DNA of 64,000 nucleotides, taken from Chloroflexota bacterium. GTDB lineage: Bacteria > Chloroflexota > UBA11872 > VXOZ01. Below, piece by piece: positions 1 to 64,000 of this stretch (positions are counted from its first letter, which is position 1; each line of letters starts with the position of its first letter). The DNA is taken from contig CAXXVD010000001.1 in assembly GCA_963662335.2 (NCBI GenBank), positions 576,001 through 640,000 of the forward strand, in the 5' to 3' direction. The position numbers and the translations under genes were made by a program. The notes under the pieces were generated by a model. The model was not told the origin of the DNA, made no database searches, and saw only the letters and a list, made by a program, of their open reading frames with translations.

Positions 1-590
1 CCGCAGGGGCAGGCCGGGCCCAGGCAGTCGTGCCCGTCGGTGTTCGGCGCCAGTTCCAGGTGGATCTCCGAGCACGGCCCGCAGGGGCCGGCATCGCCGG
101 TCGGCCCCCACCAGTTCTCGATCCAGCCCGGATAGCGCACGATGCGCTCCGGCGGCACGCCGACGGCCAGCCAGGCGCGCTCGGCGTCCTCATCGGGCCC
201 CAGGTCGCCCTCGCCGCCGAATACCGTGGCCCACACCTGCTCTTTCTTGAAGGGAAAACGCTCGGTCACCAGTTGCCAGGCGAACGCGACCGCTTCTTCC
301 TTGAAGTAATCGCCAAAGGCAAAGTTGCCCAGCATCTCGAAGAGCGTCAGGTGCGACTGGTCGCCCACCTCTTCGATGTCGTCGGTGCGCAGGCACTTCT
401 GCACGGTGGCGATGCGCGGGCGCGGCGGCTCGGCCAGGCCAAGGTAGTAGTCCTTGAACTGCTGCATACCGGCGCTTGTCAGCAAGACGCTGGGATCGCC
501 CTGGGGAATGAGCGACGACCCCGGCATGACCAGGTGGTCTTTTTCCGCGAAATAGTCGAGATAGCGTTGGCGGATTTCATCGGTGCGCAC
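1..590 (-). CDS. alaS: Alanine--tRNA ligase, N-terminal part (runs off window start)
   Basis: Manual minus-strand translation from GTG at 590: MRTDEIRQRYLDYFAEKDHLVMPGSSLIPQGDPSVLLTSAGMQQFKDYYLG...QKCLRTDDIEEVGDQSHLTLFEMLGNFAFGDYFK, the canonical AlaRS N-terminus. Absent from the ORF track because it is truncated. Confidence 0.95.
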   Translation of the reverse strand, partial: MRTDEIRQRYLDYFAEKDHLVMPGSSLIPQGDPSVLLTSAGMQQFKDYYLGLAEPPRPRIATVQKCLRTDDIEEVGDQSHLTLFEMLGNFAFGDYFKEEAVAFAWQLVTERFPFKKEQVWATVFGGEGDLGPDEDAERAWLAVGVPPERIVRYPGWIENWWGPTGDAGPCGPCSEIHLELAPNTDGHDCLGPACPC

Positions 591-813
591 GGTATTCAAT
601 GCCTCACAAAGTGCTCAGGAATCGCCGCGTAGCGGCGAGTTTTGGGTAGTAATCCTATTGTAGCGAATGTTGGCGGAATCGGCAGGTTGCAGCGCGGAGG
701 CGAGCATGAACCGTGGGCTTGCGCGGGCGCCTTCTCTTGACACACTGCGTAGCGGCTGTCGTAGCATTGAGGAAATGGGCTTTAGGCCTTAAGGAATTCC
801 TAGAGAGCATACC

Positions 814-1071
814 ATGCGCATCTATGAGACTCAGTTGACCCAGAAGGGCCAAGTGACAATCCCGGCCGGGATACGAGTGCGATTGGGCATCGAGCCGGGA
901 GACGTCGTGCGGTTTGTGGCAACGGCGGAGGGTGTGCGTATGCTTTCTGCGCAATCCCCAGTTGATCGGCACTTTGGCGCGGCGGCGGTCTCGGGCAAGA
1001 CCCTATCGTGGCGTGAAGAACGGGCTGCCTTCGAAGAATGGGTAGCCAACGACGCCGACGTAGAGGCGTGA
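814..1071 (+). CDS. AbrB/MazE/SpoVT-family DNA-binding protein (VapB-like antitoxin)
   Basis: LTQKGQVTIPAGIRVRLGIEPGDVVRF is the swapped-hairpin AbrB signature. Confidence 0.85.
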   Translation: MRIYETQLTQKGQVTIPAGIRVRLGIEPGDVVRFVATAEGVRMLSAQSPVDRHFGAAAVSGKTLSWREERAAFEEWVANDADVEA

Positions 1072-1156
1072 CATGTAGAACGGCCCCGCGCGGACAGCGC
1101 GGTTGCAGTCGGGCCCCACCAGGTCTGCGCAGGTTGAAAACCTACGCTACCGGGAA

Positions 1157-2869
1157 TCAGTCCCGAGGTATCACCGGCAGTGTGATGCGCGAGGGGTGGA
1201 CGGCGTCGTGGAGCACGGTTTGGCGGGCGGTGACCATATTCGCGTCCGCGTAGCCGTCGCCGCCGGTGTTCAGGTTGCGGTCCCAATTGGGGAAATCGCT
1301 GCTGGTTACGTCCAGGCGCAGGCGGTGGCCGGGTTGGAAGACGTTGGCGATGGGGTTCAGGGCAATGGTGAACTCGTAGACCTGTCCCGGCGTGAGCAGT
1401 TGCGGCGCGGCGTAGCCGTTGCGGTAGCGGGCGCGCACGACGCCGTAGCAGAGGTTTTGCGCAAAGCCGTTGGGGTGCACGTCTACGAGTTTTGCCATGA
1501 AGTCGGTATCCACGGCGCTGGAAGCCGCGAACAAGCGCACAGTAGGTTCACCCGTAACCTCCAACGGCGCTGACAGCGGTTCGGTCTGGTAGACCAGCAC
1601 GTCCCGGCGCGAATCCAGTACCCGTTGGTCGAAAACGCCGTCCTGGTCGTGCATCAGGTGCACGGAGGGCACCGGATCGCGGGGATCGTAGACGAATTGA
1701 TCCGGCGTTTCTTCAACTGACCGAGCGGGAGAAAGACTGCCGTCACCCTGGGGCGTCTGCGCGGCGCCGCCGCTGTGCAGGAAGTAGTCGGTGTATTGGG
1801 TACGCGCCAGCGGCCACTCTTGCTCGTCGCGCCAAACGTTGTCACCCAGGATATAGAGCCGGATCGGCCCCTCGTCCATGATGCCGGTCTCGCGGCCCTT
1901 CAGCCAGTAGTCGAACCAGCGCAGCAGCAGGTCGGTCTGCTCCAACTGGCCGTCCGGCCCAAAGTCCAGTTCGCCTTCGTAGGCGTGCAGCGCGCTCGTG
2001 TGCCCCCAGGGGCCGATCATCGCGCGCTGCCCGGCGCGGGCCGCCGGCGTAGCGGCCTGTTGCGCCATCAGGGTATAGCCGTCGATGGCGCGCACGAAGC
2101 GGTCGTACCAACCCGCGCGGTGGAAGACCGGCACGCGCACGTCAGGGTAGCGGTCTTGCCACTGGAAGGTGTCCACACCCGCTTCGGTCATCAGCACACG
2201 GTAGTGCGCCGCCTGCTCAGGGCCGCCGAACTGCTCAGCGGGAATGTCCTTGCGCGGCAGAAACCAGAGCCACTTGTGGCGTTCGCGCTCCCAGAGTTGG
2301 TCCGCCGTCTCCTTGTCGTGCGTGCCGGCCAGGCCTTTCTTGCGGCGAATGTCCGGCGCGATGGTGCACATGGACCAGGCGAAGCGGCGGCCGGGACGGA
2401 AGTGCGGTTCGAAGTCGGTCAACCGCTGGGTCATGCCCTCGGCAAAGACGCAGCGCAGGCTGGGGGCCGCGCTGAACGCGGCGCAATATGAGGTGAAGCC
2501 GCCGTAAGAATTGCCGAAGATGCCCACCTCGCCGGTCGTATCCGGCAGGCGCGCGCACCACTCCACCGAATCGTAGCCGTCCTCGACGTCGGGATAGCCA
2601 AAGGCGAAGAGCGGCGTAAACTCGCCGTCCGAGGCGTAGCGCCCGCGCACGTCCTGCGCCACCACCACGTAGCCGGCCGCGGCCAGGGCTTCTTCGGTCG
2701 GCGACGGGCTGCCGTCCAGCGTGCTCTTGTTATACGGCGTGCGGGTGAGAATAACCGGAAACGGCCCGTCCGCTTGCGGGCGGTAGACGTCCGCGCGGAG
2801 CGTGACGCCGTCGCGCATGGGGACGGCAACGTCTGATTCCATCTGAACGTTGTACGGCGGTGCGGCCAT
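1157..2869 (-). CDS. CocE/NonD family serine hydrolase (S15 peptidase-like)
   Basis: VPMRDGVTLRADVYRP, RTPYNK, QDVRGRYASDG, nucleophile GNSYGG, GWYD, IGPWGH, C-terminal GHRLRLDVTSSDFP. Start placed at ATG 2869. Confidence 0.93.
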   Translation of the reverse strand: MAAPPYNVQMESDVAVPMRDGVTLRADVYRPQADGPFPVILTRTPYNKSTLDGSPSPTEEALAAAGYVVVAQDVRGRYASDGEFTPLFAFGYPDVEDGYDSVEWCARLPDTTGEVGIFGNSYGGFTSYCAAFSAAPSLRCVFAEGMTQRLTDFEPHFRPGRRFAWSMCTIAPDIRRKKGLAGTHDKETADQLWERERHKWLWFLPRKDIPAEQFGGPEQAAHYRVLMTEAGVDTFQWQDRYPDVRVPVFHRAGWYDRFVRAIDGYTLMAQQAATPAARAGQRAMIGPWGHTSALHAYEGELDFGPDGQLEQTDLLLRWFDYWLKGRETGIMDEGPIRLYILGDNVWRDEQEWPLARTQYTDYFLHSGGAAQTPQGDGSLSPARSVEETPDQFVYDPRDPVPSVHLMHDQDGVFDQRVLDSRRDVLVYQTEPLSAPLEVTGEPTVRLFAASSAVDTDFMAKLVDVHPNGFAQNLCYGVVRARYRNGYAAPQLLTPGQVYEFTIALNPIANVFQPGHRLRLDVTSSDFPNWDRNLNTGGDGYADANMVTARQTVLHDAVHPSRITLPVIPRD

Positions 2870-3028
2870 GGGGTGTTTCCTCGCTGCTGAAGGTCGATTG
2901 ACGTGAGCGGCGGCGTGTTTCCGGTTGTTTACCGGGTTCAAGGCTCAATGATATAGTAGATAAGCCTCACGTCCAACCCGCGCACGGCGACTGCCGTCCT
3001 CACCTCCGCGCACTACGCGAGCGCCGCC

Positions 3029-3691
3029 ATGAAGCTTTCTATCCTGATTCCCGTCTACAACGAACGCGATACCATCCGCGCCGTCCTGGAGCGGGTGGAG
3101 GCCGTGCCGCTGGAGAAGGAAATCATCGTCGTGGACGACGGCTCGACGGACGGCACGCGGGAGGCGTTGGAATCGCTGCGGGACGAGCGCTTTCACCTCA
3201 TCTTCCACCCGGAGAACGAGGGCAAGGGCGCGGCCATTCGCACGGCGCTGACGGCGGCAACCGGCGACGTGGTGGTCTTCCAGGACGCCGATCTGGAGTA
3301 CGACCCGGCGGACTTCGCGGCCATGTTGGAACCGATCGCGCGGGGCGAGGCCAAAGTGGTCTACGGCGTGCGTTCCCTGCACCGCCAGGAGTCCATCCGC
3401 CGCCTGGGCAACCTCTTCCTTTCCCAGGTAACGCGGCTGCTCTTCCGCGTGCCGCTGCACGACATGGAGACCTGCTACAAGATGATGGCCAGAGAGGTTG
3501 TGGCGCAGTTTACGCTCGAGTCGACCGGGTTCGAAATGGAGCCGGAAATCACGGCCAAGATCCTCAAGCGAGGCTACACGATCGTGGAAACGCCGATTTC
3601 CTACGCGCCGCGCCGCGAGCGCAAGCTGAACATGTGGACCGACGGCCCGCGTGCCCTCTGGACTCTGCTGAAGTACGCCCTCCTGGGCTAA
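3029..3691 (+). CDS. Glycosyltransferase family 2 (polyprenol-phosphate sugar synthase-like)
   Basis: LSILIPVYNE, VDDGSTDGT, GKGAA, QDADLEYDP, DMETCYK motifs. Confidence 0.93.
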   Translation: MKLSILIPVYNERDTIRAVLERVEAVPLEKEIIVVDDGSTDGTREALESLRDERFHLIFHPENEGKGAAIRTALTAATGDVVVFQDADLEYDPADFAAMLEPIARGEAKVVYGVRSLHRQESIRRLGNLFLSQVTRLLFRVPLHDMETCYKMMAREVVAQFTLESTGFEMEPEITAKILKRGYTIVETPISYAPRRERKLNMWTDGPRALWTLLKYALLG

Positions 3692-3927
3692 GGCCCGCCG
3701 CGCGTCCAGAAGATTGACAATTGCGGCTTGCAACGTGTGGTACACTAATCGGTGGTGGCCCTATTGCTGTCATTCCGAGCGCAGCGAGGAATCTAATGCG
3801 TAACGCGGGGGCTTGTCTCTCGCTCGCATTGGACTTTCAGCGTAGCGCGGGGGCTTGTCCCCCGCCGATGGCCAATAGGGCAGCGCAGCCTGGCCTCACG
3901 ACGATTCTTCAGCGTTAGGGGCGAACC

Positions 3928-5259
3928 ATGACGCGGCGAGAGTTGCTACGCGCGGGAAACGGCCTTGCGGGCGCGGCGGCGGTCTTGCGCGGCGCGCCGT
4001 TGCTGGCGTGCGGCCAGCGCGGCCCGGACGCGCCCACGCCGGTGCCGGAAGACGTCACCGTTACCATGGCCGTGCGCGCCGGCGAGCGGGTGCAAGCGGT
4101 GTTGGAGAAGGCCCTGCCCGCCGTCCGGTACGGCTTTGCGCCCGGCGCCGTCAGCGGGATGCCGACTATCCGGGAGATTCCGATTGTCGCCACGGCCGGG
4201 CGCTCGTTCGCCGCCGGCGTGCGCCAGCGGGCCGCGGCCGGTGAAGCGCCCGACGTGGTCTGGTTCAGCCAGCGCGACGACCTGCCGGCGGTCTTGCGCG
4301 GCGACCTGCTGCGGCCGCTCAACCCGTTTCTCGATAACGACCCCGACAACACGCTCAAGGGCTACCATCCCGAATCGCTGCGCGCCTTGCGGTATTGGGG
4401 GCGGCAGATGGCGTTGCCCGCCGCGCTGGGCACGCTGGCGGTGCGGTGCGACACCGACGCGCTCTTTGCCCGCCACGTCGCGTTGCCGCAATCGCGCTGG
4501 ACGTGGGCTGAGTTTTCCGCCACGGCCGCCGCGCTCACCCACCCCGCGAACGGCGGCACGGTATGGGGCTTTGGCGCCACCGCCTTTCCCGCGTGGCTGC
4601 TCTTCATCGTGGGCGCGGGCGGGCGCGCGGCGGACCTGGACGCCGGCGCAACCGGCCTCGATCAGCCTGATGCCCGGGTGGGCCTGCAATTCTGGCTGGA
4701 CCTCGCCCAGCAACATCATGCGCTGGAGGGCGGCACGCGCCAAACTTTGGAAAGCGTCCTGCAGCGGCGGACGGGCGGATCGCGCGCGCCGCTGCGCTTG
4801 TCGCTCATCAACTGGCAGAATGAAGAACCGGCGTCCTGGCCGTTCGTCTACGTGGGGCCGCCGCGCGGGCCGGCCCAGTCCGTGCCGCTGCTCGTGAGCG
4901 ACATGGTTGGCGTCAGCGCCCAGGGCGGCGATCCGGCGGCGGCCTACGCCGTCGCCAAGCCGCTGGCCGCGCAACTGGGTTCCAACTTGCTGGTGCCGCC
5001 GCGCAACAACGCAATCGAGTTCATCCGCCGTCCCGACCGCAGGCACGCGGACCTGGCGCTGGGACTGGACCGCGCCGACGTGGTGCTGCGCAGCCTCTCC
5101 TATAGCGTGGGCACGACGCTTTCCCTGTATAATGATCTAGGGTTGACGTTGACGGAAGAGATGGCGCTGCCCGCGCTGGGCGGCCGCCTGGCCCCCGCCG
5201 CCGCGTTGGAACGCGGCGCGGCCGTAGTGCGGGAGTGGCTCGGCCCGCCGCCGCGGTAG
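3928..5259 (+). CDS. Extracellular solute-binding lipoprotein (carbohydrate-type ABC SBP), Tat-like signal
   Basis: MTRRELL signal plus LLAC lipobox; APDVVWF, LRPLNPFL, ALP and WTWAEF segments typical of SBP family 1. Confidence 0.75.
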   Translation: MTRRELLRAGNGLAGAAAVLRGAPLLACGQRGPDAPTPVPEDVTVTMAVRAGERVQAVLEKALPAVRYGFAPGAVSGMPTIREIPIVATAGRSFAAGVRQRAAAGEAPDVVWFSQRDDLPAVLRGDLLRPLNPFLDNDPDNTLKGYHPESLRALRYWGRQMALPAALGTLAVRCDTDALFARHVALPQSRWTWAEFSATAAALTHPANGGTVWGFGATAFPAWLLFIVGAGGRAADLDAGATGLDQPDARVGLQFWLDLAQQHHALEGGTRQTLESVLQRRTGGSRAPLRLSLINWQNEEPASWPFVYVGPPRGPAQSVPLLVSDMVGVSAQGGDPAAAYAVAKPLAAQLGSNLLVPPRNNAIEFIRRPDRRHADLALGLDRADVVLRSLSYSVGTTLSLYNDLGLTLTEEMALPALGGRLAPAAALERGAAVVREWLGPPPR

Positions 5260-5403
5260 GCAGGGGCATGGACGAAGAAGACATGTGTGTGAGTCTGGGC
5301 AATTCGCGGTGTAGCCGGACATGAGCGCCAAGAAGCGGGGGACAAGCCCCCGCGCTACGGCTTCGACAAACTCAGGGGCGGGTTTGCGCATAGTGAGGAA
5401 ACG

Positions 5404-6816
5404 ATGACGCGACGTGAGTACATGGGAGCGCTGGCGGCCGTGTGCTGCGGCGCGCTGGCGCTGGCCGCGTGCGGCGGCGGGCCGGGGCGCGCCCCGGCGC
5501 GGCCCGAACTGGAAGGCAAAGCGCCGTTCCAGGATGCGCCGCGCGGCTCCGGCGGCAGCCAGTCGGCCGAGCCGGTCACCCTCACGTTCGCCTTCATGTC
5601 GCGCTTGGCGGGCATCTCTACCCAAGCCAACAATACCATCAGCGCCTGGCACGATGAGCGCATCGACGGCCCCACTCCGCGTTCCCAGTTGGAGGCCGTA
5701 GAGATTCGCCGGCCCAGCGGCAAATCGTGGCGCGACGCCTTTTGGGAGTTCGTGGTGGCGCGGGACGCCGCCGGTGTCCCGCTGGACGTCGCCTGGATGC
5801 ACGCCGCCCTGGATTTCCCCCGCGCCTTCACGCACCAGATTCTCTCACCGCTGGACCGCTACGCCAAGACCGACGAGAGCGAACTCCTCGACTCCTTTGT
5901 GCCGAACGCCCTGCAACTAGCCCGCTACCAGCGCCAGCTCATGGCCGTGCCGGTTGCCGTGCTGCCGGCCATGGTGATGTACAACGGCGCGAAGTTCGAC
6001 GAGTTCAAGGTTGCGCCGCCGCAGACCGGCTGGAATCGCGAGGACTTCGTCTTCACCGCCAAGTCGTTGACCCGCGACCTGGACGGCGACGCGGCCATAG
6101 ATTTCTGGGGGTACGCCGAGTGGAGCGTCCCCGGCTGGCTGCCGTTCGTGCTGCAGGAGGGCGGCGACGCCGTTGACTTGGATACCGGCGCCATCAAGAT
6201 CACCGAGCGGCCGGCGTTGCGCGGCCTGCGCTTCTGGCAAGACATCGGCCGCCGGCACCAGGCGATGCCCCACGGCCCGGACATCGATTCCAATGCCCTG
6301 CGCGGCACCGTGAACGGCCAGCGCTTGCAAGCGGCGATGATCTTTACGCCGTTCTTTGCGCGCCCCCGCGCGGACCGGATGCATGCCGTAATCCCGAAGG
6401 ACGACCGGGGCGGCACGCCGCTGGGTCTGCAAGAGGCGCTGGTGATGCCCGCCGGCAGCCAGTACGGCGACGCGGGCTACGCTACCATGCTCCGCCTCGC
6501 CCATCATATCGGACAGACGCGCTTGGTGCCGGCCGTTGCCGAGGCGCAGGGATTCATTGCCAAACCCACCGGCCAACACTCATCACTGCTCTTGGAGCCG
6601 GCGGCGCGCGACGTGCTGCTGGACCTCCTGGTGCACAGCGTGCCGAGCCACCTGGCAACGGGCACGGTACTAAGCTGGCAGTTCTTTAGCAACCTCACGC
6701 TGCCCCTGGCGCGCGGCCAAATCTCAGTCGAGGAGGCGGCGCAGAACACCCAGGCGGCGATCGAGGAATACCTCACCCCCAAGCCGCCGCCAACGCCGGT
6801 ACCGGAGCAGGCGTAG
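5404..6816 (+). CDS. Extracellular solute-binding lipoprotein, paralog of 3928..5259
   Basis: MTRREY signal plus LAAC lipobox; LSPLDRY, MAVPV, MYNGAKFDEFKV, WNREDF, DLDGD..IDFWG. Confidence 0.78.
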   Translation: MTRREYMGALAAVCCGALALAACGGGPGRAPARPELEGKAPFQDAPRGSGGSQSAEPVTLTFAFMSRLAGISTQANNTISAWHDERIDGPTPRSQLEAVEIRRPSGKSWRDAFWEFVVARDAAGVPLDVAWMHAALDFPRAFTHQILSPLDRYAKTDESELLDSFVPNALQLARYQRQLMAVPVAVLPAMVMYNGAKFDEFKVAPPQTGWNREDFVFTAKSLTRDLDGDAAIDFWGYAEWSVPGWLPFVLQEGGDAVDLDTGAIKITERPALRGLRFWQDIGRRHQAMPHGPDIDSNALRGTVNGQRLQAAMIFTPFFARPRADRMHAVIPKDDRGGTPLGLQEALVMPAGSQYGDAGYATMLRLAHHIGQTRLVPAVAEAQGFIAKPTGQHSSLLLEPAARDVLLDLLVHSVPSHLATGTVLSWQFFSNLTLPLARGQISVEEAAQNTQAAIEEYLTPKPPPTPVPEQA

Positions 6817-6948
6817 CCCCATCGTGGTTGCCGGATGCGGCGCGGGCGTCGGGGCTGTTCATGCTCGCCATTGCGGCGAAGAGGCGGGGGACAAGCCCCC
6901 GCGCTACGAGTTGCCGATCGGCCCTGGATCTGGCGTCGGTGCGGGCGT

Positions 6949-7113
6949 CTAGAATTGGCCCAGCAGGTCGCCAATCGCTTCCAGCGCGTCCTCGATGAAC
7001 CCGCCGCTCAACTCGTAGGCGTAGAGGAAAGCGATGATGAGCGTGGCCACCACGAGGGCGTAGAGGATGAGGCGCAGCAGCGAGCGGTTCCGCGTCCGCG
7101 GGCGAGGTACCAT
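6949..7113 (-). CDS. Small single-pass membrane protein
   Basis: GGAGG upstream of ATG; MVPRPRTRNRSLLRLILYALVVATLIIAFLYAYELSGG has a basic N-terminus and one TM helix; lies directly downstream of the thioesterase. Confidence 0.6.
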   Translation of the reverse strand: MVPRPRTRNRSLLRLILYALVVATLIIAFLYAYELSGGFIEDALEAIGDLLGQF

Positions 7114-7133
7114 GGCTGAATGCGCCTCCTCCG

Positions 7134-7571
7134 TTAGGCGAATGACACGAACTCGGGCTGGCACGCGACGTCTTTCATGCCTTGCCAGAGCGGGTGCGCG
7201 CTGGGCAGGCGCGTGGCCGTGCCCTGGCGCGTGGCGTAGGCGTGGGTGGTTTGGCCGCAAGCCAGCAGACCGGACGCCGCCTCCGGTTCCCGCACGCGGT
7301 AGCCGAACACGACCTTGGCGCGGCTGGCCGCCATGAGCGCCGTGCGCACGCGCAGGGAGGCGTCGTAGCGGGCGGCGGCCAGGAAGCGCGCGCGGCACGC
7401 CACCACCGGCAGGTAGATGCCCTCCGCCTCCAGGTCCCGGTAGCGCAAACCCAACGCGCGCATCAATTCCACTCTGGCTACTTCGAACCACGTGAAGTAA
7501 TGGCCGTGGTACGCCACGCCCATGGCGTCGGTTTCGGCATAGCGAACGCGAATCGGGACGTCAAGTGTCAT
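7134..7571 (-). CDS. Acyl-CoA thioesterase (YbgC/4HBT hot-dog family)
   Basis: IRVRYAETDAMGVAYHGHYFTWFEVAR motif. The start is ATG 7571 inside the longer track ORF. Confidence 0.92.
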   Translation of the reverse strand: MTLDVPIRVRYAETDAMGVAYHGHYFTWFEVARVELMRALGLRYRDLEAEGIYLPVVACRARFLAAARYDASLRVRTALMAASRAKVVFGYRVREPEAASGLLACGQTTHAYATRQGTATRLPSAHPLWQGMKDVACQPEFVSFA

Positions 7572-7686
7572 GCGCTGCGGCTTTACTATTTGGCGGCTGT
7601 GTGCCGCCGGCTCCGGCTGCCGTCCAGTATAGCGCATGAGGCGCGCGCGACCAATGAGCGCCGCCGGCCGTCGAGCAACGCCATCT

Positions 7687-7756
7687 GTCATTCCCGCGAA
7701 AGCGGGAATCCGTATTCTCCCCGGTCGCCCTGGATTCCCGCTTTCGCGGGAATGAC
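7687..7756. repeat. REP doublet, family GTCATTCCCGCGAAAGCGGGAATCC (inverted pair)
   Basis: Inverted copies at 7687-7711 and 7732-7756. Same family at ~13535-13560, 19446-19516, 24655-24680, 30868-30897, 53489-53562, 60685-60757 and ~60987-61001. Confidence 0.9.
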
Positions 7757-7857
7757 GGAAAATGTGCCCGGGAATGACAGAACATGTGCCCGGGAGTGAC
7801 GGATAATGCGCCCGGGAATGATAGAAAGTACGACCGGGAGTGACGGAAAGTGCGCGA
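7748..7857 (+). repeat. Degenerate 22-bp tandem repeat x5
   Basis: Units GGGA(A/G)TGA(C/T)(G/A)GA...CC start at 7748, 7770, 7792, 7814 and 7836. Confidence 0.85.
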
Positions 7858-7886
7858 CGCAGAGAAGTGCTACACTTAAAGGCACT

Positions 7887-9074
7887 ATGCTCACGAATTC
7901 TCTCACACGCACGTCCAAGCCGCAGCGCGTCGTGGTCGCCATGTCCGGCGGCGTCGACTCGTCCGTGGTGGCCGCCATGCTTGCCGAGCAGGGGCACGAG
8001 GTGATCGGCGTCACGCTCAACGTCTGGCAGAAGGGCATGGTGGATACCCGCCTCCACGCCTGCTGCTCCGCCAGCGCCACCCACGACGCCCGGCGGGTGG
8101 CGGACCGCATCGGCATCCCGCACTACTCGCTGAATTTCCGCGAAATCTTCGCGAAGGAAGTGATGGCGCGGTTCGTGGCGTCGTACGCCGCCGGCCGCAC
8201 GCCGAACCCCTGCGTGGACTGCAACCAGTACGTCAAGTTCGCGGCCTTTCTGGAGCGCGCGCGGGCGCTTGACGCCGACTACCTGGCCACCGGCCACTAC
8301 GCGCGCATCGCGCACGATGCCGATTCCGGGCGCTATCGTCTGCTGCGCGCGCTGGATCCACAGAAGGACCAGTCCTACGTGCTCTACATGCTCGGGCAGC
8401 GCCAACTGGCGGGCACGCTCTTTCCCATGGGCGCGCAAACTAAGACGGAAACCCGCGCGTTGGCGCGGCGCTACGGCCTGCACGTGGCCGACAAGCCGGA
8501 CAGCTACGAGATTTGCTTCGTGACCAGCGACAACTACCGCGAGTTCTTGGAGTCGTGGCAGCCCGGCATCGCGGCCGCCGGCCCCATCTGCTACAAGGAC
8601 GGGCGGGTGCTGGGGGAGCACGACGGCATTGTGAACTACACCGTCGGCCAGCGCCGGGGGCTGGGCCTCACCTGGCCCCGGCCGCTCTACGTGATTGCGC
8701 TGGACCCCGAGGGGAACCGGGTATTCGTCGGCGAGCAGGAGGACCTCTACGTCCACGCGCTGGAGGCGATTGACGTGCACTGGACGGCGGATGCGCCGCC
8801 CAGCGAGCCGGCGCCCGTGCATGTGCGCACCCGCTACCGCATGGAGGCGGCGGCGGCAACCGTGGCGCCGGGCGCGGACGGTGAAGCGCGCGTGGAGTTC
8901 GCCCAGCCGATCCGCGCGGTGGCCCCGGGCCAGGCGACGGTCTTCTACCAGGGTGACGAGGTGCTCGGCGGGGGGCGCATCGACCGCGCGCTCAGCCCGG
9001 CGCGGGAAGCGCTGGCGGACGCGGTATCGCCGTTTGCTGCGGCGGCGAGAGATCTCGCCCCGGCGTCGGCGTAG
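7887..9074 (+). CDS. mnmA: tRNA 2-thiouridine(34) synthase MnmA
   Basis: VVVAMSGGVDSS PP-loop, GRTPNPCVDCN, ATGHYA, KDQSY, EICF, YTVGQRRGLG, PGQ. Confidence 0.97.
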   Translation: MLTNSLTRTSKPQRVVVAMSGGVDSSVVAAMLAEQGHEVIGVTLNVWQKGMVDTRLHACCSASATHDARRVADRIGIPHYSLNFREIFAKEVMARFVASYAAGRTPNPCVDCNQYVKFAAFLERARALDADYLATGHYARIAHDADSGRYRLLRALDPQKDQSYVLYMLGQRQLAGTLFPMGAQTKTETRALARRYGLHVADKPDSYEICFVTSDNYREFLESWQPGIAAAGPICYKDGRVLGEHDGIVNYTVGQRRGLGLTWPRPLYVIALDPEGNRVFVGEQEDLYVHALEAIDVHWTADAPPSEPAPVHVRTRYRMEAAAATVAPGADGEARVEFAQPIRAVAPGQATVFYQGDEVLGGGRIDRALSPAREALADAVSPFAAAARDLAPASA

Positions 9075-9337
9075 GATTTAGTTGCTCCTCCGGGGGTGGC
9101 TGCACCGTCGGCGTCGACTCGGGTATCGGCGTTTGCATCGGCCCGCGCTCGCTGACGGCTTCGCGGGCGGAGAGTCTTTCGCGTCCCACATTTTGCCCTG
9201 CTCGCACCCGCGCTACGATAGTTCTACTCACCCCCCAGCCTCCCCACTGATGCAGGCCCTGCGGCTGGCTCAGGACACGTTGCAGCCTGCGCCGGGACTG
9301 GTACCTCACGGAGTCTCGCCCGCGTAGCCGCGCTATA

Positions 9338-12300
9338 ATGAGCGCCAGTAGAAACGCAAGCACTGCGTCTCCCATGCCGGCAGGCGCGCGCCCGCCCACC
9401 GCGCGGCGACGCCGGTTCCCCAGGAGCGAATCTCCCATCGTGGCGCGCATCCTCTTCTTCAGCGGCTATCTTCTCGTGCTCGGCGCGGCCACGCTGGCGT
9501 TGGTCGGCTATCGGTTCTGGTTCGAGACCGGCGTGGCGTACGGGCGCGAGTCGGTGTACCCCATTCGCCACGCCGACGTGTATCGCTACGGCATCAACAC
9601 GCGCTTCGACCAAGATCCGGATTGGGAACGGATCGAGCGCGGCATGGCGCTGCTGGAGGAGGCGGGCTTTCGCTACATCCGGCAGCTCATTCCCTGGGAA
9701 GACATCGAGCGTCCATCCAAGGGACGGTATTGGAACGAGTATGAGCAGGTAAGCTCCTGGCTGAAGTACGACCGGCTGGTTGCGCTGGCAAAGCAATACA
9801 ATCTGACGCTCATCGTGCGCCCGGAGCGGCCGCCGGCGTGGGCGTACGCCGACGGCGCGCGGCCGGAGGATGGGCGTCACCAGGGACCGCCGGCGCGGCT
9901 CGAGGACTACGGCGACTTCGTCTATGCGTTCGCCCAGCGGTATCGCGGGGACGTGCACATCTTCCAAATCTGGAACGAACCCAATCTCCATGGCGAATGG
10001 TGGCCGCACAACCCCGATCCGGCGGCCTACGTGGCACTGCTGAAGGTTGCCTCCCAGCGGATCCGACAGGCGAATCCGGAGGCGATCATCGTTGCCGCCG
10101 TGCTGGCGCCAACGACGGAGACCGGCCCGCGGAACGTTAGTGAGTTGCTCTTCCTCGAGGGCATCTACGCCCACGGCGGCGCGCCGTACTTCGACGTGGC
10201 CAGCACCGCGTCCTACGGTTTGTGGTACGCGCCTGGCGACCGCTATATTGCGCGGCACCGCACGAACTTGGCGCGGGCGGCGCTGGTGCGGGAGGTGATG
10301 GTACGCAACGGCGACGCGGCGAAACCGGTGTGGGCCGGCGAGTACGGCTGGGTCGCGCTGCCGCCGGATTGGCAAGGCAACCCGTCGCTGTGGGGCAACG
10401 TGTCGGAGGAAACCCAGGCGCAGTATACGCTCGCGGGGATGGAGCGCGCCCAACGCGAGTGGCCGTGGCTGCCGGTGATCAACCTCTGGCACTTCTACTG
10501 GCCGGACGCGCATCCCGACGACCCTACCCAGCACTTCGCCGTGGTGGACGCGGATTTCGCGCCGCGCCCGGTGCTCACCGCCCTGCGCACAGCCATGCGC
10601 GCGCCGCCCGCGCTGGGTCCCGGCTACCACCAGGAGTCGCATCCGGCCCTGGCGTGGGAAGGGGCGTGGCTGGACATTGGCGACGCGCGCTACGTGCTGG
10701 GGCAGGCGCGGGGCAGCCCGCTGGGGGGCGCAAAACTCCGCTTCCGGTTTCGGGGCACGGCGGTCTCGCTGGTGGTGCGCCGGGGGCCGGATACCGGCAT
10801 TGCGCTGGTGCGCATAAACGGCTCGCAGTCGCTGGCCCACCGCTTGGCGAAGGACGCCGGCGGCCAAGCGACGCTGGACCTCTACGCGCCTGACGACCGC
10901 TGGCAGGAAGAGGTACTGCTGGCGGACCGGCTGCCGGACCGGGAACACGTGGTCGAGATCGAGATCACGGGCCGGCGCAATCCCCAGTCGAGCGCTTCCG
11001 GCGTAGACATCGACGCCGTGGTCGTCGTGCGCGAGCGCCCCTTGTGGCCCTACGTGGTCGTGGGCGGCCTCTACGCGGGATTCCTTGCCGCCGTGGGCTG
11101 GGTGATCGCCGGTTGGCTGCGGCGGCGCGCGTGGCCGCGCCGGCTGCTCCACACGGCGGTCGGCTGGACCGCGAGCGGAATCTGGCGGCACGAAGCGGCG
11201 CGGTGCGCGTTGCTCCTGCCGCTGGCGGCGCTGCTCTGGCTCGCGCCGGGCGCGGCGGCGCAGTACCTGCTGCTGGCGCTGCTTGGTCTCGCCGCGCTGG
11301 TCTGGCCCCGTGCGTTGCTCTACGTCGTGGCGGCGTTGTTGCCGTTTGCCGTGCTCGTGCCTGCCGCCGGCGGCCTGGCGCTGCCGGTGAGCGAGATGCT
11401 GGCCGTATTGCTCACCGGTTCCCTGATTGCGCACGCGTACCTGCAAGGACGCTGGCCGGTGGCACGGCGCGTCTTCTTCTGGTGGGCGGTCGGTCTGCTC
11501 GCAATTGGCGCGGTCTCGCTGCTCTTTGCCCACTACGGCGTCTTTAGCCTGCGCGAATTGCGGCAGACGATTCTTGTGCCCGTATTGCTGTTCATAGTTG
11601 CCTGTTGGCTCCTGGAGAACCGGCAGCAGGCCTGGCGGTTGGTCCAGGCGTTTGTGGCGGGCGCGGTGGTTGCGGCCGGCGTGGCGCTGCTTGGGCCGCT
11701 GGTCGAATCCCTGGCAGGCGCCGGTTCAGGGCTGCGGTTTACGGTAGAAGCGGAAGGCGTGCGGCGGCTCACGGGCTTCTATCCCTCGCCCAACCACCTG
11801 GCGCTGATCGTGGAGCGCGCCCTGCCGTTCGTGGTGGCCGCGGGCGCGTGCAAGCTCTGGCCGCGGCGCGTGGCCTGGCCGCTGGCCGCCGTGCTCGCGC
11901 TGGCGCTGCTGGGCAGCTTCTCCCGCGCCGGTTGGCTGGCCGGCTTCGCGCTGCTGCTCTTCTTCATCTGGACGCTCTGGCCGGAGCGCCGCCAGCGGCT
12001 GCAATTCGTGGGCGGGGCGCTCGTGGCCGGCGCGCTGCTGCTGGCCGGCGGCGTCACCCTGGGCCCGGAGCGCGTGCGTTCCGCGCTCAGCGTGGAACCG
12101 GGAACCACCACGCACATGCGCCTGTTGCAAGGCCAGTCCTCGCTCCGGATGGCGGTGGACTACCCGCTCACCGGCGTCGGGCCGGACAACTACCTCTACG
12201 TCTACGCGGACTACCTGCACCCGGACGCCGGCAGCGAGCCGAACCTCTCGCACCCGCACAATCTGTTCCTGGACTTCTGGCTGCGGCTGGGGCTGGCGGG

Positions 12301-12580
12301 GCTGGTCTTCATCGCGGCGTTTCTCGCGCGCTTCTTCCTGCTGACGCACCGCCTGGCGCGGGGCAGCGGCGAACGGGCGGTCCGCGCTTTGGCGCTGGGC
12401 CTGGCCGGCAGCCAGCTTGCCGCGGTCACCCACGGCCTGCTGGACAACTACTACTTTCTGCCGGACTTGGCGAGTTGGTTCTGGTTGACGGCCGCGCTGT
12501 GCGCGCTGGTGTACGCGACACGCCCCGGACGCCCGCAATCCGCAGCGGCCGCCGGCGCGCCCGCGCTGGGAGCGCGTTGA
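9338..12580 (+). CDS. Membrane protein: clan GH-A glycoside hydrolase domain, beta-sandwich and O-antigen ligase (Wzy_C/WaaL-like) domain
   Basis: QIWNEPN (acid/base) and VWAGEYG (nucleophile) in the N-half; many TM helices with SPNHLA, SFSRAGW, PLTGVGPDNY, HPHNLFLDFW and HGLLD in the C-half. Confidence 0.8.
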   Translation: MSASRNASTASPMPAGARPPTARRRRFPRSESPIVARILFFSGYLLVLGAATLALVGYRFWFETGVAYGRESVYPIRHADVYRYGINTRFDQDPDWERIERGMALLEEAGFRYIRQLIPWEDIERPSKGRYWNEYEQVSSWLKYDRLVALAKQYNLTLIVRPERPPAWAYADGARPEDGRHQGPPARLEDYGDFVYAFAQRYRGDVHIFQIWNEPNLHGEWWPHNPDPAAYVALLKVASQRIRQANPEAIIVAAVLAPTTETGPRNVSELLFLEGIYAHGGAPYFDVASTASYGLWYAPGDRYIARHRTNLARAALVREVMVRNGDAAKPVWAGEYGWVALPPDWQGNPSLWGNVSEETQAQYTLAGMERAQREWPWLPVINLWHFYWPDAHPDDPTQHFAVVDADFAPRPVLTALRTAMRAPPALGPGYHQESHPALAWEGAWLDIGDARYVLGQARGSPLGGAKLRFRFRGTAVSLVVRRGPDTGIALVRINGSQSLAHRLAKDAGGQATLDLYAPDDRWQEEVLLADRLPDREHVVEIEITGRRNPQSSASGVDIDAVVVVRERPLWPYVVVGGLYAGFLAAVGWVIAGWLRRRAWPRRLLHTAVGWTASGIWRHEAARCALLLPLAALLWLAPGAAAQYLLLALLGLAALVWPRALLYVVAALLPFAVLVPAAGGLALPVSEMLAVLLTGSLIAHAYLQGRWPVARRVFFWWAVGLLAIGAVSLLFAHYGVFSLRELRQTILVPVLLFIVACWLLENRQQAWRLVQAFVAGAVVAAGVALLGPLVESLAGAGSGLRFTVEAEGVRRLTGFYPSPNHLALIVERALPFVVAAGACKLWPRRVAWPLAAVLALALLGSFSRAGWLAGFALLLFFIWTLWPERRQRLQFVGGALVAGALLLAGGVTLGPERVRSALSVEPGTTTHMRLLQGQSSLRMAVDYPLTGVGPDNYLYVYADYLHPDAGSEPNLSHPHNLFLDFWLRLGLAGLVFIAAFLARFFLLTHRLARGSGERAVRALALGLAGSQLAAVTHGLLDNYYFLPDLASWFWLTAALCALVYATRPGRPQSAAAAGAPALGAR

Positions 12581-12603
12581 GCAGCCATTGGCGCGGCCTC
12601 GAT

Positions 12604-12677
12604 GTCATTCCAAGCGCAGCGAGGAATCTACGCATGCCGCGCACGAGATTCTTCGTCGCTGCCCTCCTCAGAATGAC
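12604..12677. repeat. REP doublet, family GTCATTCCGAGCGCAGCGAGGAATCT
   Basis: Inverted pair. Other copies at 3769-3794, 32629-32696 and 54567-54668. Confidence 0.85.
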
Positions 12678-12800
12678 AGCTAGAGACTCCGCATGGGCGG
12701 AAGTACGCGCGGTATTGCATATCCGCGTGGTATGAGTCCAATCCCACTGATTCCGTCTTTGTCCCAATGCGGAGTCGTGTGGTATTGTAAAATCAGAGCC

Positions 12801-13205
12801 ATGAAGACGATTACGGTCGCGACCGCGCACGCCACTGAACTGGTAGACATCACCAGCGACCTTCACGACGCCGTGGCGGAATCCGGCATACAGGAAGGTG
12901 TCTGTAGCGTCTTCTGTTTGCATACTACGGCAAGTGTAATTGTCAACGAAAACGAACCTGGGCTCACGCAGGACTTCGAGTCCGTGGTGCGCGACTTGCT
13001 CCCGCAGGGGCGCTACCGGCACGACTGCGTGGATAATAACGCGCGGTCGCACCTCACCGCCGGCATCGTGGGGTGCAATATCATGATCCCCGTGCATCGC
13101 GGCCGCCTGGTGTTGGGCACGTGGCAGAGCGTCTTCTTCGTGGAACTCGACGGCCCGCGACCCCGGCGCTCGGTGGCGGTGCAGATCGTGCCCTGCGCCG
13201 GCTGA
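12801..13205 (+). CDS. yjbQ: YjbQ / UPF0047 secondary thiamine-phosphate synthase family
   Basis: ELVDIT, HTTASVIVNENE, HD..DNNARSH, LGTWQSVFFVELDGPRPR. Confidence 0.92.
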   Translation: MKTITVATAHATELVDITSDLHDAVAESGIQEGVCSVFCLHTTASVIVNENEPGLTQDFESVVRDLLPQGRYRHDCVDNNARSHLTAGIVGCNIMIPVHRGRLVLGTWQSVFFVELDGPRPRRSVAVQIVPCAG

Positions 13206-13225
13206 ACCTGCGCCACTCTCCCGCA

Positions 13226-13364
13226 CTCGCCCCTCTTCCGTTCGCCTCGCCCCTATTCCACTCGCCTTACCCTCTTCCGTTCGCCTTACCCATCTTCCGT
13301 TTGCCTCACCCCACTTCCGTTTGCCTTGCCCCTATTCCGCTCGCTTTGCCCCTCTTCCGTTCGC
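13226..13364 (+). repeat. Pyrimidine-rich ~20-bp tandem repeat x7, running into a REP
   Basis: Consensus CT(C/T)(G/A)CCCCTCTTCCGTTCGC repeated 7 times; the last unit continues as CCGTTCGCACTGAGCCTGTCGAAGGG. Confidence 0.85.
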
Positions 13365-13609
13365 ACTGAGCCTGTCGAAGGGCGTCGCCCGGCGCACGCC
13401 GGCGGCAGACCGTTCCGGCATCATCCCCTCACCCCGGGAATCCTTTCCAACAACCCCTTCCCCCTCAAGGGATAAAGTTGGGATAGGGGTCAAATGGCTT
13501 GACTTCATGGCACGTGTAGCTGGACTGGCGCCTCTGGATTCCGGCTCTTGCCGGAATGACAGAGTAACGCAAATATCTCCCTGGGAGAGGGAGTATTAGC
13601 GATGCCGCC

Positions 13610-15883
13610 TCATTGCAGGACATGGGCCACGTCGAACAGGATAAAGAACGCGGCCAAGCCGAGGATGCCGCCCCAATAGAGCCGCAGCCGCAGTTCGAAG
13701 TGCCGGCAGAGCCACGCCCAGCAGTAGAGGACCGCCCCTTGCATGGCCAATACCAGAACCAGCACGACCGCTAAGAAGAAGATATGGTTGTTGAACTCTC
13801 GCCATAGCGCCATAGACCAAAAGTCGAGCCCCAGGAGGAAGGCGGGGTCTTGCGGCCAGATCGCCACGCCCAGCAGCGTCCAGGGCGGATGGCCGAGCAA
13901 CGCGGCTGAGACGTCCGCTTGCGGCGCGAAGAGTTTGGCGGCGTCCGCCGCCAGCGCCCAGAGGTGCGCGAAGAGGGGCGAGAACGGCGCCGCAAAGAGG
14001 GAGAGCACGTTCTCCTTATCCATCGCGTCCAGCGTGGGCAGGGCGTAGTAGGCCTGTCCCACGCGCCCGGCCAGGAACGCGCCGTTTTCCGGTATCTGGG
14101 GCAGAATCTGCGCGCGCAGCAGGTCGAAGTACGCCGTGAAGTCCTTGGCCACCGCGATGATCTGCACGCCAATGCCGGCCGCGCCCAGCGCTAGCGCCGC
14201 GCGCAGTTCCCGGACACCGTTGTCGAAGAGCGCCTTCTCCAGGATTGGCGCGGCCATGATGAGGCAGAGGGGGACGGCCGGAACCAGAAACCGCGGCCCC
14301 CAGCCGCTGCCGCCGTACCAGTCGCTCGCGCCGCTGTACACCAGGAGATAGAGCAGCGGGATGCCGATGAAGGGCAGCGTCCACCACTTGTGCCGTCCCA
14401 CGAAGAGCAGGCTGCCAAAGAGCGCCAGGATGAGGGGCGGCGCGTAGAGCAAGACGCTCTTCCCCGGACTGAGGAGCGTGCCGAACAGGCCGATCCAGAG
14501 CGGGAGATCGAGCCAGGCGGTCGCGCGCTCGGCCAGGTCACCGGCCGCCGGCGGCTGCGCGTCGAATCCCAGCGCGAGCACGGCCAGCGCCGCCGCGCCA
14601 AGCACGGCAACGGGGGCCAAGAACGCCGCGGTGCTCGTCACGGCCCAGGCCAGACGGCGCAAGACGTGCTGGGCGCTCTGCAGTGAGACGAGCGCCGGCA
14701 CGAACGCCAGCACAACGAGATTCAGCGCCGTCGTAAACTCGATCGCAATGCCGCCAAAGAGCGCGCAGCCGGCAACCGGCAGCCAGGCGACCTGCCGTTC
14801 CTGGAGGCCGCGCAAGAGGAAGTAGACCGTTCCCAGCAGCGCGAGCGCGATGCCCGGCTCCGCAAAGTCGTAGGTGGCGTACGGCCAGGCGAGGGTGGCC
14901 AGGCCGTAGAGCATCGTCACGGCGAGGGCAACCTGGCTGTGGTACCCCAGGCGGCGGGTGATGAGGAATACCAGCACCGCGTTCAGGGCGGAGACCCAGG
15001 CCGCCGTGAAGAGCGCGAACAGACGGATGAAGAAGTCGCTGTTCGCCTGCTCGGACCAGACGTTCCCGCTCGCGCCGATGAGGAGCGGCGCGGAGGCCCC
15101 GGCGTCGATGAGGTTCAGGGACGTGATGTGCAAGCTGCCTTCGTCGGCCAGGTACTGTATCGTGGCGCTCTTTACGGTCAACGTCTGCGGAAAGTCGAGT
15201 TGCGAGACGTAGACGTGGGACCGGGGGAGGCCGATGCGGCCGGCCGCGGCGTTGGCGCGCTCGTGCGCCACGGCGCCGCCCATCTCCGGCCGGTCGTACG
15301 CCCAGTCCGCGGTATCGCGTCCGGCCAGCATCTGGCCGTAGAATCTGCCGGTGGGAACGGTATCCAACGTGATGGTGGCGATGCGCATGCCGTCCTCGAG
15401 CGCGCGCGCATCCGCCAGATAGGAAAATATCACCAGACCCGAGGCGCGCACCTCATCAAGCGGAATGTAGACCGAATCGCGGGCGCCGGGCGCGCCGCGC
15501 GGCGCGAGCGCGGGATACGCCGCGACGCGGTAGTCGCGCCCCTCGTGCCGGAACGTGTCCTTTTGCGGCAACAGCGGCTCGACGACGGTCCCGAGGAGCA
15601 AAGCGGGCTGCATGAGCAGCGGCAGGCCGATCTCCCACCCCTCCAGGTCGCGGTACCGTTCGCCCGCAAACGTCTGCCGCGGGTCGAGAAGGAGGCTGCG
15701 GCCCACGTCGTAGGCGTCGCGTCCTTGCGGACTGTACGCATGGCCGCCGGCCGTCAGGGCGTACAGGAGCAGAAAGAAGAGGAAGAGGACGCCGAGCAAG
15801 CGGCGCGTGTGCCCCGGCGCGTCTTCCAGAGAAGGGTGTACGCTCGTGAGCGGCGCCGCGCGGGTGGAGTGGAAGCGCTTCAT
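13610..15883 (-). CDS. Polytopic membrane protein, probable GT-C (lipid-carrier-dependent) glycosyltransferase with an extracytoplasmic insert
   Basis: Many TM helices; LATLAWPYATYDFAEP, LLSPGKSVLLYAP and WYGGSGWGPRFLVP motifs resemble PMT/ArnT-like proteins. Confidence 0.6.
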   Translation of the reverse strand: MKRFHSTRAAPLTSVHPSLEDAPGHTRRLLGVLFLFFLLLYALTAGGHAYSPQGRDAYDVGRSLLLDPRQTFAGERYRDLEGWEIGLPLLMQPALLLGTVVEPLLPQKDTFRHEGRDYRVAAYPALAPRGAPGARDSVYIPLDEVRASGLVIFSYLADARALEDGMRIATITLDTVPTGRFYGQMLAGRDTADWAYDRPEMGGAVAHERANAAAGRIGLPRSHVYVSQLDFPQTLTVKSATIQYLADEGSLHITSLNLIDAGASAPLLIGASGNVWSEQANSDFFIRLFALFTAAWVSALNAVLVFLITRRLGYHSQVALAVTMLYGLATLAWPYATYDFAEPGIALALLGTVYFLLRGLQERQVAWLPVAGCALFGGIAIEFTTALNLVVLAFVPALVSLQSAQHVLRRLAWAVTSTAAFLAPVAVLGAAALAVLALGFDAQPPAAGDLAERATAWLDLPLWIGLFGTLLSPGKSVLLYAPPLILALFGSLLFVGRHKWWTLPFIGIPLLYLLVYSGASDWYGGSGWGPRFLVPAVPLCLIMAAPILEKALFDNGVRELRAALALGAAGIGVQIIAVAKDFTAYFDLLRAQILPQIPENGAFLAGRVGQAYYALPTLDAMDKENVLSLFAAPFSPLFAHLWALAADAAKLFAPQADVSAALLGHPPWTLLGVAIWPQDPAFLLGLDFWSMALWREFNNHIFFLAVVLVLVLAMQGAVLYCWAWLCRHFELRLRLYWGGILGLAAFFILFDVAHVLQ

Positions 15884-15958
15884 AGTAGCGATAGTAGCAG
15901 GGCGCGGCGCGCGCTAGCAACCGCCGCGCGCTCACGCGCGGTGGGGCGAGAATCCCCT

Positions 15959-17251
15959 CTACGCCGGTGCGGGATGAGTGGGAGCGGTGGCTGCCGCCAG
16001 GCGGTCGAAGAAGTCGGGGAAGGTCTTGGCGACGCACCCCGGATTGCCGATGGCCACGCCGGGCAGCCGCAGGCCGATGAGCGCGAAACTCATGGCGATG
16101 CGGTGGTCGTCGTGGGGGTCGATGGTAGCGCCGCGCTTCACGCCCGGCTCGATGCGCAGGCTGTCGTCGCGCTCCGTGACGGCGACGCCCAACTTGCGCA
16201 GTTCTTTCGCGGTGGCGCTAACCCGGTCGGTCTCCTGCAAGCGGGTATGGGCGATGCCGCGAATCACCGTGGGCCCGTCGGCAAAGGGCGCGAGGGCGGC
16301 CAGGGTCATGAACGTATCGGAGAGCGCGCCCATGTCCACGTCCACGCCCCGCAGTTGGCCGGGGCCGGTCACGCGCACGTAGTCGCCGCCCTTCTCCACC
16401 GCGCAGCCCATGGCCGCCAGCACGTCCACGAACGCCAGATCCCCCTGGGCGGACCCGGCGCCGAGATTCTCCACGCGCACCGTGCCGCCGGTGAGGGCCG
16501 CGGCCCCAAAGAAGTAGGAAGCGGCGGAGGCGTCCGGCTCCACGTCGTAGACGCGGGCGCGGTAGCGTTGTCCCGGCGCGACGCGGAAGCGGCGGTCGCC
16601 CTCAGACGTGGCCGTCACACCGAAATCGGCCATGCTCTTCATCGTCATCGCAATATATTGGCCGTGGATCAGCCGACCTGCCACCGTGAGGTCAAGCCCG
16701 GCGCGCATGTACGGCGCGGCCATGAGCAGGGCGCTGAAGTACTGGCTGCTCTGGTCGCCGGCCATTTGCGCAGCGCCGCCGGGCAGTCCGTTGGCCGCGA
16801 TCTCGATGGGCGGACAGCCGTTTTCAAACCGCGCCCGCGCGTTGCCGCCCAGTTGGCGCAGGCTGGCGAGCAGCGGTTCCATGGGGCGCTCCCGCATCCT
16901 GGCGGTACCGTCCACCCGGTAGCGGCCGGCGCCAAGCGCGGCCAGCGCCGTGAGAAAGCGGGCGCAGGTGCCGGAATTGCCAACGGAGAGGTCGGCGCGC
17001 GCGGCGGGAATCGCGCCGCCTTGACCCTCTACCGTGAACGTGTTGGCGGCCTCATCGGTTGCCACCGGAATGCCGAGCGTCCGCAGCGCCGCGCACATGT
17101 AGACCGTATCGTCGCTGAAGAGCGCCTGGCGCAGGGTGGAAACGCCATCGGCGAGGGCGGCGAGGATGAGCGCCCGGTTGGTGTAGCTCTTGGAGCCGGG
17201 CAGCGTCACGGTGGCGTTGACGGGGTGGTCGATGGGCGCGATGCGTTTCAT
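15959..17251 (-). CDS. aroA: 3-phosphoshikimate 1-carboxyvinyltransferase (EPSP synthase)
   Basis: LPGSKSYTNRAL, GNSGTCARF, RMRERP, SSQYFSALL, EPDASAASYF, RLQETDR, DDHRIAMSF. Start ATG 17251 overlaps the upstream stop (ATGA). Confidence 0.97.
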   Translation of the reverse strand: MKRIAPIDHPVNATVTLPGSKSYTNRALILAALADGVSTLRQALFSDDTVYMCAALRTLGIPVATDEAANTFTVEGQGGAIPAARADLSVGNSGTCARFLTALAALGAGRYRVDGTARMRERPMEPLLASLRQLGGNARARFENGCPPIEIAANGLPGGAAQMAGDQSSQYFSALLMAAPYMRAGLDLTVAGRLIHGQYIAMTMKSMADFGVTATSEGDRRFRVAPGQRYRARVYDVEPDASAASYFFGAAALTGGTVRVENLGAGSAQGDLAFVDVLAAMGCAVEKGGDYVRVTGPGQLRGVDVDMGALSDTFMTLAALAPFADGPTVIRGIAHTRLQETDRVSATAKELRKLGVAVTERDDSLRIEPGVKRGATIDPHDDHRIAMSFALIGLRLPGVAIGNPGCVAKTFPDFFDRLAAATAPTHPAPA

Positions 17252-17796
17252 GGCGGGGCGGCCTCTCCCAGTCCCAGACCCTGGATGACGCGGTTGAGAT
17301 AGTTGAAGAGCGCCGTTTGCGCGGCGATTTCCACGACGGCGGCGTCGCTGAAGCCCAGGCGGCGCAGCCGCGCCACGTCCGCGCGCGTGACGGACGCGGG
17401 CGCGGTGGTGAGTTGCGCCGCGTACTCCAGCATGGCGCGGTCCGCCGCCGCCAGCGGCGCGGCCCGAAAGTCCCGCAGCACCTGCGCCACCAGCGCCTCG
17501 TCCCGGGTGCGGTGCAGCAGCAGGCGCGCGTGCAGTTCCTGGCAGAGCGCGCAGCCGTTGATGGCGGAGACGACCGTGGCGATCAGTTCGCGCTGCGCGC
17601 GCGTCAGTTCGCCGGGGCCGTAGGCAATTGCCCGGTGCAGTTGGGCCAGCGGCACGATCGCCCCCGGCGCCAGGCTGTGCAGGCGCAGGAAGTCCGGCGC
17701 CCGGCTGCGCGGCCGTTCGCCGAGAAGCTGTTGGTACGCGGCGCGCAGCGCGCCTTCCGCTTCCTCCTCGCCAATTATCCGCACCCAAGCGTTCAC
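17248..17796 (-). CDS. AhpD/carboxymuconolactone decarboxylase-family peroxidase-related protein
   Basis: LTRAQRELIATVVSAINGCALCQELH (CxxC..H) and ALFNYLNR. Confidence 0.88.
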   Translation of the reverse strand: MNAWVRIIGEEEAEGALRAAYQQLLGERPRSRAPDFLRLHSLAPGAIVPLAQLHRAIAYGPGELTRAQRELIATVVSAINGCALCQELHARLLLHRTRDEALVAQVLRDFRAAPLAAADRAMLEYAAQLTTAPASVTRADVARLRRLGFSDAAVVEIAAQTALFNYLNRVIQGLGLGEAAPP

Positions 17797-17974
17797 GTAT
17801 TCCTGCTCTCCGGAGACTGTCTCCCATTGCCGCCACCCCGGCGGATGGCGGAGTCCGGTGCCACCTTTACAACGGTCGCTGCGTTACTTTCACCGCCATG
17901 CACCCCCATCCCGGCCTTCCCCTTGAGGGGGAAGGGGCCATGCAGAATTCTCCCCGGCAACGGCTGAGTCGCGC

Positions 17975-19024
17975 TCAAGTGGCGGCGGCTTCCATCTCGG
18001 CCGTGGCGGCCGGCACTTCCCGCCCCACGGCGGCGGCCACTTTGCGCACGGCGTCCATGATGTCGAAGAAGCGCGCGGGCGTCACGCTCTGCGCGCCGTC
18101 CGAGAGGGCTTGCTCCGGATTCGGGTGCACCTCGATCATCAGGCCGTCGGCCCCGGCGGCCACTGCGGCCAGCGCCATCGGCTTCACCAACTCCCACGTG
18201 CCGGTCGCGTGGCTGGGATCGATGATCACCGGCAGGTGCGATTGTTCTTTCACCACGGGAATCGCGCTCAGGTCCAGCGTGTTGCGGGTAGCGGTCTCGA
18301 ACGTGCGGATGCCCCGCTCGCACAGGATGACGCGCATGTTGCCCGCGGCCATGATGTACTCGGCGGACATGAGCCAGTCTTCGATAGTCGCCGACATGCC
18401 CCGCTTGAGCATCACCGGCTTGTCCGTGGCGCCCACCTCCCGCAGGAGCGTGAAGTTCTGCATGTTGCGGGCGCCAATCTGCAAGACGTCCACGTATTCG
18501 GCAACCAGCGCGACCCGGCGGGGGTCCATGACCTCGGTGACCAGCGGCAGACCCGTGGCGTCGGAGGCGATGCGCAGCAGTTCCAGCCCCTGGACGCCCA
18601 TGCCCTGGAAGCTGTAGGGCGAGGTGCGCGGCTTGTACGCGCCGCCGCGCAGCGCGTGCCCGCCGGCCTGCTTCACGGCCTCTGCGGTAGCGACGATTTG
18701 CTCCTCGCTCTCCACGCTGCACGGCCCGCCAATTACGCCGATCTCATTGCCGCCGAGCGTCGCGTTGCCGATCTGGATGAGGGTATCGCCGCCGCCCTCG
18801 GCGCGGGCCGCGAACTTGTAGGGCTTGTCCACGGGTACCACCATTTCAACTCCCGACATGCCTTGCACCTGTTCCAATATGCCGGGCGGCCGCGTGCCGA
18901 TGAGCCCGATCACGGTCTTGTTGACGCCTTGGCTCGCCGTTGACTGCACGCCGCTGTCCTCAATCCGTTGCCGGACAGCGGCTATCTGTTCCGGCGTGGC
19001 GTCGGTGCGCATTATGACTATCAC
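17975..19024 (-). CDS. aroF: 3-deoxy-7-phosphoheptulonate (DAHP) synthase, type I-beta with N-terminal ACT-like regulatory domain
   Basis: [58 protein letters not shown] start at 19024 follows an AGAGGAG RBS. Confidence 0.96.
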
Positions 19025-19156
19025 GTTCTTTCTCCTCTTTTCCCAAGCTACGGTTGCGCCGTGGCGCTTCGTGGCTGCTGCTGTTGGCTGTACGCTGAAC
19101 TCGGTCTGCTGAATCTTCCGGCCTGCGGTCGTGCGGTACGCTTGCCTCCTCTTCAC

Positions 19157-19192
19157 AAAAGAAAAAGCAGAAAGCGTTTGTCACTTTCTGCT
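19157..19192 (-). terminator. Intrinsic terminator of the aroF attenuator
   Basis: Minus strand AGCAGAAAG-TGACAAACG-CTTTCTGCT followed by TTTTCTTTT, within the aroF leader. Confidence 0.85.
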
Positions 19193-19248
19193 ATCGCCGG
19201 AGGGTGTTGTCTGCGCTCGCGTCGTTCGTCGGGACACGACGCATCTGC

Positions 19249-19308
19249 CTAAGCCGGACCCTCCGGCTCAATAAACAGATAATAGTACGCGAAAGCGCTG
19301 TGTAACAC
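19249..19308 (-). promoter_or_regulatory. Phe/Tyr-rich attenuation leader peptide (MLHSAFAYYYLFIEPEGPA)
   Basis: GTG TTA CAC AGC GCT TTC GCG TAC TAT TAT CTG TTT ... GCT TAG. Its 3' part GCCGGAGGGT is complementary to ACCCTCCGGC next to the terminator arm. Confidence 0.8.
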
Positions 19309-19588
19309 CCGCTATTTCCCTGATCTGCGCTGCCGTGCCGGCAGCGGTGCGTGAAACTGACGGAATGGTAGCAAAGGCCGTGGGGATGTGTCAAATGCGG
19401 GCCGTCCGCGCCTGTCCTTGCGATGAAAGGAGCGCGGCGGCCTCCGTCATTCCCGCGAAAGCGGGAATCCATCTAGAGTGCCCGCGAAGATGGATTCCCG
19501 CTTTCGCGGGAATGACGGTCGGAAGGCCGCGCAGGTTGCAAACCTGCGCTACCGGAATCGCACCCGGCGCACCAGACGTTGCCCGCCG

Positions 19589-20215
19589 TTAGGGAGTTGG
19601 GCCGGGCAGGAGCCAGCGAGAGAGGTTGGGCGCGGCGTCGGCGCACGGTTGCAGCAGCAGGTCGCGCCGCAGGTGGGATCTGCCGCCCGCGGGTTCGCTA
19701 TCGCCGCCCCGCACGGCCAGGCAGAGGCCGGTATCCTGGGCGCGGATTTCCCCGTCGGCGCTAAAGGCGAAGCGCTGGCTGGGCGCGTCCGAGCACGCGC
19801 GGACGTAGAGCACGCCGTCGCCCGCCTCCAGGCACACGTCGTAGGCGTCCATGTAGAACTGGCCCGGCGCGGGATGGTTGAAGATGAAGAGTTCGTCGTC
19901 GGCGCGCGGCTTGCACGTGTGGGCCTGCAGGGGGCTATTCAGATTGAGATTATTGCCAAAGCCGGCCACGTCCACGCAGTAGTATTCCGGCTCGTCCAGC
20001 GGGTCTTGCAGCATGATGAGGCTCTCGGCGGCGGGCGTGGGGACCACGTCCGCTGGCGCGGGCGAGGCGGCCGCGGTCGGTTCCGGCGCGGGAGTGGACT
20101 GCGCCGCCGCCGTCGGCTCCGGCGTGGTCGCGGCCGCCGTCTCGGAATCTGCCGGGGACGCGCAGCCGCTCACAGCCAGCAAAGCCGCGAATAGGATCAT
20201 CCAACGAAGGGTCAT
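19589..20215 (-). CDS. Lipoprotein with Pro/Thr/Ala linker and ricin-B-like beta-trefoil domain
   Basis: LAVSGC lipobox; YCVDV, CLEA, C..APSQRF, LCLAV and QPC..NLSRW repeats. Confidence 0.65.
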   Translation of the reverse strand: MTLRWMILFAALLAVSGCASPADSETAAATTPEPTAAAQSTPAPEPTAAASPAPADVVPTPAAESLIMLQDPLDEPEYYCVDVAGFGNNLNLNSPLQAHTCKPRADDELFIFNHPAPGQFYMDAYDVCLEAGDGVLYVRACSDAPSQRFAFSADGEIRAQDTGLCLAVRGGDSEPAGGRSHLRRDLLLQPCADAAPNLSRWLLPGPTP

Positions 20216-20764
20216 AGTGCCCTCGTGCCCACACGCACTGCTCATGGGTTTACTCTGTCGCTATTCTACACCACGCACGAGGAATCGGTTAGCGCACCGG
20301 AGACGGCTGTACAAGCCCCCGCGCGTCATCCGCGCGGTCTCCGCGCGGCGCCATTGTGTCCGCCGCGTAAGCGTTGTGTGAACGTTTGATGAACGACCGG
20401 CGCGCGGCCCGGCGCGCCCAGGAAGCCGCGCAGCGCCTTATATGCCGCCAGACCGCGCCGTTGACGGCGGTTTGGAACCGCTGCGGCGCGCTCGCGCCGA
20501 TCCCAGTCATAGCGCCAATTCCCCGCTTCTTTATCCGATTGTTAACGCGCGCCGGCGGCGCGTTGACCCCTTTAAGGTCCCCGTGTTAATTTTCGCACTG
20601 TTGAGTGAAATCGCTCTGTGCCGCGCCGGGCCGCAATCGCGTACGCTTGCGCTGGCCGGACGCCGCACGACCCACGGCGCAAAGAGGGCCAGTCGCGCCG
20701 TGACCGGCGGCCCGGGTGCGCGGAACGGAGCTCTGTCGCAGTGAGCGCCATAGGGAGGATTGCA

Positions 20765-21790
<1,026 letters not shown>

Positions 21791-21842
21791 GGGACAACGA
21801 CGCCAGGAAGCTGGCGACGCAGCACTGAAAAGAGGAAACGCG

Positions 21843-22784
21843 ATGGCTGAGGACGTATCTCCGTTCTCGCGCTATCCCTCGCGCAACGACATGACCAGGC
21901 GGGCGAGCCGCAACGTGAAAGAGGAAGCGATTCACTATGCGCTTCTGGCTACGGCAACGCTCTCGATCGTCACCACCGTCGGCATTCTCGTTTCGCTCAT
22001 GGGCGAAACGCTGTTCTTCTTCAGCGAAGTGTCGATTGTCGAGTTTCTCACCCAAACCGAGTGGACACCGCTCTTTGCCATCAAGAAGTTCGGCATCTGG
22101 CCGCTGGTGACGGCCACGGCGCTGGTGGCTTTCATCGCGCTGGCGGTGGCCATTCCCGCCGGCCTGCTCATTGCCATCTACCTCAGCGAATTTGCCAGTC
22201 CCCGCGCGCGGGACGTCATCAAGCCGGTGCTGGAAGTGCTGGCCGGCGTGCCTACCGTAGTCTACGGCTATTTTGCCCTTACGTTGGTTACGCCCATTCT
22301 GCAAGAGTTCATTCCCGGCATGAGAATCTTCAACGGCTTGAGCGCGGGGTTGGTCATGGGCATCATGATCGTGCCCATGGTCGCCTCGCTGAGCGAGGAC
22401 GCCATCGGCGCGGTGCCCCAGGCCCTGCGCGAAGGAGCGTACGGCCTGGGCGCGACGCGCTTCGAGGTGGCGCTGCAAGTGGTGCTGCCGGCGGCGCTCT
22501 CCGGCATCGTGGCGTCGGCGGTGCTGGCGCTCTCGCGGGCCGTGGGCGAGACCATGATCGTCTCGATCGCGGCGGGCCAAAACCCGACCTTCACCCTGGA
22601 CCCCCGCGTGCCGATCGAGACCATGACGGCCTACATCGTGCAGGTGAGTTTGGGCGATACGCCCTTTGCCTCGCTGGAGTACCGCACGATCTTCGCCGTA
22701 GGCGCCATGCTCTTCTTCTTGACCTTTGCCATGAACATCTTCGCGCACTGGTTCGTCCGCCGCTTCCGGGAGGAATACGACTAA
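21843..22784 (+). CDS. pstC: Phosphate ABC transporter permease PstC
   Basis: [37 protein letters not shown]; position in the operon. Confidence 0.95.
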
Positions 22785-23681
<897 letters not shown>

Positions 23682-23703
23682 CCTGCGAGAGGAAATTAGC
23701 CAT

Positions 23704-24573
<870 letters not shown>

Positions 24574-24576
24574 GTC

Positions 24577-24768
24577 TCCCCTCACCCTAACCCTCTCCCA
24601 GCGGGAGAGGGGACAAGACCGGCCGCCCTAGATATATAGCTGTAAAAGTGCCTCTGGATTCCGGCTTTCGCCGGAATGACGGATTTACGCAAAGGTCTCC
24701 CTGGGGAGAGGGCCGGGGTGAGGGGGCAACTCTGCCGCATTAACGTAGCGCGGGGGCTTGTCCCCCGC
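24577..24768. repeat. Composite intergenic REP cluster (three families) between convergent genes
   Basis: CCCTCACCCTAACCCTCTCCC..GGGAGAGGG, GGATTCCGGCTTTCGCCGGAATGAC, an inverted GGGAGAGGGCCGGGGTGAGGG and GTAGCGCGGGGGCTTGTCCCCCGC. Confidence 0.8.
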
Positions 24769-24792
24769 CGGCGCACGAAGCTCGAACACCGC

Positions 24793-25779
24793 TTAGGACT
24801 GCGCCAGGCCATCCACCAGCGCCACGATTGCCTTGCCCAGGCCCTCCAGGTCGTAGCCGCCCTCCTGCACCGCGAGGATTGGCACGCCGAGCGCGGCCAG
24901 CGCTTCGCCAATCGCCTGGTAGCACTCGTCGGTGAGCGAGAACGCGCCGACGGGATCGCCGGCGCGGGTGTCGAAGCCGCTGGAGAGGACGAGGTACGCG
25001 GGCGCGTACCAGGCAATCTTCTCCAGCGCCTGCGCGAACGCCGCCAGGTACGCCTCGTTCCCGGTGAACATGGGCAAGGCCAGGTTGAGCGTATAGCCCG
25101 CGCCCGCGCCGGCGCCGGTCTCCTCCGGCCAGCCGCTGAAGCGCGGATACGCCCAGGCGGGATGGCCGTGCAGGCTGACGTAGAGCGCCTCGTCGGTTTC
25201 GTAGAAGATTTCCTGCGTGCCGTTGCCGTGGTGAAAGTCTATGTCCAGCACCGCCACCCGGCCGTGGGCCTTGAGCGTGTGGGCGGCCACCGCCGCGTGG
25301 TTGAGGTAGCAATAGCCGCCGTACTTGTAGCGGCCCGCGTGGTGTCCCGGCGGCCGTTCCAGAGCGTAGACGCGCGCTGCTCCTTCGCGCAGCAGTTCCG
25401 CGCCGGTGAGCGCCACGCACGACGCCAGCCACGCCTGCGCCAGCGTATTGCCCGCCAGCGGCGTATCCGGGCTGATGGTGTAGGGAGTTTCCAGCACCGA
25501 CTCGCCGTCGGTCCGCGCCAGGCGGCGGGTGGTTGTCTCCAGAAATTCGATGAGACTGGCGTCGTGCACCGCGGCGGCCGCGTCGAACGGATACTCGCGC
25601 GGCTCGACGAAACTGGCGGCGTGTCCGGCCTGGCGCAGGGCGTCGGCCATTACCTCCACGCGCTCAGGGACTTCCGGGTGAGCCACCACGATGTTGCGCG
25701 ATAGCTCGATGCGCGGCGCGTGGGGTTGGTGGCGCGGCGTGTATACGATGGGCAGCGTGCGCGGGGCGGTGGTCGGCAT
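24793..25779 (-). CDS. Histone deacetylase family protein (acetylpolyamine amidohydrolase-like)
   Basis: HPEVPERV, RPPGHHA, GGYCYLN, DIDFHHGNGTQ, SLHG, GFD, QEGGY. Confidence 0.93.
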   Translation of the reverse strand: MPTTAPRTLPIVYTPRHQPHAPRIELSRNIVVAHPEVPERVEVMADALRQAGHAASFVEPREYPFDAAAAVHDASLIEFLETTTRRLARTDGESVLETPYTISPDTPLAGNTLAQAWLASCVALTGAELLREGAARVYALERPPGHHAGRYKYGGYCYLNHAAVAAHTLKAHGRVAVLDIDFHHGNGTQEIFYETDEALYVSLHGHPAWAYPRFSGWPEETGAGAGAGYTLNLALPMFTGNEAYLAAFAQALEKIAWYAPAYLVLSSGFDTRAGDPVGAFSLTDECYQAIGEALAALGVPILAVQEGGYDLEGLGKAIVALVDGLAQS

Positions 25780-25803
25780 AGGTAGCGTTTCTCTTGGCGC
25801 GAG

Positions 25804-27093
25804 CTAGGATGAGCCGACCGCGTACGGGCGCAGCGCCGGCCAGTACTTGCGCGGCAGCGTGCCTTCGATCACGGTGCCGTCGGCGCGGTGCTGCTCGCGG
25901 CGGATGCGGCCTCGCTGGTGGAAGAGGCTGACCAAGCGCCCCTCGGCATAGGGAATGCGCACGCGCACGTCAACCGAAAGCTGCGCGTCCAGCGTGCGCG
26001 CCACCGTAGCGAGCAGAGCATCCAGGCCGTCGCCGTCGCGGGCGGAGATGAGGACGGGATTAGGGTAGTCCGCCGGATTTGGCGCGAGACCCTCCAGCCG
26101 GTCGATCTTATTGAGGGCCGTGATGATCGGTTTGTCGTCGATGCCCAGGTCGGCCAGGGTCTCATAGACCGCCGCCGCCTGGCGTTCGCACTGGGGATGG
26201 CTGACATCCACCACGTGCAGCAGCACGTCGGCGGCGTGGATTTCCTCCAACGTGGCGCGAAAGGCCGCGATGAGCGTGGGCGGCAGGTGGCGGATGAAGC
26301 CCACGGTGTCGCTGAAGACCGCCTCCAGGCCGTTGGGCAGCTTGACGCGCCGGGTGGTGGGGTCCAGCGTGGCAAAGAGCTTATCCTCCGCCAGCACGCC
26401 GGCTTGCGTCAGGGCGTTGAGCAGCGTGCTCTTGCCGGAGTTGGTATAGCCCACCAGGGAAATCACCGGCACGTCGTTGCCGGTGCGCCGGGCGCGTTGG
26501 CGGGCGCGGCGGGCGCGCACCGCGTCCAGCCGCTCCCCCAGGTGCGCGAGCCGCTGGCGGATGAGCCGCCGGTCGGCCTCGATCTGCGTTTCGCCGGGGC
26601 CGCGGGTGCCGATGCCGCCGCCCAGGCGCGAGAATTTCACCCAGAGCGTGGAGAGGCGCGGCAGCAAGTACGTCAGTTGCGCCATTTCGACTTGCAACTT
26701 GCCCTCGGTGGTCTGCGCGCGGGTGGCGAAGATGTCCAGAATCAGCGCCGTGCGGTCGAGCACCTTGACGTCAAGCTGCTCTTCCAGGTTGCGCTGCTGG
26801 CTGGGTGTGAGGTCGTTGTCGAAGATGGCCAGGTCGTAGGCCTGCTCGCGCCGCAGCGCCTTTAGCTCCTCCACCTTGCCCTTGCCGATGTAAGTGGCGG
26901 TGTCCGGTTTGCGCCGCCGCTGGGAGCGCGTCTCCACCACGAGCGCGCCGGCCGTCCGCGCCAGGCTGGCGAGTTCCGCCAACGACTCCTCAACCGGCCA
27001 TTGCTCGGCAGCGCCGCCCAGCGCGACGCAGACCAGCACCGCGCGTTCCGTCCCGCGCCGGGGATCAATGCCGTGTTGTGCGAAATCGAGCAC
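25804..27093 (-). CDS. hflX: Ribosome-splitting GTPase HflX
   Basis: [59 protein letters not shown]. Confidence 0.97.
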
Positions 27094-27276
27094 GAATCCT
27101 GCCTCGCCTACTACCTGCGTATGCCCACGCTACGCGGGCGCACCCATTGTACCACAGGGATTGCGCCCATTGAGCGGTTAAACTTTGGGGCGTCATGCGG
27201 CTGCGGCGCGTGCGGCGCCGCGAGGCGCAAGTCCACAGCCGAGGTGCGGCACTTAATGTCCCCTGAGCGCGAAGAA

Positions 27277-27300
27277 GCGGGGGACAAGCCCCCGCGCTAC
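27277..27300 (-). repeat. GTAG-type REP, family GTAGCGCGGGGGCTTGTCCCCCGC
   Basis: Near-identical copies at ~3842, 5335, 6885, 24745, 27277, 27567, 33481, 48329 and 48371, in either orientation. Related GTAG hairpins at 1127-1150, 19529-19552, 29724-29751 and 33531-33555. Confidence 0.88.
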
Positions 27301-27707
27301 GGCTGCTGAGCGAGAAGTGATTGCGAGGCTTCCGCTTGGGACGAAATGAAGAGACACCCGGGTGTCTTGCTTTGTCAGGTGAGAGGTTGCAGCGGAGCCT
27401 GTCTCATTCGCGTTAACAGTATACCACCTTGACGGCAGACTCACATTTCTAAGCCTAAATCACCCTCTCTGGGGGGAAAATCTTGCGCACTGCGCCAAGT
27501 TGCTATACTTGCCGCTTGGCCAAGCGCGCGCTCACCCGACGCACGGCCAAATCACGTCAACACGCCGTAGCGCGGGGGCTTGTCTCCCGCCTCTTGGCGC
27601 AACCAGGCAGACACGCACTCGGACAGGACGCCGTACCTCGCCGCCGTCCTGGGCGGCAGCGCCTTTTGGCTAAGGCGGGAACAACCGCATCCACTAGAGG
27701 AGGAAGC

Positions 27708-29690
27708 ATGAGCGCAAGCGCCAACCGGACCTACCGTGTCGTGAGGCGGCAACTGCGGGCGCACCTGCACCTGCTGGCGGGCATTGTCGCGCTCGTGATC
27801 GTCAGCACCGGCGTGAGCCTCGTCTCGCCGCTGCTGGTCAAGCGGCTCATCGACGAGGCCATTCCCGCGCGGGACGTCTCGCTGATCGTGTTACTGCTCG
27901 TCGGCATCGTCCTCTTTCCGCTCGTCGCGATGACGCTGGGAGCGGTGCAGAACTACCTGCGCGCCGGCATCGGCGAAGCGGTTTCGCAATCGCTCCGGCA
28001 GGCGCTCTTCAATCATCTCTTGTACGTGCGCATGCGCGATCTGGAGCGCATCGCCAGCGGCCGCATCATCCGCACGATCATGAAAGTCTGCGGTGAGATC
28101 GGCGAGATGTACGTGGCCAACGAGTTGCTGCCGGTTTTTACCAACGCCGTGCTCTTGCTGGGTACGTTGGGCGTCATGTTCTTCCTGAATATTCGCCTGC
28201 TGCTGGCAAGCCTGGTGGTTCTGCCGCTCTCCTATCTCTTTGCGCAATGGATGCGCAATTACGCGGAACGCCTTGACCAGGAGTTCATTCAGAACAGAGA
28301 GCGCGGCATGAACTACCTGCAAGACGTTGTCCCGGGCATGCGCACCGTGCGCGCCGGTACCGCGCAGCCGTATGAAACGGCGCGGTGGCTGGAGTGGCTC
28401 AAGGCGGACTGGCGGCTCAAGGCAAAGAGCATCACGTTCCACAACCTGGTGCGCACGCTGCCGCTGGACCTCATTCAGACTGTCGCGGTCGGACTGGTGT
28501 ACGGCTACGGCGCGTACGAGGTGATGAGTGGGAGATTGAGTATCGGGGGCTTGGTGGCCTTCATCATCTACGTGCCGCGCGCCTACACGGCGCTGGAAGC
28601 CATCCTCTCCGGCCACATCAGCACCGGCCAGGCCAAAGCCGCCGCCGAGCGCATCGACTCGCTGCTCGCCCTGCCGTGCGAAGAGAATCCGCCCGCCGCG
28701 CCAGACGCCGTGCGCGGCTTGCCCCTGGGCGTGGGACGGGCGGAGCGAGCGACTGACACCAATGACGGAGGCCAAGCTGCGGCGACATCGCTTTCGAAGA
28801 CGGTCTCGCGGAAAGAGATTTCGGCAACAGGCGAAGCCCCATCCGTACGTACTTCGACAGGCTCAGCACGAACGGATGGCGGCGCTGCCAGGGAACCCGG
28901 CGGAGTTGGCATAGCACTCGGTGGAGTCAGCAAAGTCCCTGGCGGAAATGGCAAAGGCTCCGGCGGCGCTGCCATAGAGTTCGCAAATGTCTCGTTCGAC
29001 TACGGCCGCGACGGCTTTGGCTTGGAAGAGGTGTCGTTTCGCGCCGAAACCGGAGAGTTCATCGGCGTCGTCGGGCCGAGCGGCGGCGGCAAGAGCACCG
29101 TCATCGACCTGCTGCTGCGCTTCTACGAACCCCGCTCCGGCGCGATCCGCGTAGACGGCGAGGACATAGAGTCGCTGCCGCTCTCGAACCTGCGCGGCAT
29201 GGTCGGCCTCGTGCCCCAGGACGTCTTCCTCTGGAACGACACTATCTACGCCAACCTCGTGTATCCCGTGCGCGACGTGCCGCGAACGCGCGTCATCGCG
29301 GCGGCCAAGGCGGCGCAACTCCACGACTTCGTCCAGTCGCTGCCCCGGGGCTACGACACGCCCGTCGGCGAGCGCGGAGTGGCGCTTTCCGGCGGCGAAC
29401 GCCAACGCCTGGCGCTCTGCCGCGCAATGCTTGCGCAACCGCGCATCCTCCTGCTGGATGAGGCCGCGTCCGCCCTGGACGCGCTCACCGACCAAAAGGT
29501 GCGCGCCGCCCTGGAATCGGCACGGCAGGGACGCACCACCATCGTGGTGGCGCACCGGCTCATCAGCGTGATGCACGCCGACAGGATTCTGGCGCTCGAC
29601 CAGGGCAGGCTGGTGCAAGATGGCGCGCCCCAAACACTGCGCGCCCAGCCGGGTCTCTTCCAAGACCTCTACCAGGCGCAGAAGCTGTGA
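27708..29690 (+). CDS. ABC exporter, fused permease and ATPase (MsbA/Sav1866-like) with an unusually long linker
   Basis: Six-TM ABC membrane domain; GPSGGGKST, LSGGERQRLA, LLDEA, VAHRL; GAGGAGG RBS before ATG 27708. Confidence 0.92.
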   Translation: MSASANRTYRVVRRQLRAHLHLLAGIVALVIVSTGVSLVSPLLVKRLIDEAIPARDVSLIVLLLVGIVLFPLVAMTLGAVQNYLRAGIGEAVSQSLRQALFNHLLYVRMRDLERIASGRIIRTIMKVCGEIGEMYVANELLPVFTNAVLLLGTLGVMFFLNIRLLLASLVVLPLSYLFAQWMRNYAERLDQEFIQNRERGMNYLQDVVPGMRTVRAGTAQPYETARWLEWLKADWRLKAKSITFHNLVRTLPLDLIQTVAVGLVYGYGAYEVMSGRLSIGGLVAFIIYVPRAYTALEAILSGHISTGQAKAAAERIDSLLALPCEENPPAAPDAVRGLPLGVGRAERATDTNDGGQAAATSLSKTVSRKEISATGEAPSVRTSTGSARTDGGAAREPGGVGIALGGVSKVPGGNGKGSGGAAIEFANVSFDYGRDGFGLEEVSFRAETGEFIGVVGPSGGGKSTVIDLLLRFYEPRSGAIRVDGEDIESLPLSNLRGMVGLVPQDVFLWNDTIYANLVYPVRDVPRTRVIAAAKAAQLHDFVQSLPRGYDTPVGERGVALSGGERQRLALCRAMLAQPRILLLDEAASALDALTDQKVRAALESARQGRTTIVVAHRLISVMHADRILALDQGRLVQDGAPQTLRAQPGLFQDLYQAQKL

Positions 29691-29909
29691 TTGCCCGGGA
29701 ACGAAGCGTTGTCTCAGCAAGGAAGAGGGCAACCACAAGGGTTGCCCCTACCCTCTGGTAGCGTAGGATTGCAACCAGCGCCGCGCGTCGCCCGTGTGCG
29801 CGCGATGCAAGCGCAGTTGCGCACTTGCCCGGTTGCCGCAGCCGGATGCGGGCGCGTATAATCGCCACAGGAACCCACCGCTGCGTACGATGCGAGAAGC
29901 CGCTTTCCC

Positions 29910-30926
29910 ATGCGCGTTTTGATTACGGGCGTTACCGGCTTTGCGGGCAGCCATTTGGCGGATACGTGCCTGGCGCGCGGGGCTGAGGTGTGGGGCTTGG
30001 CGCACGCGCCGGGGCCGCATCCGCATCTGGCGCACCTGGGCGAGCGCGTGCGGCTCTACAAGGCGGACATTACCGCTGAGGCGAGCGTGCGCGCCACGCT
30101 GGCGGCTATCGCGCCGGATTGGATCTTCCATCTGGCGGCCCAGGCGCACGTGCCGGCGGCGTGGCAGAATCCCGCCGCGACCTTGAGCACCAATATCCTG
30201 GGACAACTGCACGTCATCCAAGCCATGCGGGAGCACGCGCCGGCGGCGCGGCTGCTGACGGTGAGTTCCAGCAGCGTCTACGGAATGGTGGAAGAGGAGG
30301 CCCAGCCGGTAGACGAGGAGACGCCGTTGCGTCCCGCCGACCCCTACGCGGTGAGCAAGGTGGGACAGGAGATGCTGGCGGTGCAGTTTGGGCAGAGCCA
30401 CGGCCTAGACAGCGTGCGGGTGCGGCCGTTCAACCACATTGGGCCGCGCCAAGCGCCGGATTTCGTCATTGCCCGCTTCGCGCGGGAACTGGCGCGCATG
30501 GAGGCGGGTCTGCGGCCGCCTGTGCTGCGCGTGGGCAACATGAGCGCCAAGCGCGACTTCACCGACGTGCGCGACGTGGCGAACGCCTACTGGCTGGCGC
30601 TGGAGAAGGGCGCGCCCGGCGCGGTGTATACGATTGGTTCAGGCGTTGCGCGCTCGATTGACGAGATGCTGCAGCTCATGCTGGGTCTCACGCAGGTGGA
30701 CGTACAGGTGGAAACCGATCCGGCGCTCTTCCGGCCGGGCGACGCGCCGGTTCTGCAGGCGGATCCGCGCGCGTTCCAGCGGCAGACCGGCTGGCGCGCC
30801 AAAATCCCCCTGGAACAGACCTTGCGGGACACCCTGGACTACTGGCGGGAGCGGGAGTGCGCGGAAGATGGATTTCCGCGAAAACGGGAATCACCATGGC
30901 CGCCCGCTGGCCACAAGAGGGAGTGA
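29910..30926 (+). CDS. GDP-mannose 4,6-dehydratase / GDP-4-keto-6-deoxy-D-mannose reductase (Rmd-like) extended SDR
   Basis: LITGVTGFAGSHL, HLAAQ, PYAVSK, RPFNHIGPRQ, RDFTDVRDV, TLRDTLDYWR. Confidence 0.88.
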   Translation: MRVLITGVTGFAGSHLADTCLARGAEVWGLAHAPGPHPHLAHLGERVRLYKADITAEASVRATLAAIAPDWIFHLAAQAHVPAAWQNPAATLSTNILGQLHVIQAMREHAPAARLLTVSSSSVYGMVEEEAQPVDEETPLRPADPYAVSKVGQEMLAVQFGQSHGLDSVRVRPFNHIGPRQAPDFVIARFARELARMEAGLRPPVLRVGNMSAKRDFTDVRDVANAYWLALEKGAPGAVYTIGSGVARSIDEMLQLMLGLTQVDVQVETDPALFRPGDAPVLQADPRAFQRQTGWRAKIPLEQTLRDTLDYWRERECAEDGFPRKRESPWPPAGHKRE

Positions 30927-30940
30927 AAACGCACGCGTAT

Positions 30941-31048
30941 CTCTCCGTTCATACTTCGACAAGCTCAGCACGAACGGAGAGATATGCGTGCGAAGTTGCT
31001 ACACGTTTAGTCCGCCGTTCACCCTTCGACGTTGCTCAGGGGGAACGG
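30941..31048. repeat. REP family CCGTTCGT(G/A)CT..CTTCGACAAGCTCAGCACGAACGG, two copies
   Basis: Palindromic copies at 30941-30982 and 31013-31048. Also at ~5361, 13356, 28839-28879, 60851-60908 and 60940-60973. Confidence 0.8.
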
Positions 31049-31113
31049 CTAGATTTCGCTGTTTTCAGATTGATGACGGGACTTGAACTGCGAGAAGGAG
31101 CGCCTGAGACACG

Positions 31114-32547
31114 ATGGAGTCTGCACCAATCACGTTTGGCACCGACGGCTGGCGCGCCATCATCGGCGCGGACTATACGGTCGAGAACGTGCGCCTCCTC
31201 ACGCAGGCGGTGGCGCAGCACTGGCTGGCGGCGCATCCGGCGGAAGCCGAACGCGGCCTCGTCGTAGCCTACGACACCCGTTTCAACGCCGAGATGTTCG
31301 CGGCGGCGGCGGCTGAGGTGCTGGCCGGCAACGGCATTCCCGCCGCGCTGACCCACGCGCCCACGCCCACGCCGGTCTTTGCCCACGCCATCGTGCACCG
31401 GCAGGCCGGCGGCGGCATTACGCTCACGGCCAGCCACAATCCGTTCGACTACCAGGGCTACAAGGTGCGGTCGGCCTACGGCGGGGCCACGCCGCCGGAC
31501 GAACTGGCGCAGATCGAGCGGATCGCCAACGGGTTGCATTCGCGTGACGTGCGTTCGCTCACCCTGGCCCAAGCCGAGCAACAGGGGCTTTATAGGGAAT
31601 TCGATGCCGCGCCCGCGTATCTGCGGCACATTGGCGAACTGGTCGACCTGGGCGGCCTGCGCGCCTGGGACGGCACGCTGGTGGTGGACGCCATGTACGG
31701 CGCCGGCCGCGACTGGTTCAGCAACATCCTCCAGGGCGGCTCGCTGCGGGTCTACGACCTGCACAACGAGCGCAATCCTATGTTCCCCGGCCTGCACAAT
31801 CCCGAGCCGATTCCCGGCAACCTGCACGACCTCTTCAGCATCGTGCGCCAGATGGGGGCGCAGGTGGGCCTGGCAACCGACGGCGACGCGGACCGCCTGG
31901 GCGCGTGCGACGAGCGGGGCGCGTTCTTGAACCAACTGACCGTGATGTCGCTGCTGGCGCTCTATCTGCTGGAAGCGCGCGGCCTGCGTGGGCCGATTGT
32001 CAAGACCTTCACCTCCAGCGGAATGCTCAACCGCCTCGGCGAGCATTTCGACGTGCCGGTGCACGAAACGCCGGTGGGTTTCAAGTTCGTGGCCCCCAAG
32101 ATGCTGGCGACCAACGCCCTGCTGGGCGGCGAGGAGAGCGGCGGCTACGCCTTCCGCGGCCACGTGCCGGAACGCGACGGCATCCTGGCGGGACTCTTCC
32201 TGCTGGACTACGTGGTGCAATCCGGCCGCGCGCCGTCCGAACTGGTGGAGCACCTCTTCAACCTGGTCGGGCCGCACCACTACGACCGGCTGGACCTGGA
32301 CTTTCCCCAGGAAGAGCGGCAAAACATCACGGCGCGCCTGCGGGCGCACGCGCCCACGAAACTGGCCGACGGCGCGGTCGCGCGGACCCGCGACGAGGAC
32401 GGCTTCCACTATACGCTGGACGACGGCGCGTGGGTCTGCGTGCGCTTCTCCGGCACGGAACCGATCATGCGCGTCTACGCCGAGGCGGAGAGCGCCGCGC
32501 GGGTGCAGGCTCTCATCCAAGCCGCGCGGGCGCTTTCAGGCGTGTGA
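31114..32547 (+). CDS. Phosphoglucomutase/phosphomannomutase family protein
   Basis: FGTDGWRA, TASHNP phosphoserine loop, DGDADR, GFK, GGEESGG, RFSGTEP. Confidence 0.95.
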   Translation: MESAPITFGTDGWRAIIGADYTVENVRLLTQAVAQHWLAAHPAEAERGLVVAYDTRFNAEMFAAAAAEVLAGNGIPAALTHAPTPTPVFAHAIVHRQAGGGITLTASHNPFDYQGYKVRSAYGGATPPDELAQIERIANGLHSRDVRSLTLAQAEQQGLYREFDAAPAYLRHIGELVDLGGLRAWDGTLVVDAMYGAGRDWFSNILQGGSLRVYDLHNERNPMFPGLHNPEPIPGNLHDLFSIVRQMGAQVGLATDGDADRLGACDERGAFLNQLTVMSLLALYLLEARGLRGPIVKTFTSSGMLNRLGEHFDVPVHETPVGFKFVAPKMLATNALLGGEESGGYAFRGHVPERDGILAGLFLLDYVVQSGRAPSELVEHLFNLVGPHHYDRLDLDFPQEERQNITARLRAHAPTKLADGAVARTRDEDGFHYTLDDGAWVCVRFSGTEPIMRVYAEAESAARVQALIQAARALSGV

Positions 32548-32710
32548 GTCTTCTGCGGCAGGCTGCCGAGATTTCCGCGTGTGTTTACCGATTCATCGAC
32601 AGTTTGCCACTCCGAGCGCGGCTTATATGTCATTCCGAGCGCAGCGAGGAATCTAGGATGCCGGCGCTTTAGATTCCTCGCTGCGCTCGGAATGACATTC
32701 GAGAGGTCTG

Positions 32711-33397
32711 GTGAACGAAAAGGGTACGTGGGTGAGTGACCGCATTGCAGAGGCGCCGCAGGGCATCTTCATCACGTTCGAGGGCGTGGAAGGTTCCGGC
32801 AAGACCACCCAGGTTGAACGGCTGGCCGGGCGGCTCCGCAAGTCCGGGCGTACGGTGGTGACCGCGCGCGAGCCGGGCGGCACGCCCATCAGCGACCGCA
32901 TCCGCGCCGTCGTGCTCGACCGGGGCAGCGCGGAGATCCATCCCCACACCGAGGCGCTGCTGATGTGCGCCGCCCGCGCGCAGCTTGTGCATGAAGTCAT
33001 CCGCCCGGCCCTGGCGCGCGGCGAAACGGTTATCTGCGACCGCTACAGCGATTCCACCTTTGCCTATCAGGGCTACGGGCGCGGCCAGGACCTCGCCACC
33101 CTGCGCGCGCTCAATCACTTCGCCACCGGCGGCCTGGTTCCCCACCTGACCATTTTGCTGGACTTGCCCGCTGCGGCCGGGCTGGAACGGCGGTTCGGCG
33201 CAAGCGACGGCGAATCCGTAGCGGCCAACCGCATGGACCGCCTCGACCTGGCCTTCCACCGGCGCGTCGCCGCCGGGTACCACGCCCTGGCGGCAGCGGA
33301 ACCAAACCGCTGGCGTCGCGTAGACGCGGCGCGCGGCATTGAAGACGTGGCCGCAGCAATTTGGAAAATTGCCGGCGCGCACCTGGGCATTTCGTGA
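32711..33397 (+). CDS. tmk: Thymidylate kinase
   Basis: FITFEGVEGSGKTTQ, REPGGT, CDRYSDSTFAYQGYGRG. The start may be GTG 32732. Confidence 0.96.
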   Translation: MNEKGTWVSDRIAEAPQGIFITFEGVEGSGKTTQVERLAGRLRKSGRTVVTAREPGGTPISDRIRAVVLDRGSAEIHPHTEALLMCAARAQLVHEVIRPALARGETVICDRYSDSTFAYQGYGRGQDLATLRALNHFATGGLVPHLTILLDLPAAAGLERRFGASDGESVAANRMDRLDLAFHRRVAAGYHALAAAEPNRWRRVDAARGIEDVAAAIWKIAGAHLGIS

Positions 33398-33612
33398 TAC
33401 AGTCTACGCAAGTAGGCCATTGCCCGTTGCCCGCAGCGCCGTCTCCTGAGGGCGAGGCTGAGGGTGAGGGGTCGCTCCGCGTAGCGCGGGGGCTTGTCCC
33501 CCGCCTCTTGCGACGCAACGTACGTCCGGTGTAGGGGCGCGACATGTCGTGCCCTTACACCGGACGCGGCCTACCCACATGCAATCGGACTTTTCACTGG
33601 AGAGAAGAACCC

Positions 33613-34476
33613 ATGAGCGAGCCGGCCATTCGCGTAGACGGCGTCAGCTACGCCTACGGCGACGTGAAGGCCGTGGACAACGTCAGCTTCAGCGTCGCCC
33701 AGGGCGAGGTCTTGGGCTTTCTGGGGCCGAACGGCGCGGGCAAGTCCACCACCATCAAGCTGCTCACCGGCCAGATGCGGCCCCAGAGCGGCGCAATCGC
33801 CATCCTGGGCATGGACGTTGCCAAAGACCGCGACGCCATCCAGGGCCGCATCGGCGTCTGCTTCGAGGAGAAGAACCTCTACCTCAATCTCTCCGCCAAC
33901 GAGAACCTGCGCTTCTTCGCCCGGCTCTTCGGCATCCGCGACTTCGACCCCACGCCGCTCTTGCAGCGGGTCGGTCTGGCCGACCGCGCCGGCGACCGCG
34001 TCAAGGGCTTTTCCAAAGGCATGCAGCAGCGGCTCATGGTGGCGCGCTGCCTCATCAACGCGCCGGACATCCTCTTCCTGGACGAACCCACCGACGGCCT
34101 CGATCCGGTCTCCTCCCAGGCCATTCGCCGGGTCATCGAGGAGGAAGCCGCGCGCGGCGCGGCCATCCTGCTCACCACCCACGACATGGACGAGGCGGAC
34201 AAGCTCTCGGACCGGGTGGCCTTCATCAACGACGGCACGATCGCCGCCCTGGATACGCCGGAGAACCTCAAACTCGCCCACGGCCAGCGCGCGGTGCGGG
34301 TGCGCACCCGCGCGAACGGCGAGGTGCGCGAGCAGGTGGTGCCGCTGGACGCCAGCGATACCGGCGACCAACTGAAAGCCGTGGTAGGCGCGGAAGGCCT
34401 GCTGACCATCCACACGGAAGAAGCGACGTTGGAAGCCGTCTTCATCACGCTGACGGGCCGCGGGCTGCAAGAGTGA
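33613..34476 (+). CDS. ABC-2 type exporter ATP-binding protein
   Basis: GPNGAGKSTT, FSKGMQQR, LFLDEPTDGLD, TTHDM. Confidence 0.93.
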   Translation: MSEPAIRVDGVSYAYGDVKAVDNVSFSVAQGEVLGFLGPNGAGKSTTIKLLTGQMRPQSGAIAILGMDVAKDRDAIQGRIGVCFEEKNLYLNLSANENLRFFARLFGIRDFDPTPLLQRVGLADRAGDRVKGFSKGMQQRLMVARCLINAPDILFLDEPTDGLDPVSSQAIRRVIEEEAARGAAILLTTHDMDEADKLSDRVAFINDGTIAALDTPENLKLAHGQRAVRVRTRANGEVREQVVPLDASDTGDQLKAVVGAEGLLTIHTEEATLEAVFITLTGRGLQE

Positions 34477-34541
34477 TGGGCCGCGGCTTGCAGGAATGAC
34501 GGGCCAAAGACCACAAGATTAATTGGTAGAGGAATTCAAGC

Positions 34542-35654
34542 ATGAGCGCCAGCGCCTCGCGCGCCGCCATCCTCTGGGCAATCATCCGCAAGGACTTGCT
34601 GGAATACCGCCGCGAGCGGTTCTTCGTCGTCATCACCGTCATCGGCATCGCGCTCTACGCCACCGCCTTCTGGCTGATGCCGAGCGACGTGGACGAATCG
34701 TTTGCCGTGGGCGTACGCCAGACCGGCATGGACGCCGTCTTTGCCCAGGCCATGGGCGACCAGGCTGCGGGCCTGGAAATCGTGCAGTTCGAGACCATTG
34801 AAGCGCTGGAGGCGGCGCTGGGCGTGGGCGGCGCGGAACCGGAGGAGCCGCTGGCGATTGGCCTGGCCTTCCCCGACGACTTCCTGCAACGGGTAGCCGC
34901 CGGCCAGCAGACCACGGTGCGGGTCTACGTGGACGCCAACGTGCCCGCCGAAATCCGGCGCGCCATGGCGAGTTTCGTGCGCGAGATCGCCTACGCCCTC
35001 TCCGGCAATCCCCTGCCGGTGGCCGAGCCTGACCGGGAAGTAATCGTGCTCGGTGAAGACCGGCTGGGCGCGCAGGTGCCGTTCCGCGAAAAGATGCGGC
35101 CCCTCTTTGCCTTCTTTGCGCTCATCATCGAGACCTTTGCCCTCAGTTCGCTGGTCGCCACCGAGATTCAGGCGCGCACGGTGACTGCCGTGCTGGTCTC
35201 GCCCACGCGGGTCTCCGACTTTCTAGCCGCCAAAGGCATCCTGGGCACGGGGATGGCGTTTGTCCAGGCCGTGCTCCTGCTGCTCATCATCGGCGCGTTC
35301 ACCACCCAGCCGCTCATCTTGCTCTGCGCGCTCCTGCTGGGCGCGGTGCTGGTGACCGGCTGCGGCCTGATCGCCGGCGCGGCGGGCAAGGACTTCATCG
35401 AGACGCTCTTCTACGGCATGGCCTTCATGGTGCCGCTGATGATTCCGGCAATCGCCGCGCTCTTTCCCGGCACCGCCGCGGCCTGGGTGAAAGTCCTGCC
35501 GTCCTACGGTCTGGTGCAGGCGGTGGTGCAGGCCAGCGCCTACAACGCCGGCTGGGCGGACGTGCTGCCGTACCTCGCCATGTTGCTGGCGTGGTGCGTG
35601 GTAGCCTTCGCGGCGGGATTGATAATCTTGAAGAGAAAGGTGGAGACGCTGTGA
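34542..35654 (+). CDS. ABC-2 type exporter permease
   Basis: IIRKDL N-terminus, extracellular loop, E..ARTVTAVLVSP motif, multiple TM helices; follows the ATPase gene. Confidence 0.88.
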   Translation: MSASASRAAILWAIIRKDLLEYRRERFFVVITVIGIALYATAFWLMPSDVDESFAVGVRQTGMDAVFAQAMGDQAAGLEIVQFETIEALEAALGVGGAEPEEPLAIGLAFPDDFLQRVAAGQQTTVRVYVDANVPAEIRRAMASFVREIAYALSGNPLPVAEPDREVIVLGEDRLGAQVPFREKMRPLFAFFALIIETFALSSLVATEIQARTVTAVLVSPTRVSDFLAAKGILGTGMAFVQAVLLLLIIGAFTTQPLILLCALLLGAVLVTGCGLIAGAAGKDFIETLFYGMAFMVPLMIPAIAALFPGTAAAWVKVLPSYGLVQAVVQASAYNAGWADVLPYLAMLLAWCVVAFAAGLIILKRKVETL

Positions 35655-36718
35655 GCGGAATGAACACGTTGCACCTATTGCGCAAGGACCTGGGCGTCGG
35701 TCCGCGCTCGCCGATCTTCCTCTACGCCATCGCGCTGCCGGTGATTCTCACGCTGCTCATTCGCGTGGTGTTTGGCAGCCTCTTCGATCCCGCGCCCCGG
35801 CTGGGCATCGTGGATGAAGGCGACTCTCAGATTGTCGAGAACGCCCGCAATGTCGAGGGGGTCGAGATTAGATTTCCGGAATCCGCCGCCGCCTTGATGC
35901 AGATGGTGGAGAAAAACGACCTGGACGCGGGCCTGGTGCTGCCCATCGGCTTCGACGCGGCGTTGCGGGCGGGCCAGATGCCCAACGCGCAGTTCTTCTT
36001 CGGCGGCCAGAGCCTGGCCTCGAACCGCGTCGTGTTGGGCGTGACCATGGTTGACCTCATCCGCGAGGCGGCGGGGGCGCCGGCGCCCATCGACGTGGAA
36101 ACCGTCACCGTAGGCGATGGCGACGCGGCGCCGCTGGTAGCGCGGCTGTTGCCCTTGATCGTCCTCATGGCGGTGCTCATCGCCGGCGCGCTCACCCCGG
36201 CCACAAGCCTGGTGGAAGAAAAAGAGAAGCGCACGCTCACCGCGCTGCTGGTCACGCCGGCCCGGCTGGGTGACGTGCTGCTCGCCAAGGGCGCGTTGGG
36301 CTTCATCCTGGCCATGGCCACCGGCACGGTCACCCTGGCGCTGAACGGCGCGCTGGGCGCGAATACTGCCGCGCTGCTGTTGGTGCTGGTACTGGCGACC
36401 CTCATGGCGGCCGAGGTCGGCCTGATGCTCGGCTCGTTCGCCAAAGACACCAAAGCGCTCTACACCATCTGGAAGTCCGGCGCCATCGTCCTGCTCGCGC
36501 CCGTGATCTTCTTCATCTGGCCCAACCTGCCCCAGTGGATAGGAAAAATCTTCCCCACCTACTACTTCCTCTCTCCCCTCTTCGAGATCGCCATCCGCGG
36601 CGCCGGCCTGGCTGACGTGTGGCCGGAACTCGCCATCGGCTTCGGCATCTGCGCGGCGTTCCTGCTGGGCGTCTACGCCCTGGGGCGGCGCATGGAGTCA
36701 ACCCTGGCCGCGACATAA
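35651..36718 (+). CDS. ABC-2 type exporter permease (second subunit)
   Basis: LLRKDL, EEKEKRTLTALLVTP, FPTYY; GTGA overlap with the previous gene. Confidence 0.88.
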   Translation: MSGMNTLHLLRKDLGVGPRSPIFLYAIALPVILTLLIRVVFGSLFDPAPRLGIVDEGDSQIVENARNVEGVEIRFPESAAALMQMVEKNDLDAGLVLPIGFDAALRAGQMPNAQFFFGGQSLASNRVVLGVTMVDLIREAAGAPAPIDVETVTVGDGDAAPLVARLLPLIVLMAVLIAGALTPATSLVEEKEKRTLTALLVTPARLGDVLLAKGALGFILAMATGTVTLALNGALGANTAALLLVLVLATLMAAEVGLMLGSFAKDTKALYTIWKSGAIVLLAPVIFFIWPNLPQWIGKIFPTYYFLSPLFEIAIRGAGLADVWPELAIGFGICAAFLLGVYALGRRMESTLAAT

Positions 36719-36721
36719 GGA

Positions 36722-36781
36722 CGCCTGGATGATGAAGGCAGTCTCGTGTCCGCCCATCGGCCGCAGGCCAAATTGCGTTGA
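36722..36781 (+). pseudogene. Orphan 3'-terminal remnant of a beta-propeller paralog
   Basis: Translates as RLDDEGSLVSAHRPQAKLR*, matching the paralog C-termini RLDDKGNLMPANPQ and RIDDEGNLVPANSP. Followed by TGAACCCTA, as after copy 4. Confidence 0.7.
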
Positions 36782-36821
36782 ACCCTAAACGGAATCTGTA
36801 TGTTACTGGGGATTCTCTAAT

Positions 36822-36870
36822 CTGTTGGCCTCATCCGTTTGACATCATGGCAATATATGCGCTCTATCAG
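36822..36870 (+). repeat. Conserved upstream motif of the propeller array, copy 1
   Basis: CTGTTGGCCTCATCCGTTTGACATCATGGCAATATATGCGCTCTATCAG. Confidence 0.8.
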
Positions 36871-36904
36871 GTATATCACCCGTGAGTTAGCAAGGAGTGT
36901 CATC

Positions 36905-38227
36905 ATGCGGCGAGATTGGTCGACGCTGCGAAGGTTTCTCCTGCTGTTCACATTCCTGATCACTAGTGCTTGCAGTGGCAGCACATCTACTAGCGAGCCA
37001 GCCTACCCATGCGGGCCATTCTTCATTGGCGAGAGGGCATACAAACAATTCCCTCTCGAATGGACGCCCGACGGCAATCTTCTTATCTTTCGCGCAGGCA
37101 CAACCATTGGAGTAGTTGATGCCATAGGTACAAACCTGCGGACGCTTGCTGATGCGAATCCGGGAAACGAACTGATGTATGGCATTCATGTGGATATCTC
37201 ACCAGACGGTAGGCAGGTTGTTTACTCCAGTTGCGAATTCCCGACGGGAGGCGGGACAATACGACCCGCAAGGAAAGACTTCAACTATGAATTAGTCTTA
37301 GTCAACCTGGAAGGCACGGAAAAACAGCGTTTGACACTGAACACACATCTCGACCTCTACCCGGCGTGGTCACCCAATGGCAGCCGCATTGCCTTTGTTG
37401 CGAACCCGCGCAGCAGGCACGCGGAACTCTATGTTATGGCGGCAGATGGGTCAGATGTGCGGCAGGTAGCAACCACGCTCATAGAATCGGTTACCGAGAG
37501 ATACGGCAAGAGACTAGCGACAAACGCCCTACATACGCACTGGAAGAGAGGAGAGGGAGAAGATCTCAGCGATGACGAAGACGCGTGGTTGGGTGCCGTA
37601 GCCCTTGCGCCGCCGTTGTGGTCGCCCGACGGAAAGCGCTTGGCGTTCTTGGTCGAGGAAGGGGAGTATGGGCCGTATCAGAAGATCCTGTACTCGGTGC
37701 GCGCAGATGGAACAGACTTGAAGCGTGTGGCGGCGACGGAAGCTTTGCCAGCCTGGTCACCGGATGGGCAAAGGATAGCTCTGGTAACGTATGCCGGCGA
37801 TGATTTGGCGCTCTACACAATACTGGCAGACGGTTCTGACCCAAAGCTGATAACCACCGTAACAGAGAAGGAGACCTTCGAGCATCGGAACTCCCGATAC
37901 TTCAGCGCGGATTTTACTCTGTCGTGGTCGCCGGACGGCGCCCAGATACTCTATACCTGTGACTTTGGCGCGTGTGTAGTGAACGTAGGGAATAGCGAAG
38001 TTACTGTCTTGGTGGAGGGAACGACAAAGTGGGACGAAGAGACGTACATTGCAGCGTGGTCACCAGACGGTGCCCGCATTGCTCTGTACGTTCCCGGCAA
38101 TGACTACTACAACATACCGACCCAACTCTACACGATAGCCCGCGACGGCACCGACCGCCGCGACCTGATAGCCCTGGACACCAGCGGCAACCTGGCTCCG
38201 GCCAACCCACCGAAGGAGGCACCGTGA
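36905..38227 (+). CDS. TolB-like PD40/WD40-like beta-propeller lipoprotein, copy 1 (type A)
   Basis: ITSAC lipobox, YPCGP, about 8 W(S/T)PDG repeats, YTCDFGAC; AAGGAG RBS. Confidence 0.85.
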   Translation: MRRDWSTLRRFLLLFTFLITSACSGSTSTSEPAYPCGPFFIGERAYKQFPLEWTPDGNLLIFRAGTTIGVVDAIGTNLRTLADANPGNELMYGIHVDISPDGRQVVYSSCEFPTGGGTIRPARKDFNYELVLVNLEGTEKQRLTLNTHLDLYPAWSPNGSRIAFVANPRSRHAELYVMAADGSDVRQVATTLIESVTERYGKRLATNALHTHWKRGEGEDLSDDEDAWLGAVALAPPLWSPDGKRLAFLVEEGEYGPYQKILYSVRADGTDLKRVAATEALPAWSPDGQRIALVTYAGDDLALYTILADGSDPKLITTVTEKETFEHRNSRYFSADFTLSWSPDGAQILYTCDFGACVVNVGNSEVTVLVEGTTKWDEETYIAAWSPDGARIALYVPGNDYYNIPTQLYTIARDGTDRRDLIALDTSGNLAPANPPKEAP

Positions 38228-38274
38228 TGAACAGTGATCGGAAAATCCCTTATTTGCCAAGTTCCTTTCAAGAA

Positions 38275-38328
38275 CCTGACTGTTCACCACACCCGTTTGA
38301 CATCCTGGCTATATATGCGCTCTATCAG
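38275..38328 (+). repeat. Conserved upstream motif, copy 2
   Basis: CCTGACTGTTCACCACACCCGTTTGACATCCTGGC core, identical in copies 2, 3 and 4. Confidence 0.9.
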
Positions 38329-38356
38329 ACAATTCCGTAAGCAAAGGACTGTGAGC

Positions 38357-39625
38357 ATGCGACGATTCTGTTTGGCCGCATTGGGGCTGGCACTGGCCTT
38401 AAGTGTTGTCAGTTGCGGCCCACGGCAAACCGATGTATACGATGGAGACGCTTACCCATGTGGCCCGTTAGGGTTGGATGGCCCCTACCTCAATTTGGAA
38501 AGACATGTCCTTAACTGGACCCCGGACGGCTCTCAGCTCATTTTCCCCCACGATACAACCATTTGGATCGTTGACACCGCCGGAGTTCGGTTGAATGCGC
38601 TGGTTGACGTGAACCCGGACAACGAGCTTGGCTACGGCTTCCACGCCGATATTTCGCCGGACGGCACGCGCATGGTATATGCCACCTGCGAGTTCCACTC
38701 AAGCGACACCTTGTTTGTGCAACGAGATGACTACAATTACGAGATCGCCGTTATCAACCTCAATGGCACTGGTCGCCAGCGACTCACGACGAACCGAATA
38801 CTTGACTACTTTCCCGTTTGGTCGCCCGTCGGCAACCGTATCGCCTACATATCGAACCCTAGAGGAGCCAGCGACCACACCAACGAACTCTTCGCGATGG
38901 CAACGGACGGGTCGGACGTCCGGGACGTATTATCAAGTGCCACGCCTGCGAAAGTTAGCGATAGAAGACTGTATGGCAAGGTCGTGCTAGCGCCACCGAT
39001 GTGGTCGCCGCCAGACGGTAGCTACTTAGCATTTCTGGTGAATGAAGGAAGCAATATACCGTATCGGCACATTCTCTACACGGTGCACCTTGGTGCGATG
39101 GAGTTGACCCGGGTCGCAGAGGTGGCGGGTCTGCCGGAAGGCAGCCTTGTGCCAATCTTGCCGTCCTGGTCGCCGGATGGCGAACATCTTGCTTTCGTAA
39201 TGGCCGATGAGGAGGGTACGCCTGCCGGCGTCTACACTATCCGTCCAGATGCAACAGACCTGCGGCAGGTGCTGGAACCGCAAGCACCAGGTTGGAGAGT
39301 ATTCCACGTGGCTTGGGCGCCGGATGGTGCCGAGATTCTCGTCGTCACTGATCAGGGGTTGCATTTCATTCAGCCGGACGGTAGCGGTCTGCGCATGGTG
39401 GACCAGAGTACCGCGTTTCATGACTCCGTTGATAGCCTAGGGATTGCTGTGGCATGGTCACCTGACGGCACACGTATTGCGTTGTACTTACCAGGCGCTG
39501 CCTACAAGAACATACCGACCCAACTCTACACAATAGCCCGCGACGGCACCGACCGCCGCGATCTGATAACCCTGGACGCCGACGGCAACCTGGCTCCGGC
39601 CAACCCGCCGCAGGAGGCGCCGTGA
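38357..39625 (+). CDS. TolB-like beta-propeller lipoprotein, copy 2 (type B)
   Basis: VVSC lipobox, YPCGP, WSPDG repeats, QVLEPQ..W..FIQPDGSGLR. Confidence 0.85.
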   Translation: MRRFCLAALGLALALSVVSCGPRQTDVYDGDAYPCGPLGLDGPYLNLERHVLNWTPDGSQLIFPHDTTIWIVDTAGVRLNALVDVNPDNELGYGFHADISPDGTRMVYATCEFHSSDTLFVQRDDYNYEIAVINLNGTGRQRLTTNRILDYFPVWSPVGNRIAYISNPRGASDHTNELFAMATDGSDVRDVLSSATPAKVSDRRLYGKVVLAPPMWSPPDGSYLAFLVNEGSNIPYRHILYTVHLGAMELTRVAEVAGLPEGSLVPILPSWSPDGEHLAFVMADEEGTPAGVYTIRPDATDLRQVLEPQAPGWRVFHVAWAPDGAEILVVTDQGLHFIQPDGSGLRMVDQSTAFHDSVDSLGIAVAWSPDGTRIALYLPGAAYKNIPTQLYTIARDGTDRRDLITLDADGNLAPANPPQEAP

Positions 39626-39671
39626 TGAACAATGATCAGATTGCCCCTCATTACCAAGTTCCTTTCAAGAA

Positions 39672-39725
39672 CCTGACTGTTCACCACACCCGTTTGACAT
39701 CCTGGCGATTTATGCGCTTTGTGAG
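39672..39725 (+). repeat. Conserved upstream motif, copy 3
   Basis: Identical 35-bp core. Confidence 0.9.
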
Positions 39726-39754
39726 ACAAAGTGACACTTGAGGACTCTATTGCT

Positions 39755-41119
39755 ATGGATTGGATCAAGCAGTTACCTATGTTCGTACTTGCCGCTGTAG
39801 TGTGTCTTGGCATGACTGCGTGTGCGCAAGAAAAGGGCGAAGGATCTGGCATGGATACACAGCCGACTTCCACGCCTTCAGTGCTGTCCACTCCGCTCAC
39901 CCCGCTGCCGACGCCAAGGGAAAAGGGGGACGAAACTTTGGTATTGCCCTGCGGGCCGACACCTCAGGAAGCAGGCGGTCATGATTTCTATGGCTTCGGC
40001 GATGTCTTTCTAGAGTTCACGCCAGATGGCTCCCAGCTAATGTTTTCTTACAGCACTTCCATTTGGATCGTTGATGTTGCGGGTACCCAATTGCGTATGC
40101 TGGTGAATGCCAATCCCCGAGGCAGCTTTGAATACGGCTTCCATGCCGACATTTCGCCTGACGGTACGCAGGTCGTCTTTTCGACCTGCGATTACCCTTG
40201 GGACGCTCAGAGTTTTGCCGCTAGGCATGGCAATGCATTGCTCTCACTGCCCGTATACTCACCTGACAAGTATGATATTGCCTTGATTGACATTGACGGT
40301 GACGCGCCACGGCGACTCACTAAGAGTCGATACTTGGACCACTTTCCGGCATGGTCGCCCGACGGAAGTCGCATCGCTTACATCCACTTCCTTGATAGTA
40401 CCCGCATGGGAATACCCCCCAGAACCATCCGAACGATGACGGCAAACGGCTCCGAGTGGCAGGAGGTTCAGAAGACTCGCAGTTTGGCAATTGCTGCCGC
40501 ACGGCTGGCGTGGTCGCCGGATGGGAAGAAGCTAGCATTCCTCGTACATGACTGGGAGAACTGGCCGCGTCAATATACCCTCTACACCGCCCTCGCCAAT
40601 GGCTCCGAATTGCGGAAAGTGGCTGAGAACGTTGTAAGCGACGCGGCATGGTCGCCGAATGGACAGCTTATTGCACTAGCAAGGCTCGTCGGCGAGGAAG
40701 TAGGGCTCTACACTCTGGCCGCTGACGGCTCCGACCAGAAGCTGATTGCTGCCATTAACGACATAGAGGGGTACCTGGACTGGTCTGTTGAATTCACATC
40801 TTTGTTGGTGAACTCGGAGGCGTGGTCGCCGGATGGCACTATGCTTCTCTATTCTTGTCTTGAAGGCGCATGCGTAATTGATGTCGAGAGTGGACAGAGC
40901 ATCGGGCTGGTATCCGACAGTGCAGTGAGGTATCGCCAACCTTTCATTGCAGCTTGGTCTCCGGACGGCTCGCGAATCGCGATCTATACGCCCGGGCACA
41001 CTTTTGACGGCGTACCGGCCCGGCTTTTCACAGTAGCCCGTGACGGAAACGACCACAGCGATCTGATACGTATAGATGACGAGGGCAATTTGGTGCCAGC
41101 GAACTCGCCAAGAGAATGA
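39755..41119 (+). CDS. TolB-like beta-propeller lipoprotein, copy 3 (type A)
   Basis: MTAC lipobox, Pro/Thr linker, LPCGP, WSPDG repeats, YSCLEGAC. Confidence 0.85.
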   Translation: MDWIKQLPMFVLAAVVCLGMTACAQEKGEGSGMDTQPTSTPSVLSTPLTPLPTPREKGDETLVLPCGPTPQEAGGHDFYGFGDVFLEFTPDGSQLMFSYSTSIWIVDVAGTQLRMLVNANPRGSFEYGFHADISPDGTQVVFSTCDYPWDAQSFAARHGNALLSLPVYSPDKYDIALIDIDGDAPRRLTKSRYLDHFPAWSPDGSRIAYIHFLDSTRMGIPPRTIRTMTANGSEWQEVQKTRSLAIAAARLAWSPDGKKLAFLVHDWENWPRQYTLYTALANGSELRKVAENVVSDAAWSPNGQLIALARLVGEEVGLYTLAADGSDQKLIAAINDIEGYLDWSVEFTSLLVNSEAWSPDGTMLLYSCLEGACVIDVESGQSIGLVSDSAVRYRQPFIAAWSPDGSRIAIYTPGHTFDGVPARLFTVARDGNDHSDLIRIDDEGNLVPANSPRE

Positions 41120-41190
41120 ACCATGTTTAACTATCCCATATTTTCGCCTGACCCTCTGCTAGCCCATGGCAGACGCGAATCCTCGGCGTG

Positions 41191-41244
41191 CCTGACTGTT
41201 CACCACACCCGTTTGACATCCTGGCAATCTACGCTCTGTACCAG
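41191..41244 (+). repeat. Conserved upstream motif, copy 4
   Basis: Identical 35-bp core, although the sequence upstream of it is unrelated to copies 2 and 3. Confidence 0.9.
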
Positions 41245-41266
41245 ACGTTACCGTGAGGAAAGACTG

Positions 41267-42676
41267 TTGTTCCAGCGAATAGTTCGTGTAGGATTGCTTG
41301 TGCTTCTGACACTGGCTGTTGTCGCATGCCAGCAAGACTCGATCAGATCCCAACAAGAGACAACTATCGGTGAGAGGATTCAAGCTAATGCAAGTCCTTC
41401 GCCTATAGCCATCGTCGTACCAACGGCAACACCCTATCCGACTCCAGATACTGCGCCAGACGGTGAGCCAAGTTTTGATTGTGGCCCACTGGGCATGGCT
41501 GGGCCTCACGCAGCTTCAGAAAGACTGACTCTGGCGTGGACGCCGGATAGCACTCAGATCTTATTCAACTACGCGCCTACAGACAGACAGCAATATGATG
41601 GGAAACCGCTCTTCTTAAGTGCCTTTTGGATGGTGGACGCGGCCGGCACGAGGTTGCAGATGCTTGTGGATTCCAATCCCGGCTATTACTCCGCTTACGG
41701 ATATCACGCTGACTTGTCCCCGGATGGTAAGCGGATTGCATACACTACTTGCGAGTTTGCTCACGAAGGATTCCTAGGTTACCGCGGCGAAAACATGGAA
41801 CGAGCACGATTCCTGTACGAGATTGCTGTCATCAACCTAGACGGTACTGGTCAGGAGCGGATCACGGCGAATAGATATCTTGAGCACTATCCAGTCTGGT
41901 CGCCCGATGGTTACCGCATCGCGCTCATTTCAAACTCTGCCGGGCCACACAGAACCCTTCGAAACGGCCGTACTGTACTCTACACAATATCGGCAGACGG
42001 ATCCGATTGGCAACGGGTGTCGGTGCCTGAACAAACCGGCTTGGCACTCGCGCCGCCGGCGTGGTCTCCCGATGGAGTGTACCTAGCGTTCGTGGCAGAT
42101 GGAGGAGAAAACCTATCGAATAGGAGTGTTTTGTATACCGTGAGGGCAGATGGGTCAGAAGGAGGCAGAATTGCAGATATTGCGACCAAGTCAGGTCTAC
42201 TGTGGCACTTGCCAACGCTACCCAGTTGGTCACCGGATGGTAAACACCTTGCATTTGTGAAGGCTGCCGGCAATGGCAGGTCTGGCGGCATCTACTTGGC
42301 ACGACCTGATGGCTCAAACTTGCAACAAGTGCTGCAACCGCAAGAGCCGAACTGGAACATCACTCAAGTCTTGTGGTCGCCAGATGGCTCGGAGATTCTT
42401 GCAGTATCGGATCAGCGGCTTTACTTCTTCCAACCGGACGGTAGCAGTCTGCGGACGGTGGAACTGAGGGTTGAAGAATTCTACGGCCCTAAGCGAATAG
42501 TTGCATGGGCGCCAAACAGTACCCGTATCGCAATCTACACACTGTTAGACAGTAGCAGTAACATACAGCCTCAGCTCTACACAGTAGCCCGGGACGGTAC
42601 CAACCGCCGCGACCTGATAACCCTGGACGCCGACGGCAACCTGGCTCCGGCCAACCCACCGCAGGGGGCACCATGA
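41267..42676 (+). CDS. TolB-like beta-propeller lipoprotein, copy 4 (type B)
   Basis: VVAC lipobox, FDCGP, WSPDG repeats, QVLQPQEPNW..FFQPDGSSLR. The TTG start after GAGGA is tentative. Confidence 0.83.
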   Translation: MFQRIVRVGLLVLLTLAVVACQQDSIRSQQETTIGERIQANASPSPIAIVVPTATPYPTPDTAPDGEPSFDCGPLGMAGPHAASERLTLAWTPDSTQILFNYAPTDRQQYDGKPLFLSAFWMVDAAGTRLQMLVDSNPGYYSAYGYHADLSPDGKRIAYTTCEFAHEGFLGYRGENMERARFLYEIAVINLDGTGQERITANRYLEHYPVWSPDGYRIALISNSAGPHRTLRNGRTVLYTISADGSDWQRVSVPEQTGLALAPPAWSPDGVYLAFVADGGENLSNRSVLYTVRADGSEGGRIADIATKSGLLWHLPTLPSWSPDGKHLAFVKAAGNGRSGGIYLARPDGSNLQQVLQPQEPNWNITQVLWSPDGSEILAVSDQRLYFFQPDGSSLRTVELRVEEFYGPKRIVAWAPNSTRIAIYTLLDSSSNIQPQLYTVARDGTNRRDLITLDADGNLAPANPPQGAP

Positions 42677-42687
42677 TGAACCCTAGC

Positions 42688-42741
42688 CGGATTGTCCACC
42701 GCATGCGCTGGACATCCTGGCGATCTATGCACTCTGCCAAA
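42688..42741 (+). repeat. Conserved upstream motif, copy 5 (diverged)
   Basis: TTGTCCACCGCATGCGCTGGACATCCTGGCGATCTATGCACTCTG aligns with the core. Confidence 0.75.
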
Positions 42742-42768
42742 GCCGCGACTGAGGATTGGAGTGTCAAA

Positions 42769-44220
42769 GTGGGACGTCTGTGGCTGGTTCTGTTGGTGCT
42801 ATTGCTGTGTCTGGCCGCTTGCGCGGAGGACAAAAGCGAGACCAGAAACAAGATCAATGAAGAGCAGGCACGTGAACTTGCGGAGCAGCGTCGTGAGCGC
42901 GACAGGATTGCCTATGAAGAGAAGCTAAAGGAGATTGAGGAACTTCGCAGGAAGCGCGACCAAGAGCTGATAGATAGCAATTTCGGGCATCCTCGCCTGC
43001 CGTGCGGAATGTCTCAGTTGGGCTATCCCCCGGTTGCCTACCACGACAATTTCTTGGTGTGGACGCCGGACGGTACACGTCTCATATTCGATGGAGGACC
43101 AGAGGCAATATGGGAGGTGAATACTGAAGGAACCGCGGTGAGAAGGCTCTTTGACATTAATCCAAATGGGAATCGACCCTACGTAGATGAGACTAAGTTA
43201 CCCTACGGCTTCTTTGCCGACGTTTCACCGAACGGAAAACTAATCGTCAGTGGCATTTGCAGGAATGACACTGGCAGGCCGATCGAACACTATGAGATCG
43301 CCGTATTCGACCTGCGCGATGGCGGGAGGCAGCTTCTCACGGACAATGCCATTCTCGACCGCTACCCGGTGTGGTCGCCGGACGGCAGCCGGATCGCCTA
43401 CGTTAGTTTCGCGAGATATTTTGGCTTACACCACCGACTCTACACAGTGGCAGCGGACGGGTCGGACAGGCGGATCGCGACTTCCGTGCCGGTTACGTTC
43501 TATCCGGCGCAAACTGCGGCTGAAGAGAAAGACGCAGCGGTACCCAAGTTAAGAGGAATTGCGCTGTTTCCGCCAGCGTGGTCACCGGACGGCAAGAAGC
43601 TGGCGTTCCTGGTATACGAAGAATCTGAAGTGAAGTACGATCCGCGTCGGAAGATACTCTACACCGTGCGGGCAGACGGTTCGGAGTTGGCACGGATAGC
43701 CGAGGATGTCGTAAGCGTGGCATCGTGGTCGCCGGACGGGCAACGGCTGGCGGTGGCCAAGTACGCCGGGGAAGCAAGAGAAGGCGTTGCGCTCTTCACG
43801 CTGGCAGCCGACGGTTCCGACGAGAAAGAGATTGCTACCATCACGGACAGCATCAGCGCATTCCGTAGCAGCTATGAGTGGAAAGTCCACACGGTGTCGT
43901 GGTCACCAGATGGGACACAGATCCTCTACTCCTGTGATGAGGGCGCGTGCGTTGTTACTTTGGAGGATGGGCAGGTGACCGGGTTGGTAACAGAACTGGA
44001 GTTGCGTGACAACGCGCCGTACATTGCAGCCTGGTCTCCCGATGGCACGCGCATCGCCGTATACGATCCAATTGGCCCCACAGCTAGCTATCCCGGCTAC
44101 GAGATGCCACCCGCGCTCTATACGGTGGCCCCAGACGGCACTGACCGTCACGATTTGCTACGCTTGGATGATAAGGGCAACCTGATGCCCGCGAACCCGC
44201 AACAATTAGAGGGATCATGA
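42769..44220 (+). CDS. TolB-like beta-propeller lipoprotein with charged coiled-coil stalk, copy 5 (type A)
   Basis: LAAC lipobox, E/R/K-rich helix, LPCGM, WSPDG repeats, YSCDEGAC. Confidence 0.85.
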   Translation: MGRLWLVLLVLLLCLAACAEDKSETRNKINEEQARELAEQRRERDRIAYEEKLKEIEELRRKRDQELIDSNFGHPRLPCGMSQLGYPPVAYHDNFLVWTPDGTRLIFDGGPEAIWEVNTEGTAVRRLFDINPNGNRPYVDETKLPYGFFADVSPNGKLIVSGICRNDTGRPIEHYEIAVFDLRDGGRQLLTDNAILDRYPVWSPDGSRIAYVSFARYFGLHHRLYTVAADGSDRRIATSVPVTFYPAQTAAEEKDAAVPKLRGIALFPPAWSPDGKKLAFLVYEESEVKYDPRRKILYTVRADGSELARIAEDVVSVASWSPDGQRLAVAKYAGEAREGVALFTLAADGSDEKEIATITDSISAFRSSYEWKVHTVSWSPDGTQILYSCDEGACVVTLEDGQVTGLVTELELRDNAPYIAAWSPDGTRIAVYDPIGPTASYPGYEMPPALYTVAPDGTDRHDLLRLDDKGNLMPANPQQLEGS

Positions 44221-44287
44221 TGGAAGTCTACGAGATGTCCCCTGCTCTCGCAGATGTCTTTGGCGGCTGAATGGCATTCTGTGAGCC

Positions 44288-44339
44288 GGTTTGCACACCA
44301 CTCCGTTCGACTTCATGTCGATTTACGGCCTCTGTCCAA
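44288..44339 (+). repeat. Conserved upstream motif, copy 6 (most diverged)
   Basis: TTGCACACCACTCCGTTCGACTTCATGTCGATTTACGGCCTCTG aligns loosely with the core. Confidence 0.55.
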
Positions 44340-44353
44340 TGCGTTATAAGGAA

Positions 44354-45733
44354 ATGGAGAGAAGGTTCGTGGATTTCGGACAAGAACAGACAAAACTGAC
44401 CCTGTTAGTAATTGTAATACTCGTCTTGGGTATGGTCGGCTGTGGGGAAGCAGCAGCACCTCCACATAAGCGAATAGTAAAGGATCATCCCGCATATCCT
44501 TGCGGTCCGTACTGGAACGGAGTTGGTTCCCTTGATGGTTTTCTCCATTGGATACCTGATGGCTCCGGTCTAATATTTGGACAGGAGGGGGAGATTTGGA
44601 CAACGGATAACAGCGGCAGTTCGCTGCGGCGGATTGCTCATTCCAGTTCCGACTACGAGTCTGCCATCGGCTCCTATGCGGATGTGTCGCCAAACGGCGA
44701 CAAGATCGTCTATGCGACGTGCGAGTATCGGACAGAAGAAGCCAGAGAATACGGATCAAATCCCGAGCGAAGCAAATACAACTTCGAGATCGCCGTTGTT
44801 GACTTGGCAAGCGGGGAAAAACAGCGGCTGACAACGAACGTGTACCTTGATCACTACCCGGTTTGGTCACCCGATGGCGCCCACATTGCTTTCATTGCAA
44901 ACCCACGCACTTGGGGCCGCTCCATAGGGGAAAACTCGGAAGTCTATATGATGAGGACGGATGGATCGGACGTGCGGCTGCTAGCTTCCACCTTAAACGA
45001 AGTGAGCACTGGGAGATGGGAAACAAACGCCATCGCAAACAGTCTGAAGAGATCCAAGGGAGAGAAGATTGAGGAATCTGTTGAGCCGTGGCTAGGCGCG
45101 GTAGCCTTGGCGCCGCCGGTGTGGTCCCCAGTCGGTGAGCACGTGGCTTTTCTGGTTGGAGAAGGTCCAGGCCCTAACTTACATGATCGGGCAGTTCTCT
45201 ATACGGTTCGGCCAGATGGATCGGAGTTGACACGGATTGCGGAAGCGATGTTCCCGCCGTCGTGGTCACCAGACGGCAACTTCCTTGTCTTCGTTAGGGC
45301 AGACGAGGAGGGCAAGGCCGCAGGCGTTTACACTGCCCGTCCCGATGGTACCGAACTAGCACAGATCCTGGCGACACAAGAACCTGAGTGGGTAATCACT
45401 CAAGTGCTGTGGTCACCGGATGGGCAGGAAATCCTTGCAGTCTCGGAGCAGCGGCTCGATTTTCTCCAGCCTGATGGCAGTGGTTTGCGAACTATCGACA
45501 TGGCGCTAGATCCAGAATCGCTCGCGGCTGGGCTCAGACCCAGCTTTGGGCTGATTGCCGCATGGTCGCCGGATAGCGCACGCATTGCCTTTTATGTCCC
45601 ACTTCACGAGCGCTATGAAGTGCCATTAACACTCTACACCCTGGCGCGAGACGGAAAAGACAGGCGCGACCTGGTCACTCTGGATGAAGACGGCAACCTG
45701 GCCCCAGCCAAGCCGCCACAGCAGTCCGAGTGA
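44354..45733 (+). CDS. TolB-like beta-propeller lipoprotein, copy 6 (type B)
   Basis: MVGC lipobox, YPCGP, WSPDG repeats, QILATQEPEW..FLQPDGSGLR. Confidence 0.85.
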   Translation: MERRFVDFGQEQTKLTLLVIVILVLGMVGCGEAAAPPHKRIVKDHPAYPCGPYWNGVGSLDGFLHWIPDGSGLIFGQEGEIWTTDNSGSSLRRIAHSSSDYESAIGSYADVSPNGDKIVYATCEYRTEEAREYGSNPERSKYNFEIAVVDLASGEKQRLTTNVYLDHYPVWSPDGAHIAFIANPRTWGRSIGENSEVYMMRTDGSDVRLLASTLNEVSTGRWETNAIANSLKRSKGEKIEESVEPWLGAVALAPPVWSPVGEHVAFLVGEGPGPNLHDRAVLYTVRPDGSELTRIAEAMFPPSWSPDGNFLVFVRADEEGKAAGVYTARPDGTELAQILATQEPEWVITQVLWSPDGQEILAVSEQRLDFLQPDGSGLRTIDMALDPESLAAGLRPSFGLIAAWSPDSARIAFYVPLHERYEVPLTLYTLARDGKDRRDLVTLDEDGNLAPAKPPQQSE

Positions 45734-45814
45734 TGACCTATGCAATAGCACTCGTTGCATTTGTACCGCACGGGTTGTTGGGAGTGTCCCTTCTCCTTTT
45801 TCCCCTACTCCTAC

Positions 45815-47329
<1,515 letters not shown>

Positions 47330-47357
47330 GACGACGCATTGGCGGGCTGAGGCGGCG

Positions 47358-48185
47358 CTAATGGTGGTCTACCCTGGGGCCGACTTCAAGCGCGCGCAGG
47401 TCGCGCACCATCTGCGCCAAGCCGCGCACCGCCGCCGCCAGGAACTTTTCGCCTTTTTCGGCAGTGGCCACCGTGGGATCGCCGCGAATGCCGGTCTTGG
47501 AAAACGTGCTCCAATAGGGCATGGCCGCCGCGTCGTTGGCGCCCTCCGGGCGGCCCGCCACCAGGTCGATCCATCCGCCCAGGCTCAGGGGCATTGCGGG
47601 CGGGATTTCCGCCGCCGCCTTATCCATGTAGACGTTCTCCGGGTCGATTGCCAGGTAGAGGCTCGTTTCGAATTCGCCGCCGTGGGCCATGCCGCCGTGG
47701 GGCGAATCGCGCAGTTCGGCCACCACCTTGCGCACCTCGGCGATGCCCCAGTGGTTCATGGCATACACTAGCCCGGCGCCGTCGGTCTCGATTACCGCCA
47801 GGCGCGCGGCAACCTCGGTAAAAGCGGTGTTGCTGCCGTGCCCGTTAAGGATGATGACGCGCTCGAAGCCGTGATGGATGAGCGATTTGCAAATGTCCAC
47901 CAGGTAGCGGATGAAAACGTGGCCGTCCACGTGGGTCACGCCGGGAAAGTCCAGGTGGTGCGGGTCGTAGCCGTGGGCGACCACGGGCACCACCACGCAC
48001 TCGTCCGGTATTGTCGCCCCTACGCGCTCGCAAATGGTCTCGGGCAGCAGCACGTCCACGTCCAGCGGCAGGTGCGGGCCGTGGTCCTCCACGCAGCCGG
48101 TGGGCAGCAAGGCCACCCGCTTCTGCGCCGCCGCTTCCTTGGTTTCCGGCCAGGTCATCTTGCCGTATAGGTATTTGGTTGCCAT
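47358..48185 (-). CDS. Creatininase / creatinine amidohydrolase family protein
   Basis: [42 protein letters not shown]. Confidence 0.92.
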
Positions 48186-48495
48186 GCGGTGGTCTCCCCT
48201 CTACTCATGGTCGCTCGTGGCGAATTGGTTGTGAGCGCGCAGCACACGTTCGATTATAGACTGTGCGGGGCGCGGGGTGTTTTTCTACGCGTGGTTTTCC
48301 CCGCTCTTGCGTCAGAGCGGGGCAAGAGGCGGGGGACAAGCCCCCGCGCTACGTTAGTGCGACAACATTGGGGACAAGCCCCCGCGCTACTGGAATTGCC
48401 GCGTCCGGGGAATCACAGAGGGCTGGCGCTCCGCCAGCCCTCTTCTCTATCCTTACATTGCCTCTGCATTCTGCGCCGGAGGCGGCTTTCGCCCT

Positions 48496-48747
48496 CTATT
48501 CGGCGGAAGGTGGTGGAGATGCCGGAGGAATAGTCTGCCTGCCCATGAGCCAGCCCTCGATAGCGGAAACACGTTGCTCCAATCCGCCCAATCTGTTTTC
48601 GATCTGCGTAAACCGGTTGTCGACCCGGTTTTCAAATTGCCGAAACTCATCGCACAGCTTGTTCTGTCCATCGATAACAAAGCGGATGATGGTAAGCGCA
48701 GCGACTACTATTGCCGCAAGTGTCGCCCAAAACTCGTAGTTATCCAC
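48496..48747 (-). CDS. Small protein with N-terminal TM helix and coiled coil
   Basis: GAGGAG RBS; hydrophobic N-terminus followed by FENRVDNRFTQIENRLGGLEQRVSAIEG heptads. Confidence 0.7.
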   Translation of the reverse strand: MDNYEFWATLAAIVVAALTIIRFVIDGQNKLCDEFRQFENRVDNRFTQIENRLGGLEQRVSAIEGWLMGRQTIPPASPPPSAE

Positions 48748-48951
48748 TTTACATCTCCTCGCGCCAATGCAATCACGTACGCCTCCTAGCCCGATTATAC
48801 AGGAGGAGGCGGATGTATGCTACGGGAAAGCGACGTTGCCCGACTGCCGACACGTAACCTCTCGAGAATTGCGCGGCGCATTGAAGGACAGAGGGCTGGC
48901 AAGACGCCAGCCCTCCGTTCTTCCTATTCAGCCCAGTTGCGTCCAGGGAGA

Positions 48952-50226
48952 TTAGTCTACCGCGACCTCCTCCATGCGGACGCTCTCGATGCCGCCGCCG
49001 GCGTACTTCCACACCTCGATGGGCGTAGCCACGTCGCCGTTGGCGTCGAAGTCGTGGGCGCCGGCCGCGCCCTCGTAGTTGATGCTGTTACCGGCCCGGA
49101 TGGCCGCGATGGCCGCCTTCACGCCGTCGGCGCCGGCCGCCGCCGCGTCACCGCCGGGATTGGCAACCGTGCGCAGCATGTCGCGCACCGCAGCGGGCGT
49201 AACCTCCGCGCCGGAGACTTCCACCGCCAGCGCCGCCAGCGCCGCGATGACGATCGAGTCATAGACGTTGGTCATGAACGGCAACGGCGGCAATTCGCCG
49301 TACTTGGCCTGGTAGTCCTCAGTGAAGAGCGCCAGCGACGGCGTATCGGCGGAACCGGGGGCCGTGCCCAACATGCCTTCCAGATTCTCAGCGCCGACCG
49401 CCTCGATGATCTCCTGCGATTTGGTGCCGTCCACAAAGAGGAACGTCTTGATGAAGTCGTTCTCGATGGCCTCGCGCAGGTAGATGGTGGCGTGGCCGGC
49501 GTAGCTCAGCGCCAGCAGCGCTTGCGGCTCGCCCTCGATCGCCCGGCGCAGTTCCGCCACGTAGCTGGGGGCGTCGGCTTCATCGTGGGGCACGGCGGCG
49601 CTCACCGTGCCGCCGGCCGCCTCGAACGCCGCCTGGAAGTTATCCTTCAAGCCCTGGCCGTAGGGATTGTTCACGTAGAGGATGGCCACGTTCGTGTAGC
49701 CCTGCTCGATGGCCACGCCCGCCAACACCACGCCTTGCAGCGCGTCCGAGGGCGCAGTGCGGAAGAGGAAGTCCTGGCCCTCGTCGGCGGGCAAAATCGT
49801 CAGCAGCGGTGAGGTAGAGGCGTACGAAATCTGCGGCACGCCCTTGGGAATCGTCACCGCCTCGGCCACCGCCAGACTGGCACTGCTGGCCGCCGCGCCC
49901 ACCACCGCGTGCACCTGGTCTACGTCCACCAGTTTGCGCGCCGCTTCTACGGCTGCGGTGGGATTGGTCTCGGTATCGCCGTAGACGATCTCAACCGCGT
50001 AGCCGCCGGCCGCCAGGTGGTCCGCGGCCAGGTCCGCCGCCTTCTGGAAGGCCGCGCCAAATTCGCCCAACGGCCCGGTAAAGGGCAGCAGCACGCCAAT
50101 CTTGACCGGGGCCGCCGGTTCTTCTTCAACGGCATCCGGCTCCGCGGCCGGCGTGGTCGCGCAAGCTGCCAACAGCAAGACGCTTGCGCTCAGGTACAGT
50201 GTCAACGTTCGCAAAAGTCGCAACAT
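48952..50226 (-). CDS. Branched-chain amino acid-type ABC substrate-binding lipoprotein (LivK/J-like)
   Basis: LAAC lipobox, KIGVLLPFTG, GAAASS, QISYASTSP, FRTAPSD..QG, NPYG. Confidence 0.92.
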   Translation of the reverse strand: MLRLLRTLTLYLSASVLLLAACATTPAAEPDAVEEEPAAPVKIGVLLPFTGPLGEFGAAFQKAADLAADHLAAGGYAVEIVYGDTETNPTAAVEAARKLVDVDQVHAVVGAAASSASLAVAEAVTIPKGVPQISYASTSPLLTILPADEGQDFLFRTAPSDALQGVVLAGVAIEQGYTNVAILYVNNPYGQGLKDNFQAAFEAAGGTVSAAVPHDEADAPSYVAELRRAIEGEPQALLALSYAGHATIYLREAIENDFIKTFLFVDGTKSQEIIEAVGAENLEGMLGTAPGSADTPSLALFTEDYQAKYGELPPLPFMTNVYDSIVIAALAALAVEVSGAEVTPAAVRDMLRTVANPGGDAAAAGADGVKAAIAAIRAGNSINYEGAAGAHDFDANGDVATPIEVWKYAGGGIESVRMEEVAVD

Positions 50227-50407
50227 TGCGATTACCTCCTCGCTAAGGTGTGCTCATCCGTCTAAGTCTAGGGTATAGCAGCCCACTTGTAGCGTCAACC
50301 ATTGCGGCGGGCACAACGAAAGACCGCCCGCATGACGACCCTGATTCTGGTAGCATACGCTAAAGTTGCATGTTTCTAAGCTAGCCGGAACGAGGGGGAG
50401 ACACGAC

Positions 50408-51412
50408 GTGCCGAAACCGGACGTATTCATTGCGATCACGCAGACGTTGCGGAGCAGCCTCTTTTCGCCGGAGAGTGAAGCGCGCCTGGCGGCGGCTTTC
50501 AATGTGCGCGGCGGTGACCACGACGAAAAGCTAACGAGCGCGGACCTGGCGGAACGAATTGGCGGCTGCACGGCGCTCATCACCGGCTGGGGCACGCCGG
50601 AGATTACGCCTGAAGTCTTGAGCGCCGCGAGCGACCTGCGCATTATCGCCCACAGCGCGGGCAGCGTGCGGCGGCTCATCCCCAAGGCGGCGCTGGCGCA
50701 AGGCATCGCCGTCACCCACGCCGCGCCCATGATTGCGGAAGCGGTGGCCGAGTTCACGGTGCTCGGCATGTTGCTGGGCTTGCGCTGGCCGCAGCGCCAG
50801 AACGCCTGGATGCACGCCGGCAAACCGTGGTCGGAGTGCCGCGCCACCGGCGGAAACCTGCTGGAAGCGCAGCGGGTGGGACTGATCGGCTGCGGCTACG
50901 TGGCGCAGCGCGTCATCGAGAAGCTAGCGGGCTTTGGGATGCCGATTAGCGTCTATGACCCGTATCTGCCGGACGAACGCGCGGCGGAACTCGGCGTGAC
51001 GCGGGTCTCATTGGCAACGCTCTTCAGCACGTGCCGCGTCATCGCCAATCACGCGCCCACCACGCCGGAGACGGACGGCATGGTGACGGCGGCGCACTTC
51101 GGGGCCATGCAAGACGGCGCGGTGTTCATCAACAACGCCCGCGCCAGGGCCATAGACCAAGACGCCATGACTGCCGAACTGGCCACCGGCCGCATCCGCG
51201 CCGTGCTGGACGTCTTCAATCCGGAACCGCTGGCTCCGGATAGCCCCCTGCGCGGCATGGAGAACGTCTTCCTGACCCCCCACATGGCGGGCCAGACCGA
51301 CGATACGCGCCTGCGCCAAGGCGCGGCCATGGTGGACGAGTTGGAAAGCTTCCTGAACGATGCGCCGCTGCGCTACCCGATTACGCTGGAAACCTACGAC
51401 CGGATGGCGTGA
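50408..51412 (+). CDS. D-isomer-specific 2-hydroxyacid dehydrogenase
   Basis: ITGWG, HSAGSV, VGLIGCGYVA, FINNARA, LDVFNPEP, LTPHMAG. Confidence 0.92.
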   Translation: MPKPDVFIAITQTLRSSLFSPESEARLAAAFNVRGGDHDEKLTSADLAERIGGCTALITGWGTPEITPEVLSAASDLRIIAHSAGSVRRLIPKAALAQGIAVTHAAPMIAEAVAEFTVLGMLLGLRWPQRQNAWMHAGKPWSECRATGGNLLEAQRVGLIGCGYVAQRVIEKLAGFGMPISVYDPYLPDERAAELGVTRVSLATLFSTCRVIANHAPTTPETDGMVTAAHFGAMQDGAVFINNARARAIDQDAMTAELATGRIRAVLDVFNPEPLAPDSPLRGMENVFLTPHMAGQTDDTRLRQGAAMVDELESFLNDAPLRYPITLETYDRMA

Positions 51413-51455
51413 GCGGGGCGTGAAAGGCAAGGAAGCCGCCAGCCGCGCGAGACGG

Positions 51456-51977
51456 TTAGGCTGACAGCAATTCGTCTCTCAGGACGATTGCCAAAACCGC
51501 TTCCACGTGCGCGCGCTCGATGCCCATCTCGTAAGCGCACACGGAAACGTGCCGTCGCCACTCGGCCGAGAGTCGGTTGGCTACGTACTCCCACGTAAAG
51601 TCGTTGACCTCAAAAGGCTCCAAGTTTTCGACTTCACGCAACAGTGGCGGCGCCAACTGCGTTGCCCAGCCGCGGGCGTTCAGTTTCGCCGCAATCTCCT
51701 CGCCAAACTCGCTCAGCCGATAGGGACTACTGCTCTCGATAGGCGAGCGGGGAGAAAGGTAGAGGAGTATTCGCTTGATGTCTTCTCTGACCTCTTTGGC
51801 GACGGTGGTGAACGCGGCCCGGTCTCTTTCCGCGTTTTCTTTCAAGCTGGCCAAGGTGCCGTCCACATTGGACGTCCAGCGGCTAACTTTCCATACAAAG
51901 ACAAAGACGCCAACGAGCGCTGAGCCGGCCGCCAAAGCCGCAATGACGATGAGAGGGGTGTTTAACCAGTCACCCAT
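51456..51977 (-). CDS. Hypothetical membrane-anchored protein (TM, short coiled coil, SSSPYRLSEFGE domain)
   Basis: Clean ORF with an N-terminal TM helix and somewhat lower GC than its neighbours. Confidence 0.65.
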   Translation of the reverse strand: MGDWLNTPLIVIAALAAGSALVGVFVFVWKVSRWTSNVDGTLASLKENAERDRAAFTTVAKEVREDIKRILLYLSPRSPIESSSPYRLSEFGEEIAAKLNARGWATQLAPPLLREVENLEPFEVNDFTWEYVANRLSAEWRRHVSVCAYEMGIERAHVEAVLAIVLRDELLSA

Positions 51978-52061
51978 GATCCGCCCCATCCTGCATAGAG
52001 AGCACGTCAACTGAGAAGTCTAACCGCATCTGCAGTCAGAATAGCACAAGATTTCGCACTG

Positions 52062-52697
52062 GTGAAGAATATCGGGCGTAGAAACCGTTACAGGTTCCGG
52101 CGTCGCAGAGCGAGCGGCGCCGCAAGGCTTCTCGTGAGTAGGCGCAGCATTGCTGTGCTCGCTTGCGCGTTGCTCCTGCTTGTCGTTCTGCAAAGAACGT
52201 GCGGCGGCGACGGCGGCAGTGTGCGGTTTTTCTTGGATTCCCCGTCACCCCGGCCCTCTCCTGCGGGGAGAGGAAGCGACGGCTATCCGGTCGTTGCAGT
52301 GGTGGACGGCGATACCGTGAACGTGCGCGTGAACGGCACGGTCGAGCCGGTGCGCCTGATCGGCATCGACGCGCCGGAAGCGCGCGCGCCAGGGAGAACG
52401 GCGCAGTGCTACGGCCCGGAAGCGAGCGCCGGGGCCGAGGCGTTGCTGCAGGGAAAGACCGTGCGCCTGGAGTTCGACGCCTCACAGGGCCGGCGCGACC
52501 GCTACGACCGCCTGCTGGCCTACGTCTGGGTGGGCCATACGCTGGTCAACGAGTCGCTGGTTCGCCGGGGCTACGCGCGGGAGTTCACGTTCGACGAACC
52601 GTATCGCTACCGGCAGTTGTTCCAGGCGGCGGAGGCGGAAGCGCGCGCCGCCGGCCGGGGACTATGGGCAGCCGATACCTGCGGCGGCAGCCGGTAA
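52062..52697 (+). CDS. Thermonuclease (staphylococcal nuclease-like) family protein
   Basis: VVDGDTV, VRLIGIDAPE, DRYDRLLAYV, VNESLVRRGYA, RGLW; N-terminal anchor. Confidence 0.93.
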   Translation: MKNIGRRNRYRFRRRRASGAARLLVSRRSIAVLACALLLLVVLQRTCGGDGGSVRFFLDSPSPRPSPAGRGSDGYPVVAVVDGDTVNVRVNGTVEPVRLIGIDAPEARAPGRTAQCYGPEASAGAEALLQGKTVRLEFDASQGRRDRYDRLLAYVWVGHTLVNESLVRRGYAREFTFDEPYRYRQLFQAAEAEARAAGRGLWAADTCGGSR

Positions 52698-52716
52698 TCA
52701 TCGTCCTGATCAGGAA

Positions 52717-53412
52717 TTATCGGCCGGTGGCGGCGCTCTCCACCTCAGCCAGCAGTTCGCCGCAGCGCGCCGCCACCCGCTCCACGATCGCGTTCACGAT
52801 CATGGCGCCCAGTTCCGGCGAGGCGTGCACGGAGGGGTCTTCGCCGCCGCAGCCTTGTTCCTTCATGGTCAGGTCCGTGCGGTAGCGGCTCATGTCGGTG
52901 AGTTCCGGGTGCAGGTGCATGAAGATCGAGGTCTCCCACTTGCCCGCGTGGTCGCCGGTGTAGCCGAGGTCTTTCACCACCTCGTATTCGGGAAACGCCC
53001 AGACCCGCACGTGGGGATGCTGGCGCTGGTACCATTCGGCCACCTCTTTGAGTCCGCGCACGTGCAACGAGCCGTAGTGGCCGGTGATGATGACGATGAC
53101 CTTGAAACCCTCGTCGTCCAGTTGCTCGATGAACTCCCGCGCCAGCGTGCGCACGGTCTCGTCGCGGAACTCCAGGGTGTGCTTGAAACCGGCGTGGGGC
53201 TTCATGGTCTGGAAGCCGCACCACACCACCGGCAGCGAGAGCGCGCCGGCCGCCTCGGCGCAGCGGTCGGCGATGCCCTGCGCCTTCAGCGCGTCCTGGC
53301 CGATTGCCATGTGGTAGCCGTGCCACTCGAACGCGCCCCACGGCAGGATGGCAATGGGCCGCGTCCGCAGTTGTTCCTCGATCTCGGCGGGCAACATGCG
53401 CTCGTATCTCAT
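52717..53412 (-). CDS. Creatininase family protein
   Basis: PWGAFEWHGYHMAIGQD, TGHYG, DHAGKWETS. Confidence 0.88.
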   Translation of the reverse strand: MRYERMLPAEIEEQLRTRPIAILPWGAFEWHGYHMAIGQDALKAQGIADRCAEAAGALSLPVVWCGFQTMKPHAGFKHTLEFRDETVRTLAREFIEQLDDEGFKVIVIITGHYGSLHVRGLKEVAEWYQRQHPHVRVWAFPEYEVVKDLGYTGDHAGKWETSIFMHLHPELTDMSRYRTDLTMKEQGCGGEDPSVHASPELGAMIVNAIVERVAARCGELLAEVESAATGR

Positions 53413-53646
53413 AGAGATTCCTTTCTCATGGCCTGAATGGTAGCAAGCTGAACTGTTCTATTTCCATAGAATTAGCAATACCGGCTCCGTCATTCCCGCG
53501 AAAGCGGGAATCCATCTTGGTCGGGCGCGGAGAAGATGGATTCCCGCTTTCGCGGGAATGACGGACAAGGAGCCTCAGCCCCTTCTTCACTCCCGTGCGC
53601 GGCTTGCGTTAAGGCGGAGAGGATTGCTCGCAAAGCGACGGCGCGC

Positions 53647-54330
53647 TCAATCCAACGCTTCCTGTCCCACCACCTGCGCCAGGGCCGCCGGCAGGCTGGC
53701 GATGTCGTCCGCCGTCACCCGCTCTTTAACCCGGTAGTCGGCCTTGCGCACGATCTCGCTCATCTGCTCCCGCACCGCGGCGATGCGCTTTTCCTGCACG
53801 CGCAGCAGGATATCCGTTGCCGCGCGCGCGGGCCGTGACGCAAGCACGGCGCGCAAGTGGAGCAAGCAAAGGCCGTCGGAATCCCCGTAGGTCTCCTGCG
53901 CTTCGCGGTCGCCGCGCAGCGTTTCCACCAGCAGGCCCAGGTGCCGTTGCTCGGCGTTGCTCTGCGCGTCGCAGCCCAGGCACGTGCCCTGCGGCGCCAG
54001 CCCCTTGCGCACCCGCGACGCCAGGCCGCGCAGAAAGCCCTGTTGCTCCTTGGCCGCGCCGATCTGCTGCGCCGCCTCGCCGAGGATGTCGAAATACGTC
54101 AAGGCCGTGCCCAGCGGGCTGTGCTTGTGGAAGAGCCGCCAGGTGTGGTGGTGGCAAAAGCCCTTGGCCGCGCGCACGAGTTCCCGGATCTCGATGTCGT
54201 TGACGTGCTCGTAGGAGTAGGTCTCCAGGAAGCGGTCGCCGCTGCGGATCGCCAGGCGGCAGACCGGACAGCCGGACTGGCGGACTGCCTCCAAGAGTTC
54301 ATAATAGGGAGTGTGCTTATCCGTAGACAC
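53647..54330 (-). CDS. Zinc-binding hypothetical protein (DUF6062-like)
   Basis: Duplicated CPVC..GFCHHH and CLGC..GLCLLH motifs. Confidence 0.7.
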   Translation of the reverse strand: MSTDKHTPYYELLEAVRQSGCPVCRLAIRSGDRFLETYSYEHVNDIEIRELVRAAKGFCHHHTWRLFHKHSPLGTALTYFDILGEAAQQIGAAKEQQGFLRGLASRVRKGLAPQGTCLGCDAQSNAEQRHLGLLVETLRGDREAQETYGDSDGLCLLHLRAVLASRPARAATDILLRVQEKRIAAVREQMSEIVRKADYRVKERVTADDIASLPAALAQVVGQEALD

Positions 54331-54780
54331 GGCTCATTCCAATGACGATGGCGCTCGCGGGACGCGGTGGTGCGAGTTCCCGTATAGAATAGCATGGACG
54401 CAAGTGGTTAGCGCGCCGGTGCGTAGCGAAGAAAATTGACTTCTGCCTACACGGGAGTTGTACGTGGCAGGCAATTCTTTGAAAGTCCTACGTAGAAAGA
54501 GCGGCGGACCAAGCGTCGCATTTACCAGTTCAAATCTCATGCCGAGTTGCATTGACAATTACGTCTGTCATTCCGAACGGAGCGCAGCGGAGTGAGGAAT
54601 CTAGAATGCTGCGGCCACTAGACCGTACGCACCGGTGGCGCTAGATTCCTCGCTGCGCTCGGAATGACATACGTTGTCAATACTTTCTGGCGTGCAGGAG
54701 ATACTGCCAGCGACGTGCTTGGCGCTTGCGGCAGTGACCAGGAACATCGTTCATCCATGGTATAAGGAGGACCAGCCCAC

Positions 54781-55854
54781 ATGCAGACGTATGAAATCGC
54801 CGTCATCGGCGGCGACGGCATCGGCCCGGACGTAATCGCCGCCGGCAAACAGGCGCTGGACGCCGCCGGCGCACTCACCGGCAGCTTTCGCCTGAACTAC
54901 ACCGATCTTCCTTGGGGCTGCGAATACTACCTGAAACACGACCGCATGATGCCCGCCGACGCGCTCCAGACCCTGGAGCAGTTTCAGGCCATCTATCTCG
55001 GCGCGGTGGGCTATCCCACGGTGCCCGACCACGTCTCGCTCTGGGGCTTGCTGCTGCCGATTCGCAAGGCGTTCCGGCAATACGTCAACCTGCGTCCCAT
55101 CAAGCTGCTGCGCGGCATCGACGGCCCGCTGCGCGGCAAGGGCCCGGCAGAGATTGACTTCGTCTGCGTCCGCGAGAACACCGAGGGCGAATACTCAGGC
55201 GTGGGCGGGCGCGTGCACGTGGGCGACGCGCATGAAGTGGCGGTGCAGTCAATCGTCTTCACCCGCGCGGCGGTGGAGCGCATCATCCGCTACGCTTTCG
55301 ACTACGCCCAGTCGCACGGGCGCGGCGGCGTCACCAGCATCACCAAGTCCAACGCCATGCAGTACAACATGGTCTTCTGGGACGAGGTTTTCTCGGAAGT
55401 GGCGGCGGACTACCCGGACATCGCGACGAGCAAATACCACGTGGACGCCGCCGCCGCGCGCTTCGTGACGCACCCGGAATCGTTCGACGTGGTAGTGGCC
55501 TCGAATCTCTTTGCCGACATCCTCACCGACCTGGGCGGCGCGTTGCAGGGCAGCCTGGGCCTGCCCCCCAGCGCCAACATCGACCCCACGCGCCGCTATC
55601 CGGCCATGTTCGAGCCGGTGCACGGCTCCGCGCCGGACATCCATGGCCGGAATATCGCCAATCCGCTGGCGGCAATCTGGGCCGGGGCGATGATGCTGGA
55701 CTACCTGGGCGAGCGCGAGGCCGGGCAACTGGTGATGGACGCCATGGAAACGGTGACGGCCGCCGGCGCCGCGCGCACGCCCGACCTAGGCGGCACGGCG
55801 ACTACGCAGGAGGTTACCAACGCCGTGGCGCGGGCCTTGCAGCAAGCGCGGTAG
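54781..55854 (+). CDS. Tartrate dehydrogenase / D-malate dehydrogenase (decarboxylating)
   Basis: IAVIGGDGIGP, PDHVSLWGLLLPIR, RENTEGEY, TKSNA..WDE, SNLFADILTD, FEPVHGSAPDI. Confidence 0.9.
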   Translation: MQTYEIAVIGGDGIGPDVIAAGKQALDAAGALTGSFRLNYTDLPWGCEYYLKHDRMMPADALQTLEQFQAIYLGAVGYPTVPDHVSLWGLLLPIRKAFRQYVNLRPIKLLRGIDGPLRGKGPAEIDFVCVRENTEGEYSGVGGRVHVGDAHEVAVQSIVFTRAAVERIIRYAFDYAQSHGRGGVTSITKSNAMQYNMVFWDEVFSEVAADYPDIATSKYHVDAAAARFVTHPESFDVVVASNLFADILTDLGGALQGSLGLPPSANIDPTRRYPAMFEPVHGSAPDIHGRNIANPLAAIWAGAMMLDYLGEREAGQLVMDAMETVTAAGAARTPDLGGTATTQEVTNAVARALQQAR

Positions 55855-55879
55855 CGCGTCCGGCGGCTGCGCGCACGCG

Positions 55880-56149
55880 CTACTTGCTCACGCGAACGGC
55901 AACGACGTCGATCCCATAGTATTTGCGGTGGCGCACCGAGGCCGCGTAGTGTTGCAGGATGCGCATCGAAAACTCCTGGGCCTCCTCAAGCGCGGCGTCC
56001 TCGTTGAGGTAGGCCAATTGGTCTTCGATGTTTCCCGTGACCGTATCGTCCGCAAAGACGACGAATTCAACCTCGGCGGTTTCTCCTTCCGGCTGCACGG
56101 TAGCTGCCACCGTACGCTTCGCTTGTTCCGCTTCCTCACCAGCGTTCAA
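55880..56149 (-). CDS. Small acidic hypothetical protein
   Basis: Fills the gap between convergent genes with a plausible amino-acid composition; no family recognised. Confidence 0.5.
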   Translation of the reverse strand: MNAGEEAEQAKRTVAATVQPEGETAEVEFVVFADDTVTGNIEDQLAYLNEDAALEEAQEFSMRILQHYAASVRHRKYYGIDVVAVRVSK

Positions 56150-56298
56150 AACTATCCATTGAGCACGATACGGTGTACGTCACCAAACTATACATCACTA
56201 CAAACCGTGCGGCGCAATACGCGCCGCCTTCCCTGTTTCCCTGGATAACCTACCCTTTCAGTGTCCCTGGGAGAAAGGGAAAGCTGCGCTGCGCTGCC

Positions 56299-57573
56299 CT
56301 AGAACGCCACCGGCTCGCGGAGGCCCGCCAGCATTTCAATTGCCGCCTGCCGGATCAGGGGTTCGCTGGCGGGCGCAATTGCCGCCAGGTTCGGTTCCAT
56401 GCCGCCCTGGTCGAAGGCTTCCGGCGTGGGCACGTAGGCCACCTCCCGCGTGGGACGGCTAATGACGACGGTGTGCCGGAACGGCGACGCCGCCTTGATC
56501 GCCAGCGCCGTATCGTGGAACAACTCGCCCGGCATGTGGATGAGCGCGGTATCGCCCAGCGTGACCGCCTTGATCGGGTAGCGGATGGTGGGATTGCGCT
56601 CGTACCACTCGTAGAGGAAGCGGTGGTAGCGGTTGTGCATGGCCTTGAAGTTGAAGCGCATCTCTTCCGGTTCTTCCGGCCACACCCGCGCCGGGACTTC
56701 TACTTCGCGGACGTGGACGTCCAGAGTTGGTGAACTATCCGGCCTAATTTGCTCGAAGACGTAGAGCGCCTGCGCGCCGACGGAGCGGCCGATCCGCCGT
56801 GCCGCCAGACCGTCGCGCTCGATGGGCACCACGTCGCCCAACCCGCCCTGGGCAAAGACGATCGGCAGTCCGGCCACCTCGCCAAAGACGTCCGCCACGT
56901 AGCGGGGATAATCGGCGGAGACGCCGCCGTACTTGTCGGTGGAGCAGAGCGCGTGGCAGCCAAAGTTGACGAACGCGCCAATGGCCTCACCGTCCAGCGA
57001 GTCAAAGCGCAGCACGCTCACCTCGTCGTCCTTGCCCTGCTCGCGCCACGCCGGGTCCGGCGGCGCTTCCTGGCGGTTGAAGACCATGTGCACCGTGCCG
57101 TCGGGCTTGATGAAGCGGCGGTTGTAGCACACGTCGGGCGCGTGCCCCCCACGAGAGGCCATCCGCACCGGCCGGAGCATACCGAACGCCTCCAGGATGC
57201 CGTCCGCGATGCGCGCGCTGATTTCGTCCTCATAGTCCTCGATGATGAGGTCCTGGGCGAAGATCATGATGTACGCGCCGTAGTTGGAGATGGGCGTGGA
57301 GCCGATGTGGGACGGACAGAAGAGCGTGGGAAAGGGCGCGATGCCGCGCGCCTGCAAGGCCGCGGCCACTTTTTCGTCGAAGCCGATGCCGAGTTCGAAG
57401 GCGTCCACCGCGACGATAGCGGCCGATTCGTCACCGTCTTGCAGCAGCAGAATCCGCGCCTTGAGCGGATCGTAGACCGGATAGCTGCGGCTCTTGCGCG
57501 TGCCGTTAGCCGCGGCGGCCTGGTCGGGCGTGATGTCTACGGCGGTAAATGCGGCGTGCAGGCGTGCGCTCAT
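56299..57573 (-). CDS. Neutral/alkaline ceramidase N-terminal-like metallohydrolase
   Basis: VDITP, YDPLKARIL, NRR, NFGCHA, SADYP, QGGLGD, PGELF, YVPTPEAF..GGME; GGAGAGGAG RBS before ATG 57573. Confidence 0.72.
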   Translation of the reverse strand: MSARLHAAFTAVDITPDQAAAANGTRKSRSYPVYDPLKARILLLQDGDESAAIVAVDAFELGIGFDEKVAAALQARGIAPFPTLFCPSHIGSTPISNYGAYIMIFAQDLIIEDYEDEISARIADGILEAFGMLRPVRMASRGGHAPDVCYNRRFIKPDGTVHMVFNRQEAPPDPAWREQGKDDEVSVLRFDSLDGEAIGAFVNFGCHALCSTDKYGGVSADYPRYVADVFGEVAGLPIVFAQGGLGDVVPIERDGLAARRIGRSVGAQALYVFEQIRPDSSPTLDVHVREVEVPARVWPEEPEEMRFNFKAMHNRYHRFLYEWYERNPTIRYPIKAVTLGDTALIHMPGELFHDTALAIKAASPFRHTVVISRPTREVAYVPTPEAFDQGGMEPNLAAIAPASEPLIRQAAIEMLAGLREPVAF

Positions 57574-57638
57574 GGGTGCTCTCCTCTCCATTGCGTGGGC
57601 GTACGTAGACAATTCTACTCCATCAGTACCAATTCCCT

Positions 57639-59390
57639 CTACGTTTCTGCCCCCTTTATGCCCTCATTCGAATCGTCGTGACTTGTGTCGGTATTCCCTT
57701 CATCACGCCCATTCCCAACCGGAACGAGCGCCGCTGCGATGCGATCTAGTTTCTCATGGACTTCCGGATGGATTTCGTCTACCTGCATGGCGTCGGCTAG
57801 CAGGTACATGTCCTTCTTGGGCGTCTCCTTACCCAATGACATCAGGAGCGGGCTCAAGAATTCGTCGCTCGCTTTGACGCGCACCAGCGAAACGTGGTCA
57901 CCGAATAACTCGGTTTCCGGCGGTACCTGTTTCCAAAACGCCGTATCGACCTGCTGGCCCAGCAGCGGATGCTTGGGGAAGGCAAAGCGCTTGATCGCCG
58001 CGGGATGCAAGAGGTAGTTCTCGATTTCGTAGCGGCGCCAGCGCAAAACAACCAGACCCGCGCGGGTCATCTCCTCATCATGCTCATCCAGGTTGTCGCC
58101 GTCCAGCAGACAGAGGCCGCGTATGTCTGGAAAGGCTGCCTGCATGGCAAAGAAGTGCGCTTTCGCTTCACGCAGGCTTCTGCCGCCAAGCCAGTGCACG
58201 AATGGCCTATCCAAGAACCGGCGCGCCGGGTGAGCGAGCGTGCGCGCCCACTCGCCCAGAATCTTCTCGTCCGACTCGCTCTCGACGTAGAGCACTCCCC
58301 CTACTTCCCGGGCCAGGAGTAGGTCGGTAGTGGTGAGCCGCTTGAGCGCCTCGCGGAGTTGGTCGCGCTCAGTTTGGCTGGCAAGGGCGCGGGGGGCATC
58401 CCCAAAGAATCCCAGCACTCGAGCCGGTTCCGTGGCATCGATAACGGCCTCGGAGTGGGTGGCCACGATGACCTGACCGCCCCGTTCGCGGGCAACCTTG
58501 CGAACCAGGTCATACACTTGCTTCTGCAAGATGACGTGCTGATGCGCATCCGGTTCATCGAGCAAGATGACGGTCGCCGGCCGCGCGTACAGGAACGCGA
58601 AGAGGAGGAGCACCTGGAGCGTGCCGCTGCCCGCATTGGAGAGGTCCAGGGGCCGCGCGCCCGCTCTTTCGCGGTATTCGCAGACGATGAACGGCTGGGC
58701 CGGCGCGTACACCGGCCTGACCAATTCAATGCCAAAGAGGTTGTGCACGTGCCCGGCGAGGGACCGCCAATTCTCTCCATCGTCACTGTCGGCGATTTCC
58801 AGCAGAAGATTCCGCAGGATGTCGCCCGGCCGGCCTTGCCCCACTAGCAAGTCCTGCATGCCGCGGTCGCGGCGGGGCTCGTCACGCTCGATTCCCGATA
58901 GCGGGGGAACGTGAACGATGTCAAGGCCTTTTGCCGTCTCCGCGGGAAATGCCAAAATGGCGTCGCGGTCAAGATTCTTAGCGCCATGCGGTCTCACGTA
59001 GACCATTTCGGGGCTCGTATATTGAAACTCGATGCCGCACGTCCACCGCTCGTCACCCGCCTGTCCCTCCAAGATGATCTCTATCAAGCGGGGCGTGCCG
59101 GCCATGCCTTTGGGTCCGGTGACCCGCCGATCCTCCCACAGCAAGTTCATCTCCCGCAGCGGCGCCGCGGTGAAGTCGGCGCGCGGTATGGCGACACCCG
59201 TGCGCCGCGCCGCCCGGCTGTCGCCCCGTTGCGATACCCAGCGGTCCAGGCCCACCTTCCAGGACGCGATCGCCTGCAGCAGCGTAGACTTGCCGGTGTT
59301 GTTCGGCCCGGCCAGCACGACCGAGTCCGCCAGAGCGAACGTCTGCTCGCGAAAGCGTTTGAAGTGCCTGATCTTTACGCGCTGAATCAT
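57639..59390 (-). CDS. ABC-type (AAA_15/AAA_21-like) ATPase fused to a TOPRIM-like nuclease domain (OLD/PARIS-like)
   Basis: IRHFKRF, GPNNTGKSTLLQ, GSGTLQ, LLDEPDAH, ATHS; then YVESESD, LLDGD and RYEIENYLL. Confidence 0.78.
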   Translation of the reverse strand: MIQRVKIRHFKRFREQTFALADSVVLAGPNNTGKSTLLQAIASWKVGLDRWVSQRGDSRAARRTGVAIPRADFTAAPLREMNLLWEDRRVTGPKGMAGTPRLIEIILEGQAGDERWTCGIEFQYTSPEMVYVRPHGAKNLDRDAILAFPAETAKGLDIVHVPPLSGIERDEPRRDRGMQDLLVGQGRPGDILRNLLLEIADSDDGENWRSLAGHVHNLFGIELVRPVYAPAQPFIVCEYRERAGARPLDLSNAGSGTLQVLLLFAFLYARPATVILLDEPDAHQHVILQKQVYDLVRKVARERGGQVIVATHSEAVIDATEPARVLGFFGDAPRALASQTERDQLREALKRLTTTDLLLAREVGGVLYVESESDEKILGEWARTLAHPARRFLDRPFVHWLGGRSLREAKAHFFAMQAAFPDIRGLCLLDGDNLDEHDEEMTRAGLVVLRWRRYEIENYLLHPAAIKRFAFPKHPLLGQQVDTAFWKQVPPETELFGDHVSLVRVKASDEFLSPLLMSLGKETPKKDMYLLADAMQVDEIHPEVHEKLDRIAAALVPVGNGRDEGNTDTSHDDSNEGIKGAET

Positions 59391-59543
59391 CGCATAGCTC
59401 CCTGGTCTTTCCACAGTATAGCAGTACAACTACCCGCCACCGCCGTGGTTTGCGCAGAGCGGCAGGGTAGATATGCCACACCCGCCGGGCCGCTCGCCTA
59501 TAATGAGAGGAAGCAATTTCACACTGGATGGGAAGAAGAACCT

Positions 59544-60755
59544 GTGCAGAAGCGCGTGTTGGTGCTGGGTTCCACCGGCTCGATCGGTCGGCAGACGCTG
59601 GACGTGATCCGCGCCAATCCGAGCGCGTTCACCGTGGCCGGCCTGGCGGCGGGCCGGAACGTGGACGCGCTGGCGGCGCAGATTGCCGAGTTTCAGCCGC
59701 CGGCGGCGTACTGCAGCGACGGCGGCGCGGCGGGACGCGTGAGCGACGGCACACGAATCTTTTCGGGCGCTGACGGCCTTACCCAGCTTGTGTGGGCGGT
59801 GGGCGCCGACGTGGTCGTGGTGGGCACGCCGGGCCTGGCCGCCGCGCGCGCGGTCATGGCCGCGTTGGAGCGCGGGCTGGACGTGGCGCTGGCGAACAAG
59901 GAAATCCTGGTCATGGCCGGTGACCTGGTGATGCAGACCGCCGCGGCCCACGGCGCCGCCGTCCTGCCGACCGACAGCGAGCACAGTGCCGTCTGGCAGT
60001 GCCTGCGCGGCGAGGACGAAACGGCAGTCCGGCGGCTCATCCTGGCCGCCTCCGGCGGTCCCTTCCGCACGGCTTCAGAGCGGGAACTGGCAGACGTGAC
60101 GCCGGCGCAGGCCCTGCAACATCCCACGTGGTCCATGGGCGCGAAGATAACCGTCGATTCCGCCACGCTGCTCAACAAGGGCCTGGAAGTCATCGAGGCG
60201 CACTGGCTGTTCGGCCTGCCGTATGCGCAGATCGAGGTGGTGATACACCCGCAGAGCATCGTGCACGCGCTGGTCGAGTTCGCGGACGGCGCGGTGAAAG
60301 CGCAACTGAGCCACCCCGACATGCGCTTGCCCATTCAACACGCGCTGAGCTACCCGGCGCGGCTGCCGACGCCCTGGGGCGGCCTGGACTTCGCCCGCGC
60401 GCCGGTGCTGGAGTTCTTTGCGCCGGATGACGGCCGGTTTCCCTGCCTCGCCCTGGCGCGGCAGGCGGCGGAAACCGGCGGCACCGCGCCTACCGCGCTC
60501 TGCGCCGCCGACCAGGCGGCGGTGGAACTCTTCCTGGCGGGCAAGATCGGCTTTCTGGATATTCCCCGCCTGATCGCGGGAGCGTTGGCTGACCACGCGA
60601 GCGCGCCGGTGGAGTCGGTGGACCACGTGCTGACGGTTGCTGAGGAAACGCGGCGGCGGCTCTTGGAAAGGGCGCGCGCGACTTCCGTCACGCCGGCGAA
60701 AGCCGGAGTCCAGGTTGCGCCCGGCGAGGATGGATTCCCGCTTGCGCGGGAATGA
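59544..60755 (+). CDS. dxr: 1-deoxy-D-xylulose-5-phosphate reductoisomerase
   Basis: VLGSTGSIG, LANKE, PTDSEHSA, SGGPF, HPTWSMGAKITVDSAT, NKGLEVIEA, HPQSIVH, PDMRLPI. GTG start at 59544. Confidence 0.97.
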   Translation: MQKRVLVLGSTGSIGRQTLDVIRANPSAFTVAGLAAGRNVDALAAQIAEFQPPAAYCSDGGAAGRVSDGTRIFSGADGLTQLVWAVGADVVVVGTPGLAAARAVMAALERGLDVALANKEILVMAGDLVMQTAAAHGAAVLPTDSEHSAVWQCLRGEDETAVRRLILAASGGPFRTASERELADVTPAQALQHPTWSMGAKITVDSATLLNKGLEVIEAHWLFGLPYAQIEVVIHPQSIVHALVEFADGAVKAQLSHPDMRLPIQHALSYPARLPTPWGGLDFARAPVLEFFAPDDGRFPCLALARQAAETGGTAPTALCAADQAAVELFLAGKIGFLDIPRLIAGALADHASAPVESVDHVLTVAEETRRRLLERARATSVTPAKAGVQVAPGEDGFPLARE

Positions 60756-61094
60756 CGGAGGTCGGCATTCTAATCTCATAATAATCACCTTGGCCTAGCC
60801 CAGACCGCACATGGGCTCAACACGTGAAGGACATGACAAATGAAATCCCCTCTCTCCGTTCGTGCTGAGTGCTGCGCGAAGCCCTTGTCGAAGCATGAAC
60901 GGAGAGAGGGGCGGGTAGAGCCACCACCCATCTACGCCGCCGTTCACCCTTCGACGCCGCTCAGGGCGAACGGCTTGGTTAGGCTGCTTTCGCGGGAATG
61001 ACGGAGAGGTAGATACGGAAAAGGAATGACGGATAAACTATGACGGAGTGGAAATGACGCAATCCGGATCTCAATACCAGGAGCGGTGTGAATA

Positions 61095-62123
61095 GTGGCG
61101 CTCACTATCCTTGCCTTCTTGTCCGTCCTCTCCTTTCTCGTGCTGGTGCATGAGCTTGGGCACTTCGTGGCGGCGCGGCGCGTGGGCATTCGCGTCGTGG
61201 AGTTTGGCATCGGCTGGCCGCCGCGGCTCGTCTCACGCCGGGTGGGCGACACTCTCGTCTCGCTCAACCTGCTGCCCTTGGGCGGCTTCGTGCGCATGTT
61301 TGGCGAGTTTGGCGGCACGGAGCCCGGCAGTTTCATGAGCAAGCGGCCGGCGGAGCGCGCGGTGGTCATCCTGGCCGGCGTGGCCATGAACTTCGCGATC
61401 GCGCCGGTGCTCTTTGCCCTGGCTTTCATGGTCGGGGAGCCGGTGTACACCGACCGCGTCTTCGTGGGGGAAGTGGTAGCGGATAGTCCGGCGGCCGCGG
61501 TTGACATCCAGGCGGGCGACCAAATCCTGACAATCAACGGGGCCGTCTTCACCGCGCCGGCGCAGATCAGCGTGGAGATCGAGCGCACGCCGGAGGGCGC
61601 GCCCCTACGCCTGACAATCGCGCGTGAGGGCCGCGAGCGCAGCCTGCGCGTCGTGCCCGCCTACAACCCGCAACTGGAACGCCGCACCATTGGCGTCGTC
61701 CTGCGGCCGGAGCAGACCGTCACCCGCCACCCGCCTTGGCAAGCGGCCTGGCTCGGCATTGAGCGCACCGGCTACGTCTTCAAGCTCATTGGCATCGGCG
61801 TCGCCGCCTTGATTAGCGGCGAGGAGGAAGCGGACCTGATAGGCCCGGTGGGAATCGCGTCCTTGACGGGGCAGATTGCCCGCGCCGGTCTCTACCAACT
61901 GCTGACGTTTACCGGATTCTTGAGCCTGAACTTAGGCATCATCAACTTGCTCCCGTTCCCCGGCCTGGACGGCGCCCGGTTCGTCTTCACCGTGGTTGAG
62001 ATGGTGCGGGGACGTCCGATCAATCCGAGACGTGAGGCGCTGATCAATTTGGCGGGCATCGTCATCCTGCTGGCGCTGATCGTGTTCATCACCTATCGTG
62101 ACATCGCGCGGCTGTTGGGGTAG
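61095..62123 (+). CDS. rseP: RIP metalloprotease RseP (M50 family, PDZ domain)
   Basis: HELGH, LPLGGFVRM, AGVAMN, PDZ segment, NLLPFPGLDG; follows dxr. Confidence 0.92.
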   Translation: MALTILAFLSVLSFLVLVHELGHFVAARRVGIRVVEFGIGWPPRLVSRRVGDTLVSLNLLPLGGFVRMFGEFGGTEPGSFMSKRPAERAVVILAGVAMNFAIAPVLFALAFMVGEPVYTDRVFVGEVVADSPAAAVDIQAGDQILTINGAVFTAPAQISVEIERTPEGAPLRLTIAREGRERSLRVVPAYNPQLERRTIGVVLRPEQTVTRHPPWQAAWLGIERTGYVFKLIGIGVAALISGEEEADLIGPVGIASLTGQIARAGLYQLLTFTGFLSLNLGIINLLPFPGLDGARFVFTVVEMVRGRPINPRREALINLAGIVILLALIVFITYRDIARLLG

Positions 62124-62188
62124 CGCGGTGTGCTACAATGTGAGCGCCGTTTCACCGGCCGAGGGCGCAGCGCAGGGGTTCAAGGCGT

Positions 62189-63334
62189 GTGTCACAGGTG
62201 TTTTCCTTTCGGATTCCACAAGTCTTCCACGTCGGGCCCGGCGTTCACGCCCGCCTGCCGGAACTGGTGCGCGCGCATGAGCCTGAGCGCGTCCTGCTCG
62301 TCACGGATCCCGGCCTGGTGGCGGCCGGCATCGCGCCGGCGGTGGAAGGCGCGCTGACCGGCGCCGGCCTGGCGGTGGCGGTCTACCAGGACATTCCGCC
62401 GGAACCGCATCTGGCGGACGTGGAACGCTGCCGCGCCTTCGGCGCCGCGCAAGGCGCGAGGGTGGTGGTGGGCGTGGGCGGCGGCAGCGTGCTCGACGCC
62501 GCCAAGATCGTGAGCGGCTTTGCGGCGTGCGCCGGGCCGCTGGAGCGTTGGCTCGATAGTGAAGACGAGACCCTCCCGCCGGGATTGCCGCTCTTTCTGC
62601 TGCCGACGACGGCCGGTTCCGGCGCGGAAGCCACGGCCGGCGCGATCGTTACCCATCGAGAGCGCAAGCGCCGCCTGGTGGGACACTGCCCCTCGCCGGT
62701 GGTTGCCCTGATCGACCCGACGTTCACCCGCAGCCTGCCGCCCCACGTGACGCTGGCCAGCGGCCTGGACGCCCTGACCCACGCCATAGAATCCTATGCG
62801 GCCCGGCGCGCCAGCCCGATGAGCCAACTCTACTCGCGGCAAGCCTTTCGCCAGATCGTGGCGTGGCTGCCCCGCGCGCTGGCAGACGGGGACGATCTGG
62901 CCGCGCGCGGCAGCCTGGCGCAGGCGGCCTTGTACGCCGGCATCGCGGTGGCGAACGCCGGCGCGGGGGCGGTGCACGCGCTGGCCTATCCGCTGGGCGG
63001 CCAGTCTACCGCGCTGTCCCACGGCTTTGCCAACGCCATTCTGCTGCCGCACGTGCTGCGGCGGAACGCGGCCGCCTGCCCCGAAGCCTACGCGGGCCTC
63101 TGCGCTGCGGATACCGCGCCCGGCGCGCGGCCACAGGCCAACGCCGCGCTCGACGCGGTGCAGGCGCTGCTCGCGGCGCTCCGCGCGCCCGCGCGGCTTG
63201 CCGACTTTGGCGTCCAGCGGGCCGCCTTGCCCGCGCTGGCGCAAGAGGCCCACACCATCCAGCGGCTCCTGGATAACAACGTCCGCGACTTTAACATTGG
63301 AGAAATCGAAGCGCTCTACACAGCCGCGTGGTAA
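62189..63334 (+). CDS. Iron-containing alcohol dehydrogenase
   Basis: VGGGSVLDAAK, PTTAGSGAE, GLDALTHAIE, HALAYPL, HGFANA. Confidence 0.93.
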   Translation: MSQVFSFRIPQVFHVGPGVHARLPELVRAHEPERVLLVTDPGLVAAGIAPAVEGALTGAGLAVAVYQDIPPEPHLADVERCRAFGAAQGARVVVGVGGGSVLDAAKIVSGFAACAGPLERWLDSEDETLPPGLPLFLLPTTAGSGAEATAGAIVTHRERKRRLVGHCPSPVVALIDPTFTRSLPPHVTLASGLDALTHAIESYAARRASPMSQLYSRQAFRQIVAWLPRALADGDDLAARGSLAQAALYAGIAVANAGAGAVHALAYPLGGQSTALSHGFANAILLPHVLRRNAAACPEAYAGLCAADTAPGARPQANAALDAVQALLAALRAPARLADFGVQRAALPALAQEAHTIQRLLDNNVRDFNIGEIEALYTAAW

Positions 63335-63462
63335 CCGCGCGACAGCCGCGCTACTCTCGTACTAGCAGTCAACCTCCGTTCGTTCTGAGCCGGTCGCGGG
63401 ATGAATGGATACACAGCACACATCCGCCACGTACACAGACACACCCATACGCATTGCCCAAT

Positions 63463-64000
63463 ATGACTGCCCAGCAACAGCGACCCTTCATCTTCGACGC
63501 CGCCGCCCTGGCGAGCTTTCTGCTCATCGCGCTGGTCTTCCTTTGGAAGTCGGTCCTGGGGCAGGGCGTAATCGCCAGCGCCGACCTGGTCTTGCTGTTC
63601 TACCCGTACAAGGCGTACGCGCGCGAGTTGCTCAGCCAAGGCGAGGCGCCCCTCTGGAATCCCCTCGTCTACTTGGGCGCGCCGCTGCTCGCCAACATCC
63701 AGGCGGGCATACTCTATCCGCCGAACGTGCTCTTTCTGCTCTTCTCGTTTCCTGCCGCGCTCACGTGGAGCGTGCTGCTGCACGTCTGGTGGGCGCTGGC
63801 CGGCATGTATCTCTTCTTGCGGCATGGGCTGGGCGTCACCGTCTTCGCGGCGTGGATCGGCGCGTTGTGTTTCGGCGCGGGCGGCTTCCTGCTGCCGCAC
63901 GTGGAGCAACTGAATCTGGCGCACACCGCCGTGTGGCTGCCGTGGCTGCTGCTCTGTGCGCGCCGCGCCAGCGTGCCGCCGGCCGCCGCGTGGCTGCTGT
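63463..64000 (+). CDS. YfhO-like (GT-C) membrane protein, partial (runs off window end)
   Basis: Manual translation from ATG 63463: ..DLVLLFYPYK..GEAPLWNPLVYLGAPLLANIQAGILYPPN, followed by TM helices. Confidence 0.75.
   Translation, partial: MTAQQQRPFIFDAAALASFLLIALVFLWKSVLGQGVIASADLVLLFYPYKAYARELLSQGEAPLWNPLVYLGAPLLANIQAGILYPPNVLFLLFSFPAALTWSVLLHVWWALAGMYLFLRHGLGVTVFAAWIGALCFGAGGFLLPHVEQLNLAHTAVWLPWLLLCARRASVPPAAAWLL

Follow-up and report, generated by a model that had tools for sequence, protein, structure and literature searches.

Six propeller lipoproteins behind stubs of a putative partner protease gene in a Chloroflexota genome

In Vibrio cholerae's type VI secretion system (T6SS), as described in the parts of PMC5361080 considered here, a complete pair often stands first in the array, ahead of partner genes that belong to other types; the effector is displaced while the old immunity gene is retained, the effector 3' end is sometimes shifted back, and the genes spread by homologous recombination. 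Metallopeptidase toxin domains are known among polymorphic toxins, where Tox-MPTase1-5 carry RHS repeats and are given no immunity protein in the table passages of PMC3482391. In the KLIKK/potempin system of Tannerella forsythia, the portion of PMC9890683 used here describes secreted peptidases, two of which are metzincins, each inhibited by a linked lipoprotein that protects the cell surface; each peptidase has one such potempin, a beta-barrel of 98-132 aa whose gene lies upstream. Tsi1, an immunity protein against a peptidoglycan hydrolase, is a partial propeller (PMC3391265, in the section consulted). Here, we report that an array of propeller lipoproteins is very probably the orphan half of a protease/propeller two-gene system, and we infer, with a modest preference, that the propellers bind and inhibit the protease. 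Our literature search did not find such a system, although the supplements of PMC3482391 could list the family.

The propeller array and its flanks

The window, i.e., the whole 64,000-nucleotide stretch of DNA that was analysed, contains six head-to-tail ORFs of 462-517 aa each at 36839-45733 (Table 1). The first-pass annotation had called them tandem, divergent propeller lipoproteins and this is borne out: 6/6 pass the Pfam PD40 cut-off, each has the Cys of the lipobox, that of the (P)CG motif and the conserved tail, and the core identity among them is 34-52%. All six ORFs are open with intact lipoboxes, and the AlphaFold2 model of g1 has seven blades. The block is indeed more AT-rich than its flanks, with a GC content per kb of 0.53-0.57 across 37001-45000 vs 0.60-0.73 in every window bin outside 37001-46000, and with a GC3 of 0.54-0.64 in the array genes vs 0.86-0.88 in the permease and in the right-hand neighbor, which from its sequence we take to be guaA. 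The propeller tail occurs a seventh time, in decayed form (RLDDEGSLVSAH..*), directly behind the permease stop, a copy missed in the first-pass annotation. In the pieces listed, contigs from three public runs span the greater part of genes 2-6 and differ from them at few positions; the source sample is possibly among these runs.

Table 1. Coordinates of the array features and of the two flanking genes
Feature	Position	Strand	Remarks	Relatives
ABC-2 permease	35591..36718	+	Conserved left flank, outside the system	
Decayed propeller C-terminal tail	36723..36782	+	RLDDEGSLVSAHRPQAKLR*; joined to permease 3' end; trace of a lost seventh propeller gene (DNA alignment, translation)	
Protease 3' stub 1	36822..36885	+	Box 1; ..WPHPFDIMAIYALYQVYHP*; 44.9 bits against a model built from full-length proteases alone	
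g1 propeller lipoprotein	36905..38227	+	Start probable; lipobox ITSA-C	Closest cognate-type relative: propeller of the intact same-site pair in G003 (50%)
Protease stub 2	38227..38340	+	In-frame 37-aa mini-ORF starting at a Met-turn-like ATG over the g1 stop; its end lies in box 1	
g2 propeller lipoprotein	38357..39625	+	Start probable	Nearest: LRR-fused orphan in G011, other site (69%)
Protease stub 3	39625..39734	+	Box 1 at 39669-39720; junction ATG in a different frame	
g3 propeller lipoprotein	39755..41119	+	Pro/Thr stalk	Propeller behind the full-length protease of L073 (65%)
Protease stub 4	41123..41256	+	Box 1 at 41189-41246	
g4 propeller lipoprotein	41267..42676	+	Probable TTG start	None >48% in the 75-row BLAST table
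Protease stub 5	42676..42752	+	Box 1 at 42685-42739; ..QSRD*, ending as in L099 and L097 proteases	
g5 propeller lipoprotein	42769..44220	+	Charged helical stalk	Propellers behind L099 and L097 proteases (66-67%)
Protease stub 6	44220..44327	+	Decayed, frameshifted; box 1 at 44283-44327, 17 bits	
g6 propeller lipoprotein	44339..45733	+	Start uncertain; final residues (..QQSE*) site-specific	Orphan in G004 at a different site (73%)
Met-turn-like DNA over last stop codon	45730..45741	+	V-M-T-Y in another frame	
guaA	45815..47329	-	Conserved right flank, outside the system	

The upstream motif and the partner protease

The shared motif described earlier does precede all six genes, weakly so at gene 6; its interpretation as the cassettes' own signal is not supported. 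The motif is protein-coding (..PDCSPHPxDIMAIYALYQ*) and corresponds to a protease gene's 3' end, the protease being of metzincin type. As judged from its translation, it is a stub of the partner protease gene and no regulatory element, so that the unit consists of a protease 3' end plus a propeller. A promoter or terminator role was considered and rejected: promoter-like sites number 4 vs 4.9 expected, with none on the + strand, and the letters TTGACA in the motif derive from F-D-I codons. Box 1 lies upstream of 62 of the 73 propellers of the genus, the other 11 having no stub. The search for further copies in the window genome (G000) gave 11 box-1 matches, every one preceding a propeller. Most orphan cassettes retain merely 20-45 enzyme codons; their stubs begin at a recurring Met-turn junction, and a DNA copy of the Met-turn overlaps the stop codon in 31 of 62 propeller genes.

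The full-length partner is a large secreted protein with a signal peptide (by eye), FN3 repeats (Pfam) and a C-terminal metzincin-type domain, and 17 long ORFs of this type are present in the fetched loci. HExGH..G is invariant in alignment A4, whose rows were selected for HE..H, and the Glu of the zinc motif is found in 16/17 rows of alignment A3. The third His is conserved at 90% or more and displaced by a variable insertion; the Met-turn motif was located in 32/42 proteases, with Met in 28 and Leu in 4. The model of the catalytic domain is weak (pLDDT 64.6), and its top VIA hits, MMP-9, MMP-2, serralysin and MMP-12, have Z of 7.3-7.5, which is <8 and not decisive (rmsd 3.6-4.2, 131-173 aligned; the top five neighbors are all MMPs/serralysin). 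Foldseek gave no match for this model at E<=0.001. Three sequences scored 18-22 bits against Peptidase_M10 PF00413, below the cut-off of 24 bits, the other sequences tested having no match; NCBIfam gave no peptidase family for the proteases, and ESM Atlas returned unnamed clusters and M10-like ones at 0.91-0.95. We consider the partner a predicted metzincin-type zinc protease. Its catalytic domain is under purifying selection (dN/dS 0.10-0.23, 6 pairs) and is C-terminal or nearly so in the majority of the 150 matches listed. The family is highly polymorphic (395 clusters at 50% identity, E<=1e-30) and displays a graded decay series, i.e., N-truncated, frameshifted, IS-split and stub forms.

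Among 68 loci from Chloroflexota/Dehalococcoidia MAGs, a propeller comes directly after 51 of the 56 long HExxH ORFs and after 33 of the 35 short ones, and the linkage is seen in both Chloroflexota families having the protease; the L076 and L091 proteases have no propeller nearby. The pairing also occurs elsewhere in G000, for example at C1:406440-411437 (1665 aa) with a propeller at C1:411400, and an intact pair is located in G003 at the permease-guaA site itself. Export signals are present on both proteins. G000 encodes a single intact protease alongside numerous propellers; its own cognate propeller shares 35-47% identity with the array genes, and cognates of proteases from other genomes reach 65-67% with g3 and g5. 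The modest correlation of protease and propeller distances (Mantel rho 0.27; same nearest neighbor in 21/42) is explained by plain linkage. L089, the sole ORF with both domains, was considered as a Rosetta-stone fusion and rejected, since it retains an internal lipoprotein signal, which we read as a lost stop codon. Please note that the complex prediction for the G000 catalytic domain and its adjacent propeller (paired 42-row alignments) gave a score of 0.00, i.e., no answer, and bears neither way. Gene order identifies the protease and its downstream propeller as a two-gene unit and the six genes of the window array as orphan partners, with a protease stub in front of each.

Turnover, selection and competing readings

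Among 15 relatives, the number of propellers at the permease-guaA site varies (0-4), and so do their clades (quick tree); the site is empty in 7/15 and also accepts unrelated cargo. Cassettes with 95-96% identity recur at distant sites within one genome, and arrays occur at about ten unlinked sites. These comparisons agree with the earlier proposal that units are gained, lost and shuffled, and an old, static paralog cluster does not fit a site whose content differs in number and clade. By sequence comparison, cassettes are gained, lost and exchanged between sites, and the array is fast-changing within one genus. Empty sites carry palindromes, presumably REP-like, and have no tail or box-1 copy by eye, so the site is no simple att site. 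Within the population, no array rearrangement was seen in contigs of four runs, where the joints listed had short sides (<40 letters); there were no RNA runs among the sequencing runs listed. One run row, with an 8% share, is labelled sponge metagenome, which is no evidence of habitat.

The first-pass annotation had asked whether the variable loops map to one propeller face, and they do: column identity is 25% in top-face loops, as against 49% for strands and 65% for bottom loops. As to dN/dS, no face has a value >1 (top loops 0.45 pooled), which leaves diversifying selection unsupported. Orphan-orphan pairs have dN/dS of 0.23-0.47 (p<0.001 in 8/9), including 0.25 and 0.39 even at dS of about 0.1. 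No complete catalytic domain was found in G008, G011 and G015 (97-99% complete, 1-2 contigs), which have 7, 8 and 4 open propeller ORFs, respectively, in the fetched loci; orphan pairs involving these genomes also have dN/dS well below 1. In genomes of this kind the orphan propellers are, as their substitutions indicate, retained under purifying selection, part of which reflects time spent as cognate partners. At the thresholds used, neither protease nor propeller was found in 5/16 same-genus genomes (G001, G002, G010, G013, G016), so cells that lack the system are viable.

Several readings of these data were weighed. Propellers that work together with peptidases have precedents in the hemopexin propeller of MMPs and the gating propeller of S9 peptidases. 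The propeller might be a positive partner that anchors the protease at the surface, helps it fold or acts as an adaptor in selecting its substrates, with arrays giving one protease many specificities. The tight linkage, the export signals on both proteins and the many propellers beside one intact protease in G000 would suit such a role, and S9/DPP4 peptidase propellers are among the propeller's fold neighbors. Once its enzyme is gone, however, an adaptor would be expected to decay, and the 4-8 open propellers under constraint in G008, G011 and G015 count against this reading, which we regard as rather unlikely. That orphans survive without proteases would instead be expected of adhesins or receptors for host or environmental ligands, with the protease as a co-transferred neighbor whose 3' end survives as propeller translation signals and recombination homology. 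Variation concentrated on one face, variable stalks, C-terminal LRRs on some propellers (typical of adhesion-like surface proteins) and neighboring LRR/cadherin/FN3 surface proteins point the same way. Yet this reading leaves unexplained why nearly all proteases of this family, in the two Chloroflexota families that have it, are followed by a propeller and why propeller clades go with protease clades, and we consider it unlikely. The free-standing adhesin/receptor repertoire of the first-pass annotation likewise does not account for the near-constant linkage, although the orphans may have such a function.

The arrays might also be largely neutral, with repeat recombination making tandem pairs, large proteases decaying faster and propellers lingering. 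The graded protease decay series, broken propellers in G003 and G006, and a site that is often empty or holds unrelated cargo are what such a process would leave; six open genes with intact lipoboxes despite 34-52% identity, and the low orphan-orphan dN/dS at small dS, are not, and neutrality appears very improbable to us. The reading that we favor by a modest measure is a protease/inhibitor (immunity-like) pair, with inhibitors accumulating as in T6SS orphan-immunity arrays.

Proposed mechanism and comparison with known systems

The complete unit is a secreted FN3-repeat protein with a metzincin-type protease domain and a downstream, membrane-anchored seven-bladed propeller lipoprotein. In the proposed mechanism, new pairs or cassettes would enter by homologous or homology-aided recombination at the protease 3' end and the propeller tail blocks, and the protease body would then be lost, most often up to the Met-turn codons matching a 12-nt sequence at the propeller stop. 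The variable top face of each propeller would bind and block its cognate protease at the cell surface, and old or foreign propellers would be kept as a defence library against polymorphic proteases of relatives. Because a Met-turn DNA copy lies at many propeller ends, recombination between copies could release a circle (protease 3' end plus propeller) that re-enters any array by way of its conserved blocks, the protease 3' end and the propeller tail, making an integrase-free adaptive inhibitor library; we hold this to be quite unlikely. Just as doubtful is its extension, a circle-built library directed against rival strains' proteases and possibly against MMP-like enzymes of the host. None of the 91 HExGH ORFs has the excision scar, i.e., a protease ending at the Met-turn without box 1 (each of the 6 flagged has box 1 in a variant form), and this speaks against the circle.

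If the propellers inhibit, they would be a new metzincin-inhibitor scaffold with hundreds of natural enzyme/partner variants; cognate pairing would be readable from gene order, which would provide a matrix of specificities for the study of how proteases and inhibitors co-evolve, in a fold near that of MMPs; and orphan-immunity arrays would extend to a signal-peptide-exported protease of uncultured Dehalococcoidia. Some FN3, PD40 and LRR repeat proteins, usually merely counted as 'eukaryote-like' in such genomes, would gain a testable role.

TolB shares the PD40 repeats and is the top Foldseek hit for the propeller; the TM-score is only ~0.44, and the array propeller model has seven blades. A TolB identity was rejected for the two of six genes scored, with TIGR02800 at 80.8 (g1) and 75.9 (g5) bits vs a cut-off of 343. 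The reported lack of tolQ extends to the genome, as PF01618 (MotA/TolQ/ExbB) has 0 matches in G000 (96% complete; control positive in 9/14). Integron arrays likewise consist of tandem one-gene units in one orientation, variable in number and order and low in GC. They were rejected as a match, since the repeats here are protein-coding, no inverted repeats were found at the array junctions and no integrase is beside the array; the latter, noted in the first pass for the locus, does not extend to the genome, where two tyrosine recombinases (PF00589) lie on contigs C4 and C5. The reverse transcriptase of diversity-generating retroelements (PF00078) has 0 matches in G000 (control positive in 3/14), and the same is true of T6SS TssC/VipB (PF05943; control positive in 1/14).

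Like the T6SS arrays in the parts of PMC5361080 considered, this system has a pair plus orphan partners, retained 3' ends and recombination; it differs in that a signal peptide and FN3 repeats belong to the effector-like protein, one propeller family supplies all partners and one protease family all enzymes, and the arrays occupy about ten unlinked sites with stubs starting at the recurring Met-turn junction. With KLIKK/potempin, as far as the cited portion of PMC9890683 goes, it shares a secreted peptidase and a genetically linked lipoprotein; the partner here is no small upstream beta-barrel but a seven-bladed propeller of 400 aa whose gene lies downstream, and there are orphan arrays and variants in the hundreds. 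Polymorphic toxin systems, in the passages of PMC3482391 consulted, have the same combination as found here of an export signal, repeats and a C-terminal enzyme domain, with a downstream partner and orphan cassettes behind it. The difference is that most orphan cassettes here keep 20-45 enzyme codons, too few to rebuild a toxin, so that the array would store partners, not warheads.

Propeller genes of the window

Six same-strand ORFs of 462–517 aa (g1–g6), flanked by an ABC-2 permease gene and a gene which we take to be guaA, occupy the array, as the first-pass annotation had described. All six pass the PD40 cut-off and carry a lipobox and a common C-terminal tail, i.e., they encode PD40-repeat lipoproteins (propellers), with a core identity of 34–52% among them. 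The feature is real. The low GC seen earlier was confirmed (0.53–0.57 per kb), and GC3 is 0.54–0.64 in the array genes versus 0.86–0.88 in permease and guaA. The strand pattern of the g1 AlphaFold2 model (47 sequences, pLDDT 89.7) was taken to show seven blades of four strands each and a hairpin at the C-terminus; the top Foldseek ranks are TolB, S9/DPP4 peptidase propellers, and designed seven-bladed proteins. A TolB identity of this protein was rejected.

Coordinates of features in the window, the source genome (G000, contig C1), and loci (L; local coordinates) of G000 and related genomes, G003–G016 being same-genus relatives
Location	Coordinates	Strand	Description
Window	36839-45733		g1–g6
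Window	9338-12580	+	1080-aa protein; O-antigen ligase (Wzy_C) domain confined to last 230 residues, no Pfam match in the long N-terminal part
Window	13610-15883	-	No Pfam match; possibly shadow frame
Window	51456-52010	-	No Pfam match; possibly shadow frame
Window	52163-52885	+	No Pfam match; possibly shadow frame
G000	C1:406440-412878		Intact protease–propeller pair
G000	C1:412.9-429.1 kb (L001:9904-16142, L002:5091-13053)		Second array: LRR lipoproteins, N-truncated protease, frameshifted protease, four propeller–LRR fusions, each with protease end or stub ahead
G000	C1:413.3-415.1 kb and 423.4-425.3 kb		Segments of second array that look duplicated
G000	L003:7406-8695 (C1:464405-465694)	-	Lone propeller gene, about two blades deleted internally, stub weak at most
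G003	L024:9793-12294		Near-full-length protease, Lys replacing catalytic Glu, signal peptide absent; frameshifted propeller behind it, 76% DNA identity to g3
	L032:3675-6920, L043:2412-8741		Third secreted family (LRR + cadherin + FN3, 1081–2109 aa), often after last propeller
G006	L032:11019-11501		N-terminus of LRR–cadherin–FN3 family protein joined to propeller tail
G006	L042:7509-10328		Permease–guaA site: IS1595-type transposase, N6/N4 methylase, and HNH ORFs interrupting resident propeller
G016	L054:2316-4435		Permease–guaA site: Vsr, C5 DNA methylase, and unknown ORF in place of propellers; probably a restriction-modification unit
	L089:9746-11995		Single ORF of protease piece and whole propeller gene, internal lipoprotein signal retained; stop codon probably lost

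The upstream element and the putative partner protease

What had been described as a DNA motif upstream of each gene turned out to be a stub (box 1), i.e., the remaining 3′ end of another gene, which at the junctions of related genomes translates as ..EPDCSPHPxDIMAIYALYQ followed by a stop. Some arrays hold a longer version with HEAGHALG and a Met-turn, and 17 long ORFs (585–1665 aa, stop to stop) terminate in the same residues. Intact proteins of this kind, predicted proteases and called so here, have a signal peptide (judged by eye) and FN3 repeats, and their C-terminal domain carries HExxH plus a third His and a Met-turn. This catalytic domain bears a weak sequence likeness to matrixins, under the M10 cut-off, and its fold neighbors are MMP/serralysin (Z 7.3–7.5, from a model with pLDDT of only 64.6). 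A DNA model trained solely on 40 full-length proteases located 11 sites in the source genome, six of them inside the window, and a propeller gene comes after all 11; one intact protease–propeller pair is present in this genome.

A scan of GTDB genomes, with 68 loci kept from the best 80 of 183 confirmed stretches, showed that HExxH ORFs have a propeller gene directly behind them in 51 of the 56 long and 33 of the 35 short cases; please note that these loci have genomes and kin in common, and the counts are non-independent events. The seven exceptions are a contig edge, a pair over the distance limit, a read-through fusion, two with propeller pieces 0.6–1.4 kb on, and two with none. All 68 loci are titled Chloroflexota, Dehalococcoidia, or Tepidiformaceae, and among 200 genomes sampled evenly across the phylum, the protease was found in only two families (4/7 and 7/11). 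It is highly diverse, with 395 clusters at 50% identity (E ≤ 1e-30). Within the genus, the stub lies upstream of 62 of 73 propellers.

Cassette movement and the permease–guaA site

The array is dynamic. Among same-genus genomes guaA was found in 16/16 and the permease in 15/16, and the interval between them, compared in 15 relatives, holds propellers in six, is empty in seven, and carries unrelated cargo in two, in agreement with the gain and loss proposed by the first-pass annotation. The propeller-bearing intervals have 4, 4, 3, and 1 propellers, one propeller split by IS1595, and one complete protease–propeller pair (G003); the empty ones measure about 300–450 nt. Two palindromes, presumably REP-like, fill the empty sites (L044, L045, L047, L048, L050, L052, and L053); the same two are also found behind the arrays of G005, G008, and G011 and are rare in the source genome (2 and 0 matches). 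The last genes at this site belong to different clades in a quick tree and have their final residues in common.

By our own grouping, about ten sites across the genus hold members of the system, and near-identical cassettes occur at two distant sites within one genome (95.8% nt in G005, 94.7% nt in G006). Of the ends of 11 shared segments of at least 900 nt, 14/22 are inside protease stub or tail, as are 7/8 for four segments at ≥94%, three of which are one family; because conserved blocks attract BLAST ends, these ends are a better guide to the extent of the unit than to where precisely the crossover took place. Silent-site divergence in two near-identical pairs is 0.26 in the tail versus 0.02–0.03 in the gene (few sites), as expected for exchange at the tail.

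Downstream of 33 of 62 tail-bearing propeller stops, a stub follows within 900 nt, with an ATG at most 12 nt from the stop in 29 of the 33 and 14 in frame with the stub. The DNA over the stop resembles the protease Met-turn codons (at least 8 bits) in 31/62, compared with 14/2902 long-ORF stops of the source genome and 12/378 having a nearby ATG; it is also seen at terminal genes, g6 included. Since several unrelated linkers begin at the Met-turn point, this suggests that the junction was used repeatedly; its recurrence may possibly reflect descent from few events. No integrase was found near the array, no reverse transcriptase or TssC in the source genome, and no excision scar in 91 protease ORFs. 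We infer that the array may have grown by homologous and homology-aided recombination, as likewise proposed for V. cholerae immunity arrays (PMC5361080).

Selection, the variable face, and putative function

A complete catalytic domain was not found in G008, G011, and G015, which keep 7, 8, and 4 open propellers, respectively; in G004 a DDE transposase splits the protease and seven propellers are kept. Propellers without a protease (orphans) gave dN/dS of 0.23–0.47 in nine orphan–orphan pairs (p < 0.001 for 8), and six protease pairs gave 0.10–0.23. With loop, strand, and bottom-loop classes assigned from the structure model, column identity is 25% in top-face loops, 49% in strands, and 65% in bottom loops, and total top-face loop length ranges over 138–220 residues; the variable loops thus map to one face. 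Pooled dN/dS (14 pairs) is higher in top loops (0.45) than elsewhere (0.22–0.24) but never exceeds 1, and the top loops are therefore relaxed or partly diversifying.

Identity of g1–g6 to the source genome's own cognate propeller, i.e., the one directly behind its protease, is 35–47%; g3 and g5 have 65–67% identity to cognates of proteases from other genomes, and the stub of g5 has the same ending as those proteases. Protease and propeller distances correlate with rho of 0.27 (42 pairs) and 0.35 (15 genus pairs), for which linkage by itself can be sufficient.

Because the propeller outlives the enzyme and varies on one face, a putative inhibitor/immunity role is the best fit, although neither gene was found in 5/16 relatives, 11 propellers have no stub, and two proteases have no propeller. 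Chloroflexota are not known to have an outer membrane, and the propeller lipoproteins would therefore face outward. The propeller may otherwise be an adaptor, or it may be an adhesin, toward which its LRR fusions point.

Searches of a limited literature library found no description of a protease–propeller system, and it falls outside the T6SS, potempin, integron, DGR, and Tol-Pal families. Two papers give precedents, i.e., secreted metzincins with linked lipoprotein inhibitors (PMC9890683) and an immunity protein that is a partial propeller (PMC3391265). In its putative function the system resembles effector/immunity or peptidase/inhibitor pairs that come with arrays of orphan partners.

Follow-up and report, generated by a model that had tools for sequence, protein, structure and literature searches.

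A repeated motif upstream of PD40 propeller genes in a Chloroflexota genome is probably the vestigial 3' end of a secreted-protease gene

Results

A PD40 gene array with a motif copy before each gene

In the window, i.e., the whole 64,000-nucleotide stretch of DNA that was analysed, six PD40 propeller lipoprotein genes lie between ABC transporter genes and guaA. Each is preceded by a short segment, here called a stub, that contains a conserved motif of about 50 bp. The features are:

33544..36718, plus strand: conserved left flank, an ABC ATPase gene and two ABC-2 permease genes
36778..36885, plus strand: stub 1, a 35-codon open frame from TTG ending in LICWPHPFDIMAIYALYQVYHP and a stop; motif proper at 36817-36885, downstream of the ABC-2 permease gene
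36905..38227, plus strand: PD40 propeller lipoprotein gene 1, 440 aa, lipobox ...TSAC
38227..38340, plus strand: stub 2, a 37-codon ORF, MNSDRKIPYLPSSFQEPDCSPHPFDILAIYALYQTIP and a stop; motif at 38275-38340
38357..39625, plus strand: PD40 propeller lipoprotein gene 2, 422 aa
39622..39734, plus strand: stub 3, junction and linker as in stub 2; motif at 39672-39734
39755..41119, plus strand: PD40 propeller lipoprotein gene 3, 454 aa
41120..41256, plus strand: stub 4; motif at 41191-41256
41267..42676, plus strand: PD40 propeller lipoprotein gene 4, 469 aa, TTG start after GAGGAAAG
42673..42752, plus strand: stub 5, linker deleted; motif at 42687-42752
42769..44220, plus strand: PD40 propeller lipoprotein gene 5, 483 aa, GTG start
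44217..44353, plus strand: stub 6, the most diverged copy, ending in HTTPFDFMSIYGLCPMRYK; motif at 44285-44350
44354..45733, plus strand: PD40 propeller lipoprotein gene 6, 459 aa, end of the array
45815..47329, minus strand: conserved right flank, guaA (GMP synthase)

The PD40 paralogs of the window are 34-52% identical to each other and fall far below the TolB and Dpp5 cut-offs of NCBIfam. The GC content of the array is 53-57%, versus 65-68% in the flanks. Congeners differ in what lies between the permease gene and guaA. In six, the two genes are only 290-442 bp apart, and in a seventh 900 bp; in some congeners the gap is too small for any cassette. Others have 1-4 PD40 genes there, or a complete protease gene plus a PD40 gene, and this genome has six cassettes.

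The preliminary description of this DNA had reported an identical 35-bp core in three copies, and the core indeed occurs exactly three times, all on the plus strand (38275, 39672, and 41191), with no match to the 35-mer in 100 shuffled sequences. The diverged copies reported alongside it were recovered at 36817-36885, 42687-42752, and 44285-44350, placing a copy in front of all six PD40 genes, and the adjoining signal-peptide regions, described as unrelated, gave no alignment with each other.

The individual stubs differ in what they could encode. The ATG of stub 2 overlaps the TGA of gene 1 (GTGATGA) and has AAGGAGG 7 nt upstream, and the stub's stop lies 16 nt 5' of the next ATG. A 1-nt deletion in stub 3 puts its ATG out of frame with the conserved part, leaving no in-frame start. 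In stub 4, the sole in-frame start is a GTG two codons 5' of the PDC codons, with no Shine-Dalgarno sequence noticed by eye, while the ATG at 41123 opens a different frame that continues into gene 4. Stub 5 has a stop immediately 5' of PDCPPHALDILAIYALCQSRD and no in-frame start. Stub 6 lacks a stop codon and runs continuously in frame with gene 6. GTGATGA is also present after the stop of gene 6, without the motif. For annotation, the long ORFs that begin at 41123 and 42673 call for caution: each reads through a stub into the gene, and the N-termini so obtained are not the true ones.

The motif is conserved as a peptide

The HTRLTSW reading frame of the motif is in frame with genes 1, 2, 4, and 5 and not with genes 3 and 6, as had been stated. 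A non-coding role had been argued from this, but the argument rested on the wrong frame, since the conservation lies in another one (HPFDILAIYALYQ). Substitutions among the copies have a period of 3 in the frame PDCSPHPFDILAIYALYQ. In copies 1-5, this frame ends at a stop codon 10-20 nt short of where the next gene probably starts. Copies 2 and 4 differ in eight codons, seven of them synonymous in this frame, and it is the only frame in which amino-acid replacements within the motif are conservative. The period-3 pattern therefore indicates that conservation acts at the level of the peptide. Coding on the minus strand was dismissed on inspection because copy 2 contains a stop in the frame with shared wobble positions. 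We also dismissed programmed frameshifting out of the upstream gene: the shifts needed for copies 1-6 would be -1, +1, -1, +1, +1, and -1, and no slippery site was noticed by eye.

A genome scan had been proposed in the preliminary description. Carried out with an HMM of the peptide, it retrieved 11 copies, all directly upstream of PD40-family genes. A twelfth family member (C1:464408-465694, minus strand) is solitary, and its motif copy has decayed.

These patterns bear on the earlier suggestion that the motif serves each cassette as a promoter or operator recognised by a sigma factor or a transcription factor, which we now consider highly improbable. The reported TTGACA holds for copies 1-4 and is absent from copies 5 and 6, and the motif does sit at a fixed short distance 5' of each PD40 start, as one would expect of a promoter. 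However, only four sigma-70-like sites were found in the region, versus 5.2 expected, all on the minus strand, and no plus-strand site coincides with any of the six copies. In the genome, TTGACA occurs in just 4 of the 11 copies, the others reading CTAGAC, TTAGAC, TTGGAC, CTGGAC, or TTCGAC, and the hexamer itself is part of the codons TTT GAC ATC. The variation falls at third codon positions with conservative replacements, which is the signature of a peptide, and wherever the module is intact, a long ORF spans the motif. A terminator scan found nothing at the motif copies.

The motif peptide is the C-terminus of large secreted HExxH proteins

A 1662-aa fn3 protein encoded in the same genome ends in the motif peptide (...HEAGHALG...DSVMSY...PDCSPHPLDIMAIFALYQTR and a stop), as do two further long frames of this genome. 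Large secreted HExxH proteins of other Chloroflexota likewise terminate in the motif peptide. When the loci of nine congeners and relatives were compared, 21 of 56 motif copies were found to end long frames (140 aa or more), and the remaining 35 lay in short frames. A domain profile search retrieved 916 clusters (at 50% identity) with E<=1e-3, and among the matches listed, the motif stands at the protein C-terminus in nearly all of 150 clusters. Of 12 long frames, 5 begin with a recognisable signal peptide. GC content falls in the last ~1.5 kb in 11 of 11 genes, a drop for which amino-acid composition may account. The only Pfam domains are fn3 and Pur_ac_phosph_N for the 1662-aa protein and fn3 for the others, while NCBIfam and PADLOC have no family for either the protease or the stub peptide.

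The C-terminal domain of these proteins has several features in common with the metzincins (matrixins, M10A; serralysins, M10B; leishmanolysin, M8), namely an HExxHxxG helix, a later invariant His, a segment with the Met-containing consensus SVM(N/S)Y, and a final helix of the form D-I-x-A-I-x-x-L-Y, which resembles the end of the matrixin and serralysin catalytic domains. In alignments of 14 and 54 sequences, H183, H187, and G190 are invariant and E184 nearly so. In metzincins, the third zinc ligand is a His or Asp at the HExxHxxGxxH/D spacing. Unlike in that family, the canonical spacing is absent here, with sequences reading HEAGHALGI(R/G)xG and the next invariant His (H204) coming ~17 residues past the second His. 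The Met-turn-like segment has the consensus SVMNY or SVMSY; its Met column is not invariant, with V or L in some members.

Profile searches favoured metzincins at low significance, and structure searches gave no convincing similarity in fold. A profile search of the PDB gave 47 matches, of which 46 were metzincins, with E values from 0.04 to 2.4; phmmer against the PDB with the tail of the 1662-aa protein retrieved no relevant match. Peptidase_M10 matched 9 of 54 members (best E 6.5e-5), and the Pfam M10 scores, where shown, were 12.7 and 11.4 bits against a gathering cut-off of 24. A first AF2 model built from 14 sequences (pLDDT 46.9) was discarded, and a second (pLDDT 70.6) was used for Foldseek, which returned no match at E<=0.001, and for VIA-align, which returned leishmanolysin only (Z 3.0, rmsd 4.8, 128 aligned). 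The HExxH helix is placed at 173-188 by the model. From these sequence features, the long-frame product is likely a secreted, metzincin-like HExxH zinc protease.

The motif accompanies PD40 genes across relatives

In the loci of the genus, the motif lies upstream of 56 of 63 PD40-matching frames; the seven frames without it are at locus edges, are gene fragments, or represent one first-in-array gene and one deletion variant. In 73 loci from Chloroflexota and Acidimicrobiia, a PD40 gene follows just downstream of 76 of 88 motif copies (42 of 47 long copies and 34 of 41 short ones). In this Chloroflexota lineage, the predicted protease gene and a gene for a PD40 beta-propeller lipoprotein, which follows within about 10-30 nt, form a two-gene module. 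In the window, protease bodies are absent, and only the 3' stubs are found, one before each of the six PD40 genes.

Stubs show decay and retain a peptide-level pattern

Stub length varies among copies, and in some loci deletion scars truncate or replace the motif. At eight near-invariant residues, short copies deviate 0.69 times per copy versus 0.43 for long copies, and 26 of 52 short copies match at every one of them, so the stubs are kept better than simple decay predicts. The third-position excess is 0.55 for short-short pairs versus 0.56-0.67 for long-long pairs, effectively the same for both, and cannot separate inherited from ongoing constraint.

Such retention raises the possibility that the stubs are live mini-genes or leader ORFs, with ribosomes restarting at the overlapping ATG after each PD40 gene, whether to make a functional 20-45-aa peptide with a conserved helix or merely to couple translation to the next PD40 gene. 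We regard this, with the two versions taken jointly, as unlikely. Stub 2, with its AAGGAGG, its ATG, and its 37 intact codons, is built as such a mini-gene would be, and the frame is open all the way from the junction start in 8 of 17 junction-type copies; some stubs may therefore be translated or have a peptide function. Moreover, a stop comes within 0-3 codons after the motif in nearly all copies, the Shine-Dalgarno sequence of the next PD40 gene directly follows the stub stop, and the peptide-level pattern is retained among the short copies. On the other hand, the peptide could not be produced from three of the six window stubs, since 3 and 5 lack an in-frame start and 4 has only a weak GTG, and the junction ATG of stubs 3, 4, and 5 opens a different frame. 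No in-frame start exists in 7 of the 35 short copies from the genus or in 5 of 41 from the wider set, the motif is missing before two array PD40 genes, and the junction ATG is explained as the protease's own Met-turn-like methionine codon. One array PD40 gene lacks a stub entirely; the stub is therefore dispensable there, which says little about its role elsewhere.

The motif marks the left edge of exchanged cassettes

The junction blocks at junctions 2, 3, and 5 are nearly identical, as judged by eye, despite PD40 identities of 34-52%. For four of the six window copies, the nearest motif is another window copy, and for five of the six window PD40 genes, the nearest PD40 gene is in another genome. 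Three cassettes have PD40 genes that are 94-97% identical with unrelated DNA upstream, the identity beginning at the EPDC codons, and further such pairs exist.

The preliminary description had raised the idea of a recombination site, and this held in part: the motif is the left edge of an exchanged or duplicated PD40 cassette and belongs to a homogenised junction block, but no sign of a site-specific system emerged. An attC-like or shufflon-like site served by a dedicated recombinase would account for a motif at every cassette boundary, for cassette numbers that differ between congeners, and for homology breakpoints at the motif's 5' edge. Nevertheless, we consider it exceedingly unlikely, given the peptide-like conservation and the lack of any integrase, invertase, or transposase family in 29 ORFs within about 12 kb. 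Nor was the RNA structure asked about earlier found: folding of 99 copies gave a mean z of +0.35, the consensus fold of 46 was empty, and neither a stable or conserved structure nor an inverted-repeat structure emerged. We also compared positions 35500-46500 with the contigs of four public runs from one study. No motif-to-motif junction was present in these contigs, which carries little weight because they break at the repeat edges (e.g., 38280, 39558, 39677, and 41196/41220). Among the contig joints listed, the sides span 20-45 letters (mostly fewer than 30), and the long skips lead for the most part to a propeller-blade repeat near 43360-43400.

Discussion

We propose that the motif is probably the last ~20 codons and stop of a secreted-protease gene, now vestigial and acting as a homology seam for the recombination of PD40 cassettes. 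In the window, the protease bodies would have been deleted, leaving the 3' stubs before the six PD40 genes, and most stubs would begin at the Met-turn-like codons GTG ATG, overlapping the TGA of the preceding PD40 gene. Two reasons for stub conservation can be put forward. The stubs would descend from intact genes whose C-terminal helix is under strong protein-level constraint, as the period-3 pattern suggests. In addition, the cassettes may recombine or convert through the motif patch together with the conserved 3' end of the preceding PD40 gene; such exchange is suggested by the mosaic junction block, the homology starting at the PDC codons, and the range of 0-6 cassettes at one locus. The motif alone would then regulate nothing, and some stubs may be translated in passing.

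A further reading, speculative and rather improbable by our estimate, is that the protease and the PD40 lipoprotein form an undescribed effector-immunity-like or enzyme-inhibitor module, with the arrays as orphan putative protectors and the stubs as swap handles. In Dehalococcoidia-type Chloroflexota, new protease-PD40 pairs would be swapped in and old partners retained, following a polymorphic-toxin logic with a C-terminal seam instead of an N-terminal one. Several traits of orphan effector-immunity arrays were found here, namely a full-length secreted protein with a predicted C-terminal enzymatic domain and a partner gene directly downstream, and arrays of the partner with start-less effector fragments whose content varies among close relatives. 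Among the titles listed in a literature search, none dealt specifically with a Chloroflexi metzincin, propeller, and lipoprotein system.

The closest parallel considered is the orphan immunity-gene arrays of Vibrio cholerae T6SS clusters, as described by Kirchberger et al. (2017, PMC5361080). Common to both are two-gene modules of an enzyme gene and a partner gene, arrays of partner genes at one locus with partial effector genes and a short conserved region between them, content that differs in close relatives, and mosaics formed by homologous recombination. Unlike those arrays, the present one is in a Chloroflexota MAG without T6SS context, its partner is a ~450-aa PD40 lipoprotein whose immunity role is hypothetical, the enzyme gene itself supplies the conserved patch with its 3' end, and the window array consists of six paralogs of one family.

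Likewise, the displacement of Rhs/CdiA C-termini and the orphan toxin-immunity modules (Jackson 2009 and Koskiniemi 2014, as cited in PMC5361080; for polymorphic toxins, Zhang et al. 2012, PMC3482391) resemble our locus in that a large secreted protein carries its enzymatic domain at the C-terminus and a small partner gene lies next downstream. Also shared are downstream start-less gene fragments that are homologous to the main gene and able to recombine with it, and a C-terminal part and partner that differ in composition from the N-terminal part. In Rhs/CDI systems, as covered by these sources, the conserved homology lies upstream of the variable toxin tip, whereas here the very end of the enzyme domain is conserved, and the N-terminal region and partner are variable. 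Also unlike Rhs/CdiA, the proteins here have no RHS, PAAR, LXG, TPS, or VgrG domains, only a signal peptide and fn3, and their toxicity is hypothetical.

Reading the motif as a probable gene end disposes of an attractive but misleading idea, namely that each gene has its own promoter or operator with a perfect -35 box, and illustrates how a short non-genic repeat with period-3 variation may be traced to a truncated gene end. PD40 cassettes accumulate in a hypervariable, low-GC island between housekeeping genes. The analysis also exposes an uncharacterised and apparently widespread module (916 protein clusters), in which a predicted secreted HExxH protease is almost always paired with a PD40 lipoprotein. 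If the two were a true antagonist-protector pair, the known evolution of effector-immunity arrays would come to include an uncultured phylum and an immunity protein of a new kind.

Coding origin of the motif

An exact search of the whole window found the 35-mer CCTGACTGTTCACCACACCCGTTTGACATCCTGGC exactly three times, at 38275, 39672 and 41191 on the + strand (0 of 100 shuffles matched), and reading and aligning the six intergenic regions placed diverged copies ahead of the remaining three genes, bearing out the preliminary description of an identical core with diverged copies beside it. All six genes downstream of the copies encode PD40 (PF07676) repeats and a lipoprotein-type signal peptide. 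To the left of the array lie an ABC ATPase gene and two ABC-2 permease genes, and to its right guaA on the opposite strand; the array itself is a low-GC island (37000-45800, 53-57% GC vs 65-68% in the flanks and a genome average of 64.5%).

The motif is coding-derived. Aligned copies vary with a period of three (CCG TTT GAC ATC CTG GCN ATH TAY GCN CTN TRY CAR), and six-frame translation gave one frame whose peptide, (P)DC(S)PHPFDILAIYAL(Y/C)Q, is conserved in all six copies; between copies 2 and 4, seven of eight differing codons are synonymous in this frame. Five of the six reach a stop 2-4 codons past the motif's Q (or E), and from that stop it is 10-20 nt to where the next gene probably starts. 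The argument for a non-coding role came from the HTRLTSW frame, the only one examined at the time. This frame does run on into genes 1, 2, 4 and 5, but it is poorly conserved and the neighbouring frame carries the peptide conservation, so the argument falls. We also reject the suggestion of a promoter or operator: a sigma-70 scan returned no + strand site at any copy, and the TTGACA element belongs to the codons TTT GAC ATC and is missing in 7 of the genome's 11 copies. As for an RNA element, folding of 99 copies gave no signal of structure (mean z +0.35, none under -2), and the consensus fold was empty.

The motif as the end of a protease-type gene

An HMM built from the six window peptides and searched against the complete genome (3.23 Mb), translated in six frames, found five further copies at C1:411-427 kb, each with a PD40 or PD40-LRR gene directly downstream. 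Three of these form the C-terminal ends of long frames. One such frame, a 1662-aa fn3 protein, finishes in LVHEAGHALGIREGNDGADQLVHHPTIPDSVMSYERLLPVEDPDCSPHPLDIMAIFALYQTR and a stop, and the other two have similar ends preceded by HEAGHALGLSG and HEGGHALGLSG. Since the motif stands at the C-termini of HExxH-bearing long frames, it is the end of the HExxH domain, and we hold it nearly certain that it is the 3' end of a protease gene. The window copies, or stubs, begin at the counterpart of that domain's SVM(S/N)Y segment (stub 2 begins ...GGTVMNSD...).

This second locus (C1:406440-429050; L004 and L005) holds three protease-type genes, one of them frameshift-split (L005:7310-8872 and 8703-9263), PD40-LRR fusion proteins of 600-631 aa, and two LRR-only proteins of 738 and 760 aa. 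Its protease-domain and PD40 parts are lower in GC than the N-terminal parts, and in 11 of 11 full-length genes the last ~1.5 kb is lower in GC than the N-terminal part; amino-acid composition may contribute in both cases. Elsewhere, a ~64-nt stretch just 5' of the ABC ATPase gene (window 33500-33563) reappears, 86-89% identical, at several more sites of this genome (C1:481006, C1:485994, C3:205861) and in a congener (G011), and looks like a small dispersed repeat. A 177-aa frame at C3:245640 (+) with at least seven tandem 7-residue units (ALCDTKD) was noise in the peptide search.

In alignments of 14 and 54 domain sequences, H183, H187, G190 and H204 are invariant and E184, C222, P224, D228, A234, Y236 and Q237 nearly so. 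A PDB profile search returned 47 sequences, 46 of them metzincins (MMPs, myroilysin, serralysins, archaemetzincin), at E values of only 0.04-2.4. Pfam Peptidase_M10 matched 9 of the 54 members (best E 6.5e-5) and M66 matched 2, with bit scores under the gathering cut-off wherever scores were given. An AF2 model (pLDDT 70.6) makes both the HExxH segment and the motif helical; with it, Foldseek found no structural neighbour and VIA-align retrieved leishmanolysin at an unconvincing Z of 3.0. On its motifs we therefore call the domain metzincin-like, a putative rather than an established member of the metzincins. The domain profile search gathered 916 clusters at E<=1e-3 (628 at <=1e-10), and the profile ends where the protein ends in nearly all of the 150 matches listed. 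Of 12 long frames inspected, 5 have a visible signal peptide.

Linkage to PD40 genes

Seventeen frames of the window's genome match the PD40 HMM at E<=1e-5. Five, partial matches of other architectures, were set aside. The remaining twelve match along most of the profile's length, and upstream of 11 of these the HMM detects the motif. In front of the last one (C1:464408-465694, minus strand) stands a decayed motif, HDCSPSLIHSMPIFAIYQSH and a stop, with HGAGH before it in another frame. Conversely, all 11 HMM-found copies precede PD40 or PD40-LRR genes. Among relatives, 16 of 41 genomes carry it, the window's own included (11/16 in the genus, 4/7 in one other family, 0/17 in four further families).

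In loci from nine genomes, the motif lies at most 700 nt upstream of 56 of 63 PD40-matching frames; the seven misses are two cut by locus edges, three gene fragments, a first-in-array PD40 gene without a stub, and a PD40 leader fused to a different protease piece (…FNKCAHHN). Across 73 loci, drawn from named Chloroflexota/Dehalococcoidia MAGs and two Acidimicrobiia and partly overlapping the nine-genome loci, a PD40 gene is directly downstream of 76 of 88 copies: 42 of 47 long copies, which end long frames, and 34 of 41 short copies, which lie in short ones.

Short copies as truncated gene ends

The short copies are truncated gene ends. Among 56 copies in genus loci, 21 end frames of at least 140 aa; the other 35 belong to frames of 20-125 aa, which keep unequal remnants of the domain: some retain HExxH, some only the last 20 codons. 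Many short frames start at I/T-V-M-N, at a junction in which GTG ATG shares bases with the TGA that ends the PD40 gene before it. One G004 cassette is severed within the motif, after FDIM, and fused to a PD40 gene's final ~80 codons. Counted over the eight residues that long copies conserve to at least 85%, deviations average 0.69 per short copy (n=52) vs 0.43 per long copy (n=30); the long-copy value drops to about 0.24 without window copy 6, classed as long owing to an in-frame fusion.

It is possible that some copies are translated as a mini-ORF or coupling leader. In stub 2 a strong Shine-Dalgarno sequence precedes an overlapping ATG, and the frame is intact and open from the junction; 8 of the 17 junction-type copies found by pattern search, a set outside which stub 2 falls, are likewise open through to the motif. 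Such translation would leave the conservation unexplained in copies that are frameshifted or lack a start. An in-frame ATG, GTG or TTG is absent in 7 of the 35 short genus copies, stubs 3 and 5 included, and an in-frame start in 5 of the 41 short copies of the 73 loci. Relative to stub 2, stub 3 has a 1-nt deletion in the linker between junction and motif, and the junction ATG of stubs 3, 4 and 5 is in another frame than the conserved one.

Longest ORFs of two window genes
41123-42676: gene 4, from the junction ATG across the stub in a non-conserved frame
42673-44220: gene 5, from the junction ATG across the stub in a non-conserved frame

The true starts are likely TTG at 41267 (gene 4) and GTG at 42769 (gene 5), each immediately ahead of the lipoprotein signal peptide. 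Behind the last PD40 gene, 45731-45745 reads GTGATGA plus a few codons like the protease VMSY segment, with the motif absent, and the same holds at this position in G003 (L028). GTGATGA microhomology may have mediated the deletions behind the stubs.

Probable recombination at the motif

Beyond being a truncated gene end, the motif would act as a seam for homologous recombination; we lean towards vestige and seam, with no function of its own, as the full explanation. The six window PD40 proteins are only 34-52% identical to one another. By eye, genes 1, 2 and 4 align near-unchanged over their final ~130 nt and the stub that follows, third codon positions and linker included. Three cassettes share PD40 genes 94-97% identical:

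Cassettes with near-identical PD40 genes
G005: behind a full-length protease
G005: behind a PD40 gene
G004: behind a PD40 gene

Nothing aligns 5' of their motifs except a short GTGATG at the Met-turn, and near-identity starts at the E-P-D-C codons. In an anchored comparison of the 24 pairs with PD40 proteins at least 70% identical, most step from ~25% identity upstream to 70-100% within the motif, although linker indels could imitate the step in some. For four of the six window copies the closest motif is another window copy, and for five of the six genes the closest PD40 protein is in another genome.

Among congeners, the permease-guaA interval differs in length. It is shortest in G001, G002, G004, G007, G009 and G012 (290-442 bp), followed by G010 (900 bp) and G008 (about 1.8 kb); G003, G006 and G011 have about 4.7-4.8 kb there, G005 has 6.2 kb and the window genome 9.1 kb. 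It holds a 1050-aa protease and one PD40 gene in G003, three PD40 genes in G011 and four in G005. Of the earlier idea of a recombination site, only homologous exchange, with a vestigial gene end as its place, is kept; against site-specific recombination, the 29 flanking ORFs include no recombinase family. Population contigs over window 36354-36598 and other joints differ at many single bases of the permease gene and, in three of four runs, carry a 3-nt insertion after 38385, a sign of strain variation in the populations sampled.

Comparison with known systems

The arrays combine an enzyme gene with a partner gene, and partners pile up behind start-less fragments of the enzyme gene; the locus differs among close relatives, with mosaics from homologous recombination. 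The closest likenesses are the orphan immunity arrays of V. cholerae T6SS clusters (PMC5361080) and the Rhs/CdiA orphan modules cited there and in PMC3482391, toxicity and immunity being putative here. Unlike those systems, the present arrays belong to another lineage and have no RHS, PAAR or LXG modules, and their conserved seam is the extreme 3' end of the enzyme gene.
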